In this document: piece by piece, positions 1-64,000 of the stretch
Numbering within the stretch: position 1 is the stretch's first letter
Layout: each line of letters opens with the position of its first letter
DNA from: a virus
Reading direction: 5' to 3' (one strand)
DNA length: 64,000 nucleotides
Virus record (IMG/VR): IMGVR_UViG_3300007539_004938
Span: 12,255-76,254 of that record
The notes under the pieces: model-generated
What the model saw: only the letters and a program-made list of their open reading frames with translations
Told to the model about the DNA's origin: nothing
Database searches by the model: none
Made by a program: the position numbers and the translations under genes

Positions 1-119
1 ATAATAATTTCTTTTGTTTGTGGATTATCAATACATTTCATTACTTGTTCAGGTGTATTAGGTCCCCAAGCATAAAAAACATGTGTTCCATTATTTTGAT
101 GGTATTTTAACTCATACAT
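1..119 (-). CDS. Hypothetical protein, 5' part (MYELKYHQNNGTHVFYAWGPNTPEQ...), runs off the window edge
   Basis: Manually translated open frame from ATG at 119-117 to base 1; preceded by a TAAGTA late-promoter-like motif at 130-125. Confidence 0.6.
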   Translation of the reverse strand, partial: MYELKYHQNNGTHVFYAWGPNTPEQVMKCIDNPQTKEII

Positions 120-130
120 AAATATACTTA
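119..130. promoter_or_regulatory. Bidirectional T4-type late promoter pair: TAAATA (+, 119-124) and TAAGTA (-, 130-125)
   Basis: CAT-AAATATACTT-ATG; each hexamer lies 5 nt upstream of an ATG on its own strand, with no room for a Shine-Dalgarno. Confidence 0.6.
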
Positions 131-732
131 TGTTTGAAATAGTTAATGAGTTTGAAAATGCGATTGCAGACTTTTTTGGAGCGCCGTGTGCAGTAAGCAC
201 AGACTGTTGTACTCATGCTATAGAGTTATGTTTACGGTATAAAAAAATCAAAAAAACCACTGTTCCAAACCATACATACCTAAGTATTCCTTTAACTCTT
301 AAAAAACTAGATATAAGTTTTAGTTTTAACAGAGAGCAATGGACTGAGTATTATAAACTATCAAACACTAATATTATTGATGCTGCTACACTTTGGAGGC
401 AAAATAGTTATATTCCTGGCACACTTATGTGTATAAGTTTTCAATACAAAAAACATTTAAGTTTAGGTAGAGCAGGCATGATATTATGCGATAATGTAGT
501 AGATTGTGCGAACTTATTAAAAATGGGATATGACGGTAGACACAGAAATGCTCCTTGGCCTGAACAAAAAATAACTAGTATGGGATACCATTACTACTTA
601 ACTCCAGAAACTGCACAACTTGGGTTAGACAAACTGCCAGATGCTATACAACGTACTCCAAAAATTTGGTCTTGGAAAGATTATCCTGATATATCAAATA
701 ACTATATCTTCAAGGATATACCTGTTTCTTGA
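130..732 (+). CDS. DegT/DnrJ/EryC1/StrS-family PLP-dependent aminotransferase (short form)
   Basis: FE..IADFFG...AVSTDCCTHAIELCL N-terminus, IIDAA (PLP-binding Asp), SFQYKKHLSLGRAGMIL (PLP Lys region), GYHYYL. Confidence 0.85.
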   Translation: MFEIVNEFENAIADFFGAPCAVSTDCCTHAIELCLRYKKIKKTTVPNHTYLSIPLTLKKLDISFSFNREQWTEYYKLSNTNIIDAATLWRQNSYIPGTLMCISFQYKKHLSLGRAGMILCDNVVDCANLLKMGYDGRHRNAPWPEQKITSMGYHYYLTPETAQLGLDKLPDAIQRTPKIWSWKDYPDISNNYIFKDIPVS

Positions 733-1503
733 ATATTTTTTTAAATCTTTGAAGTCAGATCTCAAATACAAGTTGTTATGTATATAATTATAAACTGGGT
801 CAAGATTTGTTACTATATCATTTTCTATAACAAAATCTTCAATCATGTTTGAAAATAAAGTAAATCTGTCAAGTGTTTTTTCTCTTATTTTCCATCCCAG
901 TGACGGATAAATCCAATCTTTGACTTTTTGCATATGGCCTTTTATATCAGGATGACTATCTTGTAATTTTCCAAACGGTAAGTTAGTTTCAAACATATGC
1001 CAACTGATTTCTGGAAGTTCTTTTTCATAAAAATGCTTTAACATGTCCCATTGTTCAGAATGATCAAAAAATATAGCTGCCTCATTTGTATAAGGTGTAA
1101 AGCTGTGTCCTTGCCATATAATATTATCTTTATACAGTTTATTTACATATATAATTGACGTCATATTTTTAACTAAATCGTTTTGCATACTCCAATGATT
1201 TGTTAGCCATGTTCTATTATTGTAAGGACTACCTGTGTTAAAAACACTTCCATGAGCTTTCCACATTCCATTGTCAAATCTATCCTCACGACTAAAACTA
1301 CTCCACAATATCATTATTTTATCGTCTGGTGTAAACTTGTGTTTTATATCAGCTTCGAGTATTCTGTGTTGTATTCCTACATTACCTAAGCCTGCTAAAC
1401 CAAAATTGTAAAGTTCTAACTCTTTATCATATGCAATAATGTTTGCCCATGTTGGCCACATGTAACTTGTAAAACTACAACCAAAAGTGAATAATCTACT
1501 CAT
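694..1503 (-). CDS. SGNH/GDSL-like hydrolase or acyltransferase
   Basis: Block I LFTFGCSFT, block II NFGLAGLGN, block V DSHP. Confidence 0.65.
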   Translation of the reverse strand: MSRLFTFGCSFTSYMWPTWANIIAYDKELELYNFGLAGLGNVGIQHRILEADIKHKFTPDDKIMILWSSFSREDRFDNGMWKAHGSVFNTGSPYNNRTWLTNHWSMQNDLVKNMTSIIYVNKLYKDNIIWQGHSFTPYTNEAAIFFDHSEQWDMLKHFYEKELPEISWHMFETNLPFGKLQDSHPDIKGHMQKVKDWIYPSLGWKIREKTLDRFTLFSNMIEDFVIENDIVTNLDPVYNYIHNNLYLRSDFKDLKKYSRNRYILEDIVI

Positions 1504-1513
1504 ATAATGTCCT

Positions 1514-1536
1514 TAAATATAGTATGAATATTTATA
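1514..1536. promoter_or_regulatory. Late promoters: TAAATA (+, 1514-1519) 4 nt before ATG 1524; TATAAATA (-, 1536-1529) upstream of the SGNH gene starting at 1503
   Basis: Match to the T4 gp55-dependent late promoter consensus TATAAATA. Confidence 0.55.
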
Positions 1537-2531
1537 GCTCAAATGAATGGGATCCATTAAAGAAGGTTTTAGTTGGCGTTGCAGACTACTGCCGTATTCC
1601 TGAAATGGACAAAAGTCTACGTTGTATAAACTATGCAGATAGACAGGATGTAAGTGATGTAAAGGCTGGTCTATATCCTGATCAAGTTGTTGAAGAAAGC
1701 AACGAAGATTTAGATAAGTTTGTTGCTTTTCTCGAAGGCGAAGGCGTTGAAGTTGTTAGACCTAAACGTACACCTGATGTTGAATACTACAACTATTGTC
1801 CTCGTGATACTGTATTTGTTCATAAAAAAGGATTTCTTGCAACGCCGATGAGTTTGCGAGCAAGAAGGAGAGAGTTTCATCATATGCTACCCCACATTGG
1901 AGGCGTAGAACTAAGCCCTCAATATAATAATGACGACCTCTACGATGAAACTTGTGTTGGCGATCCTGATCGACTAGCACTTACTGAAGTAGCGCCTTGC
2001 TTTGATGCTGCTAATGCTATTCGTGCAAATGATGACATTTTGTATCTAGTAAGTAATAGCGGAAACAAAGCAGGTGCTGCCTATTTAGATCAATGGCTCA
2101 ATAAGCCTAGATATGATTTTCAAGAATGGGGTGATAAAAAAGTACATACACTTGAAAATGTTTACAGTTATATGCACATTGATAGCACTATTGCATTTTT
2201 ACGTGAAGGACTATTACTAGCTAATCCAAGTAGAATTAAAAGTAAAGATGTTTTGCCTGGTCCGTTCAAGGATTGGGATATTATTTGGGCGCCGGATCCT
2301 GTTGATGCAGGACATTATCCAGGGCTATGCAACAGTAGTATTTGGACTTGGAATGTAAACTTGTTTAGTGTTAATCCTAATCTAGTTGTATTAGAAGAAC
2401 ATCAAGATCCTACACGTAAAGCACTAGAAGCACACGGTATTGAGTGTGCTATGTTGCCATTGCGTCACGCACGTACATTAGGCGGTTGTTTCCATTGCTG
2501 CACACTAGATCTTATGCGTGAAATCGGGTAA
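1524..2531 (+). CDS. Amidinotransferase (glycine / inosamine-phosphate amidinotransferase family, StrB1-like)
   Basis: NEWDPLKKVLVG, YCPRD, FDAAN (Asp), MHIDST (His), GGCFHCCTLD (catalytic Cys). Confidence 0.9.
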   Translation: MNIYSSNEWDPLKKVLVGVADYCRIPEMDKSLRCINYADRQDVSDVKAGLYPDQVVEESNEDLDKFVAFLEGEGVEVVRPKRTPDVEYYNYCPRDTVFVHKKGFLATPMSLRARRREFHHMLPHIGGVELSPQYNNDDLYDETCVGDPDRLALTEVAPCFDAANAIRANDDILYLVSNSGNKAGAAYLDQWLNKPRYDFQEWGDKKVHTLENVYSYMHIDSTIAFLREGLLLANPSRIKSKDVLPGPFKDWDIIWAPDPVDAGHYPGLCNSSIWTWNVNLFSVNPNLVVLEEHQDPTRKALEAHGIECAMLPLRHARTLGGCFHCCTLDLMREIG

Positions 2532-3293
2532 CGAAAGCAAGCCTTTTAACTTTTCTACAGTTTCTTGATGCCATTCTTTTCCGTCATGCATCATGTCTCT
2601 TGCTTTCATAGATCCATTTTTACATCTAATAACCCATAATCTATATGGACTATTTAATATACGTTCATGATCCATTTCCCATGAAAAATTTAAAACAGGA
2701 ACATTCATGCTTTTCCACAATAAGTTAAAATGATCAAACCATAATCTATTAGCAAAATGTAGCTCACCGTAGTCCATGATATATCTTTTTCTATACCAAG
2801 TTCCGTCTATATCTCTCGATTCTGCACGATCAGTGAACCGATAATCATTGTTATTGTGATAGATAAAACTTTTGCGTGTATGTGCTGGCCATTGTACTAT
2901 AACAATTTTAGGAATAGGAAAGTTATTTTTAATCCATTGTGATGCTTGATAGCACTGAATATCACAACCGGTACCTTGATTTGCTGCATTATACACATCG
3001 GTTTCTAAATATTTTGATATTTTCCAAGACCAAGTTTGATCGTGGTGTAATCCTACACCTTCGGTATAACTACATCCAAATGTTAAAACAAAATCATGAG
3101 ACAAATCGGCAACCGATTTTGTTCTGTGTCCATATTCGTTAAATTTATATTCAATATTTACACCAGCCCATTCCCAACTAGGATTTCGTTTACATTCTCT
3201 GTAATAATCGTCTTGTTCTCGTTGAGACATAAACTTCATAGTTTTGTTTATTCTTTCTGGATTAATAAGTAAACCGTTATCGTGTAACTCCAT
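2505..3293 (-). CDS. SGNH/GDSL-like protein
   Basis: YKFNEYGHR, LTFGCSYTEGVG, NAANQGTG, ARDMMHDG. Confidence 0.65.
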   Translation of the reverse strand: MELHDNGLLINPERINKTMKFMSQREQDDYYRECKRNPSWEWAGVNIEYKFNEYGHRTKSVADLSHDFVLTFGCSYTEGVGLHHDQTWSWKISKYLETDVYNAANQGTGCDIQCYQASQWIKNNFPIPKIVIVQWPAHTRKSFIYHNNNDYRFTDRAESRDIDGTWYRKRYIMDYGELHFANRLWFDHFNLLWKSMNVPVLNFSWEMDHERILNSPYRLWVIRCKNGSMKARDMMHDGKEWHQETVEKLKGLLSLPDFTHKI

Positions 3294-3303
3294 TTGATGT
3301 TCC

Positions 3304-3324
3304 TATAAATATCTAATATATTTA
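3304..3324. promoter_or_regulatory. Face-to-face late promoters: TATAAATA (+, 3304-3311) and TAAATA (-, 3324-3319)
   Basis: Consensus matches in the 51-bp gap between divergent genes 3293(-) and 3345(+); both genes have an AGGA Shine-Dalgarno. Confidence 0.55.
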
Positions 3325-3344
3325 ATGTTAAAGGACTTTATATT

Positions 3345-4676
3345 TTGACAAACTGGTTTATGGGCATCTATTTTAGACCAAAAAATAATCTTTTACCCGA
3401 ACTTATATCAGAAACAGGCACAAGAAGACCTATGACAGATATCAGTACCATAGATCAACTTGTTGATTTAATCAGAGAATCTAATATTACTGATTCTACT
3501 CATCCTATTGCAGTGTTTAATGGCACTCATACTATAGATCATTTAGATAGTTTATTGATTTCAGAACAACACAAAAAGATTTTGCAAGAAAAAACAATCG
3601 GATTTTATTTTTATGAACCTTTGACACATTACAAATATAATCCTAATGGACATAAACAACCACACATTTTAAAAATAGATAACGCACCCGAAGAACTTAA
3701 AGACATTAGAGCATATGAACTAGATAGTCTAAACGAATGGGCAACTAAACACAATTTTAACAACGTAAATGTTTATTGTACAGATTACAAATGTTGGGAG
3801 TATTATCAACCTAAATATCCTAATATAAAACTACTATCTATGGACTTATTTGTAGAATGGTGGACATGTCATGTTAAGTTAAGAGATAGAAAAAACTTTA
3901 TACAAAATCGAGAAGAAATGCCTCCGGAGTTTTTTCCTGAAAAAATAGTAAAAAAGTTTTGGAGTGGAGCATGGAGATATGATCCAAGCAGACATTTTAT
4001 CACAGCATTTTTAGCAGGCAAAAATATGCTAGATACAAATCATGTTAGTTTTTATTATGGCATGTCAAACGAGGATATGAAAAGAAGAATGTGGTTTCCT
4101 TGGAAAGAGTTTGAGTTACGACATCCTGCACTGTCTAATATTTTACTCGAAGGTAATACAATTTTACAAGAAAAAGTTCCTTTAAGTTTTGCAGTTAACA
4201 ATCCTGCTAAAAAAGGAGCAAATGATAGTATTGAGCCTGAGGATAGTGGCTTAAACGCAAGAACTACGCACGATCCAACAGATACCTATTTTGAAAGTTT
4301 TTGTGCTATTGTTCAAGAAAGCAGAGTTACACAACCGTGGCCTAACATTAGCGAAAAAACTCTAAACGCAATAAAAAGTTATAGACCGTTTTTACTTTGT
4401 GGAGCACCTGGTGTTTTACAAATGCTAAAAGACATGGGCTTTAAAACATTTGACAAATACTGGCCAGAAGATTATGACGATATAATATCAAATAAAGATA
4501 GACTTGCACGTATTTGCGAAATAATAGAATACATTGATAGTTTTACAATAGAAGAAATGAAACTAATGTATCAAGACATGGAAGAGATCCTTATACACAA
4601 TCATAACAACATAAAGTCAATACCAAACTTTTATGTTAAAATAAATGAACAACTAGGTGAAATAATCATTGAATAG
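3345..4676 (+). CDS. Glycosyltransferase, GT10 / alpha-1,3-fucosyltransferase-like C-terminal domain
   Basis: YFESFCAIVQES...ISEKTLNAIKSYRPFLLCG...LKDMGFKTF resembles the GT10 nucleotide-sugar binding motif (F..EN...TEK...A....P...G); TTG start. Confidence 0.6.
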   Translation: MTNWFMGIYFRPKNNLLPELISETGTRRPMTDISTIDQLVDLIRESNITDSTHPIAVFNGTHTIDHLDSLLISEQHKKILQEKTIGFYFYEPLTHYKYNPNGHKQPHILKIDNAPEELKDIRAYELDSLNEWATKHNFNNVNVYCTDYKCWEYYQPKYPNIKLLSMDLFVEWWTCHVKLRDRKNFIQNREEMPPEFFPEKIVKKFWSGAWRYDPSRHFITAFLAGKNMLDTNHVSFYYGMSNEDMKRRMWFPWKEFELRHPALSNILLEGNTILQEKVPLSFAVNNPAKKGANDSIEPEDSGLNARTTHDPTDTYFESFCAIVQESRVTQPWPNISEKTLNAIKSYRPFLLCGAPGVLQMLKDMGFKTFDKYWPEDYDDIISNKDRLARICEIIEYIDSFTIEEMKLMYQDMEEILIHNHNNIKSIPNFYVKINEQLGEIIIE

Positions 4677-5411
4677 TTTATCTGCCCAATATTCGTGTGC
4701 ATCTTCTTTATGATGCCAAAATTTTTGTCCAGATATATCAAAGCCTTTATCTTTACAATGTTCCCAAAAACTTTCTTCTGGGTTATCAAAGTTTTTAAAC
4801 CTATTTCTATCTATTTTATTTCTGTAAAACTGATATCTACCTCCGTTTTTACATGCTTGAAATGCATTTGCAAAAATAAAGGGCGCTTCTATATTTTTGA
4901 TAATAGTTTGTGTTTGTATAATATTTAAATATCTTTTTACATACCAATGAGTACTACTGTAAAATAAATGTTTCCTTAATACCTTTTGATTATTATCAAA
5001 CTTTTTTGGAAACAGTTTACTAGAATGATCATGATGTACATGTCCAGCCTGTTTATCTGGAACATAATCTACAAAATCGTATACATCATTTAAACTATCA
5101 TCAGGTGTATCATAAAACATTTCTGTTCTATGTTCACCTGTCCAATGTATTAAAAACAAGGTATTTTTTGCACGTCGAGGATTATCTAGTATATAAAATA
5201 AAGTTGTTCTAGCTATGTAATCATTACTAGCACCAGGTACACTTAAATCTGTTTTATCTACACCTAATCTATTTGCTAGTTTAGCACCAAAAGATCGTTT
5301 TCTGTTTTCAGGATGGTCTCCTAATCCACTTCTAAAAATTTCACTTCCGGCTGCATGACTACAACCATTGATTAATATGTTTGTAAATTTGTAGTCAGAC
5401 AAACTGGCCAT
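4653..5411 (-). CDS. SGNH/GDSL-like protein
   Basis: ILINGCSHAAG, DLSVPGASNDYI, C-terminal WHHKEDAHEYWA. Confidence 0.65.
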   Translation of the reverse strand: MASLSDYKFTNILINGCSHAAGSEIFRSGLGDHPENRKRSFGAKLANRLGVDKTDLSVPGASNDYIARTTLFYILDNPRRAKNTLFLIHWTGEHRTEMFYDTPDDSLNDVYDFVDYVPDKQAGHVHHDHSSKLFPKKFDNNQKVLRKHLFYSSTHWYVKRYLNIIQTQTIIKNIEAPFIFANAFQACKNGGRYQFYRNKIDRNRFKNFDNPEESFWEHCKDKGFDISGQKFWHHKEDAHEYWADKLFNDYFT

Positions 5412-6022
5412 TCTCCTCTATTATTTTTAATAACTTCAATATACATATCTTTGAGATTTACTAATCCGTCAGTTGTATGTCTTTCATAATAAAACTTGTT
5501 GATATTACCTAAAATAACTTCAATTTTATCCATGTGGATATAAGGAGAGTTTAAACTAGCACATGCATAAAAATCATGTATGCGTACATTATCATTATCA
5601 TCTAAATATGCATTATGAGGATAAAAGTTCATTTTAATCATATTATGTTTTTCTAATGCATCGAGAACATCATTTACTTTATTTGTGTAATCATTCTTCC
5701 ATTTGGCTTTTTCTATTAAATGATTTAAACTTGTATCATACCATTTGAAAAATATCAGTTGTTTCTTTTTATCGATATCAATAATCTCTGGAGCAAACTT
5801 TTCTTTTTGAACATGCTCTAGCCATTTGCATTCATTTTCAAAAAAGAAATCGATATGTGCTTGGGTATATCCTGCTCTATCAAAAAAGTATCTGCGATCA
5901 TATTGATATTGCATACAAAATATGCTTTTATTTGGACTAATGCGAGGAACATAAACAATGTTAGGACGTACCATTCCTCTGTTTTGATACTTATAAAATA
6001 TTTGCCATTCTTCTATATTCAT
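5372..6022 (-). CDS. Protein kinase-like / phosphotransferase-fold protein (atypical catalytic loop)
   Basis: FENECKWL (alpha-C Glu), APEIIDID, KMNFYPHN (catalytic loop), IHDFY (DFG equivalent). Confidence 0.55.
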   Translation of the reverse strand: MNIEEWQIFYKYQNRGMVRPNIVYVPRISPNKSIFCMQYQYDRRYFFDRAGYTQAHIDFFFENECKWLEHVQKEKFAPEIIDIDKKKQLIFFKWYDTSLNHLIEKAKWKNDYTNKVNDVLDALEKHNMIKMNFYPHNAYLDDNDNVRIHDFYACASLNSPYIHMDKIEVILGNINKFYYERHTTDGLVNLKDMYIEVIKNNRGEWPVCLTTNLQTY

Positions 6023-6981
6023 AATCGTTCTTTTGGTATAATAATATCAGTTCCGCAATGACAATGCTCTTTACTACATATAACAGGTCTTGTAGTAAAT
6101 TGCAAGTCTTTATCTAAAATATTTCCATGATTTCTTCCAACACCGCAACTTGCACTTGATATTTCTCCTCTTGGATTAATAAAAAGAGCATCATCTACAA
6201 AACATTTCCAGCCTTTAAAAAAGTTTTGTCGGGCAGCAATAATCTTGTTACTGTTAATAGGTTCAATAGTATCAGTATAATGTGCCATGCTTACAGCTTT
6301 GTTTGGATTGTAAGGCTTGGGAAGTTTTTCAACAGTTTCAAACTGTGCTTCTTCTAAAAACTTTACTTTTTCAGGATCACTGTACTCCCAAGGTCCTGCA
6401 TTCACACTCATTTCATCAAACAGAGGTGTCCATTCTAAGTTATAGTTTGGTACTTCTTCTCTTACCCGATTTCCAAACTCAACAATCTCCCAAAAGCGTT
6501 CTTCGTGCATCAGCATTTTTGTACACAAATAGTTTACTTTGTCGCACAAAAACTTTGCGTTTTCAATATACCTTTCTTTCTTACTAAACTCTACATGAAA
6601 ACTTGCAACAATGTCATTAAACAAATGATAATGTTGCTCCCAATATTTTTTTGGTCTACTAAGATTTGTGTTTACACTAACTGTTAAACTATCACCTAAC
6701 CAATCTTTTAGGTATTCTGTAAGAGGAATAAAGTTTTCCCAATGTGTTGGTTCTCCTCCGCTGTAGAATATTTTAAAATATTTGTATCCTTTGTCTTGGT
6801 AAGTTTTAAAAATCTTTGTTACATTTTCAATATATTGATCTAGGTTACCATTATTTCTAACATCTCCTGCCCAGTTACCTGGATTGCAATAAGTACACTG
6901 AAAGTTACAAAAGTTGTTTACTTGCCAAGTAATACAAGCATACGGTTCTGCCATAGGTGTAATTTTTAGTAACTTAGACAT
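6019..6981 (-). CDS. Radical SAM protein with C-terminal twitch/SPASM-like Cys cluster
   Basis: CNFQCTYC, SGGEPT, NTNLS; C-terminal C..INPRG.ISSASC...CSKEHCHC. Confidence 0.9.
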   Translation of the reverse strand: MSKLLKITPMAEPYACITWQVNNFCNFQCTYCNPGNWAGDVRNNGNLDQYIENVTKIFKTYQDKGYKYFKIFYSGGEPTHWENFIPLTEYLKDWLGDSLTVSVNTNLSRPKKYWEQHYHLFNDIVASFHVEFSKKERYIENAKFLCDKVNYLCTKMLMHEERFWEIVEFGNRVREEVPNYNLEWTPLFDEMSVNAGPWEYSDPEKVKFLEEAQFETVEKLPKPYNPNKAVSMAHYTDTIEPINSNKIIAARQNFFKGWKCFVDDALFINPRGEISSASCGVGRNHGNILDKDLQFTTRPVICSKEHCHCGTDIIIPKERL

Positions 6982-8257
6982 AGTTTCTTAACCATTCCAT
7001 TTCAGGAAATGTGCTCCAAAAATCTTCTCCACGATATTGATCTAATCTATGATTATTGTCAAAAAACTGCTTTAGTTTTGATTCATTTAAAGTTCCAGCG
7101 TTGAAGAACTGAATAACACTATCAATCTTTCCAATAACATCTTTGATTATCTCAGGCTTAGCCATTGCTCGATCTTTAATTTTATCAAATGCCCATGCCT
7201 TGTAATCAATATATTTACTTCTTAGTTCTTGTTTATAATGCTCAGGTATATAATCAACTCGCATAAAATCTGGACCAGTTAACATGTTAAGTCTGCAATT
7301 TTCAATATCAACTAAACCACGCTCAACCCAGTCCATGTGAAAGTCTGGCCAGTTCCAAACATTGTACAAACTTATAGTTGGTGTTAATTCGAAATGCACA
7401 TGTGGTACTTCTTCAATCATCTGTAAACGATTACGTTCAATCTGACCCCAATCTGTTCCATGACGACTATATTCTGCTCGTGCGCCGTTGCAATCTAAAC
7501 TTGCACTAACATGTATATCGTTAAACTGCTTCCAATATTCAAGAATACTTTTACGTTTGTACTTAAAATTACTGAAGTTTGTAGTGTAACGTAATGCTAC
7601 ATCAGTTTTATTAGTTTCTAACCATTTATCTAATATCTTATAATGTTCTTCGGTAATAAGTGCTTCGCCGCCTGCAAAATAAACTTCTTCGCAATCCGGC
7701 AAGTATTTTTGTAAATCTTCCCAAAAGTTATTCTTTTTTGCAATATTAATAATAATCTCGCCATCATTATTAAGTATATTTGCAACTTCATGTTTACCAT
7801 ATAGTTCACCGTGTTCTTTAGCATGTAGACTGCTAAGTTCAGGACCACAACTACGACACTTCATGTTACAAATATTACTAAATCTTACATCTAAATATAC
7901 CATACGCATTTCGTCGATACTACCATCGTTGTTAGTTTGCCGCACTAAATCAAAATGTTTATCTCCATACCAATGATTGTGATTTTTACGAAGAGTCCAC
8001 ACATAGGTCCTATCTTCTAACTCGTAACAACGTCTACAACAATCAAGTCTTTCTCCATTTAGCATAGCAAGACGCAGTTCTTTATATCTATCACTGTTCC
8101 ACGCTTCTTCGATACTACTTTGTTTTAAGTTAGCAAAAGGCTGATCGCTGTCTGCAATACAACAAGGCATAACTCTGCCATCAGGCCAGGCATGCATATG
8201 AATCCATGGTAAAATGCAAAATGCTTTGTTTTCTTTTAATAAATGTTCTTTATCCAT
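6974..8257 (-). CDS. Radical SAM protein with N-terminal twitch/SPASM domain
   Basis: CILPW...GRVMPCC...CCRRC, then CNMKCRSC, FAGGE, YTTN, SLD. Confidence 0.9.
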   Translation of the reverse strand: MDKEHLLKENKAFCILPWIHMHAWPDGRVMPCCIADSDQPFANLKQSSIEEAWNSDRYKELRLAMLNGERLDCCRRCYELEDRTYVWTLRKNHNHWYGDKHFDLVRQTNNDGSIDEMRMVYLDVRFSNICNMKCRSCGPELSSLHAKEHGELYGKHEVANILNNDGEIIINIAKKNNFWEDLQKYLPDCEEVYFAGGEALITEEHYKILDKWLETNKTDVALRYTTNFSNFKYKRKSILEYWKQFNDIHVSASLDCNGARAEYSRHGTDWGQIERNRLQMIEEVPHVHFELTPTISLYNVWNWPDFHMDWVERGLVDIENCRLNMLTGPDFMRVDYIPEHYKQELRSKYIDYKAWAFDKIKDRAMAKPEIIKDVIGKIDSVIQFFNAGTLNESKLKQFFDNNHRLDQYRGEDFWSTFPEMEWLRNYV

Positions 8258-9479
8258 CCATCATCTCCGCAAGTTCTGGAAAAGTTTGACAAAAGTCTTC
8301 ATTTCTTATCTCGTCACGTCTTTGTATATGATGTTGAAACTGTTGTTTTTCATTGTCCCAAGTGTCTTGTTCATTTGCAAAATTCATTGCATCCTTAACG
8401 TGTAGAGATGGCCACCATCCATCTTTACTCATAAAGTCGTAAAGTTTTTGATTGTTACTATTACCAATTTCTTTTAGACTTACTGGCAATGCATGAGCAC
8501 AAAAATAAGAAGGTGTTATTGCTCTATATATACTAATACTATCTTTATGTCTAAATAAATCTTTGTTCATTAAGTATGTAAAAAAATCAGCCAAAGTTCT
8601 ATAATTAAATACACTTAGTACTGTGTTAAACTGGTAATCAATGTAATCTAAATTCCTAATACTTTTTAAGTTTTCTTCAACAACAGCCCAATCTGTTCCA
8701 TGCCTCAAATATTCAGCACGTTTTCCATAGTGATCTAAACTAGCACTTATTTCTACTTTTTTAAATCTACTCCATAAATCTAATATATCATATTTTTTAT
8801 ATTTGAAGTTGCTCATGTTAGTATTATATCGCAAAGTGATTTGTTTATTATATCCACCTTGTATCATTTCTTCAAGTATTTGATAATGTTCGTCTGTAAT
8901 CAACGGTTCGCCACCGGCAAAATATGCCATGTCCATATGACATACTTGAGATTTTATTTCTTCTAAAAGTTTACCAGATGAATCGGCGTGATTGATTATT
9001 CTATAGTTAGGCGGAACATGATCATGCTGTTTCATTTCTTGCGCCCATTGACTACTAAACTCTGCACCGCAGGTCCTACATTTAAAGTTGCAAATATTAC
9101 TAAATCTAACATCAAAGTAACGCATTTTGAAATCTGCAACAGTTCCATCGTCTTCAGTAGTTGGAACTACTTCGTCAAAATATTTACTAAAGTTTTCTAA
9201 ACTATATGTTCTAAAACTAAAAGGACTGCTTTTTTCATGTTTGTAACAATATTCACAAATACTGCTTTTTTCATCATTAAGCATTCTCAAGCGTAGTTCA
9301 CGCATAAGTTTATCATTAAATATTTCAGACAAAGGTTTGTTTTTTACATTATCAAAAGGATCAGTATAATCACTGCTACAACAGGGATAAACATCACCCT
9401 TTGGGGTAACGTTTAAATGTATCCACGGAAACATGCAAAATGTTTTACTATTTAATAACTTTTCTTTGTCAAAATCCAT
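8250..9479 (-). CDS. Radical SAM protein with N-terminal twitch/SPASM domain (paralog of 6974-8257)
   Basis: CMFPW...GDVYPCC...CEYC, CNFKCRTC, FAGGEP; start moved to ATG 9479 (MDFDKEK), which follows a TAAGGA Shine-Dalgarno. Confidence 0.9.
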   Translation of the reverse strand: MDFDKEKLLNSKTFCMFPWIHLNVTPKGDVYPCCSSDYTDPFDNVKNKPLSEIFNDKLMRELRLRMLNDEKSSICEYCYKHEKSSPFSFRTYSLENFSKYFDEVVPTTEDDGTVADFKMRYFDVRFSNICNFKCRTCGAEFSSQWAQEMKQHDHVPPNYRIINHADSSGKLLEEIKSQVCHMDMAYFAGGEPLITDEHYQILEEMIQGGYNKQITLRYNTNMSNFKYKKYDILDLWSRFKKVEISASLDHYGKRAEYLRHGTDWAVVEENLKSIRNLDYIDYQFNTVLSVFNYRTLADFFTYLMNKDLFRHKDSISIYRAITPSYFCAHALPVSLKEIGNSNNQKLYDFMSKDGWWPSLHVKDAMNFANEQDTWDNEKQQFQHHIQRRDEIRNEDFCQTFPELAEMMDG

Positions 9480-10851
9480 TTGCTTCCTTACATAGGTCAA
9501 AGAAATCATTCATTTCAGGAAAGGTAGATTCAAAATCTACGTTACGTCTACGATCTTGTTCTTTAAAAAAGTTCCAAAAATCTCGACGACCTTCTCTAAC
9601 TCTATCAGGAGTATATTCTGTAGACCTCATGTAATCAACTACACGACGAAACTTTTCGTACTCTAATTCACTAAAATGATTTTTACTACCTTCTTGTACA
9701 TTTTCTCTAATAAACTGTAAATGTTTTTCCATATAGGGCAGGTACTGCTCTTTAGGCAAAATATTTATATCATATTGCAACGGCTCTTTTAGATATGGTG
9801 TATCAAAATGAATACGTTGCCATCTGCCACTGTTTACATCATTATACTTACGGCGCCATTCTAGCATTTTTTCTAGTAAAGTTTCAAACGTAGTTACACT
9901 AAACAAACTAAACGTAATCATAAATGTTACAGGCGCAGTGGTATTACGCATAAAGTAATCTAAGTTACGTTCAAACACTTCTAAGTCTAAACCGTCTCTA
10001 ATATATTCTGCACGAGGCCCCCAAGTATCAATGCTGCTGAATAACTTAAACTGTTTAATTTTATTTTGACTTAACAAACTGTTTACACTATCAGTAAACT
10101 TTTCTAGTTGTTTTTCTTTGCCGCCAAGATTACTGTTCACATTTAGTTCAAGATGTGGCTTTGGATCTTTTTCAAGTTCTTCAAACAGTCTATATGTGCT
10201 TTTTTGTATTGTAGGCTCTCCGCCAGTAACACGTAAAATGTTTAGTGTCTTGCTAACTTCAGGCCACCATTTCCACCAAGCACGTAAGTAAGGATTTTTA
10301 TCTTCTTCGTATATACGAAACCAATCGATATCGTTTCTATGATTTTTAACCATGTTATATGGACCGTGTTGACGGATTTCATTGTAATATCTACTACTTG
10401 CTTTTGGATGACAATATCCGCAACGGAAGTTGCATTCATTACCAAATGAAATTTCAATATACTCAGGGTTAACATTAAAATCCCAAGGATTGAACTTTAC
10501 TTCTTGCAATCTTTCTTCACTGTAAATACTACCACTACGAATATGACGGTCACTAATATAATCGTCTCCCATGTTTTCAATATTCCAGCAATAGTTACAT
10601 CCGACACATTGTTTGCCTTCTAACATCTCTCTGCGTTCTTGTTTCTTTTGTTTTGTATTATGCAACGCACTAGGATTGGTTAGGAGCTCGTCAACATCAA
10701 TTTGATGAGGAGCAGGGTGATAACAACTGTGTGTTTCACCTGTTTGCAAGTAGATAGTTGTATGGTACCATTTTGCAAAACAAAATGTAGGAGAAAAATG
10801 CCTTGTTGTAATAGCATTAATACTTTTAAGTTTATCTGTATTTTCTGACAT
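9469..10851 (-). CDS. Radical SAM protein with N-terminal Cys/His domain
   Basis: CFAKW...HSCYH...CVGCNYC, CNFRCGYC, TGGEP; start moved to ATG 10851 (MSENTDK), next to the upstream stop. Confidence 0.88.
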   Translation of the reverse strand: MSENTDKLKSINAITTRHFSPTFCFAKWYHTTIYLQTGETHSCYHPAPHQIDVDELLTNPSALHNTKQKKQERREMLEGKQCVGCNYCWNIENMGDDYISDRHIRSGSIYSEERLQEVKFNPWDFNVNPEYIEISFGNECNFRCGYCHPKASSRYYNEIRQHGPYNMVKNHRNDIDWFRIYEEDKNPYLRAWWKWWPEVSKTLNILRVTGGEPTIQKSTYRLFEELEKDPKPHLELNVNSNLGGKEKQLEKFTDSVNSLLSQNKIKQFKLFSSIDTWGPRAEYIRDGLDLEVFERNLDYFMRNTTAPVTFMITFSLFSVTTFETLLEKMLEWRRKYNDVNSGRWQRIHFDTPYLKEPLQYDINILPKEQYLPYMEKHLQFIRENVQEGSKNHFSELEYEKFRRVVDYMRSTEYTPDRVREGRRDFWNFFKEQDRRRNVDFESTFPEMNDFFDLCKEANGF

Positions 10852-10852
10852 A

Positions 10853-11776
10853 TTATCTCTTTGCAGTTCTTGGTGGATTTGTGTACACTGTTTTGAAGAA
10901 CTGACTTTGATTTCCATTAAACGGCTGAGCTGCAATAGGCAAGTCAAGTTCTTCAATCAAACTATAACCAAGCGATAATGTATTATCTTCCATTTCGTCA
11001 TCATTCATTTGTTTGCTATTCCAATATTCATTAAGCCATTTAAAATCACGAACATTAACAAAATCCCAGTCTGTACACATTGTTTTGTACAAGCCTTCTC
11101 TAGCACCATAAATAGCCCATTCACCGTTTTCAACATCGGCGCCTACCATTAACCAAACATACAATCTATGTAGATTTTTCCAATGATTTTTATGAAAATC
11201 ATCTAAACTTGGTTTCATTCCTCTGTCAAGTGCCATCTTTACACCCTCACGGAATCCAGCACGCCATGCTTGCTGTGGAGTAGCGTTATTCATTATTTCT
11301 GAATAACAACCGTTCATTTGTATATATTCAATATCCCAACAAAAATCTACTTGTGCATGTGGATTATTAGGATCTGCATTTTCATGGGTGCGCATTTCTA
11401 AGACTTTTTTCTTTGGCCAGCATTTGATTCCACCGTTACCATATTCAAGACCGTTGATTGTATTTTTGGCACTCCAACTAATCACACACTCCTCTAAACT
11501 TACATTTCTATTCCAGTGTCCATCTTCATGGTCATCTAAGTTAAAACTTTTTGTAAGAAAAGAAGGATTAATAATGTTATCACCATCTACTGTAATAAAC
11601 CTATCAGTTTCGCTTAATTCTGCACAGGCTTTATGCGCAGCATCACTACCTTCTACACCGTGTACACGTTTTGCCCACGGAATTTTTTTGCACAAATCTG
11701 CATAGTTTTTTTCTGCGTTTGGTTCATCATAGCTAAGATAAATGATATCGTAGTCTAAAACCCTAAACTCTGTCAT
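10853..11776 (-). CDS. Glycosyltransferase-like protein (GT-A fold)
   Basis: DIIYLSYDEP N-terminal strand, AAHKACAE, FITVDGDN (DxD), YGNGG. Confidence 0.6.
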   Translation of the reverse strand: MTEFRVLDYDIIYLSYDEPNAEKNYADLCKKIPWAKRVHGVEGSDAAHKACAELSETDRFITVDGDNIINPSFLTKSFNLDDHEDGHWNRNVSLEECVISWSAKNTINGLEYGNGGIKCWPKKKVLEMRTHENADPNNPHAQVDFCWDIEYIQMNGCYSEIMNNATPQQAWRAGFREGVKMALDRGMKPSLDDFHKNHWKNLHRLYVWLMVGADVENGEWAIYGAREGLYKTMCTDWDFVNVRDFKWLNEYWNSKQMNDDEMEDNTLSLGYSLIEELDLPIAAQPFNGNQSQFFKTVYTNPPRTAKR

Positions 11777-12345
11777 ACTAGTACCTCATGATAATAACTT
11801 TCAAGTCTCTTTGAAGTATACACGCTAAATGCGTCTGGGTCAAGTTCTAAATCACTGTTAAAATCAATTGTGTGTGCATCATTTATAACTGTAGAAATAT
11901 CAACTACAAAAAATCTATGTAAATGATTTGGATTATTTTTTTTAGTTACACTAAATCCCATAACTTGATTAAAGTTTAGTTTATTTTGTTTAAAATTTTG
12001 TTGTATTTTTTTATCAACTGTAAAAATCCATTTTTTATTTTTTGTATCTTGTGTTACTGTTAAATCTGGATTATCTGAGATTGTAGGTAACTTGTATATT
12101 TGATCGTTTATATTTTGCATATAAGTATCTTCATTGTATATATGTTTTAACACATGCATTTTTACTTTGCTATCAAATACCACAAGATAGTTTTTAAACT
12201 GTTCTTTACCAGTTATCAAATTTTCTACATCACTTGGATCAACTTTAATAAAGTTAGCATCATCAGGAACTCTATTATAAACTCCTAAAAGATTACCATG
12301 TTCGTCAAAAGTTACATATTTGTCTACATTCACAAATACACTCAT
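11773..12345 (-). CDS. Hypothetical protein within the glycosyltransferase operon
   Basis: 190-aa ORF with 4-bp overlaps to both neighbours. Confidence 0.75.
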   Translation of the reverse strand: MSVFVNVDKYVTFDEHGNLLGVYNRVPDDANFIKVDPSDVENLITGKEQFKNYLVVFDSKVKMHVLKHIYNEDTYMQNINDQIYKLPTISDNPDLTVTQDTKNKKWIFTVDKKIQQNFKQNKLNFNQVMGFSVTKKNNPNHLHRFFVVDISTVINDAHTIDFNSDLELDPDAFSVYTSKRLESYYHEVLV

Positions 12346-13172
12346 AATATTCCTTTTTCAAATGTTTCAATCATTTCTTGTGTTACAAAGTTTTTTTCAG
12401 TATAATGAAAAACTCCAGATTGCTTATAGTTGCCTATAAACAAATCACAATCGGCATCTAAATATACACCAACCTTATCTTGCCACGACTCTGTTTTAAT
12501 ATCCCACCAATCTTGCCCATGTAACTTCATGTGTGTCAAATGAGGAAAACTTGTGTTGCTAGTAACTTGTTTTTCAATATTTAAAAGTTTTACTGCGATA
12601 GCACAACTTACATCCATACTTGGAAACTTCTGAAAGTATTTACCACCAGCAAACTGACCATAAAATAATTCCCAGTTATTCATTACAAGTTCTAGCAACT
12701 TGAAAAAGGTGTGTGTATCATCACATTTTTTAAAATAATACAATGCACAATATATATTTGGTAACTGATGTGTTTTAAATGAATGTCTATAGTAATCTGT
12801 ATTGTATGTTGTACCTCTATATGTTTTAATATTAGAAGTAAAAAACAGATCTTTTTTATCTAAAAACTTCCACCAATGTTCAATATTTTCTAATACTAAT
12901 ACATCTGTATCTAATACAAATGTTTTATCAAAAGGTGTTGCATGATAAACTTTCCATCTATGTTCTGCAGAGAATCTAGATTCTTTTTGTTCATACCATG
13001 GTATTTCTACAATATCATCAAATACACTTTTTTGTTTAGGTGTTATCTCGTCGTTAGTAATTAAACATACATTTGCATTTTTGTTATATTTTTTAATACT
13101 GCAAGCAGCTAAGTATGCTTGCTGTATATAATCGTGATTTTTATTTTCTGCTAATAATGTAAAATTAGCCAT
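12342..13172 (-). CDS. Glycosyltransferase, GT8-like
   Basis: YIQQAYLAACSIK, VCLIT, TPFDKTFVLDTDV (DxD), THMK; start at ATG 13172. Confidence 0.7.
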   Translation of the reverse strand: MANFTLLAENKNHDYIQQAYLAACSIKKYNKNANVCLITNDEITPKQKSVFDDIVEIPWYEQKESRFSAEHRWKVYHATPFDKTFVLDTDVLVLENIEHWWKFLDKKDLFFTSNIKTYRGTTYNTDYYRHSFKTHQLPNIYCALYYFKKCDDTHTFFKLLELVMNNWELFYGQFAGGKYFQKFPSMDVSCAIAVKLLNIEKQVTSNTSFPHLTHMKLHGQDWWDIKTESWQDKVGVYLDADCDLFIGNYKQSGVFHYTEKNFVTQEMIETFEKGIL

Positions 13173-14010
13173 TATCAATAATCCTATTCAAACTGTATTT
13201 GTTAATCACATGTACGTTGCTTCCTTTTATTCTTAAAGGTGTATACTCATTACTTTCATTTCTTTTTTGTATTAAAAATAAAAAGTTATCATCTTTTAAA
13301 TCTATTAAAACATCTTTGTCTGTACAATAATACATTGTACCTGGCATTGTTCCTGCAAAGTTATTGTTTGTGTATCCATTCATAATATGTATAGCAATAC
13401 TAAATGCATGATCATTTCTAAATACATTTGTGTTTAGTTTATAAAGGTTACGGTAATGTGGATAATATTCTTGTATATGCGATACTAGATCAAAAAAAGT
13501 TTTGTTAAGTTCTGTTTTTCTAAAAAATATACAAGTTGCCCAGTAAAATGTAGGCCCAATTTCACTTATAAATGTAAACTCATTTTTATCTCTCCATCCT
13601 GATAAATCAAATGCATCTTTGTATAGCAAAAGATCTTTTTGCTGTACAAAACACTCATTTAAAATGTCATTACTAACAACAAAATCTGTATCTAGTAACA
13701 AGGTTTCGTCGTAAGGAGACAAATCATAAACACTACTTCGATTACTGTTTTTAAACTCTAGTTGTTTTTTTGCAAATATACCATCATAATATTTTTTATA
13801 GCTATATTTTTTGTCATTATCAACTTGTATTATTTTATCAAAGACATCTACACTATTTTTGTATGTGTTATACAAGTAATCAACATTATCAGTAACTAAA
13901 GAAGTGGGCAAGTCTAAATACTTGCGCACACGTTTTGCAAGAAAAATTGCTTGCTTTATATAATCTATTTCAGTATTATTTCGAGCTATTAAAACAACAC
14001 CTTGATTCAT
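13165..14010 (-). CDS. Glycosyltransferase, GT8-like (paralog of 12342-13172)
   Basis: SPYDETLLLDTDF (DxD), FRNDHAFSIA, HVINK. Confidence 0.7.
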   Translation of the reverse strand: MNQGVVLIARNNTEIDYIKQAIFLAKRVRKYLDLPTSLVTDNVDYLYNTYKNSVDVFDKIIQVDNDKKYSYKKYYDGIFAKKQLEFKNSNRSSVYDLSPYDETLLLDTDFVVSNDILNECFVQQKDLLLYKDAFDLSGWRDKNEFTFISEIGPTFYWATCIFFRKTELNKTFFDLVSHIQEYYPHYRNLYKLNTNVFRNDHAFSIAIHIMNGYTNNNFAGTMPGTMYYCTDKDVLIDLKDDNFLFLIQKRNESNEYTPLRIKGSNVHVINKYSLNRIIDNG

Positions 14011-14354
14011 ACTTCAATGATGCCCTTAACAGTTCTATTTGTTTTTAGTTTATTATATTCAGTGATATATTTATTTGCTGCTTTTGAGTACACGTTAACC
14101 ATTTCACTTGCAAAAACTTTTAAATCTTCAACCTGTATTGGAATATCGTTATCATCAATAAGTACAGTTTCCTCTTGTCCTAATGCTAACAAACTTTGAC
14201 AAAAACTAACAAGTCCTGGATTAACTGTAAACTGTCCTCCATTGCAAAAATATAATAAATCATCTTGGTATTGTTCTTTCAAAACTCTTTTTGTATTATC
14301 TAAAGTAATCATATAGTTACTAAAGTCAAGAGCTTTTTCTAGTCTTTCATCCAT
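14007..14354 (-). CDS. Hypothetical protein, weakly DUF4376 / tail-fibre-assembly-like; first gene of the GT-radical SAM operon
   Basis: 115 aa with AGGAG Shine-Dalgarno; GGQF...LIDDNDIPIQVEDL pattern. Confidence 0.6.
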   Translation of the reverse strand: MDERLEKALDFSNYMITLDNTKRVLKEQYQDDLLYFCNGGQFTVNPGLVSFCQSLLALGQEETVLIDDNDIPIQVEDLKVFASEMVNVYSKAANKYITEYNKLKTNRTVKGIIEV

Positions 14355-14374
14355 TGGAGAACTCCTTTTAAAAT

Positions 14375-14403
14375 ATTATATATTGTGTTATGCAAAAAGT
14401 CAA
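14375..14403 (-). promoter_or_regulatory. sigma70-type promoter TTGACT-N17-TATAAT driving the operon from 14354 to 4653
   Basis: -35 at 14403-14398, -10 at 14380-14375, exact 17-nt spacer. Confidence 0.75.
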
Positions 14404-14406
14404 GTA

Positions 14407-15423
14407 TTAAGTGGGAGGAGTACTTAAATCTTGTGAAACATTTGTTGTAGTAGCAATAGTTGGTGCTGTTAAACTACAAGCTGTATAAGACACAGAGTTT
14501 ACTGTAAAACTACTATTAGCTGTACTCGATCTAACATTACTAGTAAGTGTGCCGGTAACTGTTTCGTCAATAGGATCAAGTACACCGCCGATACCTTGAC
14601 CGCCTTCGCCAACATCACCGTCGTTGAACTCTATCCTAAATCTAACAGCATTACCATCTAATCTTGCTGAAATACTGTAATCATTATCTGCGTAAACACC
14701 GCTACCTATCTTTGTAAAAATAACTTGATAACTTGCTGTAAGATCTACATATCCGCTATTCAAAGCAGGAGTTCCGCTAGATGCTGTTGTTTCGTATTTG
14801 TTAAATGTAATAGTAGACATAGCAGATAGCATAGCTGCCCAATCTGTGCCTTTTGCACCAGAAGATCCTGTTAAACTAGCATCAAATCTAACAGATCCTC
14901 CACTATTAAAAAAATAGTTACGTTGAGTCGTGCTTGCAAAAGTAACTGTAACAACATGATAAACGCTTTGCACTTCTGATGCGCCGCCCCATTGTGTAGT
15001 ACGTGAGCTGGTTTCTGCTGGGCTTAAATCAAAGTTACTTGGAGGATATCCAGTTGTTTCGTCATCAAAGTTTTGTATAGTTGTTATAGCACTAGTATAG
15101 TCATTGAACCCCATAAGTGTTCCATCTGTAACTGCTGTTTTGGTTCCAGTTGCTTGATTATAACCAAAACTGGTATCTGCACCTATTGTATTTCCTGCTG
15201 TTACTGTTGCTAAACTAGTGTTTAGTGCTCCTGTTTGATGTACAGATGCTTTTTGTATATCAATGTATAAATCGAATAGTTGATCTTCAGTGACTGAATC
15301 AACCTGCTGGGTAACTGCACTACTATTCAATGTCTGGCCCCAATAAGAAACAACAATAGAACTTACATTGGTACGCATACCATTGTAATCAGTATCTTGA
15401 ATCTTATCTCCTGTAGCTACCAA
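14407..15423 (-). CDS. Virion structural protein (tail/baseplate-associated), paralog of 15468-16355
   Basis: Thr/Ser/Gly-rich; shares HQTG, WGG.SEVQSV, FFNSGG, GSGVY.DNDY and PIDE.VTGTLTS with its neighbour; TTG start after AAGGAG. Confidence 0.7.
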   Translation of the reverse strand: MVATGDKIQDTDYNGMRTNVSSIVVSYWGQTLNSSAVTQQVDSVTEDQLFDLYIDIQKASVHQTGALNTSLATVTAGNTIGADTSFGYNQATGTKTAVTDGTLMGFNDYTSAITTIQNFDDETTGYPPSNFDLSPAETSSRTTQWGGASEVQSVYHVVTVTFASTTQRNYFFNSGGSVRFDASLTGSSGAKGTDWAAMLSAMSTITFNKYETTASSGTPALNSGYVDLTASYQVIFTKIGSGVYADNDYSISARLDGNAVRFRIEFNDGDVGEGGQGIGGVLDPIDETVTGTLTSNVRSSTANSSFTVNSVSYTACSLTAPTIATTTNVSQDLSTPPT

Positions 15424-15467
15424 AACTATTCTCCTTTATATATACCTAACATAAAAAAACAGTTTTG

Positions 15468-16355
15468 TCAAGCTAAAGTTGTTGTTGTAACATAAATTGG
15501 TGTTGCCACCTCTACATACGAACCTGTTGCTCTAAGTTGGGATACAGAACTTGTAAGTGTACCTGTTACAGATTCATCTATTGGACCGTGTCCGCCTGCT
15601 CCGCTACCTGCTGCATCATCGTTAAACTCTGCTTTAATAGTAATAACGCTTCCATTGGCTTTTGCTTTTAATGTATAATCATTGTCTACATAAACGCCGC
15701 TGCCTGTTTTTATTAATAATGTTTGATATGATGTTGTTAAATCGAAGTTACCTAATCCAGAACTTGTTCCGCTATCTGCTGTAGTATTATTAGACGTAAT
15801 CTTAATAGTGCCTAATGCAGATAACATACCATTCCATTCTGTATATTTGGATCCGGTACCGCCTGTTAGACTTGCTGCTAACCTTATTTCGCCGCCGCTG
15901 TTAAAAAAATGTCTTCTATGATCTTCAGAGTTAAATGTAACTGTAAAATGATGTTCTACACTTTGTACTTCTGAAGTACCACCCCATGACGTTGATCTAT
16001 CACTTGTTAACTTAGGTTCCGTTGATGCTTGTGTAGTTGCAAATATTACAGCAGCATCATTCAGTATACTTGTTGATGCAGATTCGTATTGAACATAAAC
16101 TGCATCAGTAATATCTTCTTGAGAAATAACATTTGATAGTGTAGGAGATGCACCCGTTTGGTGTACCCTTGCATTTATCATGTCTGTTTTTAAATTTGTC
16201 ATGTGAAATGCATTTACAGTATCACTGGTAGATACTGCTGAACTATTTAATGTTTGACCATATCCATAAGTACCTGACCCATTTCCATAAACTAGAGCAA
16301 CCTTTGCTTGCATTTGGTTGTATCTAGTTACTGTGATTATTTCTCCAACTGCCAT
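15468..16355 (-). CDS. Virion structural protein (tail/baseplate-associated)
   Basis: As above; late promoter immediately upstream. Confidence 0.7.
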   Translation of the reverse strand: MAVGEIITVTRYNQMQAKVALVYGNGSGTYGYGQTLNSSAVSTSDTVNAFHMTNLKTDMINARVHQTGASPTLSNVISQEDITDAVYVQYESASTSILNDAAVIFATTQASTEPKLTSDRSTSWGGTSEVQSVEHHFTVTFNSEDHRRHFFNSGGEIRLAASLTGGTGSKYTEWNGMLSALGTIKITSNNTTADSGTSSGLGNFDLTTSYQTLLIKTGSGVYVDNDYTLKAKANGSVITIKAEFNDDAAGSGAGGHGPIDESVTGTLTSSVSQLRATGSYVEVATPIYVTTTTLA

Positions 16356-16373
16356 ATCTTTCCTTTACTCGGG

Positions 16374-16381
16374 TATTTATA
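16374..16381 (-). promoter_or_regulatory. T4-type late promoter TATAAATA, overlapping the stop codon of the upstream fibre gene
   Basis: Perfect consensus 18 nt upstream of ATG 16355. Confidence 0.7.
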
Positions 16382-17945
16382 CCTGTAGTAATACCTCAAC
16401 TAATTTTTCTTCTTCGTTAGTATTTGTTTCAAGAGCTACTCCAACAACTGTATCAGTTGGAATAGTAGATGCAGTACCATCTGACCAACCATAAAGTTTT
16501 TGTCCCTTACCTACTGGAAATACCACTTTAACAGGAACACGACCTTTTAAAGCTATAGCTTGTCCATCACAATCTTCATTCATTAGATAAGCAGGTTTAT
16601 CGCTTATAACACCAACAGCAACTCCGCCTATTTGATAAGGTTCTATTTCAAACTTGCTGTTTTTTCCTACCATCATTACTGTTCCAACAGGATGCTCTAC
16701 GCCTTCTTCAACAGTATACTTTTCAGCAAGGTCTGCGTAACGAGCTTTTGTTGCAGTACCAGTGAAAACATTTGCAGTAATATTTCCAGCAGCATCTCTA
16801 GCTGCTATTGTATTTGGTGTGGCAGCAGTGGCAGCAGTTCTATTAGTGCCTCCTACCGATAGTGTATCAGCAGCGGTTGCTTGTCCAGTAAATGTAGTTG
16901 CATGAACATTAGCAAACTTGTTTGTGGTTTTACCCAATGTATATGTTCCATTTCCAAATGGATAAAAATGTGTGCTAGTTAATGTAGCTATTGTTGCACT
17001 TGCGCTACTACTTAAAAATTCAAGCATGTTGTGATCTAGTTCTATAACAGGTGTATCTCCTGCAACTCCGTCACCACTAGGATCACTACCATTTCTAATT
17101 CTTACTGTTATGTCAGCATTGTCGGTACCTACTGTAAATCCTTCGTCTGCAAACTGAGCAGTTGTTGCACCAGCACTAAAATCCAATGATGTTGTTTTTA
17201 CATATTCATTTTCTGCATGATAGACACCAGACCCATCTATTAATCCTTTTGCACTAGCAGCAGTACCCCAATAATAATGACTGTTTCCAGAACTATTACC
17301 ATTAGCATCTGCCCCATATACTGTTATGCCTTGTTTAATGGTAGAAAATACACCTACGGTTTGAAGTTCACCAGTTTCGGTTTTTATTTCAGTTGGAACT
17401 TCTGTTTGTAAACTATTCACTGCAGGCACAAAATCTGCATTGTGATTAAATATTGCAACTATTTTATTGTCAACTACGGCAGCAATAACTGGTTTAGATA
17501 TACCAGTAACATTTTCAAACAAGGTAAAACTTTGCATAGATGTTGTACCAGTACCTGCTTTTTGTGGTCCTATTAGTATCCATGCATTGTTTTCATTTAA
17601 ACCATACAACTGATCTGTTGCTGTATTCCACCATAGATCGCCTTCTGCTCTACTAGTAGGAGTTGCACCAGATACTTCAGCACCGCCTGTGCCTTTCCAT
17701 TGTGTGCCATCATAAACTTTAAGTCTATTTCCACTATTGTCAAACCAAAGTTGACCAGTAATAGGTTTTGTAGGTGCAGCAGTTCCAGAAAAGTTTTCTA
17801 ACAAAAATAAAAAGTTTTCATTTTGTGCTTCACCGTAACCTGAATAGTTTTTACCTATCAGTTTTAAGTCTGTTGTTTGATCAACTGTTCCGTCTTCTAC
17901 ACTTGTTAGAACAGTTCCGTTGAATCTATTTATTGTATATGCCAT
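16377..17945 (-). CDS. Tail fibre protein with C-terminal intramolecular chaperone / autocleavage domain (peptidase G2-like)
   Basis: Shared fibre N-terminus (LIGKNY.GYGE..NENFL.LLENF...GQLWFD); C-terminal ARYADLAEKY...GVISDKPAYLMN...IALKGRVPVKV. Confidence 0.75.
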   Translation of the reverse strand: MAYTINRFNGTVLTSVEDGTVDQTTDLKLIGKNYSGYGEAQNENFLFLLENFSGTAAPTKPITGQLWFDNSGNRLKVYDGTQWKGTGGAEVSGATPTSRAEGDLWWNTATDQLYGLNENNAWILIGPQKAGTGTTSMQSFTLFENVTGISKPVIAAVVDNKIVAIFNHNADFVPAVNSLQTEVPTEIKTETGELQTVGVFSTIKQGITVYGADANGNSSGNSHYYWGTAASAKGLIDGSGVYHAENEYVKTTSLDFSAGATTAQFADEGFTVGTDNADITVRIRNGSDPSGDGVAGDTPVIELDHNMLEFLSSSASATIATLTSTHFYPFGNGTYTLGKTTNKFANVHATTFTGQATAADTLSVGGTNRTAATAATPNTIAARDAAGNITANVFTGTATKARYADLAEKYTVEEGVEHPVGTVMMVGKNSKFEIEPYQIGGVAVGVISDKPAYLMNEDCDGQAIALKGRVPVKVVFPVGKGQKLYGWSDGTASTIPTDTVVGVALETNTNEEEKLVEVLLQV

Positions 17946-17981
17946 AGTTATCTAACCTTGTTATGTTAATGTATTTACCAG

Positions 17982-19826
17982 TTAAACGCTGGAAACTAAA
18001 TCAGTGTCAAACTGCCATTGCTGCGATCCGTTAACAACAAAACGTTTTAAACTTCGAACAACAGTTAATGTAATACCTTGATTGTTCTGTGCAGTGAAAG
18101 CAATGTCTTGTAAAACACTTTGGTTTTCTGTACCGTTTTTGTCAACAGTAACGAAACTTTTAGACAATCCATCAGTAGCATCATAGTTGTATGTTCCTGT
18201 TTGTGTAGTGCCATGTACTCTACAATATACTCCTGGATTTTTTGTAATAGCAGGAAATAAATCTTCTATTACTAATGCAATATCACTGTTAGACAATCCT
18301 GTAATATCTAATGCAAGTGCTTCGTCTCTATCTAGTGTTGCCGCATCTACATATCCTTTTGTTGCAGCAGTATTTGGATCGTCACTAACTTCTGGTGTCC
18401 CAACATTTAATATCTTATTGTTATTTGTAAGTGTAATATCACCACCTACTGTTAATGTCATTGCAGTTGAAACTGTTAAAGTACTACTGTTTAAAGTAAA
18501 GTTGTCTACTGAAAGTTCAGTTAATGTGCCTATTTGTGTAAGTCCTAATGCATTTGTAACACTAGGTGCTAAAGCAGTTGCAGATAATACTTCATTTCCG
18601 CCTATTTTATAATGATAACCAGCAGGAACATCAATATACGAATGTGGTGTCCAAGCATCAGTAGCAAACTTCCATGTCCATGACTTTGAATTACTTTCGT
18701 ACCCTTCTGGGCCTCCTCTAATAACAAGCCCTGCATCGTCAATATCTGCACTGTCCGGATATGTGCTACTGTCGTCTGCAACTGCTAGTTCAATCTGATG
18801 GTCTTCTAACTGTAAAGTATTTGTAGACAAATAAGTAGTTGGGCCTAAAACTGTAAGACTTCCCGAAACTCGCATATCACCTGTAAAATCAAAATCGGTG
18901 GTAGGAGCACTATTTTTAAAACCAATTCTATAAACATCATTATCGATAAAAATAACATCCGTTGGAGTTCCAGATCTTGTAACCTGTATTGCAAAATCAT
19001 CAGTATTAGATGTAGAGCGTGCTACTACTTTTCCTGTTTCTGCTTTGAGTAATATTTCAAGGTTAGGACCTATTTTTAATCCTTCTACGTTAGTAACTTG
19101 TAATCTAGCACTTACTTCTTGCGTGGTTGTTCCAGCTTTTATTAAAAAATCATTTGGTGAATACAATGTACTACCATCATATAGGTTACTTGTACTGTTA
19201 GCATTACCATAGAAACTAAAGTCACTTTGAAGTTCTGTTGCAATAGTAATACCCGCTTTGACTACTAGAGAAAATCCTGTTAGTTTAGTTAAGTTATCGG
19301 TTGTAGTTGCAGCAGTAAATGCTTCTCTGCTAATAAGCATAGCAGGTTGATTACCAATTTTGTATATTGTTACAGTTTTACGCTGCCCGTATCTATCAAT
19401 CAATGTTACAGGTTGTACTCCGGTATATCCTTGAGTGCTATTAAACTGAGGACCAGCTAAAATAACATCTACACCGTCGCTAAAATACATTTGTTGATTA
19501 ACACTGTCAATCCATATATCACCGGCTAACATCGAAGGCTGTGTTGCACTTACAACAGTTGTATCTGTATTTCTAAACTGTGTGCCATCGTATACTTTTA
19601 ACCTGCCATCGCTTGTATCGTACCAAATTTGTCCTCTCAACGGATTGTCAGGTTCTGCAGAGTTCGCAAAGTTTTCTAGTATTTTGACAAAGTTTTCATT
19701 CATTACCTCGCCATAACTTGTTGTATTTCTACCAATCAACGTTACGTCAATAGTTTCTGAATCAATCTTGCCATCTACAAGATCAACTAATAGTGTACCA
19801 TCTGTTTTGTTTATTTTATACGCCAT
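17982..19826 (-). CDS. Tail fibre-like protein
   Basis: Same N-terminal module (LIGRN..YGE..NENF..ILENF..GQIWYD); AATKGYVD fibre motif. Confidence 0.75.
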   Translation of the reverse strand: MAYKINKTDGTLLVDLVDGKIDSETIDVTLIGRNTTSYGEVMNENFVKILENFANSAEPDNPLRGQIWYDTSDGRLKVYDGTQFRNTDTTVVSATQPSMLAGDIWIDSVNQQMYFSDGVDVILAGPQFNSTQGYTGVQPVTLIDRYGQRKTVTIYKIGNQPAMLISREAFTAATTTDNLTKLTGFSLVVKAGITIATELQSDFSFYGNANSTSNLYDGSTLYSPNDFLIKAGTTTQEVSARLQVTNVEGLKIGPNLEILLKAETGKVVARSTSNTDDFAIQVTRSGTPTDVIFIDNDVYRIGFKNSAPTTDFDFTGDMRVSGSLTVLGPTTYLSTNTLQLEDHQIELAVADDSSTYPDSADIDDAGLVIRGGPEGYESNSKSWTWKFATDAWTPHSYIDVPAGYHYKIGGNEVLSATALAPSVTNALGLTQIGTLTELSVDNFTLNSSTLTVSTAMTLTVGGDITLTNNNKILNVGTPEVSDDPNTAATKGYVDAATLDRDEALALDITGLSNSDIALVIEDLFPAITKNPGVYCRVHGTTQTGTYNYDATDGLSKSFVTVDKNGTENQSVLQDIAFTAQNNQGITLTVVRSLKRFVVNGSQQWQFDTDLVSSV

Positions 19827-19838
19827 ATTTACTCCTGC

Positions 19839-21905
19839 TTATGTAGATGGTCCAATGTACATGATGTAGTTCATTACAACACTAGGGCTGGTTACGCTAA
19901 ACTTTTCACCAACTTCTTGATTAATATTATCAATATTTTGTGTTGTAAATGACACTCCATCAACACCGCCTGTTTTATCTATTCCATATCCTGCTGTATT
20001 TCCTACAAGGTTATTTGCTGTTGCGCCTGTATCTGAACCGTCACCTGCATTTGTTAATGCTAGGTATTGATTTGATGCATCCCCTTCTAAACTGTGTTCA
20101 TGATTTGGTAGGTTATCTTTTGTTATCCAATCTTCTTCTCTACCTGATGTAGTACCTAGTACACTGGTTGATCCCCATGTGTCTGATGGACTTGCTTTAT
20201 CATATATACGATTTGTATCAGTGTACGAAACATCATTAGGCACATAACCTAGCACATGTCTACCTCTTAAATCTGGTACTTTAAAATACAAGGTACTTGA
20301 TGGAACACCATATAAGTCTCCAATCAACGAATATAAAGAAATATAGTTAGCTTTTACAAGTTCTTGTCCATGACACAATACCCAATCTGTTTGATCTACA
20401 GGTAATGTTTCGCCTGCGTATGGCATTATCATACCTAAAAAGAATGTAGGTACTGTGCCTACTAATACCGACTGTTTAACTCTACGTATGTCGGTACCTC
20501 TAGCAATCAAAATCTCATCAGTACCTTCGATAGTGGTAGATAATGTTTGACCTGTGATAAAAGCATCGCTTACTGTTGTAACAAACTCTTTTATACTTGT
20601 ACCGCTACCATCAAATGTAAACTCAGGTGCTGTAACATGACCTGACATTCTAAAAGTTGTAGGACTTGCAAGTTTACCAGCAGAAGCCGATGTACCTGAA
20701 ATATTTCCAGTAACAGTACCTGTTAGGTTTCCTACAAAGTTATTTGCATATACAGTATTATACTGTAATGTACTGGTGCCAAGGTTGTAACTTAGATTTG
20801 TTTTTGGTGTTAAGTTTTTTGCAACAATATTTTCAGCAACATCAAGATCGCCGCCTAGATACATGTTTTGACTTATACCTACGCCGCCTGAAACAACTAA
20901 ACTACCAGTACTAAAACTTGTACTACCTAAACCTCCGTTAATATTAACATTTCCACTTACTACAGCATTTCCTGTTACATCTAACGCTTCTTGTGGGGCT
21001 TCGTTTGCAATACCTATTTTCCTGTCAGGTGTAACACGTATTGCGGTTTTTACTGTACCAGCATCGTTTATTTTAAAGTCTAGGTTACCGTCTGTCGCAG
21101 TATGCCTAATCTGTGCTGTACTTCCAGTAATACTTAAACGCAATAATCCATTTTCACCAATAGCCAATCCGGTATTGTCAATAATGTTTTGTGCTTTACT
21201 AAAGTTATTGGTTACATCTTTTCTAGCAAAAGTTGACGCTGCAATATTTGTGTTAGAAATAACTAAGTTTTCTGCAGAAGTTGCTGTACCATATAACTTT
21301 GCATCGCTTGCTAGAGTAATACCCTTTTTTAACACAGTTGCTACTGAGAATCCAGTTTCTGCTTTTTTAAGAGAAAACTCAGTTTGTGCAGTTATACTAA
21401 CCGGAACATTATTTACTCTATCTATTATAACATTTTCCGTGGTATTTGTGCTGTTTATTACTTCTTCAAATCTTGATCCGGTACTAGCACCTTCACTATA
21501 ATCTGGTCCAACTAAAATATATCCACTTCCTGTATAAACATAAACTTGACTATTTGCAGTATCTACCCAAATATCACCAATTGTACTTGCACTTGCTTGA
21601 GGTTCACTTGCTGCTTTTTTTAATCCGCTTGCACTTACCCATTGCGAACCATCATAAACTTTAAGTTGGTCTACTCCAGTTGTATTATCGTACCATAACT
21701 GTCCTTCAACTGGATTAGACGGACTTGTTGCAGAGGCAAAGTTTTCTAACATTTGAAGAAGATTTGTGTTTAATAGTTCACCAAAATCATTATAGTTTCT
21801 ACCTATTAAAGTAATACTGGTTTCACTGCTATTTGTAGCACCATCATCAACAGTTATAGCGCCTTTATTTGTAAAGTCTGTAAATCTTACTTCATAACCT
21901 GCCAT
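19839..21905 (-). CDS. Tail fibre protein with phage tail collar domain (short-tail-fibre-like)
   Basis: Same N-terminal module; GMIMPYAG...WVLCHGQ...LYSLIG..YG....FKVPDLRGR collar; LPNHEH; terminal MNYIMY. Confidence 0.8.
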   Translation of the reverse strand: MAGYEVRFTDFTNKGAITVDDGATNSSETSITLIGRNYNDFGELLNTNLLQMLENFASATSPSNPVEGQLWYDNTTGVDQLKVYDGSQWVSASGLKKAASEPQASASTIGDIWVDTANSQVYVYTGSGYILVGPDYSEGASTGSRFEEVINSTNTTENVIIDRVNNVPVSITAQTEFSLKKAETGFSVATVLKKGITLASDAKLYGTATSAENLVISNTNIAASTFARKDVTNNFSKAQNIIDNTGLAIGENGLLRLSITGSTAQIRHTATDGNLDFKINDAGTVKTAIRVTPDRKIGIANEAPQEALDVTGNAVVSGNVNINGGLGSTSFSTGSLVVSGGVGISQNMYLGGDLDVAENIVAKNLTPKTNLSYNLGTSTLQYNTVYANNFVGNLTGTVTGNISGTSASAGKLASPTTFRMSGHVTAPEFTFDGSGTSIKEFVTTVSDAFITGQTLSTTIEGTDEILIARGTDIRRVKQSVLVGTVPTFFLGMIMPYAGETLPVDQTDWVLCHGQELVKANYISLYSLIGDLYGVPSSTLYFKVPDLRGRHVLGYVPNDVSYTDTNRIYDKASPSDTWGSTSVLGTTSGREEDWITKDNLPNHEHSLEGDASNQYLALTNAGDGSDTGATANNLVGNTAGYGIDKTGGVDGVSFTTQNIDNINQEVGEKFSVTSPSVVMNYIMYIGPST

Positions 21906-21907
21906 TT

Positions 21908-22519
21908 TTACCCCTCACTAAATCCGCTTAAACTTTGCACTCTTACAGTGTAATCTATTTGAATAAGTCTATTCAAACTTTTTTGTACAGGGTGAAAAAT
22001 AACATGAGTGATTAATCTACCAGTTCCGCTTGTGCTATAACTTTTTAATCCTAACTCATCAAAAACATATATTCCATCTTGGTTAGCAGAAGTATCAAAT
22101 GCATCTTGTCCTTCAGGCTCTCCGTAATCTAATAAACATGTTACTAAAATGTCAGTATAGTTAGTACCAGATACGTGTCTAATTTCTGTTTTATTTCTAG
22201 TTGGATCGGTATTGTTAACACTTCTGTCATCTACAACTTTATCAAATGTTTGATTATACAAAGTTGCATTTGTTCCAGTGCTGTTAGGAGTCAAATAAGT
22301 AATGATACCAGTTGGATCAACACTTGTACCGCCATTACCAAAACTCATACTATTAATAAAACCCTGTCCTTGATTGGCTAAACTTTCCGCTAATGCTATA
22401 CTCATGTTTTCATAATGAATAGCATTTCTTTTATTCACTAAAACATCGCCTGATATAGGATCATGAATTTTAATATGACCTTCAACGTGTATACCATTTA
22501 AATCTTTTAAATCTGTCAT
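21908..22519 (-). CDS. Baseplate/tail structural protein
   Basis: GHIKIHD...NAIHYEN, FDELGL, THVIFHPVQKSLNRLIQIDYTVR; start moved to ATG 22519 (MTDLKDL), downstream of TAAATA at 22544-22539. Confidence 0.7.
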   Translation of the reverse strand: MTDLKDLNGIHVEGHIKIHDPISGDVLVNKRNAIHYENMSIALAESLANQGQGFINSMSFGNGGTSVDPTGIITYLTPNSTGTNATLYNQTFDKVVDDRSVNNTDPTRNKTEIRHVSGTNYTDILVTCLLDYGEPEGQDAFDTSANQDGIYVFDELGLKSYSTSGTGRLITHVIFHPVQKSLNRLIQIDYTVRVQSLSGFSEG

Positions 22520-22541
22520 TTGTTTGTACCTTATACTGTAT

Positions 22542-25500
22542 TTATTTAGGTAAGCTAATAGTTGCTCTACGGATGAATTTTGATATAGCATTATCCGAGT
22601 CACCTAAACTTTTTCCCGGATCATTCCATACTTTTCCTGTTTGTCTTACAATTTTTATTTCAGTTCCTTCTACAGGATCGTCTCTTAAATGTAAAACTGT
22701 TTCTTGTGTACTACCATCGCTGCTAATACGTGTTTCTAAACTAAAGTCAGGTTCAAGTATTGTATCACCTTCACTACTATCTAGCGCATTTGCAGGATTA
22801 AACACTGATAACTGAGTTTTAACTAACTTTTTACCAGCTACATATACATCTATTTCATTAATATCTGTTACAATATCATTTAAAATATGTTGAGTGCTAT
22901 CTAGCGAAACTGCTTTAATCGTTTGAACAATAGTTGTATCTTGGTAGTCGATTGTTTCGTTTGAACTTTGTCCATACATCCTGGTGCCTTCTTCATAAAC
23001 ATTTTTTACGCCGGTACCTAATGTGCCTCTTCTAAGTTGAGTAACTGTATTGTTTTTGATTTCAAAATATTCAACACGCTCACCTTCTATAAATAATACA
23101 CCAGGTAGATTTTTAGATCTATTAGGAATATATAAACCTTCGACACTTTCTAAATATATTGTATTATCATAGTAGTTTAAAGGACTTTGTAATACATAAC
23201 TGTTTTCTTGATTTAAACGCTTGTAATGAGTTCTACCAAGCATATCTTTGAATATTCTAAATCCAAACTTAGGTGTTACTGGTAGATTTCCAAATTGTAA
23301 AACGTCTATAACATCATTGTCTTGCGGAAGTTCTCTTAACCTAACTGCTTTAGCATCGTCGCTAACAATATAATCTTTTATTGGAGATAGAAGTACTCCG
23401 TTTTTAGATACCCATGCATACGCTGTTCCTATTATAGGATCTTGTAGTTGTATTACGCCTGCACTTAAAAGATTACGTCTTACATAAGTATCGCTTGTTG
23501 GGCTTACGCTGGTAGAAGTGACATTATACGTGTATCTGTTAAAATCATTTACGTCATGATTACTAAACTGATATATTTCAATATTTTCGCCGCTACTAGG
23601 CGGAGTAGCAAATGTAAGATTATTACTTAAAATATATTCAACACCTGAGACTTTAACCTGTGTACTGTCTTCTCCAGCAACACTCACTATAAATTCATTA
23701 TCGGTTTGGAAAGCATCTTTTATGTCTTTTTGTATTGATCTAAATGTAATACAGTTATCTACAATTTTTTCAACAATACCTGAATACTCAGTACTATCTG
23801 ATGCAAGTAAAGTTAATGTATCACCTTGTTGTACAAACTCTGTCATATCTAAGGCTGTACTATCAATACTTTCAAATTGAACTTCTGTATCTACCATATA
23901 ATATTCAGCTTCTTTTATGACATAAACAGAAAGTTGAGATCCTGGTAATACTACATCTGTGCGCAATAAATCAATAGTGCAGTTTACTGGATCATATGTC
24001 CAAGCATCGTCTGTAAGTTGTGTCATGCCTTCAAAAACTAGTACATCTTGTTGTTCTATTGCTGTAGTATCAGCAAAGTTCCATGCATCTAAATAATATG
24101 TTCTTTCTTCTGTAACTGCAAACTGTATGCTGTATCCTGGATTTAATATTTTGTTATTTGATTTTACTAGTAATCTATGAGAAAGAGGTACAGCATTAAA
24201 TGGAACAGGTATATCTCCTGTAAACTTATGATAATAGTTTTCTCCATTTGATTCAAAAGTATTATCTATAATAATCTGACTGTAAGTAGTTGCAATAGAA
24301 TTGTAAATAGAATATTGTATATGATCACCATCAACAAGTATACCAGGCTCAAACTGTATTTTTACTCGTTGTGGATATGGTTCATCTGCGCTACTTTCAA
24401 CCAACGTGTATTGATTGTTTTGTGTTTGAACTTTACCATTTACAGTGACTAAAGCACTTCTCTCGTTATCCCAAGACACTGATGTCACGATTCCAGTAGT
24501 ACTACCGTCAAATATTGTTGTATCTGTATCTAGTAAACCTGTACCATTAGTACCATAACTTATAATACTTAATGTATTACCGATACTACTTGTACTATCA
24601 TCAAACAAAAGTGTTTTATTGATCCAATCAATAGAGTATCTATCACTCGACAATATTTCGTCATCCAACTTAACAATCACAGCATCATTTGATTGCGGTA
24701 AACCAGGCAATGCATATACATCAGTGCTATCATTTTCGATTCTATAGTTTGCAACTGTAATGTTTGCAACACCATCGCTTGCTCTTGTATAAACTTGTAT
24801 ATCTAATGTGTCAATAACTTTGCCTGGGACCATTTCTTCTGGTCCTTTAGAAGTATTTAAAGTATAGAATCCATCGCCATCTACTGTAATATCTCCTGCT
24901 TCGATTCCTGTTGCAGTTGTATATCCTAAATCACCGCCACTTAAAGCAGTATCATATGTTGTTGCAACAGGTGTGAAACTTCCATCACTTGTACTTTTAC
25001 TAATAATAACTTTATCACCAGGTGCTGTTGAAATATCTGTTAAATCTATTGTTACTTCAATAGTGCTATCATCGCCTTGTATTGGTAACATTTGAGCATA
25101 TATATTTTCAAGAATAGTTGTTCCATCATATGCTGGATCATCTAATCTGTATATCTTCCAATCATCTTCTTGAGTTTCTCCAGCTACTTTTACATATACA
25201 TTATACTCGTAACCTGTTTCTAATGCTTGAGATAAAATATATGTTTCTACTAAAGTACTATCTGAAGTTATTTCAAAGATTTCATCTTCAAATGTATTTA
25301 CAAATGTATCAAAACCAGTTCCTGCAAATCCACCAATATCAAACCCTGTTTCTGTACCAAAATCAATACTATCATATATAGCACCTTCATATTCAACACC
25401 TGACATAAGTTGTGATAAATCATTTCCAGGCATACCAGCAGTTGGAGAATAATACAATGTTGTTCTATCAGCGGCACTTAGCATAGATACATCTTTTTTG

Positions 25501-28500
25501 TAAGTAATAGATATTACTGCATCTATAGCTGGTGCATCAATAATGTTTATATAACCTTGTTTTCTTTCGTAGGTTTTTTTATTATTGCTTTCATTACCAA
25601 ACAAATATTCACTCGATAACAACTTTTTGTTGTCCACAGTAACTTCAAAAGTGTTAATATTTAAGTTCATTGGCCATTCAAGTTGGAACTTATTTTTAGC
25701 ACCAGTTCCTGTAAATGTTTCACTAGTATCTATGTTTGCAATATAAGTTTTTCCAGATACTCTATCAAACTTCATTATCATATGAGTGCTTCTGATATTA
25801 GCGTTACCTAATATTGCAGACGCTCTTGCTGGTGTTCCGTCATCTGCTAAGTTGCCTTCAAGAGTCACAACAGGAGCAGTATAATATTTTCCGCCCTTGT
25901 TTGTTATTTGTATTTCTTTTACGCTACCTCTTGATAAAAATGCTTCAGCAGTTGTACCGTTGTCTCCTGATATAAAAACTTGAGGCGCTGACAAATAACC
26001 GCTACCACCATCTGCAACTTTTATAGACACAACATCATATGTGTTGTTATCTACCCAACTTTTAAAAGGATATTGTTCATATTTGGAATCAAGAAACTCT
26101 ATATTATTATTTTGTAAAACAGCTTTACTTGTTTCTATTTCCTTGGTAATACTATTATGACTTGGAGGTAAATCAAAATCAGTGACTAAAGATCCAGTTG
26201 GATCTACTTTTGTATAAGAACTTACATATTCTCTAACTTTTGTCTTATATGGTTTTACTTCATTTACATAATCTTGGTAACTTTCTAGGTTATCATTTTG
26301 ATAACTTATTTTTTGTTCTAACTCAGATACATTATGTTTTGCTTTTACAAAACTTGTTTTTAATGCCCAGTCAACATTAGATTGTTCAGAAAACACATAT
26401 CTTAATGATGCAAAAAATAGCTTATTATATTCAATAGATAAATCTGCTACAAATATATCATCTTTTATTGCAGTTAAAATATTACGTAGTTCTTGAATAG
26501 GTTCTCTATCATAAAAACCACTATCATATATTGAAGCGTCATATCCGCTTGTTACAAAACTATAATCATACAATCTTGTGCTTAAACTTATAGTTCCATT
26601 TTGTCTACCAATAGTTTCGTAGTTTACAGTATAATCTTCGACTAGTTGATTATCTATTTTCTTTAATAATAACCAACCTCCTGAACCAACATTTTCAATT
26701 TTAACAATATCGTTGATATTTGCATCAAGAGCAAACAAATCATATGTATAACTAGCAATATGATTTATTGCAGTATTACTATTGTATCCAGTAGCATACC
26801 AATCTGCATAATCCCAATATTTTGTTGTATCATAGTTTTGGTTATTTGTTCTTACCCATTCTTTATTTTGATAGCTGTAGATTGCCCATCTACCTCCTAC
26901 TGTATCGTCGTTTTCTACTAATACAGAAAAGTCTCTAATCGATAGCTGTGTATTACTATCATAATCAAACCCTTGCGTTACTACTGTAACACTAACAACT
27001 TTACCAACACTGTCTATAGATGTTTTTAAATATGCGTTTTTGCCATTGGCTGATGTTATTTTAACTAAAGGAGCATTTTTATATCCGCGGCCTGGATTTA
27101 TTATATTAGCACCAGTTATTCTACCATTTTCTACAATAGGTGTTAAAGAAGCAGTTTGTACTTTAGAAACTTCTACAAATCTTAAAAGACTTGCTGAATC
27201 AGCAGTTGTATCAAACAACCCACTCGAAGCCAATGGTACTTCATCTTTGTCAAGTAACTTTGTAATAACATAGTTATCTACTATAGGAATAGTTGTAAAT
27301 ACACTGTTTACCCTTTCAACAAACTGTTTTACAGCTTCGAGTCTATTAATAAACATACCCTGTCTAGGAAAGTTTAAAACGCCTATTTTTTGACTTGCTG
27401 GAATATCTTTATCTGGAACTGGTTTAACATTTTCATCATATCCTACTAAACTATCTATCCATTTTCTTTCTATCTCAGAATCAATAGGTGTAGTTGCATA
27501 TCCTTCGCTTAATAACTGATATTCATAATGAATATTATTTTTATTTTCTTGGTTTTTATTAAAACTAATATGTAAAATTGAATCGGTGCCACTTACATAT
27601 GATTTAATATTATATAATGCAAAACTATTCGAACTTAATGGTGTAATAAATCTATATCCATAATCTTGCGGCGCTGTGATTATCTTTGCAACATCGTCTG
27701 CACTAAGTTTTCTAACACCATCTTCAGGCACATCAAGTTTATTTTTTACCCAATAAAAGTAATAGTTTGTAAACGACTGTTTTACCTCATCAAATATAGG
27801 TCTAGTGCTAAATGTATTATCATCATATAATGCAGTACCAGTTATTCCATTGGCAAAGCCTTGTGCTGTATTTGCAATATTATTCCATTCACTTGGAAGT
27901 AAACTTGTGCCTACCCATTCACATACTTCAATCTCAAAACCTGAAACAAGTTTATTAAAGTAAGATGTTCTATATGTGTTGCTATCTTGATATGGATTGT
28001 ACCAAGCTGCTTTACTAACATTCCACCAAAGTCTACCTACTTGTGTATCGGTCCAGTTAAGTCCTGCATCAACAGTAACATTACTAGAATCACTTGTTGT
28101 ATAAACAGCAGGATCATAAGTTGTTTTATAATATATTTCTTGTTCAGCAGGACCAGGTATTTTTCCTAAACGAGGATCAATAAAATCCAAGTTGGTAATA
28201 ATATCTTTTGTCTTTTTGTCATATATGAAAACACGATTGATGTTTGAAATATTAACTTTTTCTTCTTGATTAACTAAAACCTGCCAACTGTCAGTAGATT
28301 TGTTAATCCTAAAATCTGCAATAACACCGAGATTTGTATATGTACTATCTAAGTAGAGTAGGTCATCAACTTTGTTTTCTGTTGCTGGAATCATGTCTGC
28401 AAATGCAACATATATATGATTGTCTACAAAGTTAAAATAATCATAATCGTATGTACTTGTATCTCTTAAATATTTTAAAGTTTCAGCATATACAAATTTA

Positions 28501-31500
28501 TCAGCAATCTCTTCAAATATTTGTATTCCGCCAGTATTTTCCTCAACGTAACCAAAACTTGTGTTACCTGCATCAAATATTGTTTCGTCGTTGTCAAACG
28601 ATGTTTTATATATTGTGTCAATATTTTTTCCAACTACTGCAAGTTTATTACCACTAAACTTCATGTTTTGGCCAAAAAGTTTATGTCCACCTTTAAATGG
28701 ATTTTCAACTAGTTGTTGGAACGCATATTCAGTAATGCCCATTCCTGTTTGTTTATAAACGTAAACAGCGCCACTATCTGTGCTAGAGCCATCATAATAT
28801 TGAGCACTTACTGCAACTTTATCTCCGTTATCATTTATTGATACATTCCTACCAAATAAGTTTTCAAACTCATTTTCTAATGTTTGTACATATTGCCAAC
28901 GGAAATACGGAGCAGCATATATTCCTACTTTTCTTTCTTTTGTATTAACAGTGTTGATGCTAGTGAAAACTAAAACATCACCGTGTTTGTTTACGTCAAA
29001 GTTTTCACCTATTCTTGCTCCATTAACAAAAATATTTTGACTGTTTGGATTTAAACTTTCTGCAAAGTTTGGAACATACCCTGTATGTTCTTTCCATGTA
29101 TCCTCACCTGTAAGTAACTCCCATTTTGTAGCATCAGTTGGATCTGCTTGTCCAGGCGTCAAGTTATCTAGTGCTTTATAAAATGCATAATCGTATAGTA
29201 CAACATCATTTGTATTATAAGCATATGTGTTACTATACTGTCCTTTATAATCTCTGTCAACAGTATATTCCCATCCATTTATATCATCATAGTTTACAAA
29301 ATATATTTTACCAGCAGCGTTTCCAGGCGCACCTATAAACAACTTTAATCCAGATGTAGGGTTATTTCTAAAATGTAGTTTGTAGCCAAACTCTTCATTT
29401 GCTGTAGGATTTGGACTTGTTATAATAGTATCTAATTCGTAAAGTTGTGTGTCACCTTTTTTAAATATGTAAACAACACCTTGATTGTTTAGTCCGCTTG
29501 CTGTTCCAAAGTTATCTGCAGGTATCATATAAACAGGAGAAAAATCTTCATTTAAACTGTTTATTGTACTGCCGTCTTGGCCAACTTTATAATCTATGTC
29601 ATCAATATTTTTGTTGGCTTTCCATAAAATACCTCTGTCAGCTACAATATCATTGTATAAAATGTTTGCACTATCTGCGCTATACAAGTCTCCAACAAAC
29701 TTTGTTTTTACATTGCTTGCATCAGGTGCACCAACAGCTATATATTTTCCATCTGGGCTGATTGCTATACTTGCTCCAAAGTTAGCATCGTCATCGTGGT
29801 AAGTAGTATCTGGTGTTAAATCGTATACAGATGTTTTTTCAAATGATTCGTTTGGTCTAGACCATATTTTTACTGAGCCCACATTACTAGGGTTTTGATA
29901 ACTAGGTGCCCCCACTGCTAACAATGTATTATTATCATTAACTGCAAAGGCACTTAAAAACTCAACATCTGTTTCATAGGTGCTGTTTACTTCTTCTTGC
30001 AAGTTCCAGTTTTTAGTATTTTTATAGACAGACCAATCTCCGTTGCTGTCTGTATCAAGCCAAACTTTTGTATTAGTATAAGATTTAGGATCACGAATAC
30101 TAGTTATCCAATCATCTACTGTAGTGAAACGACTAGTAACAAATCTAGATATTCCAGGTATACTGCTGTCATTAAATGCTGTAACATCCACATCAGTTGA
30201 TGTTTCAACAGTAATAGAAGCACCATTTACATCAATAACTTTAAAAAATCCTCTACCACTCTGTACACTGCTGTAAATACCTATAACTTCATCTTTATTA
30301 ATATTATGAGAATAAGTATCTACAGTAAGAGTGTAACCAGGAACACCTTGTAAAATATCATTGTTTACTTCTAACTTGTTTACTAATAAATCAGTTTCAA
30401 CATTTTGCAAAACATTCCAAACTTGGCCTTGTTGATGAACCCAAACATTGTCTCCGATTTTTACTTGCTCAATATCTAAATTTACTAACTCGTCATAAAC
30501 ATGCACTTGCCACTCAACATCTTTATCTCTTACATATCCTGCATCTCTAGTGTATATGTCATTATCTGTTCTAGTGTTAAATGGGGTATGTGTATAACCT
30601 GTTGGTTTTGCATAAGTTTGATAGTTTGCAATCTCAAATGTCAAATCAGTACGATTTTTACTTAAATTGTCAACAAGTTCAACTATTTGAGGTTCAGTTT
30701 TAAAATATTTGTCATTTAGTTGATATTCAACTTCTTCTATATTATCAATACTTCCATACTGTCCTAATCTAAGCGCCCATTCTTCAAAAAATTCTATACT
30801 GTCTGTATTTGCTGTGCTTAACGGATCAAAAAGTTTAGTTAAAGCATTTTTTGTACCTTTATCTTGTATAAACCCTTGATAAAACTTGTATTGGCTGGTT
30901 GGATCAGTTATAATATTATTTAAATATTCACGTTTTTGATATCCTATCAAATGTTGAGCTAATCTTTGTTGTTCAGTATCAAAGTTATCAGTATCTAGAT
31001 CGTAAAAATCTCCAAACTGTTTTGCTTTATAATCCCAGTTAGGAAATAGTTGATCTTGAGGTTTTTGAGATAACAAAATCCATTTTGTACTGTCAAATGT
31101 TGCTCCACTTGTATGCCCTGATGTGTTTGAATAATAAAACTGTTTGAACTTTACAAGATCACCAATATTATAATCAGTATTAGGAGACCATTCAATAACT
31201 TTTGCTTCGTCATAAAAGAAGCCAGGAACATTAAGTGTACCATCCCAATAATCTGTTTTGTATCCTACAACTTTTATTCTTTCTTGTCTATATCCTGGAA
31301 TGACATCAAATATTATATCATTAAAGACAGTTTCGTTATCAACTAAAATAATATGCTCTGTTTGTATTAATGGCAACTTAGCTAGATAAATACTTTCCGT
31401 TATAGTCTTAACATTAAAATCAAGGTTATCTCTATAAAGATTTAACACAGAAGGATTTAGACTTTCTCCATCTGCTGATAATAAACTAAAGTTATAAAAA

Positions 31501-34500
31501 GGATCGTATAGGTTGTCAACACCAAAATAATCTTTTTGATATTTGAGTGCATTTGCAACAGGACTAGTTGCAATCACTGCACCATTATCCCAGTTTTGTG
31601 TGTTAAAAAATAAAAACTCTTTAATACACAATGTCATATCTTCTAAAATACCTGTGTCACTTACATTGTCAAAAATAAATCCTTGTTGTTTTAGATAGGC
31701 TTCGTAGCCGCACATAAAATCAACCACATCTTGTATTGTCTCAAAATATGTTCCGTAATAAACTTTTGTTAAATCGTTAAAATCAAATACACGTCTAATC
31801 TTTGCACTTTTTCCTCCAACTTCAGGAAGTTTGGCTAGTTTTACAAAGTTTTCACTGTTAAAAGTTGCATCACTTGTATGAGTAATCGATGCCCTATAAT
31901 ATTGACTATTATAAAATACTACAGTTCCTTTTGTATAAAGTTGATTTGATCCCCAGTTGACAAAAGTTTCACTTACACCTCCGACTGTTATTCCTGGATC
32001 ATTAAACTGTTCTATGTGCTTATATGAATAAAATACTGGATTAGCATTATCATAACCTCTTATTGTAAATCCTTTTGATTCACCGTCTGCATTTTTTATC
32101 TGTTCTATAATCATACCAGAAATAACAGATAAATCTAATACTGAACTTTTGTTTAAAAATATTTTGTAGTTTTCATCTGGAACAAAAACACTAGTTTTAT
32201 TCAAAGGACTTCTACTATCTAACACTAGTTTTATTTTACTTTTATCTGCAAAACCGCCAAGTCTTAAACTTAACTGATTTTTAATATTGGATAACTCGTT
32301 TTGATAATCAGTTAAGTTTGCATCTATTCTAGAATTAATATTTGCTGCAACATAGTTTATAATACCAGAAGTGTAATATTGAATATTATCTTTAATTTTA
32401 GGAACAACTATATCTGTAAGTTTTATAGATTTTTGTGTGTCTTTCCACACAATATTACCCACTATGTTTTTCGTGATACGACTTCTATCAAAACCTAAGC
32501 CAAATACTGTTGCAGGGTTTAATAACATCCATGCTTTTAACAAACTAAACACGTAATCGCTACTGCGTCTCCAAGCATTTTCTGCAGGACTAATATCTCC
32601 ATAAGTAAAAATATTTTTAACATTTTGTATTAAAACATTATTTGCTAATCCACTTGTAGTGGGATCTATTAATCTACCATATTCATCTACTGGTATATGT
32701 TTTGTTAAATCAGTTCTTACATATTTTGTATTAACAGAAATAGGCTTATTTGGTTCACGTATAATACCTTTTTCTAAATCTTGCCATAAAACTAAGTTGT
32801 CTCTGGTATAAGGAGCTGGCCCATAAACTTCTTCCCACCATTTTGGTTTAATATAAAAACCTAACATTTCCCATGGATTTGTATGAGGACGATCTGTGTC
32901 GTAGAAAGTTTTGTATACATTTCTCCAAGAGCCTTGTAATATTTTACCATTAAAATCATTTGTACCGGTATAGTTGTATGTGAATCCATTTCCGTCAACA
33001 ACATTATTTTTTGTGTAATCGTAGTTGTTTGCAAAAGATAACCATTCACTAAATCCATTTAACATTGCTGCATCAATGTCTTTTTGAGTAAAATATGTTG
33101 TTCTATCTGACGATGGAATAAAATCGTGAATATCTAAAATAGTAGGATCGTATTTTACTTTAATATTGTTGAATATTCTTTTTTCTAGTTCTAAAAGTAA
33201 ATCGTCTCTGTAATCATCATAAGCAACAACAATACTTCCATCGTGTCCTTGGATTACTTTTTGAGGTGTTAAGTACGTTGTGTCTACAAATATTTGAGGC
33301 TGATATGCTGGAAGTAATCCTAACTTTACAGGAGTAGGTGGAACAAAGCTACCATTTGTGTTTTCATATTCATATATTTTTACAACATCGTTTATTTGTA
33401 GTTCACGATCTATGTAAACAAAGCCATTACTAAAAGTATAATCTATTTCATGTAAAAGTTGAACATCGTTTAGGTATACTAACACTGCTTTTGAATTTGG
33501 TGTAGTTAAATCAAATGTGTTTTTTAACGCAAAATAATCAGGTCCTGTAAACTCTACAGTATGTTCTTCAAATGTAAATCCAGAAAATGGAATCATGTCA
33601 CTTGTATAAAATGGTTGTTGTGTTGATTTATCTTTGTTAATAACTTTAATAATGTAATCTACATGATCTTTGACTGAGCCAAAAAACCCAGAACTTTCTG
33701 CTTCTCTTAAAAAGGCTCGTTTGAAAGTATTGTATTGTTTTCTTGCAAGATTCAAACCAGATATTGCATTATATTCTTTTGAAACTAAATGATACAAAGG
33801 TAGGTTTAATGGTCCTTCGTGCTGTAACAATAATCTACCATAACTGCTTAACTCTCCTAAATCTCTAAGATTGTTTACACCTAACGATTCTCCTTCAAAA
33901 TCTGGATGAAACTCTGTTATAGTTTTTACATGATCAGTTATTTCACCTAAAGTAAAAGTTGTTATATTTTCATTTAATGGATTTCTTTCATAGTTTAATG
34001 GAATCTCATAAGTACCGTTGTTGTTTTTTGGAGAGTTAGAATAACATTTTATAACCACTAAAGCATATGCATTTAAGTCGTTTGGTAATGTAACAAAAGC
34101 AAGACTGTTTCTTTTTGTAATACTAAACAAGTTTGTTTTTTTGCCATCTATATAAACTTTTACAAATAAATCATCTAAGTTTCCTGCATTAGTAAAACAA
34201 TCTATAGGAAAGTTATTCAACATATTGTTGTACTGAAGTATTACAGGTTGTATTGTTTTTTTATTTGTTTTTACCCATGCATTTTTGTACTCAAAGTTAT
34301 CTCCAAGATAGTTATATTTTTTCAAAAATAAAACATCCGAGTTAACACTAAAATCATTTTGTAGTTCGTCTTGGTATGATATTGTTTCAGACAAAAGATT
34401 ATAATCAAATACAATATCACCTATATTATTGATGTTTCTATATTTTATAGGAAATCCTAAAATGCTATCATTTGGTCCAGATCCAACTGCGTAACTAAAA

Positions 34501-36323
34501 ACTTTATTTCCTTTAAACGTACTTGTAGGATAATATAAAGTATCATTTAAGTTATTTTCATCTTTATCAAATAAATCAAATAAAGGCGGCTGATTTACAG
34601 TTAACTTATCTTGGCTAAGATTCCATTTCTCTCCGTCATAAAAAAACATTTTTCCTTTGTAACTATTACCATTAGTAACAAGAACTGTTTCGCCTGCAAT
34701 AGGATCTGAATCATCAGTTGGAACAAGACTTATCTGTGTTCTACCATTGTGTAAAATAAAGTTTACAGTATATATTTTTCCATTAACAAATGGATCAGGA
34801 TCAGCAGTAAACATAACCCTCATGCCGTTTGTTATTTCAGTATTATCAATGCTGTAACCGACACTACCCTCTATTGTACTAAAAACGTCACTTGTAAAAG
34901 TATCAACCAAGTTAATATTTTTCTTTGTTACGTTTCCATGTTTCCAAAGTTTTAATCCTGCAGAAAACTCAATAATAGGACGCTTTCCTCTAGCTTCTTC
35001 GTCTAACTCAGGATCAGCATTATTTTCTAACGCAGATGCAATAATTACATCTCTATGAAACCATCTATTATATCTACTCCAAGGATTTCTGTCTGCGCTT
35101 CCTCTGTTAATCACAATGTAATCTTGGTCTGCTGGATAACTATCTGCGTATTCAAAGGGTACATCATCAAAGTTATAAGCATCAAACGGAACTTCTATTT
35201 CATCAGTAAATACAGCAGGTACTTCAAGGTCTTGTTGATTAATAATCCTAATACTATCACCTACCCCTTCAATAAACCATTCACCTTCGCTGTAAGTTGC
35301 TGGAGTAACATTTCCAGCAAATCTAACTTTCATACCATTTGATAATGTTATTCCTGTGCTTGTAGTATAAGTTTTTTTACCTAATATTTCTTTTTCAACA
35401 TCTATTTCACTATTTTCTTCAATGCCCTTATTTAAAACAATACCACTTGTATTAATATCTGTACTACTAATATAATACAAATCCTCTGGTACATCAACAG
35501 GCACTGTCCATTCAATAACTCCGTTTTCAATATAGTCCTTGTCTGTTAGAACAAGTTTTCCTTCTTCATTGTAAACATATTTCGTTATTCCTTTTGTGTA
35601 TATTCTTGAAAGATTATTCTGTTCTATAACTTCTGTAGGATTTAAATCTTCAACATTTCTATTATATGTAAATGCAAAAGGATGTCCTGGTGTGTTTATT
35701 TCAAATCTATAAGTCTGTTCTTTGTACAATGTAATGGTTGGATTATTAGTAAATCCATTTGGAGTAAAAACATATGTAGTGTTATTGTCTTGATCAGATG
35801 TAGTTATTTTATATGTGCTTTGTACACTTTTGCTCTGTCCAATAACAGTAATACGTTTAGGACCTAAAGGTAACCAGTAATATTCTCTAAAGTTTGTAAA
35901 CTTATCCCAATCTATATGACTGTCTAATGCATAACTTTGTTGCTTATTTAAAATATTATGATTTTTTGTATCAATACCGTTGTACTTTAAGGCACCTAAA
36001 TAATCAATATAGTCACCATAAAATGTTACATTATCTAACGTATCTTTTACAACAGTACTGTTTTCAAACTGATACTGTTCTCTTTCTTTTGAAACATCTG
36101 GATAAAAAGTGTCATCAATCTTTGTTGCTCTTGCATATCTTCTGCCAGCATAACTATTAAGTTTTTCTAATGTTCCAGAACTGATCATTTGATCTATACT
36201 AGATTGTAAAAACTTTTTATTAGTATCTGTCCTAAAATATTTTGGTAAAAAATCACTCGAAGTTCTTTTGTAGTTTTCGTCAGTTGGCAGAGCCGATTGG
36301 CTTTGATTTTTATCGTATGACAT
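22542..36323 (-). CDS. Giant (4593 aa) baseplate-wedge-like structural protein with beta-propeller (FG-GAP-like) and CBM5/12-like repeats
   Basis: Follows gp6 (the gp7 position); FGASIAISPDGKYIAVGAP-type repeats; W...Y..G..V.Y....Y carbohydrate-binding-like repeats; GSGY..AP.V.I repeats. Confidence 0.75.
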   Translation of the reverse strand: MSYDKNQSQSALPTDENYKRTSSDFLPKYFRTDTNKKFLQSSIDQMISSGTLEKLNSYAGRRYARATKIDDTFYPDVSKEREQYQFENSTVVKDTLDNVTFYGDYIDYLGALKYNGIDTKNHNILNKQQSYALDSHIDWDKFTNFREYYWLPLGPKRITVIGQSKSVQSTYKITTSDQDNNTTYVFTPNGFTNNPTITLYKEQTYRFEINTPGHPFAFTYNRNVEDLNPTEVIEQNNLSRIYTKGITKYVYNEEGKLVLTDKDYIENGVIEWTVPVDVPEDLYYISSTDINTSGIVLNKGIEENSEIDVEKEILGKKTYTTSTGITLSNGMKVRFAGNVTPATYSEGEWFIEGVGDSIRIINQQDLEVPAVFTDEIEVPFDAYNFDDVPFEYADSYPADQDYIVINRGSADRNPWSRYNRWFHRDVIIASALENNADPELDEEARGKRPIIEFSAGLKLWKHGNVTKKNINLVDTFTSDVFSTIEGSVGYSIDNTEITNGMRVMFTADPDPFVNGKIYTVNFILHNGRTQISLVPTDDSDPIAGETVLVTNGNSYKGKMFFYDGEKWNLSQDKLTVNQPPLFDLFDKDENNLNDTLYYPTSTFKGNKVFSYAVGSGPNDSILGFPIKYRNINNIGDIVFDYNLLSETISYQDELQNDFSVNSDVLFLKKYNYLGDNFEYKNAWVKTNKKTIQPVILQYNNMLNNFPIDCFTNAGNLDDLFVKVYIDGKKTNLFSITKRNSLAFVTLPNDLNAYALVVIKCYSNSPKNNNGTYEIPLNYERNPLNENITTFTLGEITDHVKTITEFHPDFEGESLGVNNLRDLGELSSYGRLLLQHEGPLNLPLYHLVSKEYNAISGLNLARKQYNTFKRAFLREAESSGFFGSVKDHVDYIIKVINKDKSTQQPFYTSDMIPFSGFTFEEHTVEFTGPDYFALKNTFDLTTPNSKAVLVYLNDVQLLHEIDYTFSNGFVYIDRELQINDVVKIYEYENTNGSFVPPTPVKLGLLPAYQPQIFVDTTYLTPQKVIQGHDGSIVVAYDDYRDDLLLELEKRIFNNIKVKYDPTILDIHDFIPSSDRTTYFTQKDIDAAMLNGFSEWLSFANNYDYTKNNVVDGNGFTYNYTGTNDFNGKILQGSWRNVYKTFYDTDRPHTNPWEMLGFYIKPKWWEEVYGPAPYTRDNLVLWQDLEKGIIREPNKPISVNTKYVRTDLTKHIPVDEYGRLIDPTTSGLANNVLIQNVKNIFTYGDISPAENAWRRSSDYVFSLLKAWMLLNPATVFGLGFDRSRITKNIVGNIVWKDTQKSIKLTDIVVPKIKDNIQYYTSGIINYVAANINSRIDANLTDYQNELSNIKNQLSLRLGGFADKSKIKLVLDSRSPLNKTSVFVPDENYKIFLNKSSVLDLSVISGMIIEQIKNADGESKGFTIRGYDNANPVFYSYKHIEQFNDPGITVGGVSETFVNWGSNQLYTKGTVVFYNSQYYRASITHTSDATFNSENFVKLAKLPEVGGKSAKIRRVFDFNDLTKVYYGTYFETIQDVVDFMCGYEAYLKQQGFIFDNVSDTGILEDMTLCIKEFLFFNTQNWDNGAVIATSPVANALKYQKDYFGVDNLYDPFYNFSLLSADGESLNPSVLNLYRDNLDFNVKTITESIYLAKLPLIQTEHIILVDNETVFNDIIFDVIPGYRQERIKVVGYKTDYWDGTLNVPGFFYDEAKVIEWSPNTDYNIGDLVKFKQFYYSNTSGHTSGATFDSTKWILLSQKPQDQLFPNWDYKAKQFGDFYDLDTDNFDTEQQRLAQHLIGYQKREYLNNIITDPTSQYKFYQGFIQDKGTKNALTKLFDPLSTANTDSIEFFEEWALRLGQYGSIDNIEEVEYQLNDKYFKTEPQIVELVDNLSKNRTDLTFEIANYQTYAKPTGYTHTPFNTRTDNDIYTRDAGYVRDKDVEWQVHVYDELVNLDIEQVKIGDNVWVHQQGQVWNVLQNVETDLLVNKLEVNNDILQGVPGYTLTVDTYSHNINKDEVIGIYSSVQSGRGFFKVIDVNGASITVETSTDVDVTAFNDSSIPGISRFVTSRFTTVDDWITSIRDPKSYTNTKVWLDTDSNGDWSVYKNTKNWNLQEEVNSTYETDVEFLSAFAVNDNNTLLAVGAPSYQNPSNVGSVKIWSRPNESFEKTSVYDLTPDTTYHDDDANFGASIAISPDGKYIAVGAPDASNVKTKFVGDLYSADSANILYNDIVADRGILWKANKNIDDIDYKVGQDGSTINSLNEDFSPVYMIPADNFGTASGLNNQGVVYIFKKGDTQLYELDTIITSPNPTANEEFGYKLHFRNNPTSGLKLFIGAPGNAAGKIYFVNYDDINGWEYTVDRDYKGQYSNTYAYNTNDVVLYDYAFYKALDNLTPGQADPTDATKWELLTGEDTWKEHTGYVPNFAESLNPNSQNIFVNGARIGENFDVNKHGDVLVFTSINTVNTKERKVGIYAAPYFRWQYVQTLENEFENLFGRNVSINDNGDKVAVSAQYYDGSSTDSGAVYVYKQTGMGITEYAFQQLVENPFKGGHKLFGQNMKFSGNKLAVVGKNIDTIYKTSFDNDETIFDAGNTSFGYVEENTGGIQIFEEIADKFVYAETLKYLRDTSTYDYDYFNFVDNHIYVAFADMIPATENKVDDLLYLDSTYTNLGVIADFRINKSTDSWQVLVNQEEKVNISNINRVFIYDKKTKDIITNLDFIDPRLGKIPGPAEQEIYYKTTYDPAVYTTSDSSNVTVDAGLNWTDTQVGRLWWNVSKAAWYNPYQDSNTYRTSYFNKLVSGFEIEVCEWVGTSLLPSEWNNIANTAQGFANGITGTALYDDNTFSTRPIFDEVKQSFTNYYFYWVKNKLDVPEDGVRKLSADDVAKIITAPQDYGYRFITPLSSNSFALYNIKSYVSGTDSILHISFNKNQENKNNIHYEYQLLSEGYATTPIDSEIERKWIDSLVGYDENVKPVPDKDIPASQKIGVLNFPRQGMFINRLEAVKQFVERVNSVFTTIPIVDNYVITKLLDKDEVPLASSGLFDTTADSASLLRFVEVSKVQTASLTPIVENGRITGANIINPGRGYKNAPLVKITSANGKNAYLKTSIDSVGKVVSVTVVTQGFDYDSNTQLSIRDFSVLVENDDTVGGRWAIYSYQNKEWVRTNNQNYDTTKYWDYADWYATGYNSNTAINHIASYTYDLFALDANINDIVKIENVGSGGWLLLKKIDNQLVEDYTVNYETIGRQNGTISLSTRLYDYSFVTSGYDASIYDSGFYDREPIQELRNILTAIKDDIFVADLSIEYNKLFFASLRYVFSEQSNVDWALKTSFVKAKHNVSELEQKISYQNDNLESYQDYVNEVKPYKTKVREYVSSYTKVDPTGSLVTDFDLPPSHNSITKEIETSKAVLQNNNIEFLDSKYEQYPFKSWVDNNTYDVVSIKVADGGSGYLSAPQVFISGDNGTTAEAFLSRGSVKEIQITNKGGKYYTAPVVTLEGNLADDGTPARASAILGNANIRSTHMIMKFDRVSGKTYIANIDTSETFTGTGAKNKFQLEWPMNLNINTFEVTVDNKKLLSSEYLFGNESNNKKTYERKQGYINIIDAPAIDAVISITYKKDVSMLSAADRTTLYYSPTAGMPGNDLSQLMSGVEYEGAIYDSIDFGTETGFDIGGFAGTGFDTFVNTFEDEIFEITSDSTLVETYILSQALETGYEYNVYVKVAGETQEDDWKIYRLDDPAYDGTTILENIYAQMLPIQGDDSTIEVTIDLTDISTAPGDKVIISKSTSDGSFTPVATTYDTALSGGDLGYTTATGIEAGDITVDGDGFYTLNTSKGPEEMVPGKVIDTLDIQVYTRASDGVANITVANYRIENDSTDVYALPGLPQSNDAVIVKLDDEILSSDRYSIDWINKTLLFDDSTSSIGNTLSIISYGTNGTGLLDTDTTIFDGSTTGIVTSVSWDNERSALVTVNGKVQTQNNQYTLVESSADEPYPQRVKIQFEPGILVDGDHIQYSIYNSIATTYSQIIIDNTFESNGENYYHKFTGDIPVPFNAVPLSHRLLVKSNNKILNPGYSIQFAVTEERTYYLDAWNFADTTAIEQQDVLVFEGMTQLTDDAWTYDPVNCTIDLLRTDVVLPGSQLSVYVIKEAEYYMVDTEVQFESIDSTALDMTEFVQQGDTLTLLASDSTEYSGIVEKIVDNCITFRSIQKDIKDAFQTDNEFIVSVAGEDSTQVKVSGVEYILSNNLTFATPPSSGENIEIYQFSNHDVNDFNRYTYNVTSTSVSPTSDTYVRRNLLSAGVIQLQDPIIGTAYAWVSKNGVLLSPIKDYIVSDDAKAVRLRELPQDNDVIDVLQFGNLPVTPKFGFRIFKDMLGRTHYKRLNQENSYVLQSPLNYYDNTIYLESVEGLYIPNRSKNLPGVLFIEGERVEYFEIKNNTVTQLRRGTLGTGVKNVYEEGTRMYGQSSNETIDYQDTTIVQTIKAVSLDSTQHILNDIVTDINEIDVYVAGKKLVKTQLSVFNPANALDSSEGDTILEPDFSLETRISSDGSTQETVLHLRDDPVEGTEIKIVRQTGKVWNDPGKSLGDSDNAISKFIRRATISLPK

Positions 36324-39300
36324 TAATATCCTCCACCTACTATAATATTACTAGATGTGCTTTGTATACCTGCGTTAGAATTAGTAGTTTCTGTAATAAT
36401 ACTACCTTGTGCTTTTAGTTTTTCAGCGGTGTTTGCTGTTATTATTTCTACATCAGAAACAGTGGCTCCACTTATAAACAGTTCATCGCTTTCACTGTTT
36501 ACTTCAAACAAACTACCAAAGTAACTTGATGTTTCAGATGGTACAATAACAATACTTGTTATATCTGGAGACAAACTATTCATAATATAAGTTGAAAGTT
36601 CTGACCAGTAAAATGTTTCACCAAAATCCCAGTTTTCTAGAGCAAAATATTGATTGATTGCTTCTATAACTCGTGATTTTATATCGTTATCGTTTGTAAC
36701 ACGTTCTTTTGATTTTACTATTTTAAATGTTGCTTTCAACTGATTGTCTGCCTTACTACCGAATAAAACTTTGTATTTTACTGGATGATATATTACTTCA
36801 TCGCTAATACTTTTAATCTGATTTATTGCATCTCCATAATCTCTATATAAACTATCACTGCTTTGGGGCAACGGTTGAGAAGCAATAGTTCCTAAAAGAT
36901 ATTGTCTATATAAAGTATCATAAGTTTTTGTTAAAACATACAAGTCAATAATATTACTACTACTAGGATCTATTCTTGCATTTTCGTCACTAGCATGAGT
37001 ATATTGAAACTTTATATTATCTCTTCCTCTGTATGCTTTGTAACCTACAAGCTCTGTAAGTTTACGAGTGGTACTGTTTGATTGGTAAAATACGTCAGTA
37101 GAAGGATCATACCATGTTTTATCAACACTTACATTTGGAGTTCCTATTAATATTTCTTCATCTGTATACTGGTAAAACTCGCTATCAGAGTATACATACT
37201 TCTTTAAAAAAATATAATCGTTGCTATCTTGTTTTACAATCTTTTCAAATAGTTCTGGATCGTCTACTATACCGTCGTCGTCGCCGTCATAAAACACAAC
37301 TTCTACTTTTTTGCTATCTACATAGCCATTTAAGTCTCTATATTCACTACTTATTGCCCAATCATAATCTTGTGTAAAGGGTGAAAGTCCTCCGGTACTA
37401 AATAAATCTCTATTAACATTTAAAACTGAAACTTTATCTCTAACAATTTTTCCAGTTTTACTATCGTAGATTTTTTTATTATTATCAAAATAAAATCTTG
37501 TTTGATTCTTACTTTCAAATATGTATCTAGATGATCTATAAGTTATTGTATAAGTATCACCATTTGTTTCAAATAATACTATCCAACTAGCATCTAGTTT
37601 TTGTCCAGTTGTATCACCTGCTAATCCTAAGCTAAAGTCGCCTAAAATATTTAAATCTTCTTGTAATATAACTTTCCATTGTCTGTCAGTAAGATCATAA
37701 CGTAATCCAAAAGTTCTATAAGCAAATATCTGATCAATCATCTGACTTTTTACATCATCAATAATATCTCTAACAAACTTTATCTTTACACTTGTAAGCA
37801 ATGCATCAGTAGGTATAACATTATCAAATAAAATACCTCCAAGACCATCAGCAGTTGCTTCTTGACCTGTTTTAAAAACATTAACAACTTTTGTCCAAAT
37901 TTCAGACTTATCACCTATTACACTTTTAGTACCAAATAATAGTTTATTATCTTTATCAAAATAGTATCCTGTTGGTGCAGAAAACTTAACTAAAGCACCA
38001 GGTTCTAAGTATCTTAATGGACCTTCTGTTGCCGAAGATACTGCAAAGTTAATATCTCCATCAGTTATAAAACCAGAGCTTGATACAGAATCAGCAGCAT
38101 ATTGAGACCAACTTAGATTGAGTTCAGTATAGTTTTGTTCTGTAAACTCACTTAAATAAAAGTTACGCACATTATTATTTGCTAATATAGACGTTACTTT
38201 ATTATTGATAGTATTTTCAATATCAGTTCTAGTTACAAAACTAAAACCTTCAACATTATTAAGTTTTTCTTTATATAATATACCGTCATTTGCAAAAAGA
38301 TTTGTTGTACTATATTTTCCAGTAGCATCTGTTAAATCATAATATCTGTTTATACCACTACTTGTTCTATTAATAGATTTAATTTTTATTATTTCTTGAC
38401 TTACACCAAGAGGTCCTACATTGTAGTCTTCACCGGTTATTAATCTGTTTTGAGTATAATATGTGCTAGGTGCATTTGTTTTAATACTTTCAGTTGTTTC
38501 TGTACTATTAGCATTATAGACTGGAGACGCAAGGTCAGCAACTATTATCATAGTTTCTACTCTTCCACGTGAACTTGTGTATGGAACACGTAAAGTTACA
38601 TTTTTAATATCTGCTGGTAAAATATCATAGTCTCTATTTGCGCTTCTTCTATAATATGATCTAAATGTTCCTTTTGGTAGGGTTCCAAATGTTCCGTCGC
38701 TAAAGATAAGACTGATCCTATCATCAGTTCTTGTTAGTACGCTAAAGATATTTCTAACACCTTTATTAATACTATTATAGATTATATTATTACCTTCAAC
38801 TGCCTCAACTTTTGTCCATAGATCAGACTCTAACTGATTTTCATTTAAAGAATATAACCAAACATCTGAGTTATTAATATTTGTTACGTTTACATTAATT
38901 GTTTGATTAGGCGTTGGTAGATTAACAGTAAAATCTCCTTTTTGTAAACTACCTTGAACAAAGTTAAGAAAAAATCCACTTTGTGTACTGCCTGGACCTT
39001 GGCCGTTGTCTTTATATAATATACCAAATGTATTACCCGGAAGTGGTGGTTCTTCAATCACACTACCGTTGCTTATATCCGCACTTACTACCTCAAACTC
39101 TAAATCTGCTCCATTTACAGTAGAGTTAAATGTAAATATTGGTAAAATATTATTTGCAACATTTATTTTATATTTTTCAGTTGGTACTCCGCCAACAATA
39201 TCTAACTTAGTAGGAGTTCCAAATCTATTAATAGTATTGAAGCTTGCATTTATAACTTTTATAAACTGTTCATACCAGTTAGTGTTTACATTATCATTCC

Positions 39301-39730
39301 ATTTTACAGTTTTACCACTTAGATTTACGCCATTGCTATCTAACATATTTTCAGAAGTGCTAACACTTGTAATCTTTAACAATCCTTTTGCAGCTTGATT
39401 TCGAGTAACATTATAACTCAATAATCTAGCCATACGTAATACACTTTCTCTACGTTCAGCAAGTTCTATAAAGTTTTCTCTTGCATTTAAATCTACACGA
39501 TAACTGATGTTTTGACCTAAGAATGCAATCATGTCAATAAGAGCAAGGTACTCACTAGATTCAATATAATCATTAAAATCTTCTGGATAGTTTTGTCTTA
39601 TGTAGTTGATCATAGTTCTGCGAAGATTTTCAAAGTCATAACTTTTGAAATCTGCGTACTTGAAACTTTGGTATATTTTTTGCCAGTCTTCGGCAAGTAA
39701 AAGTCTATTTTGTCTATCGGTTGATGACAT
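36323..39730 (-). CDS. gp6: Baseplate wedge subunit, gp6-like
   Basis: DFENLRRTMINY...DFNDYIESSE..ALID..A...DLNARENF..LAERRES; TESIK.NAP..Y.TQNR.IT..DY. Confidence 0.85.
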   Translation of the reverse strand: MSSTDRQNRLLLAEDWQKIYQSFKYADFKSYDFENLRRTMINYIRQNYPEDFNDYIESSEYLALIDMIAFLGQNISYRVDLNARENFIELAERRESVLRMARLLSYNVTRNQAAKGLLKITSVSTSENMLDSNGVNLSGKTVKWNDNVNTNWYEQFIKVINASFNTINRFGTPTKLDIVGGVPTEKYKINVANNILPIFTFNSTVNGADLEFEVVSADISNGSVIEEPPLPGNTFGILYKDNGQGPGSTQSGFFLNFVQGSLQKGDFTVNLPTPNQTINVNVTNINNSDVWLYSLNENQLESDLWTKVEAVEGNNIIYNSINKGVRNIFSVLTRTDDRISLIFSDGTFGTLPKGTFRSYYRRSANRDYDILPADIKNVTLRVPYTSSRGRVETMIIVADLASPVYNANSTETTESIKTNAPSTYYTQNRLITGEDYNVGPLGVSQEIIKIKSINRTSSGINRYYDLTDATGKYSTTNLFANDGILYKEKLNNVEGFSFVTRTDIENTINNKVTSILANNNVRNFYLSEFTEQNYTELNLSWSQYAADSVSSSGFITDGDINFAVSSATEGPLRYLEPGALVKFSAPTGYYFDKDNKLLFGTKSVIGDKSEIWTKVVNVFKTGQEATADGLGGILFDNVIPTDALLTSVKIKFVRDIIDDVKSQMIDQIFAYRTFGLRYDLTDRQWKVILQEDLNILGDFSLGLAGDTTGQKLDASWIVLFETNGDTYTITYRSSRYIFESKNQTRFYFDNNKKIYDSKTGKIVRDKVSVLNVNRDLFSTGGLSPFTQDYDWAISSEYRDLNGYVDSKKVEVVFYDGDDDGIVDDPELFEKIVKQDSNDYIFLKKYVYSDSEFYQYTDEEILIGTPNVSVDKTWYDPSTDVFYQSNSTTRKLTELVGYKAYRGRDNIKFQYTHASDENARIDPSSSNIIDLYVLTKTYDTLYRQYLLGTIASQPLPQSSDSLYRDYGDAINQIKSISDEVIYHPVKYKVLFGSKADNQLKATFKIVKSKERVTNDNDIKSRVIEAINQYFALENWDFGETFYWSELSTYIMNSLSPDITSIVIVPSETSSYFGSLFEVNSESDELFISGATVSDVEIITANTAEKLKAQGSIITETTNSNAGIQSTSSNIIVGGGY

Positions 39731-39781
39731 TTTGCAATCCTCAGCTAATACAATATTTATGCATTTTATAATATGCGCACA

Positions 39782-40225
39782 TTAAAAGATACTGTTTCTT
39801 TGATCAAAAGTAAAACGTAAGTTTTCACTTATATTGTAGTCTAAGAAAGTTAATTCAGCATAAACTTGTATACCATATTCAAAACTATCAACAGTTATAT
39901 TGTTAGCATTTACACGAGGATCATAGTTAATTATTGTAGTGACATTTTTTACAATAGCACTTTTTAGAGCATCAGTTAACGGTTCAAAAATTACATCCCA
40001 AATAATAGTTCCAAACTCAGGATTTTCTAGTTTTTCACCTAGTCTAATATGAAAATGATTAACAATGTCTTGTTTTATCAAAGCAATATCATTTAACACC
40101 AAATCCTTACTATCTGGATTTACTGTACTAAGTCCTCTATAACTTCTATCAACAATAGGATTATTTTTAAATCTAGGATTGTTGATTTGCAAGTTTTTGT
40201 AAAGATTTTGTTCTAAAGTGCTCAT
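39782..40225 (-). CDS. gp25: Baseplate wedge protein, gp25/GPW-like
   Basis: IKQDIVNHFHIRLGEKLENPEFGTIIWDVIFEP...YDPRV. Confidence 0.9.
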   Translation of the reverse strand: MSTLEQNLYKNLQINNPRFKNNPIVDRSYRGLSTVNPDSKDLVLNDIALIKQDIVNHFHIRLGEKLENPEFGTIIWDVIFEPLTDALKSAIVKNVTTIINYDPRVNANNITVDSFEYGIQVYAELTFLDYNISENLRFTFDQRNSIF

Positions 40226-40229
40226 ACTA

Positions 40230-40235
40230 TATTTA
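40230..40235 (-). promoter_or_regulatory. Late promoter TAAATA 4 nt before the gp25 ATG (leaderless-type)
   Basis: TAAATA-TAGT-ATG, identical to the context at 1514-1526. Confidence 0.55.
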
Positions 40236-40243
40236 TTATCCTA

Positions 40244-41320
40244 TTACTGAAGAGATTTTAACCTATTTCTTAAAGCTGTGTCTGCTCTAGTTAAATCTTG
40301 TTCTGCCTGTTTTACTGTTTGTGTTATACCTGGTACTACTGCTTCAACTGCTTTTCCTAAATCATTATCTATTTGTTGTGCAATATTTCTTAAATCCTTT
40401 TCAAAATCAACACCAAAATCAAGTTTTATATCCAAGTTAGATGCAGCATCAATAATAGACTCAAGGCCATTTGTAAACTGATCTAATGCATTATTGGGAT
40501 TCCTAGCACTTTTTACATTATAAAGAGGTTTATCTAACTTTTCAGGTATGTCCCAGTTTCTTCTAACAGATACTAATCTTAGTTTAGGGTTAGTCCCGGA
40601 TACTGGAATATTTTTTACAAGTCTAACATCTCTATTAGCATTGCCTACAATAGCACTACAAGTTCTTGTAGCAGGATCATAAGATTGTACAAAACCTAAA
40701 ACTTGTTTAAAATCGATAGTCTTAAAAACTAATATATCATTTTTTCTAACTTTATCAAATCTAGAAAAAGGTATAGAAGTACCATAGTTTTCATAAGGTG
40801 TAACTTGACAGGTTCTCAAATACCTTATTCCACTTTTGCTTAGAATATAGTTTACAAATGCAACATTCCAGTTGTATTCTGCTTTGTATCCATCCTTACT
40901 ATAATCATAGCCACTTAGTACAAATGCATCTAGTATGTTTTTATTTTTTCCATTTACTCGCCAATCTGATGCTAATGCTTTTTGCAGATTTTTTTCTAAT
41001 ATTTCAAATCCACTAATGTTTTCATCAAAGTCAGTAGCAGTAGGAAGTCCTTCTTTGATTCTTGGTCCTTCTATTCTATCAAATACATTGATACAGTTTT
41101 CAAAAGCAGGTACAGGAGAATCTGGTAATGCAGCAGCTCTTAGATTTTCTACCACTTGTGATAATCCAAGTTCTGTTCCGATATTTTCTGCAAAAGTATT
41201 AAAAACTGTATCTGCGTTTTGTATAGAATTTTTTGCTCTAACCGTAAAGTCTCTAGTTGTTTGACCAACATCATCTACTGCATTAGCAACAACAGTTATC
41301 AATGAATCGTCTTGTGCCAT
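40244..41320 (-). CDS. Baseplate-associated TIGR02594/CHAP-like (NlpC/P60) protein lacking its catalytic residues
   Basis: WNVAFVNYILSKSG aligns with WCAAFVNW.L...G; DILVF...KQVLGFV aligns with GDIVVF...GHVGFV. Confidence 0.6.
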   Translation of the reverse strand: MAQDDSLITVVANAVDDVGQTTRDFTVRAKNSIQNADTVFNTFAENIGTELGLSQVVENLRAAALPDSPVPAFENCINVFDRIEGPRIKEGLPTATDFDENISGFEILEKNLQKALASDWRVNGKNKNILDAFVLSGYDYSKDGYKAEYNWNVAFVNYILSKSGIRYLRTCQVTPYENYGTSIPFSRFDKVRKNDILVFKTIDFKQVLGFVQSYDPATRTCSAIVGNANRDVRLVKNIPVSGTNPKLRLVSVRRNWDIPEKLDKPLYNVKSARNPNNALDQFTNGLESIIDAASNLDIKLDFGVDFEKDLRNIAQQIDNDLGKAVEAVVPGITQTVKQAEQDLTRADTALRNRLKSLQ

Positions 41321-41330
41321 GTATTCTTCC

Positions 41331-44300
41331 TTAACTTAAAACTGCTCTTGGGAACCAATCATATCTTTGACTGATTATGTTTCCATTTCTTACCCATCTG
41401 CAGGCAGTAGGTGCAGTCCTCATATTATCTCCCCATACTGCAATAGCGCCTTCACTTACTCTGCCTGGAGGATTTGCTCTTCCTCTAGATGTGCTCCACG
41501 GTCCAGGACAATATGACAAAAATCCATAAAGATCAACATGGAATCTACACGGACCCATATAATATCTAGATTGCCCACGAGATCCAGAATCCCAACCAAA
41601 CCCTTTTACACCTTGTTGAACACATACTTGTAAAAATCTTATTAGTATAGCTTGGTGGCTAGAGTTTCTACCATCTAATATAGTATTACCTTGATACAAA
41701 TCAATATCTGCTGCATGAGCATATCCGCTTTCTCCATTAAATGTAACACAGTCGTGTCTTGTACTATTTCTCACTCTATTTCCGTTTGGATATCTTCCTT
41801 GCACTGCATTAGGGTGTCCTTTTGGTGCTTGACCTGCACTTGAAATATAGATTTTTGTAATACCTGCGGCAGCGGCGGCACGTCTAAGTATTCTTTCTAA
41901 CTGCGGAGAAATATCAAATCGTCTACTACATGCACGGTTTTGTTGTATAACTATATCTCCAGCATCGCCTGAAAGACTTCTACTTTCTGCGTTTGGATTT
42001 GTTTCTACATCGGATTCGCCTTCTGGCACAACTTCACCTCTTTCGATACGTACATCTGGATGAGGCGGTGAGCCAGGTTCTGTTCTTTCAACAAGTTCAA
42101 ATGCATCTTGTGCTGCAAGATAGACTTCTTCAGCATAACGAACTCTAGTAGTTAGATTATGTCCGCCCGATCTTTCAAATGTAGCTTCAAAACTTCTAGC
42201 TGCTTCTGCAGGTGTTCTTGTTTCTCTTAGTTTTTCCAAAGTTTTTGCCCATGCTTCAGGAGATGTAGGATCTGTGATTTCCCAAATAAGGTAATCTAAC
42301 TGCTCTTGTAAACTTGCTTCTAGAATATCTTTATTGTAACGTTCTCTAAACTTGCGTATTCTATCTCCTCGCCATTGCACAATACCTCTAGCACCTAAAC
42401 CTCCGCCAGCGCCATTGTATGCTTGTGGTCTGATTTCTGGATACGATTCAACTCGTATATTTCCTACAATACCTGCGGCTTGAGCATCTGTAAGATTTAG
42501 TTGTTGTTTTAGATAGTTAAACGCAAACTCAACATTATCGCTTAATCCAACTAGGTCTAAATCTACATCGTCTCCAATATCGCCTCCCTCGTCTAAAGGC
42601 TCAATAGCTCTGTTAGTTGTGGTGCTAACAGTTGTGTCTGCTGTGCCTCTATCTTTTCCAATATTGATAAATGTATCAGCAATAGGAGTTTTAAAACTAT
42701 CTTCCGATGGTTGTCCAGCTTCAGTTCTTTCTGGTGTGTAAAGTAACGGATTTAAATTTTCATGTTGTGCCCATGGCTCATGCATTGGCTTACGAGCCAG
42801 CAAATCTGCTTCAAAAGGATTTACCGGAGGAAGTGTAGCACACTGTGTTGCTTCTGAAGCAAAATATGCTTCTGGTGCAAACACAGTTACTTCTTCTGCT
42901 TGTATTGCTGCTGTACTGCCGCCTTCGTTTATACGGACATCAGTTGAGCCATCAATATAAACCGTATTACCATCTGAGTATAAACTTAATGCACCATTAG
43001 GATTTATTCGAATAGCTTGCGATGATTTTAGGTTCATATTGCCTTCGGCCCAAACATTATATGCAATAGGAGTAAAAAACTCAAATCCAAGATCTGCTGT
43101 GCTTTTATGCTTTCCATCAACTTGTGTATTCATGTTACTTTTTGTATGCAGATTCATTGTGCTTTCTGATCTAAGGTTCATTACAGCATTTGTGTTAATA
43201 TTCATACGCTGTTGGCTAAACAAATGTAAATCAGCGTCAGTTGATGTTAAGAAAATACCTCCAGTACTCTTTAGATTAAAGTTCAATCCTGTGGTAAGAT
43301 TAAAATTGTTTGCACTGTTTACATTAATATTTCTATCACTATCAATGCATATTTCGCCGCTTTCTGTAATGCCAATGCTTCCTGAATTTGCACTATGCGA
43401 AATGCCTGATTGAGCAGTATCTGAAATAAATGTACCTGCATCGTGTGTTATACTATCACCGGCTTTGACTGCAAAAAACTCTCCTGATGTAGTGCTATGA
43501 GATTTTGATGTGCTATTTTTATATGTGCCGCCAATAACCATATTCATATTTCTACACTCAAAGTTGATATCTCTATCCGCACTGAAGTTTAAGTCGTTTT
43601 CAGAATGCACACTTATACTGTCATTTGCATAAATGTCAATCTTGCCATTGCTGGTCATTTCAATCCAACTTGTTCCCCTGGCATTACCTATATAAATCAA
43701 ATCTTCACTATTGTGTAATAATATTTGATGTCCTGTACGAGTACGCATCCTAATCAATTCATTAGCAGGTATTGTTACATCGCCTTCAGTTGTTGAACCA
43801 TATTCTCTATCAATATATTCAGATGGAGTGCTGTCGGCAGGACCTACTCTTACAAACTTGTCGTCGCCGTCATCCATAACAATGCTACTGCCACCTAATC
43901 TACTACTTGGAACATTTATTTCATTTTGCACAGTGCCAATATTAGTAGTAGGAGCGTTTGGTCTTTTGTCCATAGGACCAGGTGTGCTTACACCAAAAAC
44001 CATGCTAGGAACTTCTCTTCTAGCACTTGTGCTTGTAGTTCCTCTAATATCATCAGCTAATAAACCTTGTTCGGTTAACGTTTCAATGAATAAATCGTTT
44101 CTTGGTTTAGGATAGTTAGTTGGCTGAGTTTCTCCTGAAGGATTAATAGTTGCTCTATTGTATTCTCCAACCGGTACTTTCAATCCTTCAGCAGCGGCTA
44201 CTACTTCTGGTATTTCACTTTGTAAATCAACATTACCAACTGTATTAAGTGTACTAGCCCTGCCATCAGGAATCATAAAGTTCATAAAATCATCTGGTAC

Positions 44301-44654
44301 ACATGCAAACCAATATCCAAAATCTCTTCTACCTTCTATGAGCATTACTAAAACTTTTGAACCCACATCAGGAGGAACAAACCACATGCCATAACTTTGT
44401 GTTGTTTCAGCATAGGTAGTTCCAGCTTTTAATCCTGTTTTAGGTGTACTGCCATAAAAAGGAGGAGCATAAAAACAACTAACTACTTCGTTTGTTGCTT
44501 GGTAATCGTCACCAGTATCATTATAGGACAATAACTGAACTTGTAATGCACCCATAAACTTTTGATCAAGATGGGATACAATCCTGCCTATAAACGGTCC
44601 AGTATTGTATGATCTATCCGACGACCTGGCTGTTCTACGTTCTTGTGATCTCAT
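41331..44654 (-). CDS. gp5: Baseplate central spike, gp5-like, with phage tail lysozyme and M15-like peptidase domains
   Basis: OB fold (SYGMWFVPPDVGSKVLV), RTRTGHQ...WIEM..NGKIDIY beta-helix, HEPW..HEN tip motif, QAAGIVGNIRVES/GIVQW/FERSG lysozyme, RH...AADI...HVD peptidase. Confidence 0.8.
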   Translation of the reverse strand: MRSQERRTARSSDRSYNTGPFIGRIVSHLDQKFMGALQVQLLSYNDTGDDYQATNEVVSCFYAPPFYGSTPKTGLKAGTTYAETTQSYGMWFVPPDVGSKVLVMLIEGRRDFGYWFACVPDDFMNFMIPDGRASTLNTVGNVDLQSEIPEVVAAAEGLKVPVGEYNRATINPSGETQPTNYPKPRNDLFIETLTEQGLLADDIRGTTSTSARREVPSMVFGVSTPGPMDKRPNAPTTNIGTVQNEINVPSSRLGGSSIVMDDGDDKFVRVGPADSTPSEYIDREYGSTTEGDVTIPANELIRMRTRTGHQILLHNSEDLIYIGNARGTSWIEMTSNGKIDIYANDSISVHSENDLNFSADRDINFECRNMNMVIGGTYKNSTSKSHSTTSGEFFAVKAGDSITHDAGTFISDTAQSGISHSANSGSIGITESGEICIDSDRNINVNSANNFNLTTGLNFNLKSTGGIFLTSTDADLHLFSQQRMNINTNAVMNLRSESTMNLHTKSNMNTQVDGKHKSTADLGFEFFTPIAYNVWAEGNMNLKSSQAIRINPNGALSLYSDGNTVYIDGSTDVRINEGGSTAAIQAEEVTVFAPEAYFASEATQCATLPPVNPFEADLLARKPMHEPWAQHENLNPLLYTPERTEAGQPSEDSFKTPIADTFINIGKDRGTADTTVSTTTNRAIEPLDEGGDIGDDVDLDLVGLSDNVEFAFNYLKQQLNLTDAQAAGIVGNIRVESYPEIRPQAYNGAGGGLGARGIVQWRGDRIRKFRERYNKDILEASLQEQLDYLIWEITDPTSPEAWAKTLEKLRETRTPAEAARSFEATFERSGGHNLTTRVRYAEEVYLAAQDAFELVERTEPGSPPHPDVRIERGEVVPEGESDVETNPNAESRSLSGDAGDIVIQQNRACSRRFDISPQLERILRRAAAAAGITKIYISSAGQAPKGHPNAVQGRYPNGNRVRNSTRHDCVTFNGESGYAHAADIDLYQGNTILDGRNSSHQAILIRFLQVCVQQGVKGFGWDSGSRGQSRYYMGPCRFHVDLYGFLSYCPGPWSTSRGRANPPGRVSEGAIAVWGDNMRTAPTACRWVRNGNIISQRYDWFPRAVLS

Positions 44655-47044
44655 TTTAATCCTTTGAATATGTTATCTATATCGTTTTTAAAGTTTTTGG
44701 CTAAATCGTTTATACCTGCAAGAGGGTCTCTTACAAATGCTAAGGTTTTTTGAATATTAGATTCTATTTGCCTTGCTTCTGAAATCAAGTTGTCAAACTT
44801 GTTTAAAACTTGATTTAGATTTCCTGGAGCGATTTTAGCTAAACTTTCGATATTTAAATTTTGAAAATGCGTGTAGGCTTCTTGAAACTGTTGAGCTTTT
44901 TGTAATAGTGGTCTAAACTCATTGTTTGCAACATTTGCAATGTCTTCTAACAACAAGTTATTGTTTACAGTGCTTGATACTCCATTTAGTATGTTCCTAA
45001 TACGTAAAACACTTGCAGAGGGCTGATTTGCCATACGTAGTAAACTAAGTGTATTAGTGTACAAGCCGTTTGAAAAGTTAGTTGTATATGAAACAAGTTT
45101 GTATATACCACTAAACTGATTTACTGGATCTAAGTGTAAAAGGTTACCATTATAATCTACTGCACTTTTGAAATCAACTAAAATAAAAACTTCGCCTCTT
45201 TGAAAATCTACAGTCCCGTCAATATTAGCGCCTTCAGGTCCTGCTTCTGCAGATCTATTTCTAGCATCGCTGTCATTTAAGTAAAACGGATCTCCCCAAA
45301 TTTTTATTTCCAGTTCTATATTATCTACATCACTATTCAAAATATTTGCATTAAAAATACGTGCAGCACGAACTGCGTTATCCTCCATGCCAGCGCCGCC
45401 GGATGCATCTAAAGGTATAAAGTTAACTCTATTTGCTCTCATTATTCTACTAGTAGGACTTGACAAAGGTTGAACAGTAGGTGTATATTGATTATTATTT
45501 TGAAGATTCGTGATACTACCGCCTTCTTGCACGTTAGTAGGAACATTTGCTGTGGTGGCAAGTTCTTTATAAAAACTGTTATCAATAGTAAAGGTAAAAT
45601 CTAAAATATCAGCATTGTCTCCAGTATAACTATATCTATATGCTTTTTGAGCGTTGTCCATTGCATGAATATAGTTAAAATCAGTTGTTATTTGAGATAC
45701 TGAACTAGCATGTACTCTATACGGTGTTACTACATAAACAAGTTCATATGCAGGTCTACCAGAAACTTGGTCTTCTTGTACATCGGCTATAAAAGTTTTT
45801 GTAGATATTTTAAACCAATTAACCATTTCATTAACAGGCACTTGTTGTAGTAAACTTTTACCATAATCACTTGTTAATATTACTTCTTCAATAATCCTTT
45901 CTATTTTCATTCCTGGAGTAAACTGAAATCTTCTTTCAGTTTCGCTTATTGACATTCCACCCCTTTGCCAAACTCTACGCTCCTCATTCCAGATAATCCT
46001 ATTATCGCCGAAATCATTAATACCAAAATCATTAAAGTTGTTTACAATAGCACTATTTCCTATCTCATTTAGAGATGGATTAAATGCAGCACGAGCTCTT
46101 GATGTTCTTTGAGCAGCTATTTCTTGTTCTTGTGCAAGTCTTTCATTAGGATCCAATGAGCTAAATCTAGCAAATCCTCCTCCTATCGATTCATGAAACT
46201 CTCTAAGTTCTTCATCTGTTGACAATCCGCTCACTCTGCTGTTACGAACTGAATTAATTTGTTGTTGTATGTCTATTCCTCTTTGAGCATCTTCACCTGA
46301 TTGTATTGCTGCTGTGTAAGTATTTTCGCCACCTGTTACATTAGACACATCAGAAGGAAACTCTATTCTATATGCATCAGGTCTAACTACAAGTCCTTGT
46401 TGAGATTTTTGGTATTCTTGTCTGTTTAGTTCTGTTACAAATCCATTTAAAACTTCACCTACTGTAGCACCAGAAAATGTAGTAGTGGTTCTAGTGTTTT
46501 GAAATGTATCTGTAAATGCTACATGATTGTACGGAATAGCGTTAAGATTATACACACTACCTGATGCTTCAACTGAAAACTTCATATCTACTAGTTTTAA
46601 ACAAATACATGATCCAGGAATAACTGATACTGATCCTGAATCATCGTATCCTACGAATTCACAAGCAAGCATAAATGGAGCATTTAAATAATTTGTATGA
46701 TTAACTTGAGCAGCCGCGATTGCTAAAGACTGAAAAAACAATCCTACACTGTAAGGCTCAGTTATAGTGAAATCTGCTTGTATCACATTACCATAGCCAG
46801 TACCAGGATTAGGTTGATGCAAGTATTCTACATTGACATCTTCGATAAAATATTCAACATTTACACCTAGTGCTTGTTCTACAGCAGTTGTAATAGTTTT
46901 ATCAGGAAATCCTCCAGTTTCTATTAAAGCTACACCACTGTTAAATCCTATATCACCAGTATTAAACTCGTCTTGAGATAATACAGAAAGTCTCCAGCGA
47001 TAGTTGTAAGAAACAAATCTATGTAGAGGATTTGGTATGCTCAT
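44651..47044 (-). CDS. Baseplate hub / tail protein (gp27-like position and motifs)
   Basis: NPLHRF.SYNY, FTITEPYS, IWGDPFYL, SGIYKLVS...FSNG.YT.TL.L.R; lies between gp53-like and gp5. Confidence 0.6.
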   Translation of the reverse strand: MSIPNPLHRFVSYNYRWRLSVLSQDEFNTGDIGFNSGVALIETGGFPDKTITTAVEQALGVNVEYFIEDVNVEYLHQPNPGTGYGNVIQADFTITEPYSVGLFFQSLAIAAAQVNHTNYLNAPFMLACEFVGYDDSGSVSVIPGSCICLKLVDMKFSVEASGSVYNLNAIPYNHVAFTDTFQNTRTTTTFSGATVGEVLNGFVTELNRQEYQKSQQGLVVRPDAYRIEFPSDVSNVTGGENTYTAAIQSGEDAQRGIDIQQQINSVRNSRVSGLSTDEELREFHESIGGGFARFSSLDPNERLAQEQEIAAQRTSRARAAFNPSLNEIGNSAIVNNFNDFGINDFGDNRIIWNEERRVWQRGGMSISETERRFQFTPGMKIERIIEEVILTSDYGKSLLQQVPVNEMVNWFKISTKTFIADVQEDQVSGRPAYELVYVVTPYRVHASSVSQITTDFNYIHAMDNAQKAYRYSYTGDNADILDFTFTIDNSFYKELATTANVPTNVQEGGSITNLQNNNQYTPTVQPLSSPTSRIMRANRVNFIPLDASGGAGMEDNAVRAARIFNANILNSDVDNIELEIKIWGDPFYLNDSDARNRSAEAGPEGANIDGTVDFQRGEVFILVDFKSAVDYNGNLLHLDPVNQFSGIYKLVSYTTNFSNGLYTNTLSLLRMANQPSASVLRIRNILNGVSSTVNNNLLLEDIANVANNEFRPLLQKAQQFQEAYTHFQNLNIESLAKIAPGNLNQVLNKFDNLISEARQIESNIQKTLAFVRDPLAGINDLAKNFKNDIDNIFKGLK

Positions 47045-47344
47045 TTAGGCTCCTAGTAATCTATCAAGATAACTTTTCTTTGGTAACTTTATTTCTGTTC
47101 CTGCTATAAAATCAAATATAGGATCTTTGAGAACTTCCATATTACGATTTGTAAACACCCACCAAAGTTTTGAGTTTTGATAAAGGTCATAAGCTAATAA
47201 ATCTGGTCTAAAGTTATATTGAGGTTGTATAACATAGTTTATATCATTATCTTCTCCAACAATAGGAATATGAATGTAATATTCAAGACTATTTCTTCCT
47301 ATTCTAGTTAGCTGATAAGGACTTGTTGAAGGATATTGTGCCAT
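47045..47344 (-). CDS. gp53: Baseplate wedge protein, gp53-like (LysM-like)
   Basis: YNFRPDLLAYDLYQNSKLWWVF..RN...DPIFDF..G..IKLP. Confidence 0.8.
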   Translation of the reverse strand: MAQYPSTSPYQLTRIGRNSLEYYIHIPIVGEDNDINYVIQPQYNFRPDLLAYDLYQNSKLWWVFTNRNMEVLKDPIFDFIAGTEIKLPKKSYLDRLLGA

Positions 47345-48216
47345 TAAATAAATCCTCCTCTAGATGGGTCAGTGATATATGCACCATTAGCAAAACTATC
47401 TAAACTAAACTGTCTAGTAATATCTCTGCTGTATGCAGGTTGGACTGTTATGTTTAATGTGCTTAGTACAGGTACATAAGTATATGTTCCAGCAGCAGAT
47501 TGTTCGCCAATTTCACTTTGTGCAATAGGAACTTTTATATAATCAACATCTCTTGGCAAATCTACGCTAAACATTTTAACAATAACTGGAGTTCTTTGAA
47601 AAACAAAATCTCCATATCCACTCAGTGCTACTCTTGGTGGTGGGGCACCTTTAGCACTACCAGTGCCATAAAACATTTTTGTTATAGTTCTTAAAAAATG
47701 AACACTAGCTATCCAGTATCTTCCATCTGCTTCGTTTTCTACAGGAAACTCGCCGGTGATAGTTATGTCTTCAACTTGACTGTTTTGATAAACAGGGTAC
47801 GGATAGTTAGTATGTGTAGGGGCCAGCATCTGATAGTTTGCACTATGTGTAACAAGTATCTGAGGAGTTGTTGGAAAAACCATACTAGAGTTACTGTTTC
47901 TTAAAGGTGCAAAAATACTAGACGAAAACATACCTTGAGGATTTGCTGGTAAATGTAACCTCACACGCCAATCTTCTCCAATGCCATTATCAGCTAAAAA
48001 ACTAGCACTTTGAATCACTGGAGTCAACGGTTCTGCACCAGGTGGTAAAGTTCCTCTCCTTACAGTTGATATTAAACCAAACGGATCGTCAATAAAATCG
48101 TCAAATGTATTTTTTATATTTTTTACTCTATCAACAGTTGTGTTTACCGAGCCAATAACTCCACTAACTTTGTTTGTAACATCTTTAACTGTATCAAGAA
48201 AATTCCAAAAACTCAT
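47344..48216 (-). CDS. Baseplate tail-tube cap/initiator (gp48/gp54-like)
   Basis: MVFPTTPQI...A.Y...THTNY, FLRT.TKMFYG..GAPPP...LSGYG. Confidence 0.6.
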   Translation of the reverse strand: MSFWNFLDTVKDVTNKVSGVIGSVNTTVDRVKNIKNTFDDFIDDPFGLISTVRRGTLPPGAEPLTPVIQSASFLADNGIGEDWRVRLHLPANPQGMFSSSIFAPLRNSNSSMVFPTTPQILVTHSANYQMLAPTHTNYPYPVYQNSQVEDITITGEFPVENEADGRYWIASVHFLRTITKMFYGTGSAKGAPPPRVALSGYGDFVFQRTPVIVKMFSVDLPRDVDYIKVPIAQSEIGEQSAAGTYTYVPVLSTLNITVQPAYSRDITRQFSLDSFANGAYITDPSRGGFI

Positions 48217-48239
48217 AGCATATCTCCTATAGTATTTAG

Positions 48240-48273
48240 TTGACTTTTTTAAGTACGTAGTTTATAATAAATA
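48240..48273 (+). promoter_or_regulatory. sigma70-type promoter TTGACT-N17-TATAAT (48240-48268) with an overlapping TAAATA late element (48268-48273), upstream of gp55
   Basis: Exact 17-nt spacer; AGGAG Shine-Dalgarno downstream; a divergent TAAATA on the minus strand at 48238-48233 serves the tail operon. Confidence 0.75.
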
Positions 48274-48290
48274 TAGTCTTAGGAGCAAAA

Positions 48291-49115
48291 ATGGCTAGAA
48301 AAGTAAATTATTTAAACAATAAAGACATGCTTACAGAGATACACAAATCTAAAAATACATTTTGCAGTTTTGTTGATCCTGAATACGCAAACTACGATAT
48401 TATAGTACAAAATATAGATAAAATTAACGTTAGAACTATTGCAGAAGCTAAGAAAAATCGTGCAAAACAGTTAACCAATAAAAAATACGAATACGAAAAA
48501 TCACTTGGTAATAAAATAAAGTTAGCAGATTGCGAATATGATTATAAAAAAGTACAAAAAACCGATTTAATTTTTCGTGTTATGACGTTTGACCATGTTC
48601 CAGAAGAACCAGGACGCAAGAAAAACCCTAAAACCGTTGCAGATCATAAAACAAAACTTAATTTTCCTCCGTTCCAACACTACAAGTTTGATGAAAACGA
48701 CGAACTTGTTTGTGTAGGTAAAAGTCATTGGACAGGCGGTATGGAAAATGGACATTTTGAGAAAAACTCAGGCCGAGCAACTAATAAGTTAGCAATGATG
48801 TGGTTAAAACTTGTAGATCGTTATGCAACAAGAGGAAATGTACGTGGTTACACATACAATGACGAAATGAAAGGTCAGGCAATCTTACAACTTTCACAGA
48901 TTGGATTGCAGTTTGATGAAGCTAAGTCACAAAATCCATTTGCATATTACACAGCAGCAGTAACAAACAGTTTTGTGCGTGTTATTAACTTAGAAAAACG
49001 CAATCAAAACATAAGAGATGACATTTTAGAAATGAACAATCTTAACCCAAGTCATACTAGATTACATTCAGGCGAGTGGGAAGCCGCTCAACGAAGAGAA
49101 AACGAAGGAAAATAA
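48291..49115 (+). CDS. gp55: Late-transcription sigma factor, gp55-like
   Basis: NYLNNKDML N-terminus; N.RGYTY.DEM...A.......FD..KS.NPFAYYT....NSF.R.I..EK..Q; precedes gp47/gp46. Confidence 0.8.
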   Translation: MARKVNYLNNKDMLTEIHKSKNTFCSFVDPEYANYDIIVQNIDKINVRTIAEAKKNRAKQLTNKKYEYEKSLGNKIKLADCEYDYKKVQKTDLIFRVMTFDHVPEEPGRKKNPKTVADHKTKLNFPPFQHYKFDENDELVCVGKSHWTGGMENGHFEKNSGRATNKLAMMWLKLVDRYATRGNVRGYTYNDEMKGQAILQLSQIGLQFDEAKSQNPFAYYTAAVTNSFVRVINLEKRNQNIRDDILEMNNLNPSHTRLHSGEWEAAQRRENEGK

Positions 49116-49119
49116 TCAG

Positions 49120-49148
49120 TTGACTTTGTTTTATCAGTGTTTTACAAT
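49120..49148 (+). promoter_or_regulatory. sigma70-type promoter TTGACT-N17-TACAAT upstream of gp47
   Basis: -35 at 49120-49125, -10 at 49143-49148. Confidence 0.7.
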
Positions 49149-49171
49149 ATAACTAAACACGGAGTATAAGT

Positions 49172-50185
49172 TTGTTTAAAAAAGCAGCAGTATTTACTGA
49201 CATTCATTTTGGTATGAAGGGCAATAGTCGTGTCCATAACCAAGATTGCGAAGATTTTGTAGATTGGTACATTGAAACAGCAAAACAAAACGGTTGCGAA
49301 ACTGGTATTTTTTGTGGAGATTGGAATCACAACAGGAACAGTCTTAACTTAACCACTATGGATGCAGGTATCCGCAGTTTAGAAAAGTTAGGTGCTGCAT
49401 TTGATAAGTTTTATATGTTTTCTGGCAATCATGACTTATATTACAAAGACAAACGAGATATTAAAAGTACAGAATGGGCAAAACACATACCCGGTATTAC
49501 AGTTGTTGACAATATGTTGCAAATAGACGATGTTGCATTAGTTCCATGGATGGTAAATGATGAATGGAAACAAGTTGCTGCCATTGATTGCAAATACATG
49601 TTTGGACATTTTGAGTTGCCAAACTTTTTAATGAATGCAATGGTTAGAATGCCTGATCATGGTGAACTCAAAGCAGAAAACTTGAGTAAACCTGAGTATG
49701 TATTCAGTGGACACTTCCATAAACGCCAAAATCAAAAGAATGTACATTACATTGGTAATGCTTTTCCGCACAACTATGCAGATGCTTGGGATGATGACCG
49801 TGGTATGATGATATTGGACCGTGAAAATGCAGAAGAACCAGAATATATCAACTGGCCAAACTGTCCAAAGTACCGTACAGTTAAACTATCACAGTTGATT
49901 GACGAGAAAGATAGTTTGATCAAACCAAATATGTACTTGAGAGTAACTCTTGATTTACCTATTAGTTTTGAAGAAGCTAACTTTATTAAAGAAACATTTA
50001 TAAAAGATTATAAATGCAGAGAAATTACGCTTATTCCACAAAAAAACTTAGAAGAAATGAGTTCTGAATTAGATATTGAACACTTCGAAAGCGTTGATCA
50101 AATAGTAAGTAATGAAATTTTAGCAATAGATAGCGATAACTTTGATAAATCATTACTTTTAAAAATATACAATGAGTTAGAATGA
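49172..50185 (+). CDS. gp47: Recombination endonuclease subunit (Mre11/SbcD-like)
   Basis: DIHFG, GDW, GNHD, GHFE and SGHFH metallophosphoesterase motifs; TTG start. Confidence 0.92.
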   Translation: MFKKAAVFTDIHFGMKGNSRVHNQDCEDFVDWYIETAKQNGCETGIFCGDWNHNRNSLNLTTMDAGIRSLEKLGAAFDKFYMFSGNHDLYYKDKRDIKSTEWAKHIPGITVVDNMLQIDDVALVPWMVNDEWKQVAAIDCKYMFGHFELPNFLMNAMVRMPDHGELKAENLSKPEYVFSGHFHKRQNQKNVHYIGNAFPHNYADAWDDDRGMMILDRENAEEPEYINWPNCPKYRTVKLSQLIDEKDSLIKPNMYLRVTLDLPISFEEANFIKETFIKDYKCREITLIPQKNLEEMSSELDIEHFESVDQIVSNEILAIDSDNFDKSLLLKIYNELE

Positions 50186-51960
50186 TAAAACTTAAAGATC
50201 TTACAGTAAAAAACTTTATGAGCGTGGGTAATATTACTCAAGCAGTTGACTTTAACGAAGAACAGTTGACACTTGTACTTGGTGAGAACCTAGATCAAGG
50301 CGGTGACGACACCGGATCACGCAATGGTACAGGTAAAACAACTATTATTAATGCACTATCCTATGCATTGTACGGTCAAGCACTAACAAACATTAAACGT
50401 AATAACTTAATCAACAAAACTAATAGCAAAGGTATGTTAGTTACACTAAACTTTGAGAAAAATAACACTCAGTACCGTATCGAACGTGGTAGATCACCTA
50501 ATATACTCAAGTTTTTTGTAAACAATCAAGAACAAACTGACGAACTCGACGATAACAGTCAAGGTGATAGTCGTAAAACACAAGAAACTATTGGCGATTT
50601 ATTGAATATGAGTCATGATATGTTCAAACATATTGTTGCACTTAATACCTATACTGAGCCTTTCTTGAGTATGCGTACAAATGACCAAAGAGCTATTATC
50701 GAGCAGCTATTAGGCATAACAATTTTAAGTGATAAAGCAACATCTTTAAAAGATATTGTAAAAGAAACGAAAGATCGCATTACAGAAGAAACATTACGCA
50801 TCGATGCTATCAATTCTAGCAACGAAAAAATACAAAACAGCATTAATTCGTTAATCAACAGACAAAAAGCATGGAAAAGCAAACAAAAAAGCGACATTGA
50901 ACGATTAGATCAAGCTATTTCAGAATTAGAACAACTAGATATCGATAAAGAGTTAGAAAATCACCAAAAGTTGGTGGATTGGACTGAACTTAATAACAAA
51001 ATAACAAGTTTTAACAAAGAAAAATCTACTTTAGAGAGTGCTTTGATGCGAGCAACTAAAAGTGTTGACAAAGCAAGCAAAGATATTGCAGATTTAGATG
51101 ATGCTACTTGTTATACATGCGGTCAAGCACTGCATGAAGACAAAAAGGCGGAGATTCTTGCAACTAAAACCAAAGATTACCAAGATTCTATGGCATATCA
51201 AACAGAAGTTGCTGATAAACTCGAAGATGTAGTTAAAAATCTCAACGATATTGGTAATATTAACGGAAAACCTAATACTTTCTACGAAACTGCTAAAGAA
51301 GCATACGAACACAGAAACAACGTAGATAACTTAAAGCAAGCTAAGATAAGTAAACAGCAAGAAGAAGATCCATATCAGGCACAAGTTGATGATTTAACCA
51401 ATACAGCGTTACAAGAAGTTGATTGGTCTACAGTAAACGAACTTAATAACTTAAAAGAACACCAAGAGTTTCTCCTAAAACTCCTGACTAACAAAGATTC
51501 TTTCATTAGAAAGAAGATTATTGACCAAAACTTGGCATATTTAAACGCAAGGCTCACATATTACCTAGATAAAATAGGCTTACCGCATCAAGTGGTGTTC
51601 CAAAACGACTTAAATGTTGAGATTACACAACTTGGTCAGGACTTAGACTTTGATAACTTGTCAAGAGGCGAACGTAACAGACTAATACTTGGACTTTCGT
51701 TTGCATTCCGTGACGTTTGGGAGTCATTGTACCAAAATATCAACTTGTTGTTTATAGATGAGTTAATCGATAGCGGCATGGACACTGCTGGTGTGGAAAA
51801 TAGTATAGGCATACTCAAGAAAATGACTAGAGAGCGTAACAAAAACGTTTTCTTGATTAGTCATAAGGACGAATTAGTCGGTAGAGTTAACAATGTGTTA
51901 AAAGTTGTTAAGGAAAACGGCTTTACCAGCTATGCAAACGACATTGATATTATAGAATGA
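50182..51960 (+). CDS. gp46: Recombination ATPase subunit (Rad50/SbcC-like)
   Basis: KNFMSVGN, Walker A NGTGKT, zinc hook CYTCG, signature LSRGE, Walker B LLFIDE, ISH. Confidence 0.93.
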   Translation: MIKLKDLTVKNFMSVGNITQAVDFNEEQLTLVLGENLDQGGDDTGSRNGTGKTTIINALSYALYGQALTNIKRNNLINKTNSKGMLVTLNFEKNNTQYRIERGRSPNILKFFVNNQEQTDELDDNSQGDSRKTQETIGDLLNMSHDMFKHIVALNTYTEPFLSMRTNDQRAIIEQLLGITILSDKATSLKDIVKETKDRITEETLRIDAINSSNEKIQNSINSLINRQKAWKSKQKSDIERLDQAISELEQLDIDKELENHQKLVDWTELNNKITSFNKEKSTLESALMRATKSVDKASKDIADLDDATCYTCGQALHEDKKAEILATKTKDYQDSMAYQTEVADKLEDVVKNLNDIGNINGKPNTFYETAKEAYEHRNNVDNLKQAKISKQQEEDPYQAQVDDLTNTALQEVDWSTVNELNNLKEHQEFLLKLLTNKDSFIRKKIIDQNLAYLNARLTYYLDKIGLPHQVVFQNDLNVEITQLGQDLDFDNLSRGERNRLILGLSFAFRDVWESLYQNINLLFIDELIDSGMDTAGVENSIGILKKMTRERNKNVFLISHKDELVGRVNNVLKVVKENGFTSYANDIDIIE

Positions 51961-52205
51961 TTGAAGATGACACACATGATAAACTTGTAAAGGCATATCT
52001 TGATTATTTTGCCTTGAATGAAGAGTTTCAACAACGTCCTGCTGAGTTAAAACGTAGAAAAGTTAGGAAAAAACTTATTGAAATAACAAAGTTGTGCAGA
52101 ATTAGGCGAGAAGAAATACTACAAGAACATATTAGGCATGTAAAAGACGGCAGAGCAAAGAATAATCCAAAAAAGGCACGTGAAGCAAATCCAAAAAATA
52201 ACTAA
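51957..52205 (+). CDS. Small basic helical hypothetical protein
   Basis: 82 aa, Lys/Arg-rich, ATGA overlap with gp46. Confidence 0.65.
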   Translation: MIEDDTHDKLVKAYLDYFALNEEFQQRPAELKRRKVRKKLIEITKLCRIRREEILQEHIRHVKDGRAKNNPKKAREANPKNN

Positions 52206-52208
52206 TGT

Positions 52209-52634
52209 ATGAGTTGGACATACAAAGGCAAGAAGGTTGAATCAATACCTGACGAATACGAAGGCTTTGTATATCTGATTACAAACAAAAAGACAAAACA
52301 AAAGTATGTAGGCAAAAAACTAGCAAGGTTTAAAACTACAAAGCCACCACTAAAAGGCAAAAAGAACAAACGTCGAGGCTACAAAGAAAGCGATTGGCGT
52401 GAATACTGGGGAAGTTCAGATAGACTGAACGAAGATGTAAAAACTTTAGGCGAAAAAAACTTTACTCGTGAAATACTTTACTACTGCAAAAGCAGAGCAG
52501 AGATGAGTTACATTGAAGCACGAGAACAGTTTGATAGGCGAGTATTAGAAACAGACGAATACTACAACGGTATCATCAATGTAAGAGTTGGTGGTTCACA
52601 AAAACTACGCCAGGCACTACTAGAACACAAATAG
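52209..52634 (+). CDS. Stand-alone GIY-YIG endonuclease (catalytic domain only)
   Basis: GFVYLITN...KYVGKK, YWGSS, FTREIL, E..EQF, YYNG; TAACTA late-like hexamer 4 nt upstream of the ATG. Confidence 0.88.
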   Translation: MSWTYKGKKVESIPDEYEGFVYLITNKKTKQKYVGKKLARFKTTKPPLKGKKNKRRGYKESDWREYWGSSDRLNEDVKTLGEKNFTREILYYCKSRAEMSYIEAREQFDRRVLETDEYYNGIINVRVGGSQKLRQALLEHK

Positions 52635-53065
52635 GCTATATATTGAGCTTTGATTAAATCCAAGATCCAGCCGAGGTAATGCTCGTAGCCGGTGGTGTGG
52701 AATGCTCACGTGAAGAAGTATACGATAGGCTTTAAAGGAATGGGCTCTGAGAAAAAGCAACCCAAGGGTAAGTGTTTTCGCTTGTTAGGGAATAACTGCC
52801 TTCCGTTGATATGACGAAGCTAGAGTAGGGGGATACAGGTCAACCGCCTCCGACAACGAAAGTTGAATCTCTTTTAACAAGATGGCAGAAGCGACTCGAA
52901 TGATGCTTAAACCATATTCGCCCGGCAACGGGCGAATTATGACTTCACAATCTGAATGATACTAAAAGCATATGCTTACGCACATGCCTTGTTTCTTACT
53001 AATCACAAATACATAATATGTGTTGAGTGATAACGAAAACACAGATGAACGAAAGTTCATCTTAA
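52635..53065 (+). ncRNA. Candidate large structured non-coding RNA (or structured ssDNA/origin element)
   Basis: 470-bp gap with no ORF in the track; ~47% GC by hand count over 52661-52940 in an AT-rich genome; GNRA-capped hairpins at 52854-52865, 52916-52937 and 53043-53062; long-range pairings and a possible pseudoknot. Confidence 0.65.
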
Positions 53066-53068
53066 ATG

Positions 53069-53076
53069 CATAAATA
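53069..53076 (+). promoter_or_regulatory. Late promoter CATAAATA upstream of the gene at 53105
   Basis: TAAATA core followed by an AAGGA Shine-Dalgarno. Confidence 0.6.
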
Positions 53077-53104
53077 ATAGTGTTAGTTTTAAGGATATCT
53101 CACA

Positions 53105-53800
53105 ATGAAAGTCTATGCAATAGTAACTGAAGATGTAAATGAAGCACTTCCATTTACTCAAAAAGCAAAAATGATGAAGCAAGCTAAAAAAGCTGCTAAA
53201 GGTGCTACCAAAGATGAAGCACGTCAAATGGAAGTTGAATTACTAACTTATTTAAAAACATCACGACAAAATCCAACTGTAGATGCTGTACAAAAATATT
53301 TTGATCAAAAAGGTTTAGGTAATATTGCTGCACCGATTATGAAAAATTTCCAAACTAAAACAATGAAAAAAGCAGCAAGTAGCCAAGCACGTCAAGACAA
53401 AGCAAGAGCAGCTGGTCAAGCAGCAGCAAAACTAGGCGGACTAGCAAAACAAGGTGCATCAGCAGCAGGATCAGCTATTGGCAAAGCAGCAACAGCAGCT
53501 AAAAACATGAGCGGTGTAGTTCCTAAAAGTCAAATCGGTGGTCCAGCACCGATGTTTAAAAGTGTACGAGCAAACTCAAGTATGTATGAAGCTGAAGGTC
53601 AAGATGTACTAACTAAAGGCGAAGTACGTAATATTATTAATCAAGTAGTTGCTAAAGGTTACGGTGGTGCTGCTGGATTTGACAAAAGTAAGTTTGCTCA
53701 AGATGAACCAAAGGCAACATTTAAGTCTAGTCAAGTAGATCCTGAAACACAAGCAGCTATTGATAAACTTAAAGCAGCTGGATATAAAATTACAAAATAA
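53105..53800 (+). CDS. Ala/Lys-rich protein, possible internal head (core/ejection) protein
   Basis: Late promoter; N-terminus MKVYAIVTE-DVNE resembles T4 capsid-targeting leaders cleaved after Glu. Confidence 0.6.
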   Translation: MKVYAIVTEDVNEALPFTQKAKMMKQAKKAAKGATKDEARQMEVELLTYLKTSRQNPTVDAVQKYFDQKGLGNIAAPIMKNFQTKTMKKAASSQARQDKARAAGQAAAKLGGLAKQGASAAGSAIGKAATAAKNMSGVVPKSQIGGPAPMFKSVRANSSMYEAEGQDVLTKGEVRNIINQVVAKGYGGAAGFDKSKFAQDEPKATFKSSQVDPETQAAIDKLKAAGYKITK

Positions 53801-54037
53801 TTACCAAAACGGTTGATTTGTTTTCTTTGCAGTCTCTAGATTCTCATTGATAACTTTTCCAATGACTTCTCTGTCTTCGGGAGATGATTCAAATATTTCA
53901 CTCATCGAAATGCTGCCTCGCATGTACCAACACATTTTAAACAAACTATGCTTGATTTGCTTAACCTCATTACCGAGTTTGTCTACTTCTCTAAGGATCT
54001 TGTCAAGAGGCCACGATAAGATCCTTATGCGAAAAAA
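53801..54037 (-). CDS. -1 frameshift extension of the gp26-like gene (FFRIRILSWPLDKILREVDKL...WYMRGSISM...ENLETAKKTNQPFW*), gp51/'GT'-like
   Basis: 79-codon frame not in the ORF track, entered at slippery T TTT TTC (54037-54031); its stop abuts the convergent gene ending at 53800. Confidence 0.7.
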   Translation of the reverse strand, partial: FFRIRILSWPLDKILREVDKLGNEVKQIKHSLFKMCWYMRGSISMSEIFESSPEDREVIGKVINENLETAKKTNQPFW

Positions 54038-54876
54038 CTTGATTGGTCAAACGTAATAGGTATTGTAAAGTCTTTAGGCGCACCTGCTTTTTGATCTTCT
54101 TCTGAGAAAGTAGCTTTAAATGGTTGTACAGAAAACTTTTTTCTTTCAGTATCAACATGAGATATTATTGCTTTGTACACACCTGCATCTGCATTTTCTA
54201 AAAACTCATTTATATGTTCTTTGTTTGTAACTGGGTCATCATCACCAACTTGAATTGCGGCAACTGTGTTAAAGATTTGTGTTACATTAATATCAGTTAA
54301 CTTGGAAAAACTTTCTGCAAACTTTGCAAGTTTTTCTGTTTCGCTCATGTTGTCATCATTAACTACTCTAAACAATCTTTGTTCTTCAAATGTTTTTAAA
54401 GCAGTTTCTGTAAACTTTTTATAGGTCAATGGATGCAACTCAAATGTAAACTCATTGTGGTGTACAATAGGATTGTATTGCTGTGAAAGCAATCCATCTA
54501 AAATAGGACGTAGATTAATTTCAAATGTGCGTTCGTCATTCAACTCAGGCACATGAGTAGTTACTTCCATCATTTCGCCATATGTCGCTATACGCATAGC
54601 AAGTAAAATAGCATCAATGTCGATACTCGGAATATTCCATGCATTTTTTATATTTGGAAGACAACTTTGTATAGTCTGCACTGTGCTTTCGCCATTAAGC
54701 AAAGCATCAGGAGTCTTGATCATAATTTCATCTTTAGCAGTCATTGGCAAAACTGGATATTCTCCAGTCTCTATCTTTTCTAGAGATCCTGGAGCATAAA
54801 ACATTCCTTGACTAGGCAAGTTAATATATATTTTTGCTTGTCTAAAATGTTTACTTAGTGGATTTGCATTTTGCAT
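54025..54876 (-). CDS. gp26: Baseplate hub assembly / tail chaperone protein, gp26-like
   Basis: NPL...FRQ.KIYI.LPS.G.FY, PMTAKDEI..KTPDALLNG, DIDAILLA.RIATYG, ends ITFDQSSFFA. Confidence 0.7.
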   Translation of the reverse strand: MQNANPLSKHFRQAKIYINLPSQGMFYAPGSLEKIETGEYPVLPMTAKDEIMIKTPDALLNGESTVQTIQSCLPNIKNAWNIPSIDIDAILLAMRIATYGEMMEVTTHVPELNDERTFEINLRPILDGLLSQQYNPIVHHNEFTFELHPLTYKKFTETALKTFEEQRLFRVVNDDNMSETEKLAKFAESFSKLTDINVTQIFNTVAAIQVGDDDPVTNKEHINEFLENADAGVYKAIISHVDTERKKFSVQPFKATFSEEDQKAGAPKDFTIPITFDQSSFFA

Positions 54877-54888
54877 TGGTTTTCTCCG

Positions 54889-54937
54889 GATAAATACATT
54901 ATATAACTATATATCCTTATAGTTAACTACGTATTTA
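54889..54937. promoter_or_regulatory. Face-to-face late promoters (+ TAAATA 54891-54896; - TAAATA 54937-54932) flanking an 8-bp inverted repeat (54904-54925)
   Basis: TAACTATA-tatcct-TATAGTTA between the divergent gp26-like and tape-measure genes. Confidence 0.5.
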
Positions 54938-54952
54938 ACGATTTGAGATTGA

Positions 54953-57910
54953 ATGGCAGACGAAGTTGAAATTATTAATGTAGGCGGACGTAATGGTGTT
55001 GCAAGTGAAGCAACACTAGACTTACTACTACGAGAGTTCCAAAAAAAATCCAGTAATAATAGCCAAGCAGCAAGAGATGCTGCAAGACTTCAAGCTCTGC
55101 ATAATAAAGCAGTAAAGGACAGTACAACTGCGTTTGGAAAACTTAAAGATGCAACTGACGATCTTTCTAAAAGTTTTATAGGTCGTGTAGGAAAACAAGC
55201 AATATATGCTGGTGACAGGTTAGGAGACTTTGCTGAAGCAGCATTTGGTGCATCAAGTATACTTACAAGTATCGTTAGATACGGTGATGACACTATTGAT
55301 ACACTAAGAGGATTAACCAGTGTAGGTGCAAGTTTCAACAACAGCATGTTTGATATGATAGCTGCTAGTGCTAATAGTGCAATGAACATGGAAGATTTTG
55401 CTTCTTTAGTTCAAAACAACGCTACAACTTTAGCAACATTTGGTGCTAATGTAACCAGTGGAACACGATTATTAGGACAGTTTAGCAAAGACTTTAGACG
55501 AGGTGTTGGTAATGATTTGTTTTCAATGGGATTTACTATTGCAGATGTCAATGAAGGCTTAATAGGATTTTTAGATCTTGAGCGTAGAAGATCTAACGCT
55601 TCTTTAAGAACTGACAGATTATCTCAAGAAGCTGCAATGGCATACGTTTTAGAACTTGATAAGTTGACAAAACTTACAGGCGAAGAACGTGAACAGGTTG
55701 CCGAAAGACTTGCAATGCAAGTACAAGATGCTGGTGTTAGAGCTCAAGTCAATAGACTAGAAGGTCAAGCAAGAGCTAATCTTCAATCTAACATTGCATT
55801 CCTTGACAGTCAACTTTCAGGACCATTAGCTGATGCACTTATGGATTTAACAGATGGAGTTGCTCAAACTGACGTTGGTAAAGCATTAGCAAACCAAGTG
55901 CCTGGTATAACAGAGTTTGCTAGAAGAATGTTCAATGGTCAAGTAGGACTTGACGAAATGACTAGTGTATTGTTAGATCAAGTACAACCTGCACTTGAAA
56001 ACTTTTCAACAACTACAGGAAAAGCAACATTAGATCAACTTAGAGGCAGTGGTGGTGTTGTTGGCGGAATGGTATCACTTGCAGATCAACTGTTTAGAAT
56101 TAATCAACTACAAGATAGAAATGCTGGATTATCTGCAGAAGAACAAGCAAAAAGAGATAAAGTAACATCTACTTTAGGCGGCTTTGAACAAGCAATTACT
56201 GATGTTAGAAAAACAGTAGTAGATGCATTCCTTGATGCATCTACAGCAGCTGACGGATTGTTTGATAGTTTTGGCGAACTTATGACCACGATTGGAAATA
56301 TTATTGCGCCAGAAGGAGTTGATGGAAGTATTCCTAGTTTTCAAACTAGTTTGAAAAACTTTATGACAGGTGCATTTGGCGAAGAAGGTTATGTAACAAA
56401 ACTTGTTAGCACAATCAATACTACGCTTGCTGGAATAGATTGGGATGCAACATTTTTGTATATAGAAACTAAGTTTAATGAGTTTACAGGCTGGCTTGAT
56501 GGACTATTACAAGTTTATAAGGCTGAAGGCTTTGGTGCAGCATTAGAACAAGCAGGCACTGATATAGTTAATACTCTACTCGACTTTTTCCTTGGAAAAA
56601 TGCAAAATGTAGGTGGCGTTGGTCCTGATGCTGAATATAAAAGAGTAGGTGGTTTGTTTGCAGGAATGTACGATAGTATAATTTCTTTTATGGACGGAAC
56701 TGGTGTATCTGACTTTATGCAACGTGTCTATGATACTATTTACGAATTCTTATTTAATCAAGATTCTAACGGTAAAACAAAAATGCAAACTTTTTTAAGC
56801 ACTGTATATAACAATATCTACGGATTCTTGTTTGAAGAAGACGCCAGCGGTAAAACAAAAATGGAATCATTTTTAAGCACTGCATATGATTCTGTATGGG
56901 ATTTTTTCTTTCCACAAACACAGACACAAGGACCTACCTTTTTTCAAAAAGTAGAAACAAAACTAAACGAACTTTTATTTCCTAATGCTCTATCAACTAA
57001 AAGTTTTGTAGATAATGTTGTTGAATACCTAAACAAGTTTATATACGGAACCAACAGTAGGCCAGACGGTACGGGTCGTATGACTGGAGGTATATTGTCT
57101 GGTATATCTGATGCAACTAACCGACTTCTAGAAGATAGTAGAGAAACATTAGTTTCATTGGCAGATACTATCAGTAACACTATACTCACAGTGTTTAATG
57201 AAAGAATACCAGAACTTATGGCTACTATTATAAACAGTGCGAAAAGTATATTAGGTGGTGGAAATGCAACTGTAAGCAGTATAGAAACTGGTGCCCCTAT
57301 TGCAGGTAATCTTACAGCCGCAATTGCTCAGTCATTAGGATCTGATGCATTTTCGGCTAGGATTGATCCTTTAGCGTTTTACGGACAAATGCAACGAGCA
57401 GGCGGTATTGTTGGACTTTCGGAACTGGATGACAGGTACCAAACCAGAGGGTATCTAAACACTGTTTACGGAGAACTACAAGGACAAGGTTTAACATCAG
57501 ACGATGCAAAACAACAAATACGTGACTCATTAAGAAAATTTATAACAGATAACTATAACGATACAGCAAGAGCAATGATGCTAGAATATTTAGAAGGTCC
57601 ATTAGCAGGATTTATAAATGAACTACCTGCTTATAATATAGGTACAAATGGTTTTCAAAACTTTGGTGCCGGTACACCTGTAATGGTTCACAATGAAGAA
57701 GCCATTGTACCTAAAAACAGTCCTGCTGGTCAAATGTTAGAATCTTATTATAGTGGCAGTCAAGATCAAGTATCAATCAAGATAGATCAGTTAAATACTA
57801 CTATGATGCAAGTGGTAAAACTTTTAGCTGCTGGTAATCAAATAAGCGAAAAAACTGCAAAAGGATTGAGGGGTATGACTACAGATTTTTATAGAGGAGC
57901 AAGGGTATGA
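54953..57910 (+). CDS. Tape-measure-like tail protein
   Basis: 985 aa, helical, Ala/Gly/Leu-rich; Y..ELDKLTKLTG; C-terminal GTNGFQNFG.GTPVM.H.EEAIVP; 26-aa internal repeats. Confidence 0.65.
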   Translation: MADEVEIINVGGRNGVASEATLDLLLREFQKKSSNNSQAARDAARLQALHNKAVKDSTTAFGKLKDATDDLSKSFIGRVGKQAIYAGDRLGDFAEAAFGASSILTSIVRYGDDTIDTLRGLTSVGASFNNSMFDMIAASANSAMNMEDFASLVQNNATTLATFGANVTSGTRLLGQFSKDFRRGVGNDLFSMGFTIADVNEGLIGFLDLERRRSNASLRTDRLSQEAAMAYVLELDKLTKLTGEEREQVAERLAMQVQDAGVRAQVNRLEGQARANLQSNIAFLDSQLSGPLADALMDLTDGVAQTDVGKALANQVPGITEFARRMFNGQVGLDEMTSVLLDQVQPALENFSTTTGKATLDQLRGSGGVVGGMVSLADQLFRINQLQDRNAGLSAEEQAKRDKVTSTLGGFEQAITDVRKTVVDAFLDASTAADGLFDSFGELMTTIGNIIAPEGVDGSIPSFQTSLKNFMTGAFGEEGYVTKLVSTINTTLAGIDWDATFLYIETKFNEFTGWLDGLLQVYKAEGFGAALEQAGTDIVNTLLDFFLGKMQNVGGVGPDAEYKRVGGLFAGMYDSIISFMDGTGVSDFMQRVYDTIYEFLFNQDSNGKTKMQTFLSTVYNNIYGFLFEEDASGKTKMESFLSTAYDSVWDFFFPQTQTQGPTFFQKVETKLNELLFPNALSTKSFVDNVVEYLNKFIYGTNSRPDGTGRMTGGILSGISDATNRLLEDSRETLVSLADTISNTILTVFNERIPELMATIINSAKSILGGGNATVSSIETGAPIAGNLTAAIAQSLGSDAFSARIDPLAFYGQMQRAGGIVGLSELDDRYQTRGYLNTVYGELQGQGLTSDDAKQQIRDSLRKFITDNYNDTARAMMLEYLEGPLAGFINELPAYNIGTNGFQNFGAGTPVMVHNEEAIVPKNSPAGQMLESYYSGSQDQVSIKIDQLNTTMMQVVKLLAAGNQISEKTAKGLRGMTTDFYRGARV
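56710..56912 (+). repeat. 78-bp (26-aa) tandem repeat in the tape-measure gene, about 2.5 copies
   Basis: cggtaaaacaaaaatg...tttttaagcactg at 56770 and 56848; F...VY..IY.FLF..D..GKTKM unit. Confidence 0.7.
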
Positions 57911-59625
57911 GCTGGAAAAAACATTTTACGCCTGTTCCTACAAATATGAATACTACTGGAAGTTATTCTCCATTTTCGTTCAGTCGTGGAACAGGAGTTG
58001 GTCCAGCAGCAGCAAACTATAGCAGCCACTTGCCTGATGTTTATGTTGGTTCACCAAACCGTATTGAACGTTACGGTCAATACAATACCATGGACAACGA
58101 TTCAGAAGTTAATGCTGCACTTGATATACTTGCTGAGTTTTGTTCACAAAAAAACAAAGAAAATCAAACTCCTTTTAAAATAAAATTTAATACTTCTCCA
58201 ACTAACTCTGAAGTTCAAATCATTGGACAATATTTAAAACAATGGTGTAAAATACAAGAGTTTGAAAAAAGAATTTTTAAAATCATTAGAAATACTTTCA
58301 AGTACGGTGACCAGTTTTTTATTAGAGACCCAGAAACAAAAAAATGGTTTCATGTTGATCCTGCTAATGTAACAAAGATTATTGTTAATGAAAGTGAAGG
58401 CAAACGTCCAGAACAATTTATAATCAAAGATTTAAACATTGCTTATGAAGGATTAAGCGCAACTAAAATCAATACCAATAACGCATATGGTCCTGGAGGT
58501 AACCAACCGGGTTATCAAACACTTGATCAAAAATATATGACAGGAAAAACTCCAGACGCAGGCACAAGTCGTTGGGGTAACGAATCAAACGAAACAGCAG
58601 TTGATGCCAATCATATGGTTCATTTGTCAATGAGTGAAGGACTTGATCAAAACTATCCATTTGGCAACAGTTTGCTTGAAAGCATTTTCAAAGTTTACAA
58701 ACAAAAAGAATTATTAGAAGATGCGATTATTATCTATCGTGTCCAACGTGCGCCAGAGCGCAGAGTATTCTACGTTGATGTGGGTAACATGCCAAGTCAC
58801 TTGGCAATGCAGTTTGTTGAGCGTGTTAAGACGGAAATACATCAAAGACGTATTCCATCCAAGACAGGTGGTGGACAAACAGTTGTGGACAGCAGTTATA
58901 ACCCGCTATCAATCAACGAAGACTACTTCTTTCCTCAAACTGCTGAAGGCCGCGGCAGTAAGGTTGAAACACTACCAGGCGGAACAAATCTGGGAGAGAT
59001 TGATGACCTTAAATACTTCACTAATAAGTTGCTACGCGGCTTACGTATCCCTAGTTCGTACCTACCAACTGGAGCAGATGATTCAGCTTCACAATACAAT
59101 GATGGACGTGTGGGGACCGCTTATATTCAAGAACTACGTTTCAACAATTATTGCGAACGTTTGCAAAGTTTGATTACTGAGGTTTTTAACAGAGAGTTTA
59201 AACTTTATCTAAATCAAAAAGGTTTAAATGTTGATGTTGCAATGTTTGATTTAGCATTACAACCACCTCAAAACTTTGCGAGTTATCGTCAAGCAGAACT
59301 TGACAATAATAGAATCTCAACATTTGCTCAAATGCAACAAATTCCTTTCATTTCTAATCGTTTTGCTTTACAACGTTTCTTAGGATTGAGCAAAGAGGAG
59401 ATTGCAGAAAACGAAAAACTATGGAGAGAAGAAAACGACGAGCTGTTACAAGTTCCTGGCGATGACGCAGCAAGTCAACTTAGAGATGCTGGCATTTCTG
59501 GAAGTGATATAAGTGCTGATACAGAAAATGCACAAGGAGACGAAATCACTGGAGACGAAGATGTTGCAGCCGGAGATGAAACGTCAGTAGTAGGAGGAGG
59601 TGCTGAAGTACAACCTACAGCATAA
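57907..59625 (+). CDS. gp20: Portal vertex protein
   Basis: LLEDAIIIYRVQRAPERRVFYVDVGNMP, EDYFFP..GRGSKVETLPGG.NLGEIDD..YF..KL...LRIPSS. Confidence 0.95.
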   Translation: MSWKKHFTPVPTNMNTTGSYSPFSFSRGTGVGPAAANYSSHLPDVYVGSPNRIERYGQYNTMDNDSEVNAALDILAEFCSQKNKENQTPFKIKFNTSPTNSEVQIIGQYLKQWCKIQEFEKRIFKIIRNTFKYGDQFFIRDPETKKWFHVDPANVTKIIVNESEGKRPEQFIIKDLNIAYEGLSATKINTNNAYGPGGNQPGYQTLDQKYMTGKTPDAGTSRWGNESNETAVDANHMVHLSMSEGLDQNYPFGNSLLESIFKVYKQKELLEDAIIIYRVQRAPERRVFYVDVGNMPSHLAMQFVERVKTEIHQRRIPSKTGGGQTVVDSSYNPLSINEDYFFPQTAEGRGSKVETLPGGTNLGEIDDLKYFTNKLLRGLRIPSSYLPTGADDSASQYNDGRVGTAYIQELRFNNYCERLQSLITEVFNREFKLYLNQKGLNVDVAMFDLALQPPQNFASYRQAELDNNRISTFAQMQQIPFISNRFALQRFLGLSKEEIAENEKLWREENDELLQVPGDDAASQLRDAGISGSDISADTENAQGDEITGDEDVAAGDETSVVGGGAEVQPTA

Positions 59626-59632
59626 ATACATT

Positions 59633-59881
59633 ATGATTTTACGAGAAATATATTACTTTGATAAAGAAACAATGGAACCAGTTGAAGATCAGCGTTATAA
59701 CGCTGAGGACGATGAATCAATTGTAAAAATCGATGATACACGTAAAACTAGACTTACTCTAAAAGATATCAATAAAGCACGTAGGGCTGATGATATGCAC
59801 AGAAAAGAGGCGCAAAAAGATTTAGTGCATATTAGACAAATGTATGGTATTGCAGCACAGCAACCAGAGGAAACAGTGTAG
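59633..59881 (+). CDS. Small head-region protein (MILREIYYF...DTRKTRLTL..INK.R)
   Basis: Start moved to ATG 59633, 4 nt after TAAATA (59623-59628), which overlaps the portal stop. Confidence 0.7.
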   Translation: MILREIYYFDKETMEPVEDQRYNAEDDESIVKIDDTRKTRLTLKDINKARRADDMHRKEAQKDLVHIRQMYGIAAQQPEETV

Positions 59882-59890
59882 GAGTATCAT

Positions 59891-60610
59891 TTGGTTAAAA
59901 AATATATACCTGGCGAAACCAAAGAACAACGAAAAGCCAGGAAGCGCCTAGAAAAAGCCCGTTTAGAACAAAAAGAAATACAAGAAATAGCAGAACGTCC
60001 TAGTATGATTATCGGACGCACAGCATTTGTGTTGGGTAACGGAACTAGTAGAGAAGAAATAGATCCTGTATTTCTTAGACCGCATGGAAGAATATATGGG
60101 TGTAATGCATTGTATAGAACATTTAACCCAGATTATTTAATAGCAGTTGATACAAAAATGATTCGTGAGATAACACAAAAAAACTTTCATTTACAGCATG
60201 GAAATGTATGGACTAACCCAAACAAATATACTAGAAGTATTCCAGGTTTAAATCTATTTAACCCTAACTTGGGATGGAGCAGTGGCCCGACTGCACTAAA
60301 CTTAGCAAGTAAACACGAAAATGATATTATATACATTTTAGGATTTGATTACGAAGGTATTGGTAATAAAAAAGAACTTGTAAACAATCTTTATGCAGGA
60401 ACAGAAAATTATAAAAATAAAAACGATAAAGCAACATATTTTGGTAACTGGTCTCGTCAAACTATGACAGTATTAAAACAAAATTCTAATACTAAATATA
60501 TCAGAGTTGTAAGAGATAAGGATTATTTTTTACCAGAAACTTTACAAGGAATACCAAATCTAGAGCATGTAACAGTAAAAGATTTTAAAAAAACATTCAG
60601 TATTTCTTAA
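59891..60610 (+). CDS. MptE / Maf / sialyltransferase-like nucleotide-binding protein
   Basis: AFVLGNGTSR, IYGCNALYR..PDYLIAVD, SSGPTAL..A, IYILGFD; TTG start after AGGAG. Confidence 0.55.
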   Translation: MVKKYIPGETKEQRKARKRLEKARLEQKEIQEIAERPSMIIGRTAFVLGNGTSREEIDPVFLRPHGRIYGCNALYRTFNPDYLIAVDTKMIREITQKNFHLQHGNVWTNPNKYTRSIPGLNLFNPNLGWSSGPTALNLASKHENDIIYILGFDYEGIGNKKELVNNLYAGTENYKNKNDKATYFGNWSRQTMTVLKQNSNTKYIRVVRDKDYFLPETLQGIPNLEHVTVKDFKKTFSIS

Positions 60611-60707
60611 TCTACATAGAAAATGAGCTCAAACGAGCCCATTTCTACGTATATTTTCCTAAAAAGTGTAAATATAATAGACAGCCTTGACAATAAAGGA
60701 GAATGAC

Positions 60708-61673
60708 ATGACTGATCTAAAAAAGTTTGAGGAAATGCTTGAACGCCTAGTCAATGAAGACAGAGAAGGTGCAGAAGAGCTATTCCATGAAATCGTGGTA
60801 GAAAAATCACGTGAGATTTACCAAAACATCATTGAATCAGATGACGAAGAAGTTGATGAAGCAACAGACGAAGAAGTTGATGAATCAGATGATGAAGAAG
60901 TTGATGAAGCAACTGATGAAGAAGTAGACGAAGCAACTGATGAAGAAGTAGACGAGTCAGAAGATGACGATCTAGATGAAATGTTTGGTTTAGACGAGCT
61001 TGACATGGAACCAGAAATGGGCGGCGACGAAACCGACGACATGATGGGCGACATTGAAATGCCAGATGGCGATGATGACGACGAAGAAGGCGACGACGAA
61101 GAAGGCGAAGGCCCTGAAGCAGCTATGGCTGATTTAGAAGCAGCATTCCAAAATCTTCAAGCAGAGTTTGAGAAAATGATGGGTGACGACGACGGAGATG
61201 ATGACGACGAAGCCGAAGAAGAAGCATTTGCATATGAGTCAGAAGAAGAAGTTGATGAATCAGATGATGAAGAAGTAGACGAAGCAACCGATGAAGAAGT
61301 TGATGAATCAGATGATGAAGAAGTTGATGAAGCTGTACAAAAATCAGCAGCAGAAATCATGCGCGAATATGCTAACAAAATGGCAGATGAACCAAAAAAA
61401 GGTGACAATGGCGCAAATGCAAAATCAGTAGTTGCAGGTAAAAACGATATGGGCGGAACAGCGTCAAACATCGTAGCTGGCGGTGAAGCTGACACAGGCG
61501 GAACAGCAGGCGGCTTAGCAGCACCAACTACAAAAGAAGATAACGCAGGTAACAGAAATGTTAAAGGCGGTACAAGTGCCAAATCAGGCACTAAAACAGA
61601 ACCTGGCCACGGCGCTGAGAAAAAGGGCAAGCCAGAGAACGCAGCTAATAAAAAATCACCTATTGGCAGCTAA
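60708..61673 (+). CDS. Highly acidic prohead core / scaffold-like protein
   Basis: Start at ATG 60708 after AAGGAG and TAAATA (60669-60674); lies between portal and protease; DEEVDE(A/S) repeats. Confidence 0.75.
   Translation: MTDLKKFEEMLERLVNEDREGAEELFHEIVVEKSREIYQNIIESDDEEVDEATDEEVDESDDEEVDEATDEEVDEATDEEVDESEDDDLDEMFGLDELDMEPEMGGDETDDMMGDIEMPDGDDDDEEGDDEEGEGPEAAMADLEAAFQNLQAEFEKMMGDDDGDDDDEAEEEAFAYESEEEVDESDDEEVDEATDEEVDESDDEEVDEAVQKSAAEIMREYANKMADEPKKGDNGANAKSVVAGKNDMGGTASNIVAGGEADTGGTAGGLAAPTTKEDNAGNRNVKGGTSAKSGTKTEPGHGAEKKGKPENAANKKSPIGS
60835..61335 (+). repeat. Two blocks of 24-bp tandem repeats encoding DEEVDE(AT/SD)
   Basis: ga(t/c)gaagaagt(t/a)ga(t/c)gaa units at ~60835-60970 and ~61240-61335. 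Confidence 0.8.
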
Positions 61674-61690
61674 AAAGTAAGGACTGATAG

Positions 61691-62308
61691 ATGTTTCAAC
61701 TACGTGAAAATCTAAGTTTTGACCAAGCTAGAATGGTCGTTGAGTCTGCCAACGAAGGCAAAGATCTTTACATGAAAGGTATTTGTATTCAAGGCGGCGT
61801 TAAAAACGCTAATCAGCGTGTTTATCCCGTAGAAGAAATTGGCAGGGCTGTCACCACGCTCAATGAGCAGATAGCCGGTGGATACTCAGTTTTAGGCGAA
61901 GTAGATCATCCTGAAGGACTTAACATAAACCTCGATCGTGTATGTCACATGGTAACAGAAATGTGGATGGACGGTCCAAACGGTTACGGAAAATTAAAAA
62001 TCCTACCTACTCCGATGGGAGGCCTAGTTAAAACAATGCTAGAAAGCGGCGTTAAACTAGGTGTCTCATCTAGAGGAAGTGGAGAAGTTGACGGCAGCGG
62101 AAACGTTGCCGGATTTGAAATAATCACTGTGGACGTTGTGGCACAGCCCAGCGCCCCTGGTGCGTATCCTACACCTATTTACGAACATATTATGAACGAA
62201 AGAGGTGGATACAAGGCATTATTAACTTCTAAAGAAGTAACAGGCGATCCAAAGGCAAAAAAATATATTAAAGAGAGTCTATTAAATATAATAGACAGGC
62301 TCCAATAA
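61691..62308 (+). CDS. gp21: Prohead protease
   Basis: GICIQG..KNANQRVYP, LGEVDHP (His), GVSSRGSG (Ser), DVVAQPSAPGAY. Confidence 0.95.
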   Translation: MFQLRENLSFDQARMVVESANEGKDLYMKGICIQGGVKNANQRVYPVEEIGRAVTTLNEQIAGGYSVLGEVDHPEGLNINLDRVCHMVTEMWMDGPNGYGKLKILPTPMGGLVKTMLESGVKLGVSSRGSGEVDGSGNVAGFEIITVDVVAQPSAPGAYPTPIYEHIMNERGGYKALLTSKEVTGDPKAKKYIKESLLNIIDRLQ

Positions 62309-62320
62309 AAGGAGAAAAAA

Positions 62321-63412
62321 ATGGAAGCACTTAAATCCCTTTTAGAGAGCGAAGCAATAACCGAAGCAATGGCTGCCGAAATTCAAGAAGCTTTTGATGC
62401 AAAAGTCAAAGAAAATCGTGTAGCTGTTACTGCTGAGTTGCGTGAAGAGTTTGCAAGTAAATATGAGCACGACAAAGGTGTAATGGTTGAAGCTGTTGAT
62501 TCACTAGTTACAGAAAAACTAGCTGAAGAAATGGCAGAGTTCCACGAAGATCGTAAACAACTTGCAGAACAGAAAGCAAAATATGCAGTTGCAATGAAGG
62601 AAAATGCAAGTCTGTTACAAAGATTTGTTACTGAAAATCTAGTAAAAGAAGTTAACGAACTACATGAAGACCAAAAGGCTATGGCTAGTAAGTTTTCTGT
62701 ACTAGAAGAGTTTGTTGTAGAACAACTTGCAGGTGAAATTGCGGAGTTCCAAGAAGACAAAAAAGACCTTGCTGAAACAAAAGTACGTTTAGTACGTGAA
62801 AGCAAAGACCATTTGAATAAAGTTAAAACAACTTTCATTCAAAAAAGTGCTGCAATGATTTCTGAAACTGTTGAAAAAGCACTAACAGGTGAAATATTAC
62901 AGTTGAAAGAAGATATTGACTCAGCACGTCGAAATGATTTTGGACGTAAGATTTTTGAAGCATTTGCAAATGAATATATGTCATCGCATTTGAATGAAAA
63001 ATCTGAAACACAAAAACTATTAAAAGTTCTTGCTGCTAAAGATCAACTACTATCAGAAGCAAAAGATTTAGCTAACAAAGCTAAAGATATTGCAAAAACA
63101 AAAGATGCTGAAGTAGCTCGTTTAGTTGAAGCGCAAGAGCGTACAAAAGTAATGAACGAGTTGGTTGCACCATTAGGTAAAGACCAGCGTGAAATCATGA
63201 CAGATTTACTGGAAACAGTTCAAACGAAGAAACTACGTGAATCGTTTGACAAATACCTACCATCAGTTATTGATGGTAAGAGCCCAGCAAAGCAGAAGGC
63301 ACCACTTACAGAAGGCAAAGAAATTACAGGCAACAGAAAACAAAAGTTCAGTAATGAAGCAGACGCAGTTGACAGAAATGTTATTGATATTAAGCGTCTA
63401 GCTGGATTATAA
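62321..63412 (+). CDS. gp22: Prohead core scaffolding protein
   Basis: Coiled-coil, Glu/Lys-rich; lies between gp21 and gp23. Confidence 0.85.
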   Translation: MEALKSLLESEAITEAMAAEIQEAFDAKVKENRVAVTAELREEFASKYEHDKGVMVEAVDSLVTEKLAEEMAEFHEDRKQLAEQKAKYAVAMKENASLLQRFVTENLVKEVNELHEDQKAMASKFSVLEEFVVEQLAGEIAEFQEDKKDLAETKVRLVRESKDHLNKVKTTFIQKSAAMISETVEKALTGEILQLKEDIDSARRNDFGRKIFEAFANEYMSSHLNEKSETQKLLKVLAAKDQLLSEAKDLANKAKDIAKTKDAEVARLVEAQERTKVMNELVAPLGKDQREIMTDLLETVQTKKLRESFDKYLPSVIDGKSPAKQKAPLTEGKEITGNRKQKFSNEADAVDRNVIDIKRLAGL

Positions 63413-63424
63413 AGGAGAAACATT

Positions 63425-64000
63425 ATGTCAGAACTATTAGAAAGTCGCTGGCAGGAGACCAAAGGTGCCCTTGTTGAAGGCCTTTCAGGCAACAAAAAAG
63501 CTGTTATGGAAACAACTCTTGAAAATACTCGTAAGCATTTGATGGAGACAGCAACAGCGGGTGCAACTTCTGCAGGTAACGTAGCAACACTTAACCGTGT
63601 GATCCTACCAGTGATCAGACGTGTTATGCCAACAGTGATTGCTAACGAAATCGTTGGTGTTCAGCCAATGACTGGTCCAGTGGGTCAAATCCACACACTA
63701 CGTGTACGTTATGCTGATAGCTATACAGGCACGTCAGGCGGAAGCGCAGCAGCTGGTGAAGAAGCTCTATCACCATTTAAAATTGCTGAAGGTTATTCAG
63801 GTAATGCAAATGGTAAAGCAGACGCAACAGCAGCAAAAGAAGGTGCAGCTGGTAACAGACTAAGCATCCAAATCTTGAAGCAAACAGTCGAAGCCAAATC
63901 ACGCAAACTAAGCGCACGTTGGACATTCGAAGCAGCTCAAGACGCTCAGTCACAGCATGGTATCGACGTAGAAGCAGAAATCATGGCAGCACTTGCTCAA
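63425..64000 (+). CDS. gp23: Major capsid protein, 5' part (truncated by the window end)
   Basis: Manual translation MSELLESRW...LPVIRRVMPTVIANEIVGVQPMTGPVGQIHTLRVRY...TVEAKSRKLSARWTFEAAQD...HGIDVEAE; AAGGAG Shine-Dalgarno. Confidence 0.97.
   Translation, partial: MSELLESRWQETKGALVEGLSGNKKAVMETTLENTRKHLMETATAGATSAGNVATLNRVILPVIRRVMPTVIANEIVGVQPMTGPVGQIHTLRVRYADSYTGTSGGSAAAGEEALSPFKIAEGYSGNANGKADATAAKEGAAGNRLSIQILKQTVEAKSRKLSARWTFEAAQDAQSQHGIDVEAEIMAALAQ

Follow-up and report, generated by a model that had tools for sequence, protein, structure and literature searches.

A fibre-linked island of sugar and radical SAM genes in an uncultured aquatic jumbo phage most likely directs synthesis of an unusual decorated sugar chain

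What does a phage make with a long run of glycosyltransferase (GT), amino-sugar and radical SAM genes beside its tail fibres, and to what would the product be attached? The question is posed by record IMGVR_UViG_3300007539_004938, from an uncultured aquatic jumbo phage, of which a window of 64,000 nt (positions 12,255–76,254) was analysed. A sequence-only reading of this window had described a 14-kb island. The island is real, but its extent was set too small: it runs 12.25 kb further leftward of window base 1, up to the contig end, and totals at least 26.6 kb. The window edge cuts a 380-aa ORF (contig 11312–12454; first 66 codons at 1..200, − strand), orthologues of which are 28–73% identical in relatives. 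All gene classes named in that reading were recovered in place, with good support for the amidinotransferase, the DegT-type protein, the GT8-like pair, the GT10-like enzyme and the kinase-like fold, and at a weak or motif level for the GT-A-like protein and the three SGNH-like proteins. The reading also depended on the genes co-occurring in relatives. The order of the whole island is identical in at least 20 IMG/VR contigs, with fibre genes adjoining in every case, and the same gene order beside fibre genes is found in 28 and 41 IMG/VR loci. The full enzyme set is inherited as a single syntenic block adjoining the fibre genes, and an objection from lack of co-occurrence therefore falls away. 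Contigs from three metatranscriptome libraries carry parts of the island, which shows presence only.

The expectation of glycan or nucleotide-sugar chemistry is borne out by an NDP-sugar SDR, a class with good support, by an amino-sugar module and by four GT-like genes. The module comprises a 200-aa PLP aminotransferase-like protein, mini-DegT (130..732, + strand; Pfam PF01041, E 8.7e-11), and a StrB1-like L-arginine-dependent amidinotransferase (1524..2531, + strand). Mini-DegT keeps its PLP lysine, and D84 and SFQxxK108 do not vary across 10 orthologues. The amidinotransferase matches StrB1 (1bwd) over its full length (E 2.3e-55), its FHC.TLD Cys motif aligns with that of StrB1, and it is conserved at 72–90% across relatives; other solved amidinotransferases score lower (HsvA, 4e-35; glycine amidinotransferase and SxtG, ~1e-25). 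In the unrelated cyanophage S-SCSM2R the pair recurs, within a GT/2OG/radical-SAM cluster, as ORF305 (195 aa, 52% identity to mini-DegT) and ORF309 (65% identity to the amidinotransferase). A sugar-activating nucleotidyltransferase was not identified, the sole trace being CTP_transf_3 at E 0.086.

The best-modelled of the GT-like genes encodes a GT-B fold, GT10-like glycosyltransferase (3345..4676, + strand; AF2 pLDDT 92.8) with an ES..ISEKT motif. In VIA an alpha1,3-FucT comes first (Z 10.9), on a par with other GT-B enzymes; Foldseek returned GT-B enzymes at E 1e-4, and GT10 led in Atlas at 0.79. A GT8-like glycosyltransferase (12342..13178, − strand; glycogenin, E 4e-4) is followed by its paralogue (13165..14010, − strand; hhalign, 98.6%). 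The fourth, a GT-A/nucleotide-diphospho-sugar-transferase-like protein (10853..11776, − strand), carries an invariant VDGDN motif, and its fold matches, PBCV-1 A64R among them, are weak (model pLDDT 63, Z 5–6.4). It belongs to a family that has no Pfam model and is very abundant in metagenomes (>8000 clusters at 90% identity). A conserved 190-aa protein (11773..12345, − strand) and a 115-aa protein (14007..14354, − strand) are encoded alongside.

Four radical SAM genes lie in the window, and 11 in the island of at least 26.6 kb, five of these being members of NF033640. The first in-window enzyme (6019..6981, − strand; Pfam, PHROG) lacks an N-terminal twitch domain and has its CxxxCxxC motif at residue 25. 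The other three are N-terminal-twitch enzymes that reach 306–380 bits against NF033640 (cut-off 170 bits): 6974..8257 (− strand, 379.5 bits, with a SPASM match at residues 14–78), 8250..9509 (− strand, 363.5 bits) and 9469..10956 (− strand, 305.7 bits). In the last, the match begins at residue 55, and the true start is thus probably downstream of the listed TTG. Peptide maturation is the best-known role of SPASM/twitch radical SAM enzymes, which counts against a role in a sugar pathway. Still, radical SAM and sugar enzymes co-vary in phages and in bacteria: Bdellovibrionota and a gammaproteobacterial MAG hold radical SAM arrays of matching types, which include homologues of the GT-A-like protein, with GT2 genes nearby in two loci.

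Further tailoring functions are suggested by a 2OG oxygenase of the Asp/Asn beta-hydroxylase family, encoded in the island's left part, and by three acyl-esterase-like (SGNH-like) proteins. The latter are recognised by motifs alone (GCS block I, DUF6071) and match one another weakly in hhalign: 694..1503 (− strand, FGCSFT ... DxHPD), 2505..3293 (− strand, FGCSYTEG ... RDxxHDG) and a DUF6071 protein, possibly SGNH-related, with an NGCSHTAGSE block (4653..5411, − strand; Pfam PF19547, E 3.7e-12; hhalign to the 2505 family, 73%). A protein-kinase-like fold of the RIO1/APH/Kdo type (5372..6022, − strand; Atlas 0.97, 175–185 shared features), as in kinases of sugars or small molecules, is patchy, being present in some relatives and absent from most. 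Membrane segments are absent from all island proteins (19-residue hydropathy windows peak at 1.52, below membrane-helix level), which are predicted to be soluble. Flippase, polymerase and phosphoglycosyl-transferase families found no match among the island proteins.

Late expression, as proposed in the sequence-only reading, has promoter support for part of the island. TAAATA motifs precede 16 of the 57 genes (~2.4 expected). A T4-type late promoter motif, TATAAATA, lies 33 nt upstream of gene 694–1503 (1529..1536, − strand; conserved in 7 of 11 loci), and another precedes the GT-B gene (3304..3311, + strand), where 10 of 11 listed upstream stretches contain (T)ATAAATA. The main GT/radical-SAM operon, by contrast, is headed by a sigma-70-type promoter, TTGACT-17-TATAAT (14375..14403, − strand). 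This is the best site in 17 kb. Of 12 distinct relatives, 11 carry it too, between −46 and −55; the background rate is 0.7% per 90-nt window. The 10-kb operon (14354→4653) opens with the 115-aa gene and takes in all four radical SAM genes of the window, three of the four genes that are GT-like, DUF6071 and the gene for the kinase-like fold. Its conserved promoter implies early or middle transcription; a like site lies ~50 nt upstream of a gp55-like late-sigma gene.

Two paralogous Ser/Thr-rich fibre-like proteins (14407–15423 and 15468–16355, both − strand; 41% identical to each other) separate the island from the tail fibres. Their S+T content is 26–28%, versus ~10% in the enzymes, and TATAAATA by a fibre paralogue (16374–16381) is kept in all 11 loci. 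Phage structural proteins would be the most likely acceptor, with these paralogues as candidates, and the virion is a plausible target of the island product.

In summary, it is well supported that the island encodes a cytoplasmic glycan pathway, and an unusual decorated sugar chain is its most likely product. The fuller reading, a pathway that builds and heavily tailors a nucleotide-sugar-derived oligosaccharide, leads the field and is put forward tentatively, as a little short of probable. In such a pathway, the SDR would oxidise or dehydrate an NDP-sugar to a keto-sugar, mini-DegT would aminate it and the amidinotransferase would turn the amine into a guanidine. GTs may then assemble a short chain, on which the radical SAM array and the 2OG oxygenase, joined by B12-type methylases in some relatives, could perform C–H chemistry (oxidation, epimerisation, deoxygenation or methylation), while SGNH-like proteins would add or trim acyl groups. 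Early transcription of the biosynthetic operon from a host-type promoter would let the donor pool pre-exist, and the GT-B and SGNH genes with late promoters would act once virion proteins appear.

The early-type promoter would also fit DNA modification or host manipulation, and it weakens the earlier argument from late expression against DNA modification. We consider it unlikely, yet the strongest competitor, that a glycan or an amino/guanidino adduct is placed on hydroxymethylated or otherwise activated phage bases, blocking host restriction and CRISPR. Besides the promoter and its counterpart near the late-sigma gene, T4 beta-glucosyltransferase (Z 10.5) and alpha-glucosyltransferase (Z 8.3), both enzymes that act on DNA, match the GT-B model almost as closely as fucosyltransferases do (10.9). 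Kinase, PLP and radical SAM enzymes are known from thymidine-hypermodification pathways. Hypermodification of DNA with glycans by multiple GTs is likewise among the cases cited in PMC12619734 (ref. 46). However, the absence of hallmark genes first seen in the window extends to the contig and to four related records (21–48% complete), none of which has a TS-like or TGT/DpdA gene. The late promoters on the GT-B and SGNH genes, the location in the structural module and the cellular homologues of the radical SAM arrays, with their GT-A-like genes and, near two loci, GT2 genes, also speak against it.

Also unlikely, in our estimate, and slightly less favoured is a soluble or host-directed product, whether a guanidino sugar or cyclitol metabolite of aminoglycoside type or a glycan given to host machinery, which would alter the surface of the infected cell (e.g. 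superinfection exclusion) or inhibit competitors. The amidinotransferase is nearer StrB1 (E 2e-55) than other solved amidinotransferases, the DegT-type enzyme, APH/Kdo-type kinase fold, twitch radical SAM enzymes and GTs, taken together, parallel the logic of aminocyclitol pathways, and the early-type promoter would suit such a role; homologues in S-SCSM2R were labelled "antibiotic synthesis genes" by its authors (PMC12801897). Nevertheless, no Pfam match for an inositol/2-deoxy-scyllo-inosose synthase, exporter or resistance gene was found among island ORFs, the proteins have no membrane segment to reach the envelope, most relatives lack the kinase-like gene, and the strict fibre-gene linkage is left unexplained.

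RiPP-like radical SAM modification of virion proteins (cross-links, epimerisation, methylation), with GTs as minor decoration only, is improbable: SPASM/twitch maturases are the secondary NCBIfam matches, the 2OG oxygenase is of a fitting family and fibre genes adjoin, but there is no space for a precursor-peptide gene because island genes abut or overlap, RiPP recognition element, protease and transporter families are all without match, NF033640 has no assigned peptide partner, and the co-variation with sugar enzymes tells against it.

The glycan pathway favoured here has partial precedents. In chlorovirus PBCV-1, virus-encoded soluble GTs decorate structural proteins in the cytoplasm to form the capsid glycans. 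Mycobacteriophage virion glycosylation, as cited in PMC12619734 (Freeman et al. 2023), similarly involves soluble virus-encoded GTs acting on structural proteins. Both systems use a few GTs, without radical SAM, amidinotransferase or acyl-tailoring genes. Large T4-like cyanophages (S-SCSM2R ORF301–310; P-SSM2, S-SCSM1; PMC12801897) carry glycan/"LPS" clusters with GTs, NDP-sugar epimerases and 2OG oxygenases. The S-SCSM2R cluster has mini-DegT and the amidinotransferase in common with the island, but a single radical SAM gene, no N-twitch array and no fibre genes beside it. The large marine T4-like environmental genome TARA_ERS488813_N000010, touched on briefly by Nishimura et al. (2017, PMC5332604), holds 12 radical SAM genes. 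They were discussed as Fe–S cluster demand only, with no description of an island, of its promoters or of a link to sugars. StrB1 (L-arginine:inosamine-phosphate amidinotransferase, PDB 1BWD) shares the active-site Cys and His motifs; the context in the island is phage glycan-type rather than a streptomycin cluster, and its ORFs lack a Pfam match to a cyclitol-forming enzyme. Finally, NF033640 (N_Twi_rSAM, "twitch domain-containing radical SAM protein") is a named NCBIfam family without known substrate or reaction, against which four complete island proteins score 306–398 bits. The island members have its N-terminal Cys-rich domain followed by CxxxCxxC, and they differ in forming a five-member array that stands, with six other radical SAM genes, amid sugar enzymes.

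The contig of 76,254 bp, bases 12255-76254 of which form the window, has a GC content of about 33% and a completeness of about 21% (CheckV). Judged by its conserved genes, the phage appears to lie near Pseudomonas phage PA5oct and Agrobacterium phage Atu_ph07, both distant T4-like jumbo myoviruses; the SbcC/gp46-like protein shares 50% amino-acid identity with that of PA5oct, and the placement further draws on SbcD, a gp55-like late sigma factor, the portal protein, a gp25-like baseplate protein, a tail lysozyme and Collar-domain fibre proteins. The block of radical SAM and sugar-enzyme genes, here called the island, has its right boundary at 14354 and is cut by the left window edge, continuing for another 12.25 kb on the contig (L001). 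This leftward DNA adds seven radical SAM genes, two of them of the N-twitch type (Cys-rich domain N-terminal) and one of these truncated at the contig end, together with a 2OG oxygenase of the Asp/Asn-beta-hydroxylase family, a gene for an extended-SDR NDP-sugar epimerase/dehydratase and four ORFs without assignment. The island thus comprises at least 26.6 kb and 11 radical SAM genes. Between it and the fibres lie two Ser/Thr-rich, fibre-like paralogues (14407-15423 and 15468-16355, minus strand; 41% identical), with an S+T content of 26-28% versus about 10% in the island enzymes; they are part of the fibre module and stand outside the island. One of the pair has a conserved N-terminus, MAVGEII..RYN.MQ; one carries a late promoter, and the other is preceded by a TTGACA-type hexamer in several relatives. 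Further into the baseplate/fibre module, a single ORF of 4593 aa (22542-36323, minus strand), unusually large among phage structural genes, is followed by one of 1135 aa.

Nearly identical DNA is present in metagenomes of aquatic, freshwater, estuarine and seawater origin, sampled in many studies; a megablast search of the island against GenBank phages gave no match. The sequence-only reading had staked its cassette on the genes travelling together in relatives, and the same genes were found in the same order beside fibre genes in 28 IMG/VR loci retrieved with one N-twitch query and in 41 retrieved with another. Amino-acid identities across these loci range from 30 to 99%. Best conserved are the amidinotransferase (72-90%), the four radical SAM genes in the window, the GT-A-like protein (67-87%) and the SDR (80-97%); the kinase-like gene is found in some relatives only. 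Genes inserted additionally in relatives again encode radical SAM proteins, either of the B12-binding class B (about 705 aa) or further N-twitch copies. As these accessories vary around a fixed core, tailoring capacity varies with them. Homologues of island and tail-fibre genes, with up to 58% identity, were also observed on NHDJ01000025.1 ("Verrucomicrobia bacterium TMED56") and on a 1.7 kb contig of a "Flavobacteriaceae" MAG, both probably of phage origin and placed in bacterial MAGs by binning. In a relative with 97% identity (L111), a 277-aa ORF just past the left end of the island (19239-20072, minus strand) gave a sub-threshold QueC/PP-loop match (E 2.4e-4) and may represent a sugar amidotransferase-type enzyme or a component of a deazaguanine pathway.

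The four radical SAM genes expected in the window are present at 6019-10956. Membership of NF033640 (N_Twi_rSAM) was assigned to whole-protein scores above the curated cut-off of 170 bits, and three of the four score 306-380 bits: 6974-8257 (379.5), 8250-9509 (363.5) and 9469-10956 (305.7). Left of the window, contig 7315-8697 reaches 397.6 bits, and the ORF cut by the contig end 164.4 bits. The auxiliary domain is recognised as Pfam SPASM at residues 14-89, before Radical_SAM and hence ahead of the CxxxCxxC core instead of behind it. In the N-twitch alignment C25, C43, C85 and C88 are invariant and are followed by C140/C144/C147; all ten complete radical SAM proteins of the island contain CxxxCxxC. 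Literature searches on the N-terminal twitch family, on PA5oct with radical SAM, and on jumbo phages with radical SAM and glycosyltransferases found nothing, and a paper on a "moraphage" mentions neither radical SAM genes nor PA5oct (PMC12619734).

N-twitch clusters are also present in Vibrio phages K566/K567 and Ralstonia phage RsoM2USA. Cellular genomes, too, have arrays of island-type radical SAM genes, numbering up to about ten; they were found in Bdellovibrio sp. HCB2-146, on a complete Bacteriovoracaceae chromosome, in other Bdellovibrionota and in a gammaproteobacterial MAG. Within these arrays the GT-A-like protein, the 2OG oxygenase and contig ORF 8694-9299 also have homologues; one locus contains an amidinotransferase, and in two, Pfam GT2 glycosyltransferases are encoded a few genes away. 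The association of radical SAM arrays with glycosyltransferases is therefore not phage-specific. Rows of 8-11 consecutive island-type radical SAM genes were observed at L102 7146-20340 (the Bacteriovoracaceae chromosome), L099 5066-18958 (the gammaproteobacterial MAG) and the bacterial locus L105 2832-12267, with GT2 genes and GT-A-like homologues in the vicinity. In another bacterial locus (L083 12540-14966, minus strand) the 2OG oxygenase is fused to its neighbour, contig ORF 3268-4359, as a protein of 808 aa, which suggests that the two products work together in the phage. A methyltransferase assignment of contig 8694-9299, prompted by a G-rich motif, was unsupported by any search and was dropped.

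Three further enzymes have well-supported family assignments. The amidinotransferase named in the sequence-only reading is confirmed at 1524-2531 by homology to StrB1 (1BWD, E 2.3e-55), with full-length alignment over residues 6-332 and matching H.DST and FHC.TLD motifs, the latter containing the catalytic Cys. Among solved amidinotransferases StrB1 is nearer than HsvA (4e-35) or the glycine amidinotransferases and SxtG (about 1e-25). Likewise, the proposed DegT-type protein at 130-732 holds up in Pfam (E 8.7e-11; 42.1 bits against a cut-off of 19.8), with an invariant pyridoxal Asp (D84) and SFQxxK108 lysine motif. It measures 200 aa here and 195 aa in cyanophage S-SCSM2R, short of the roughly 360 aa of a full two-domain DegT enzyme; as this length is kept in nine orthologues as well as in S-SCSM2R, we regard this mini-DegT as a conserved short form, neither fragment nor pseudogene. 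A phmmer search with it against the PDB found nothing. The SDR, left of the window, scores 132.9 bits against Pfam Epimerase, above the cut-off, and is homologous to GalE (E 2.7e-28) and GDP-6-deoxy-mannose reductase (E 5.5e-25). In S-SCSM2R, an unrelated T4-like phage, mini-DegT (52% identical) and amidinotransferase (65%) are found together within a cluster of glycosyltransferases, 2OG oxygenases and one radical SAM gene; its authors labelled the homologues "antibiotic synthesis genes" of unclear purpose (PMC12801897).

Every gene class named in the sequence-only reading is present at its proposed place, with confidence that differs by class. The AF2 model of 3345-4676, described there as GT10-like, is of high quality (pLDDT 92.8, pTM 0.91) and adopts a GT-B glycosyltransferase fold (Foldseek E 1e-4), but GT10 is tied with other GT-B enzymes. 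By VIA the top match is an alpha1,3-fucosyltransferase (GT10; 5zoi, Z 10.9), with FUT11 at 9.4 and FUT9 at 8.9, and EXT1 (Z 10.8) and T4 beta-glucosyltransferase (BGT; Z 10.5) are statistically indistinguishable from 5zoi; the Atlas lead is GT10 (0.79), and PF00852 (GT10) returned no sequence match even at E <= 10. The two GT8-like genes (12342-13178 and 13165-14010) are paralogues (hhalign 98.6%); in the former a stretch of about 95 residues aligns with glycogenin (GT8) at E 4e-4, the corresponding value for the latter is E 0.16, and neither gave a Pfam hit. The gene read as GT-A lies at 10853-11776 and has an invariant VDGDN motif, but fold matches are weak: the model is poor (pLDDT 63), Foldseek gives E 7e-3 to TarP/TarS, and VIA gives Z 5-6.4 to GT-A transferases and cytidylyltransferases alike. 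This protein, which has no Pfam family, is represented in public metagenomes by more than 8000 clusters at 90% identity, on contigs that reach 346 kb. Forms of about 535 aa (P0044 and about ten others) were observed to be tandem duplications of one domain with a DGD motif in each copy. For the kinase-like protein (5372-6022), Atlas gives a fold resembling protein kinases, of the RIO1/APH/Kdo type (0.97), as proposed. As for the three putative SGNH proteins (starting at 694, 2505 and 4653), the genes and shared motifs stand, but without an SGNH family or structure match: what they have in common is limited to a GCS block I and C-terminal D.H/H motifs, their mutual relationship is weak, neither Pfam SGNH nor the PDB gave a match, and one is DUF6071. 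PDB profile searches with the GT-A-like, GT-B, SGNH-like (694), 190-aa (11773) and contig 8694 families returned nothing usable.

Two classes of transcription signal were found in the island. The window contains few copies of the T4 late-promoter octamer TATAAATA, five sites against 11.5 expected. Three of these lie 26-41 nt upstream of gene starts, namely those of 694-1503, 3345-4676 and 15468-16355, and are conserved in 7/11, 10/11 and 11/11 of the upstream stretches shown, respectively. The shorter TAAATA precedes 16 of 57 genes (about 2.4 expected), among them structural genes and all five left-hand island genes, in line with the late promoters originally assigned to them. A long minus-strand operon (14354->4653) consists of abutting or overlapping genes for a 115-aa protein, the two GT8-like proteins, a 190-aa protein, the GT-A-like protein, the four radical SAM enzymes, the kinase-like protein and DUF6071. 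The 52-nt gap ahead of it contains TTGACT-17-TATAAT, the top sigma-70-type site within 17 kb, with AAGGAG and ATG behind it. Of 12 distinct relatives, 11 have TTGAC[AT]-N16-18-TAnnnT 46-55 nt ahead of the operon start codon within diverged flanking sequence, against a background of 0.7% per 90-nt window. Sigma-70-like sites overall are not enriched (87 versus 86 in shuffles), and the argument uses only the conserved one at 14403-14375. The gp55-like late-sigma gene is preceded, at a distance of about 50 nt, by a similar site (TTGACT-17-TATAAT; 48240-48268, plus strand). Promoters for host sigma-70 are the mark of early genes in T4-type phages. The late expression originally proposed is thus backed by late motifs on the left-hand genes, but runs against the conserved early-type promoter of the operon; as far as promoter sequences can indicate, most of the island is probably expressed ahead of the late genes. 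As no terminator was predicted upstream of the operon, late transcripts from upstream may also read through into it. Contigs of three metatranscriptome libraries overlap the island in part and record its presence in RNA libraries only; as genes cannot be ranked by contig depth and related strains are pooled over conserved segments, they tell neither expression level nor timing. Over the amidinotransferase (1335-2063), contig word depth in three metatranscriptome libraries was 25-78 versus 0-13 elsewhere, with a DNA run flat at about 6, which may reflect high expression or related strains pooled over a conserved gene.

Taken together, we consider it likely that the island encodes a cytoplasmic glycan or nucleotide-sugar pathway. 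The hydropathy of its proteins peaks at 1.52 (19-residue window), and no flippase, polymerase, ligase or phosphoglycosyl-transferase family was matched among the island ORFs; lacking hydrophobic segments and such families, the chemistry should be cytoplasmic and not reach the envelope by itself. Enzyme families, solubility, synteny and promoter classes were determined here, and from them we infer the following steps. The SDR would generate a keto-NDP-sugar, which mini-DegT would aminate and the StrB1-like enzyme convert to a guanidino sugar with arginine as amidino donor. A short chain could then be built by the GT8-like, GT-A-like and GT-B enzymes and altered at C-H positions by the radical SAM array and the 2OG oxygenase, joined in some relatives by B12 methylases; the SGNH-like proteins would handle acyl groups. 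The GT-B and SGNH genes with late promoters would act last, during synthesis of the structural proteins. The full statement, in which this pathway has a virion protein as acceptor, is tentative, at somewhat under an even chance.

Hypermodification of the DNA is unlikely, even though it is strengthened by the early promoter of the operon and by the likeness of the GT-B enzyme to T4 BGT. In keeping with the sequence-only reading, which saw no thymidylate-synthase-like or DpdA gene in the window, searches with PF00303 and PF01702 (TGT/DpdA) gave no match in the contig or in four related records (113-170 kb); these five records are only 21-48% complete. A soluble product, aminoglycoside-like or host-directed, appears improbable; a general Pfam scan of the 29 island ORFs (E <= 0.01), several of them without an assigned function, gave no match suggestive of a cyclitol-forming enzyme (inositol-phosphate or 2-deoxy-scyllo-inosose synthase). 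That virion proteins undergo a RiPP-like modification is very unlikely, and the island leaves no space for a small precursor-peptide gene. It is likewise a long shot that this abundant clade of aquatic jumbo phages synthesises an aminoglycoside-like sugar, guanidino-bearing and rearranged by radical SAM enzymes, early in infection and deploys it as an effector, free or transferable, on competing phages or host functions instead of wearing it as a passive coat; the N-twitch family would in that case be a new class of carbohydrate C-H tailoring enzymes that these phages share with predatory Bdellovibrionota.

An island of 26 kb with 11 radical SAM genes would rank among the most complex biosynthetic pathways carried by phages, in a clade that is very abundant, with one island protein alone accounting for the >8000 clusters in aquatic metagenomes. 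Should the product be a fibre decoration, it would matter for host recognition and for evading defences in the ocean; as a DNA modification or a free metabolite it would represent new anti-defence or warfare chemistry. An operon transcribed early and transferases under late promoters together yield a prediction for the order of the pathway, and the sugar setting provides a concrete substrate class to test for NF033640. New here are the conservation of the early-type promoter, the Bdellovibrionota counterparts, the all-soluble proteome, the class B radical SAM accessories and the high-confidence GT-B model.

The island probably belongs to a known sort, phage-encoded glycan pathways. To our knowledge, no known phage glycan cluster has been shown to unite a radical SAM array with an amidinotransferase and acyl-tailoring enzymes. 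Nearest to the island come NF033640, a named family without a known reaction, StrB1, the glycan or "LPS" clusters of large cyanophages, virion glycosylation in mycobacteriophages and chloroviruses, and a marine T4-like genome whose 12 radical SAM genes are remarked on in passing (PMC5332604); none of these, as we see it, comes with a known product. In none of them is a radical SAM array joined by an amidino-sugar module and acyl tailoring next to fibre genes, as is proposed for the island.

What the first reader, a model, noticed from the sequence alone, without database searches (positions are those of the whole stretch)
52199..53065. Stand-alone GIY-YIG nuclease followed directly by a ~430-nt GC-rich, multi-domain structured element: candidate nuclease-RNA system
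SEEN: the only long non-coding gap in the window starts at the GIY-YIG stop. It is ~47% GC by hand count (52661-52940), far above the AT-rich surroundings. Helices read by eye: ATTCGCCCG-GCAA-CGGGCGAAT (52916-52937, extended by CATA/TATG); CAAC-GAAA-GTTG (52854-52865); AGATGAAC-GAAA-GTTCATCT (53043-53062); GGGGG/CCTCC (52828-52832/52847-52851) inside AGAG/CTCT (52822-52825/52869-52872); and GTGAAG/CTTCAC (52710-52715/52943-52948, long range). A stem AGGGTA..TGTTTTC/GGGAATA..TGCCTT (52765-52802) has a loop CTTGTTA (52781-52787) complementary to TAACAAG (52875-52881), suggesting a pseudoknot. A UGAGA T-loop-like motif lies at 52748-52752. GNRA loops and G-U pairs read correctly on the + strand, the same strand as the nuclease. 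KNOWN: GIY-YIG homing enzymes normally carry extra DNA-binding domains, which this 141-aa protein lacks. HEARO/omega RNAs show that nuclease-adjacent RNAs can supply specificity. INFERENCE: this is a large ncRNA co-transcribed from the TAACTA promoter at 52199, possibly a cofactor or guide for the nuclease, a ribozyme, or a replication-primer RNA. I could not match it to tRNA, tmRNA, RNase P or group I/II intron signatures.
Basis: partly seen in the sequence, partly recalled or inferred. Interest (0 to 1): 0.85.

Follow-up and report, generated by a model that had tools for sequence, protein, structure and literature searches.

The report
Twin-box structured RNA behind phage nuclease
The gene-free stretch behind a small nuclease gene of this uncultured aquatic T4-like phage encodes a real, knotted RNA of about 430 bases that carries the same 7-letter word twice. 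Its job is unknown, and nothing shows that it guides the nuclease.

Summary
Window 52635-53104 is the only long ORF-free gap, and 52661-52940 is 47.5% GC against 34% for the window. About 68 related viral contigs carry the same element directly after the same GIY-YIG gene. On 41 sequences, 94.6% of cells pair. Thirty-two pairs change on both sides, against 10.3 in shuffles (0/500). G-U patterns fix the + strand.

The RNA matches no Rfam family. It has the build of the "twin-box" RNA that this scan has already reported many times on other DNA. Two identical 7-nt boxes (GAATGAT, 52898 and 52954) always change together and have no partner inside the RNA. Bacterial RNAs whose 5' third is the orphan Rfam motif Polynucleobacter-1 show the same motif order. 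My model of their core did not find this window.

The nuclease-RNA partnership is not supported. Homologous nucleases in Melnitz and P-SSM2 have no such RNA behind them. The bacterial RNAs lie beside a DUF6641 gene and a minimal tyrosine recombinase instead. The function is unknown. I favour a trans-acting RNA whose conserved gene serves as a landing pad for selfish DNA enzymes.

The parts
52209..52634 (+). Stand-alone SegE-type GIY-YIG nuclease gene (141 aa, catalytic domain only). It is the neighbour of the RNA and possibly shares its transcript.
   Evidence: Pfam PF19835, E 7.6e-33, residues 3-123. It lies after gp46 in all 80 related loci. It is 40% identical to P-SSM2 PSSM2_218.
52635..53065 (+). 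Twin-box structured ncRNA, about 430 nt. The 5' end is not mapped. The 3' end is taken as the last conserved hairpin.
   Evidence: Conserved at 80-92% identity in about 68 viral contigs, always directly after the GIY-YIG stop. Covariation. No conserved ORF. No Rfam match.
52644..52708 (+). 5' domain. Closing helix 52644-52648/52704-52708 encloses helices 52659-52662/52698-52701 and 52667-52675/52682-52692.
   Evidence: helices 1-3. Three of five closing pairs change on both sides (CG/UA, AU/GC, GC/AU).
52741..52765 (+). Hairpin 52741-52744/52761-52765.
   Evidence: helix 6 (UA/GC/CG swaps). Alignment.
52766..52801 (+). Hairpin 52766-52774/52794-52801. Its loop holds the 5' strand of the pseudoknot.
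   Evidence: helix 8. L140 and L115 carry compensating changes.
52781..52787 (+). Pseudoknot, 5' strand (CTTGTTA).
   Evidence: Pairs with 52875-52881. 99.6% of cells paired, with UA to GC and AU swaps and one-sided G-U changes (helix 9).
52875..52881 (+). Pseudoknot, 3' strand (TAACAAG).
   Evidence: helix 9.
52822..52872 (+). Central domain. Helix AGAG/CTCT (52822-52825/52869-52872) encloses the invariant hairpin 52828-52851 (GGGGGATACAGGTCAACCGCCTCC) and the variable hairpin 52854-52865.
   Evidence: helices 11-14. Length-variable hairpin replacements.
52898..52904 (+). Box 1 (GAATGAT), in the context GCGACTC-box-GC.
   Evidence: Always identical to box 2 in positions 1-6. Six versions across types A and B. 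In type A, 10 G/G and 31 A/A with none mixed, and at least 3-5 changes on the tree.
52916..52937 (+). Hairpin ATTCGCCCG-GCAA-CGGGCGAAT between the two boxes.
   Evidence: helix 17.
52954..52960 (+). Box 2 (GAATGAT), in the context CACAATCT-box-AC.
52968..52987 (+). Hairpin GCATATGC-TTAC-GCACATGC.
   Evidence: helix 18: 7 of 8 pairs change on both sides.
53020..53042 (+). Hairpin GTGTT-GAGTGATAACGAA-AACAC, with a tandem G-A, a 2-bp stem and a GNNA loop. The same module occurs in type B and in bacterial RNAs.
   Evidence: helices 19-20 (UA/CG swap in 12 sequences)..
53043..53062 (+). Last hairpin, AGATGAAC-GAAA-GTTCATCT, the likely 3' end. It has no U-run on the + strand.
   Evidence: helix 21 (AU/UA 20:18). 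One search lists it as terminator-like only on the - strand.
53069..53076 (+). CATAAATA. It resembles the T4-type late promoter TATAAATA, for the next gene (inference).
   Evidence: Sequence. A TAAATA-like word follows the last hairpin in relatives although the downstream genes differ. RNA contigs resume at 53093 and 53099.

Best explanation
The gap encodes a real, independently selected, pseudoknotted non-coding RNA of about 430 nt on the + strand.

Layout: a 5' domain; a central domain locked by the 52781/52875 pseudoknot; then two single-stranded 7-nt boxes with identical sequence, each followed by a hairpin; then a conserved GA-hairpin and a final hairpin.

I infer that it is made as the tail of the gp47-gp46-GIY-YIG transcription unit. 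I infer that it acts in trans, with the two boxes as a bivalent, fast-evolving specificity element that pairs with a nucleic acid outside the RNA.

The GIY-YIG gene is most likely a free-standing homing-endonuclease gene parked beside a conserved RNA gene. Such enzymes also sit beside tRNA and rRNA genes. It is probably not a protein partner of the RNA.

Shown: the RNA structure, the strand, the twin-box rule, and the absence of an internal partner. Inferred: trans action, the transcript ends, and the landing-pad role.
For: - Structure: 94.6% of cells paired; 32 pairs change on both sides against 10.3 in shuffles (0/500) and 2-11 in slid controls.
- Strand: many G-U to A-U or G-C one-sided changes would be C-A mismatches on the other strand.
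- Not coding: one-base and hairpin-sized indels, and no conserved frame.
- Twin boxes: always alike, in six versions, with at least 3-5 joint changes within type A.
- No covarying column inside the RNA or in 1.1 kb upstream. None in full-length bacterial relatives either.
- Independence from the nuclease.
- Downstream genes differ among loci while the RNA stays, so it is not their leader.
- RNA-library contigs cover the nuclease gene and the RNA up to 52905-52907.
Against: - No trans target was found.
- The box word and its complement occur at chance frequency in the window.
- Matches in gp46 are explained by coding constraint.
- In every viral contig that reaches far enough, this RNA type is linked to the GIY-YIG gene, so a functional tie in this clade is not excluded.
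- No RNA-library contig covers 52908-53092, so the size of the mature RNA is open.
- Homology to the bacterial RNAs rests on motif order only. My covariance model of their core did not find the window.
Confidence: 0.5

Rival explanations
1. Guide or scaffold RNA for DNA enzymes that consist of a catalytic domain only. The twin boxes would pair with DNA and recruit the 141-aa GIY-YIG nuclease in phages, or a 188-aa tyrosine recombinase in bacteria, to chosen sites.
For: - Both neighbouring enzymes lack DNA-binding domains. GIY-YIG residues 3-123 of 141 are the catalytic domain. The recombinases are PF00589 only, residues 6-176 of 188.
- The boxes behave like guides: a conserved scaffold with free-changing words and no internal partner.
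- From general knowledge: tyrosine recombinases need an identical 6-8-bp crossover region in both partner sites, which would explain two identical 7-nt words.
- The RNA is strictly linked to GIY-YIG in this clade.
Against: - Homologous nucleases in Melnitz and P-SSM2 have no such RNA behind them.
- No extra copy of the box marks nearby DNA in 20 bacterial loci or in the window.
- The recombinase starts about 360 nt after the RNA's last hairpin.
- In two bacterial loci, 21-nt inverted repeats flank the RNA gene, so the recombinase may be an ordinary invertase.
- Adjacency is also what a landing-pad model predicts.
- No paper on RNA-guided tyrosine recombinases or GIY-YIG enzymes was found.
Confidence: 0.12
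2. Cis-acting 3' end of the early operon. The knotted fold would stop exonucleases or RNA polymerase, insulate the late genes downstream, or be a processing site. It would have no trans target.
For: - It lies at the end of the gp47-gp46-GIY-YIG unit, just before a late-promoter-like word.
- It ends in a conserved hairpin.
- RNA contigs of two runs stop at 52905 and 52907, right after box 1. Contigs resume only at 53093-53099.
Against: - A 430-nt multi-domain fold with a pseudoknot and two co-evolving 7-nt words is far more than a stabiliser or terminator needs.
- Bacterial RNAs of the same build stand alone, with a divergently oriented gene on their 5' side.
- The last hairpin has no U-run on the + strand.
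Confidence: 0.15
3. Self-processing or mobile ribozyme, intron-like. The two identical boxes would be its two cleavage or ligation sites.
For: - It is next to a homing-endonuclease gene.
- It has a pseudoknotted core of intron size.
- Identical words flank a 56-nt hairpin segment.
- RNA contigs end just after box 1.
Against: - No group I, group II or small-ribozyme model matches, even at E below 10.
- No internal guide covaries with the boxes.
- There is no host gene to be restored, because the flanking genes differ among loci.
- No contig joins across the boxes.
Confidence: 0.05
4. Decayed coding sequence, for instance the lost DNA-binding domain of the Seg-type nuclease.
For: The nuclease is shorter than T4 SegE (general knowledge), and the gap starts at its stop codon.
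Against: - Compensatory base changes.
- Hairpin-sized and one-base indels.
- No shared frame.
- Invariant blocks are more conserved than the neighbouring genes, which are about 75% identical.
Confidence: 0.01

Closest known systems
'Twin-box' phage RNA reported earlier in this scan (unpublished AI notes, e.g. e1-6005924, e1-5912852, e1-5339106)
   Same: Same place (behind a minimal GIY-YIG gene after gp46 of uncultured aquatic T4-like phages). Same size, pseudoknot, and two identical fast-changing 7-nt words with no internal partner. One note's stretch shares 60 of 84 short words with this window.
   Different: Nothing essential. This window is one more member (type A, box GAATGAT). I re-derived the structure, the twin-box rule and the lack of a partner independently.
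Polynucleobacter-1 RNA motif (Rfam RF01718; Weinberg et al. 2010, PMC2864571)
   Same: - The paper says most members lie downstream of a gene family like P-SSM2 PSSM2_218. I show that gene is a homologue of this window's GIY-YIG.
- Full-length bacterial RNAs that start with RF01718 continue in the same order as the window RNA. First comes a GGAGAYAGCGAAACCGCCC hairpin (window: GGGGGATACAGGTCAACCGCCTCC). Then come ACUC-box, a hairpin, AAUCU-box, a GAGCG..GCGAAA hairpin and a final hairpin.
   Different: - RF01718 does not match this window or its relatives, even at E below 10.
- nhmmer finds no similarity between the window-type RNA and the bacterial loci beyond one marginal 3' hit (E 0.008). 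A covariance model of the bacterial core finds nothing in the window.
- The Rfam model covers only the 5' third. The function is unknown.
HEARO / omega RNA of IscB and TnpB, and bridge RNA of IS110 (guide RNAs beside mobile-element enzymes)
   Same: A structured RNA next to a small DNA enzyme of a selfish element, with short variable words in a conserved scaffold.
   Different: - There is no evidence of binding or guiding.
- The enzyme families (GIY-YIG, tyrosine recombinase) have no known RNA-guided member in the papers searched.
- The two words are identical to each other, unlike the target and donor loops of a bridge RNA.
- The nuclease family occurs without the RNA.
GOLLD, ROOL and OLE: large orphan 'ornate' ncRNAs, some carried by phages
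   Same: Large, multi-domain, strongly covarying RNA of unknown function, found by comparative genomics and partly phage-borne.
   Different: No sequence or model match. Those RNAs have no twin-box feature.

Membership tests
Polynucleobacter-1 (Rfam RF01718) | Match to the Rfam covariance model at its gathering score (37 bits) | tested here: not met
   No match in the window at gathering score or at E below 10. None in 18 related phage loci. The same search gives 53-104 bits in 18 bacterial loci.
Polynucleobacter-1 (Rfam RF01718) | Lies downstream of a GOS11034 / PSSM2_218-like gene (Weinberg 2010, supplement) | tested here: met
   PSSM2_218 is 40% identical to the window's GIY-YIG protein, E 4e-22.
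Full-length Polynucleobacter-1 / twin-box RNA | Order of downstream modules: GGRG..AACCGCC hairpin, ACUC-box, hairpin, AAUCU-box, GAGCG..GCGAAA hairpin, final hairpin | tested here: inconclusive
   The same order is seen by inspection (against 53). A covariance model of the bacterial core gives no hit in the window, and only E = 2 at the right place in type B locus L057.
Twin-box RNA (this scan's working name) | Two 7-nt words, 54-78 nt apart, identical within each RNA but different between relatives | tested here: met
   GAATGAT at 52898 and 52954. The first six letters of the two boxes agree in every locus where both were found; 56 of 62 pairs are identical over all seven letters. At least 3-5 joint changes on the type A tree. 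Ten further versions in bacterial loci.
Twin-box RNA (this scan's working name) | Pseudoknotted core supported by covariation | tested here: met
   helix 9, with nested helices 8 and 11.
Group I / group II introns and small self-cleaving ribozymes | Match to any Rfam intron or ribozyme model | tested here: not met
Guide RNA of an RNA-guided nuclease (HEARO / omega-RNA type) | Obligate linkage of the enzyme family and the RNA | tested here: not met
   Nuclease homologues without the RNA: Melnitz, P-SSM2, and 773 phage records with none matching the RNA. Bacterial RNAs without the nuclease.
Guide RNA of an RNA-guided nuclease (HEARO / omega-RNA type) | Protein binds the RNA, and the guide word pairs with the DNA target | not testable with these tools
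   No RNA-protein prediction tool is on hand, and no target was found.
SegE-type GIY-YIG endonuclease (Pfam PF19835) | Domain match above the cut-off, with the GIY and YIG motifs present | tested here: met
   113.8 bits against a cut-off of 25. GFVYLI...KYVGK is seen in the translation. No further domain: 18 residues follow the match.

The most novel reading that the evidence does not exclude
The twin-box RNA is a programmable adaptor for DNA enzymes that have only a catalytic domain. Its two identical 7-nt boxes would pair with two DNA sites, or with both arms of one site. They would deliver the 141-aa GIY-YIG nuclease in phages, or the 188-aa tyrosine recombinase in bacteria. For the recombinase, two identical guides would match its need for an identical 6-8-bp crossover sequence in both partner sites. 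This would be an RNA-guided tyrosine recombinase or GIY-YIG nuclease; neither turned up in the papers searched.
Probability: 0.1. Interest if true: 0.95.

Novelty: new variant of a known kind. Interest (0 to 1): 0.6.

Why it matters
This is one of the larger orphan RNAs of aquatic phages. It is conserved more tightly than the genes around it, widespread, and still without a function. Its odd feature is two words that must stay identical yet are free to change. That points to a sequence-specific partner that nobody has found.

The RNA class keeps turning up beside minimal DNA-cutting or DNA-joining enzymes. Finding the partner would settle whether these enzymes merely park at a conserved RNA gene or use the RNA. 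Only the 5' third of the bacterial form is catalogued, as RF01718. This window's form is in no catalogue, so genome annotation misses it.

Tried and rejected
- Rfam at gathering score and at E below 10, on the window and on 18 related loci: nothing relevant. RF01718 alone on the contig: nothing.
- blastn of the type A and type B RNA against 50,697 phage records: no match.
- The 231-aa downstream protein: no Pfam family and no relative in phages or viral contigs.
- tRNA or tmRNA: none.
- Boxes read as sense codon plus stop (GAA-UGA, ACA-UAA and so on), or as gene-60-like take-off and landing sites. Rejected: no consistent upstream frame, and bacterial boxes such as AGCGAAA do not fit.
- Box equals the gp47/gp46 and gp46/ORF82 junction word (GAATGAT at 50180 and 51955). 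Rejected: those junctions stay GAATGA in loci whose box is ACATGAA.
- Box complement in gp46 at about -880 and -1066. Explained by conserved codons (LLFIDE, YYLD), and absent in type B.
- Box as the complement of a tRNA anticodon loop. Most versions would put a pyrimidine at position 37 (reasoning only).
- Search for a covarying partner: none inside the RNA, in 1.1 kb upstream, or in bacterial full-length RNAs.
- Extra box copies as att-like sites in 20 bacterial loci: chance level.
- Covariance model of the bacterial core against the window and type A and B loci: no significant hit.
- Scan of viral contigs with the bacterial motif: four contigs, none with gp46, GIY-YIG or visible twin boxes.
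- Tyrosine recombinase in the 76-kb contig: none. The contig is only about 21% of a genome.
- Single-sequence folding gave no clear signal: z = -1.9 on the + strand and -3.0 on the - strand.
- No RNA-library contig covers 52908-53092. This is not evidence of absence.

Full report
**Setting.** The window is part of a 76-kb IMG/VR viral contig. It comes from an uncultured aquatic T4-like phage.
- The gene order is gp47 (49172-50185), gp46 (50182-51960), an 82-aa ORF, a 141-aa GIY-YIG gene (52209-52634), a 470-nt gap, a 231-aa ORF, then baseplate genes.
- The closest named nuclease is that of Methylophilales phage Melnitz, at 70% identity.
- DNA runs that hold the stretch are freshwater, estuary and seawater metagenomes.

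**Observation.**
- The gap is the only internal ORF-free stretch longer than 250 nt.
- GC is 47.5% for 52661-52940, against 34% for the window.
- The nuclease is a SegE-type GIY-YIG domain with nothing attached.

**Is it conserved?**
- A protein-based scan gave 80 loci with the same gene after gp46.
- Twenty-two of them carry the element at 80-91% identity, directly after the stop codon.
- An 18-mer from its core found 71 contig stretches. Three are chance hits in coding DNA. In the rest, the GIY-YIG gene sits directly upstream wherever the contig reaches that far.
- The alignment shows long invariant blocks, one-base indels, and whole hairpins swapped for longer ones.
- The genes downstream differ from locus to locus.

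**Structure.** I took a hand-curated structure of 105 pairs in 21 helices and counted it on 41 sequences.
- 94.6% of cells pair.
- 32 pairs change on both sides, against 10.3 in shuffles (0/500) and 2-11 when partners are slid.
So does the pseudoknot 52781-52787 with 52875-52881. L140 and L115 carry the swaps U-A to G-C and to A-U there.
- The long-range GTGAAG/CTTCAC helix has no covariation, and one of its pairs is broken in six sequences.
- Many one-sided G-U changes fit only the + strand.
- There is no conserved reading frame.

**Twin boxes.** Notes from earlier runs of this scan gave me this lead, and I then tested it here.
- GAATGAT occurs at 52898 and at 52954, flanking the hairpin 52916-52937.
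- Across unique loci the first six letters of the two words always agree; only the seventh sometimes differs. Seen on both sides: GAATAAT (27 loci), ACATGAA (24), GAATGAT, ACGTGAA, ACATAAT and AGATGAT.
- Within type A there are 10 G/G and 31 A/A loci and none mixed. The tree needs at least 3-5 joint changes.
- No column inside the RNA or in the 1.1 kb upstream changes in step with the boxes.

**A second type at the same place.** Loci whose nuclease is 83-89% identical carry a different conserved RNA, which I call type B.
- It starts GGTTGGCGGGCCAG.
- It has rich covariation of its own.
- It shares the twin-box module and the 3' hairpins with type A.

**Known relatives.** Rfam has no match.
- Weinberg et al. 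2010 wrote that Polynucleobacter-1 RNAs lie downstream of genes like P-SSM2 PSSM2_218. That gene is a homologue of this nuclease, E 4e-22.
- The flanks printed in their alignment show ACUC-AGCGAAA ... AAUCU-AGCGAAA.
- A motif from those flanks found 45 bacterial stretches. Twenty of them carry twin boxes, in ten versions. All 18 that I scanned start with RF01718.
- Their module order matches that of the window RNA.
- nhmmer found no similarity between the window-type RNA and those loci beyond one marginal 3' hit, E 0.008. A covariance model of the bacterial core found nothing in the window.
- Family membership therefore rests on architecture and gene context only.

**Partner or neighbour?**
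- The nuclease family occurs without the RNA in Melnitz and P-SSM2.
- None of the 773 phage records with a homologous nuclease matches the RNA by blastn.
- The bacterial RNAs have no GIY-YIG gene nearby.
- Instead they have a divergently oriented DUF6641 gene upstream. Downstream they have a 188-194-aa tyrosine recombinase made of the catalytic domain alone.
- I read this as selfish DNA enzymes parking beside a conserved RNA gene.
- The alternative is that the RNA serves enzymes that lack DNA-binding domains. It is not excluded, and I give it as the novel case.

**Expression.** Contigs from four RNA libraries cover the nuclease gene and run into the RNA.
- Two of them stop at 52905 and 52907, just after box 1.
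- Contigs resume at 53093-53099, after a CATAAATA word.
- Contigs cannot show strand, ends or level, so this is only a weak hint of processing or termination at box 1.

**Verdict.** This is a real ncRNA and one more member of a class this scan has met repeatedly. The nuclease-RNA system is unsupported. The function is unknown.

Noticed in passing
L022, L027, L029, L034, L043, L044, L057, L062, L065, L074 (about 3421-3950 in most): Related phages carry a different conserved structured RNA ('type B', starting GGTTGGCGGGCCAG) at exactly the same place behind the GIY-YIG gene. Its boxes are ACATGAA, ACGTGAA or ACATAAT, and it shares the 3' modules with type A.
   Followed up: partly
L184:5700-7712, L186:3626-5640, L169, L194, L161, L171, L197, L166, L177, L189: In Polynucleobacter, Limnohabitans and other bacterial genomes and MAGs, mostly Burkholderiales, there is a conserved module. 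A DUF6641 gene lies divergently upstream. Then comes a roughly 480-nt RF01718-plus-twin-box RNA. Then comes a 188-194-aa tyrosine recombinase with the catalytic domain only, about 360 nt further on.
   Followed up: partly
L184:5847-5867 with 7020-7040; L186:3768-3788 with 4948-4968: 21-nt imperfect inverted repeats flank about 1.15 kb that holds part of the DUF6641 gene and the whole RNA gene, just upstream of the small recombinase. This may be an invertible segment. The differences between the two loci are not compensatory.
   Followed up: no
window 52905-52907 and 53093-53099: RNA-library contigs of two runs end 1-3 nt after box 1. No contig of four runs covers 52908-53092. Contigs resume just before the next gene.
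   Followed up: no
window 50180-50186 and 51955-51961: GAATGAT, the box word, also forms the overlapping stop/start junctions gp47/gp46 and gp46/ORF82. Four of six + strand copies in 64 kb lie within 2.8 kb. The junction word does not change with the box in relatives, so I take it as coincidence.
   Followed up: yes
L016, L038, L032, L075, L035, L066, L072, L068, L030, L053 and others: At least 17 of 101 distinct related contigs end within 200 nt after the GIY-YIG stop codon. Assemblies tend to break where the RNA types diverge.
   Followed up: no
window 52905-52906 and 52961-52962: In type A the second base after each box also changes in step (GC with AC, or GT with AT). The first base stays G after box 1 and A after box 2. 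This does not hold in type B.
   Followed up: partly
L198:26712-27146 (P-SSM2 PSSM2_218) and other hits: Homologues of this GIY-YIG protein are annotated as 'NAD synthetase' in many cyanophage and rhizobiophage records. This looks like a propagated misannotation.
   Followed up: partly
window 51957-52205 and 53105-53800: The 82-aa ORF before the nuclease and the 231-aa alanine- and lysine-rich ORF after the RNA have no Pfam family. The latter has no relative in phage records or viral contigs.
   Followed up: partly
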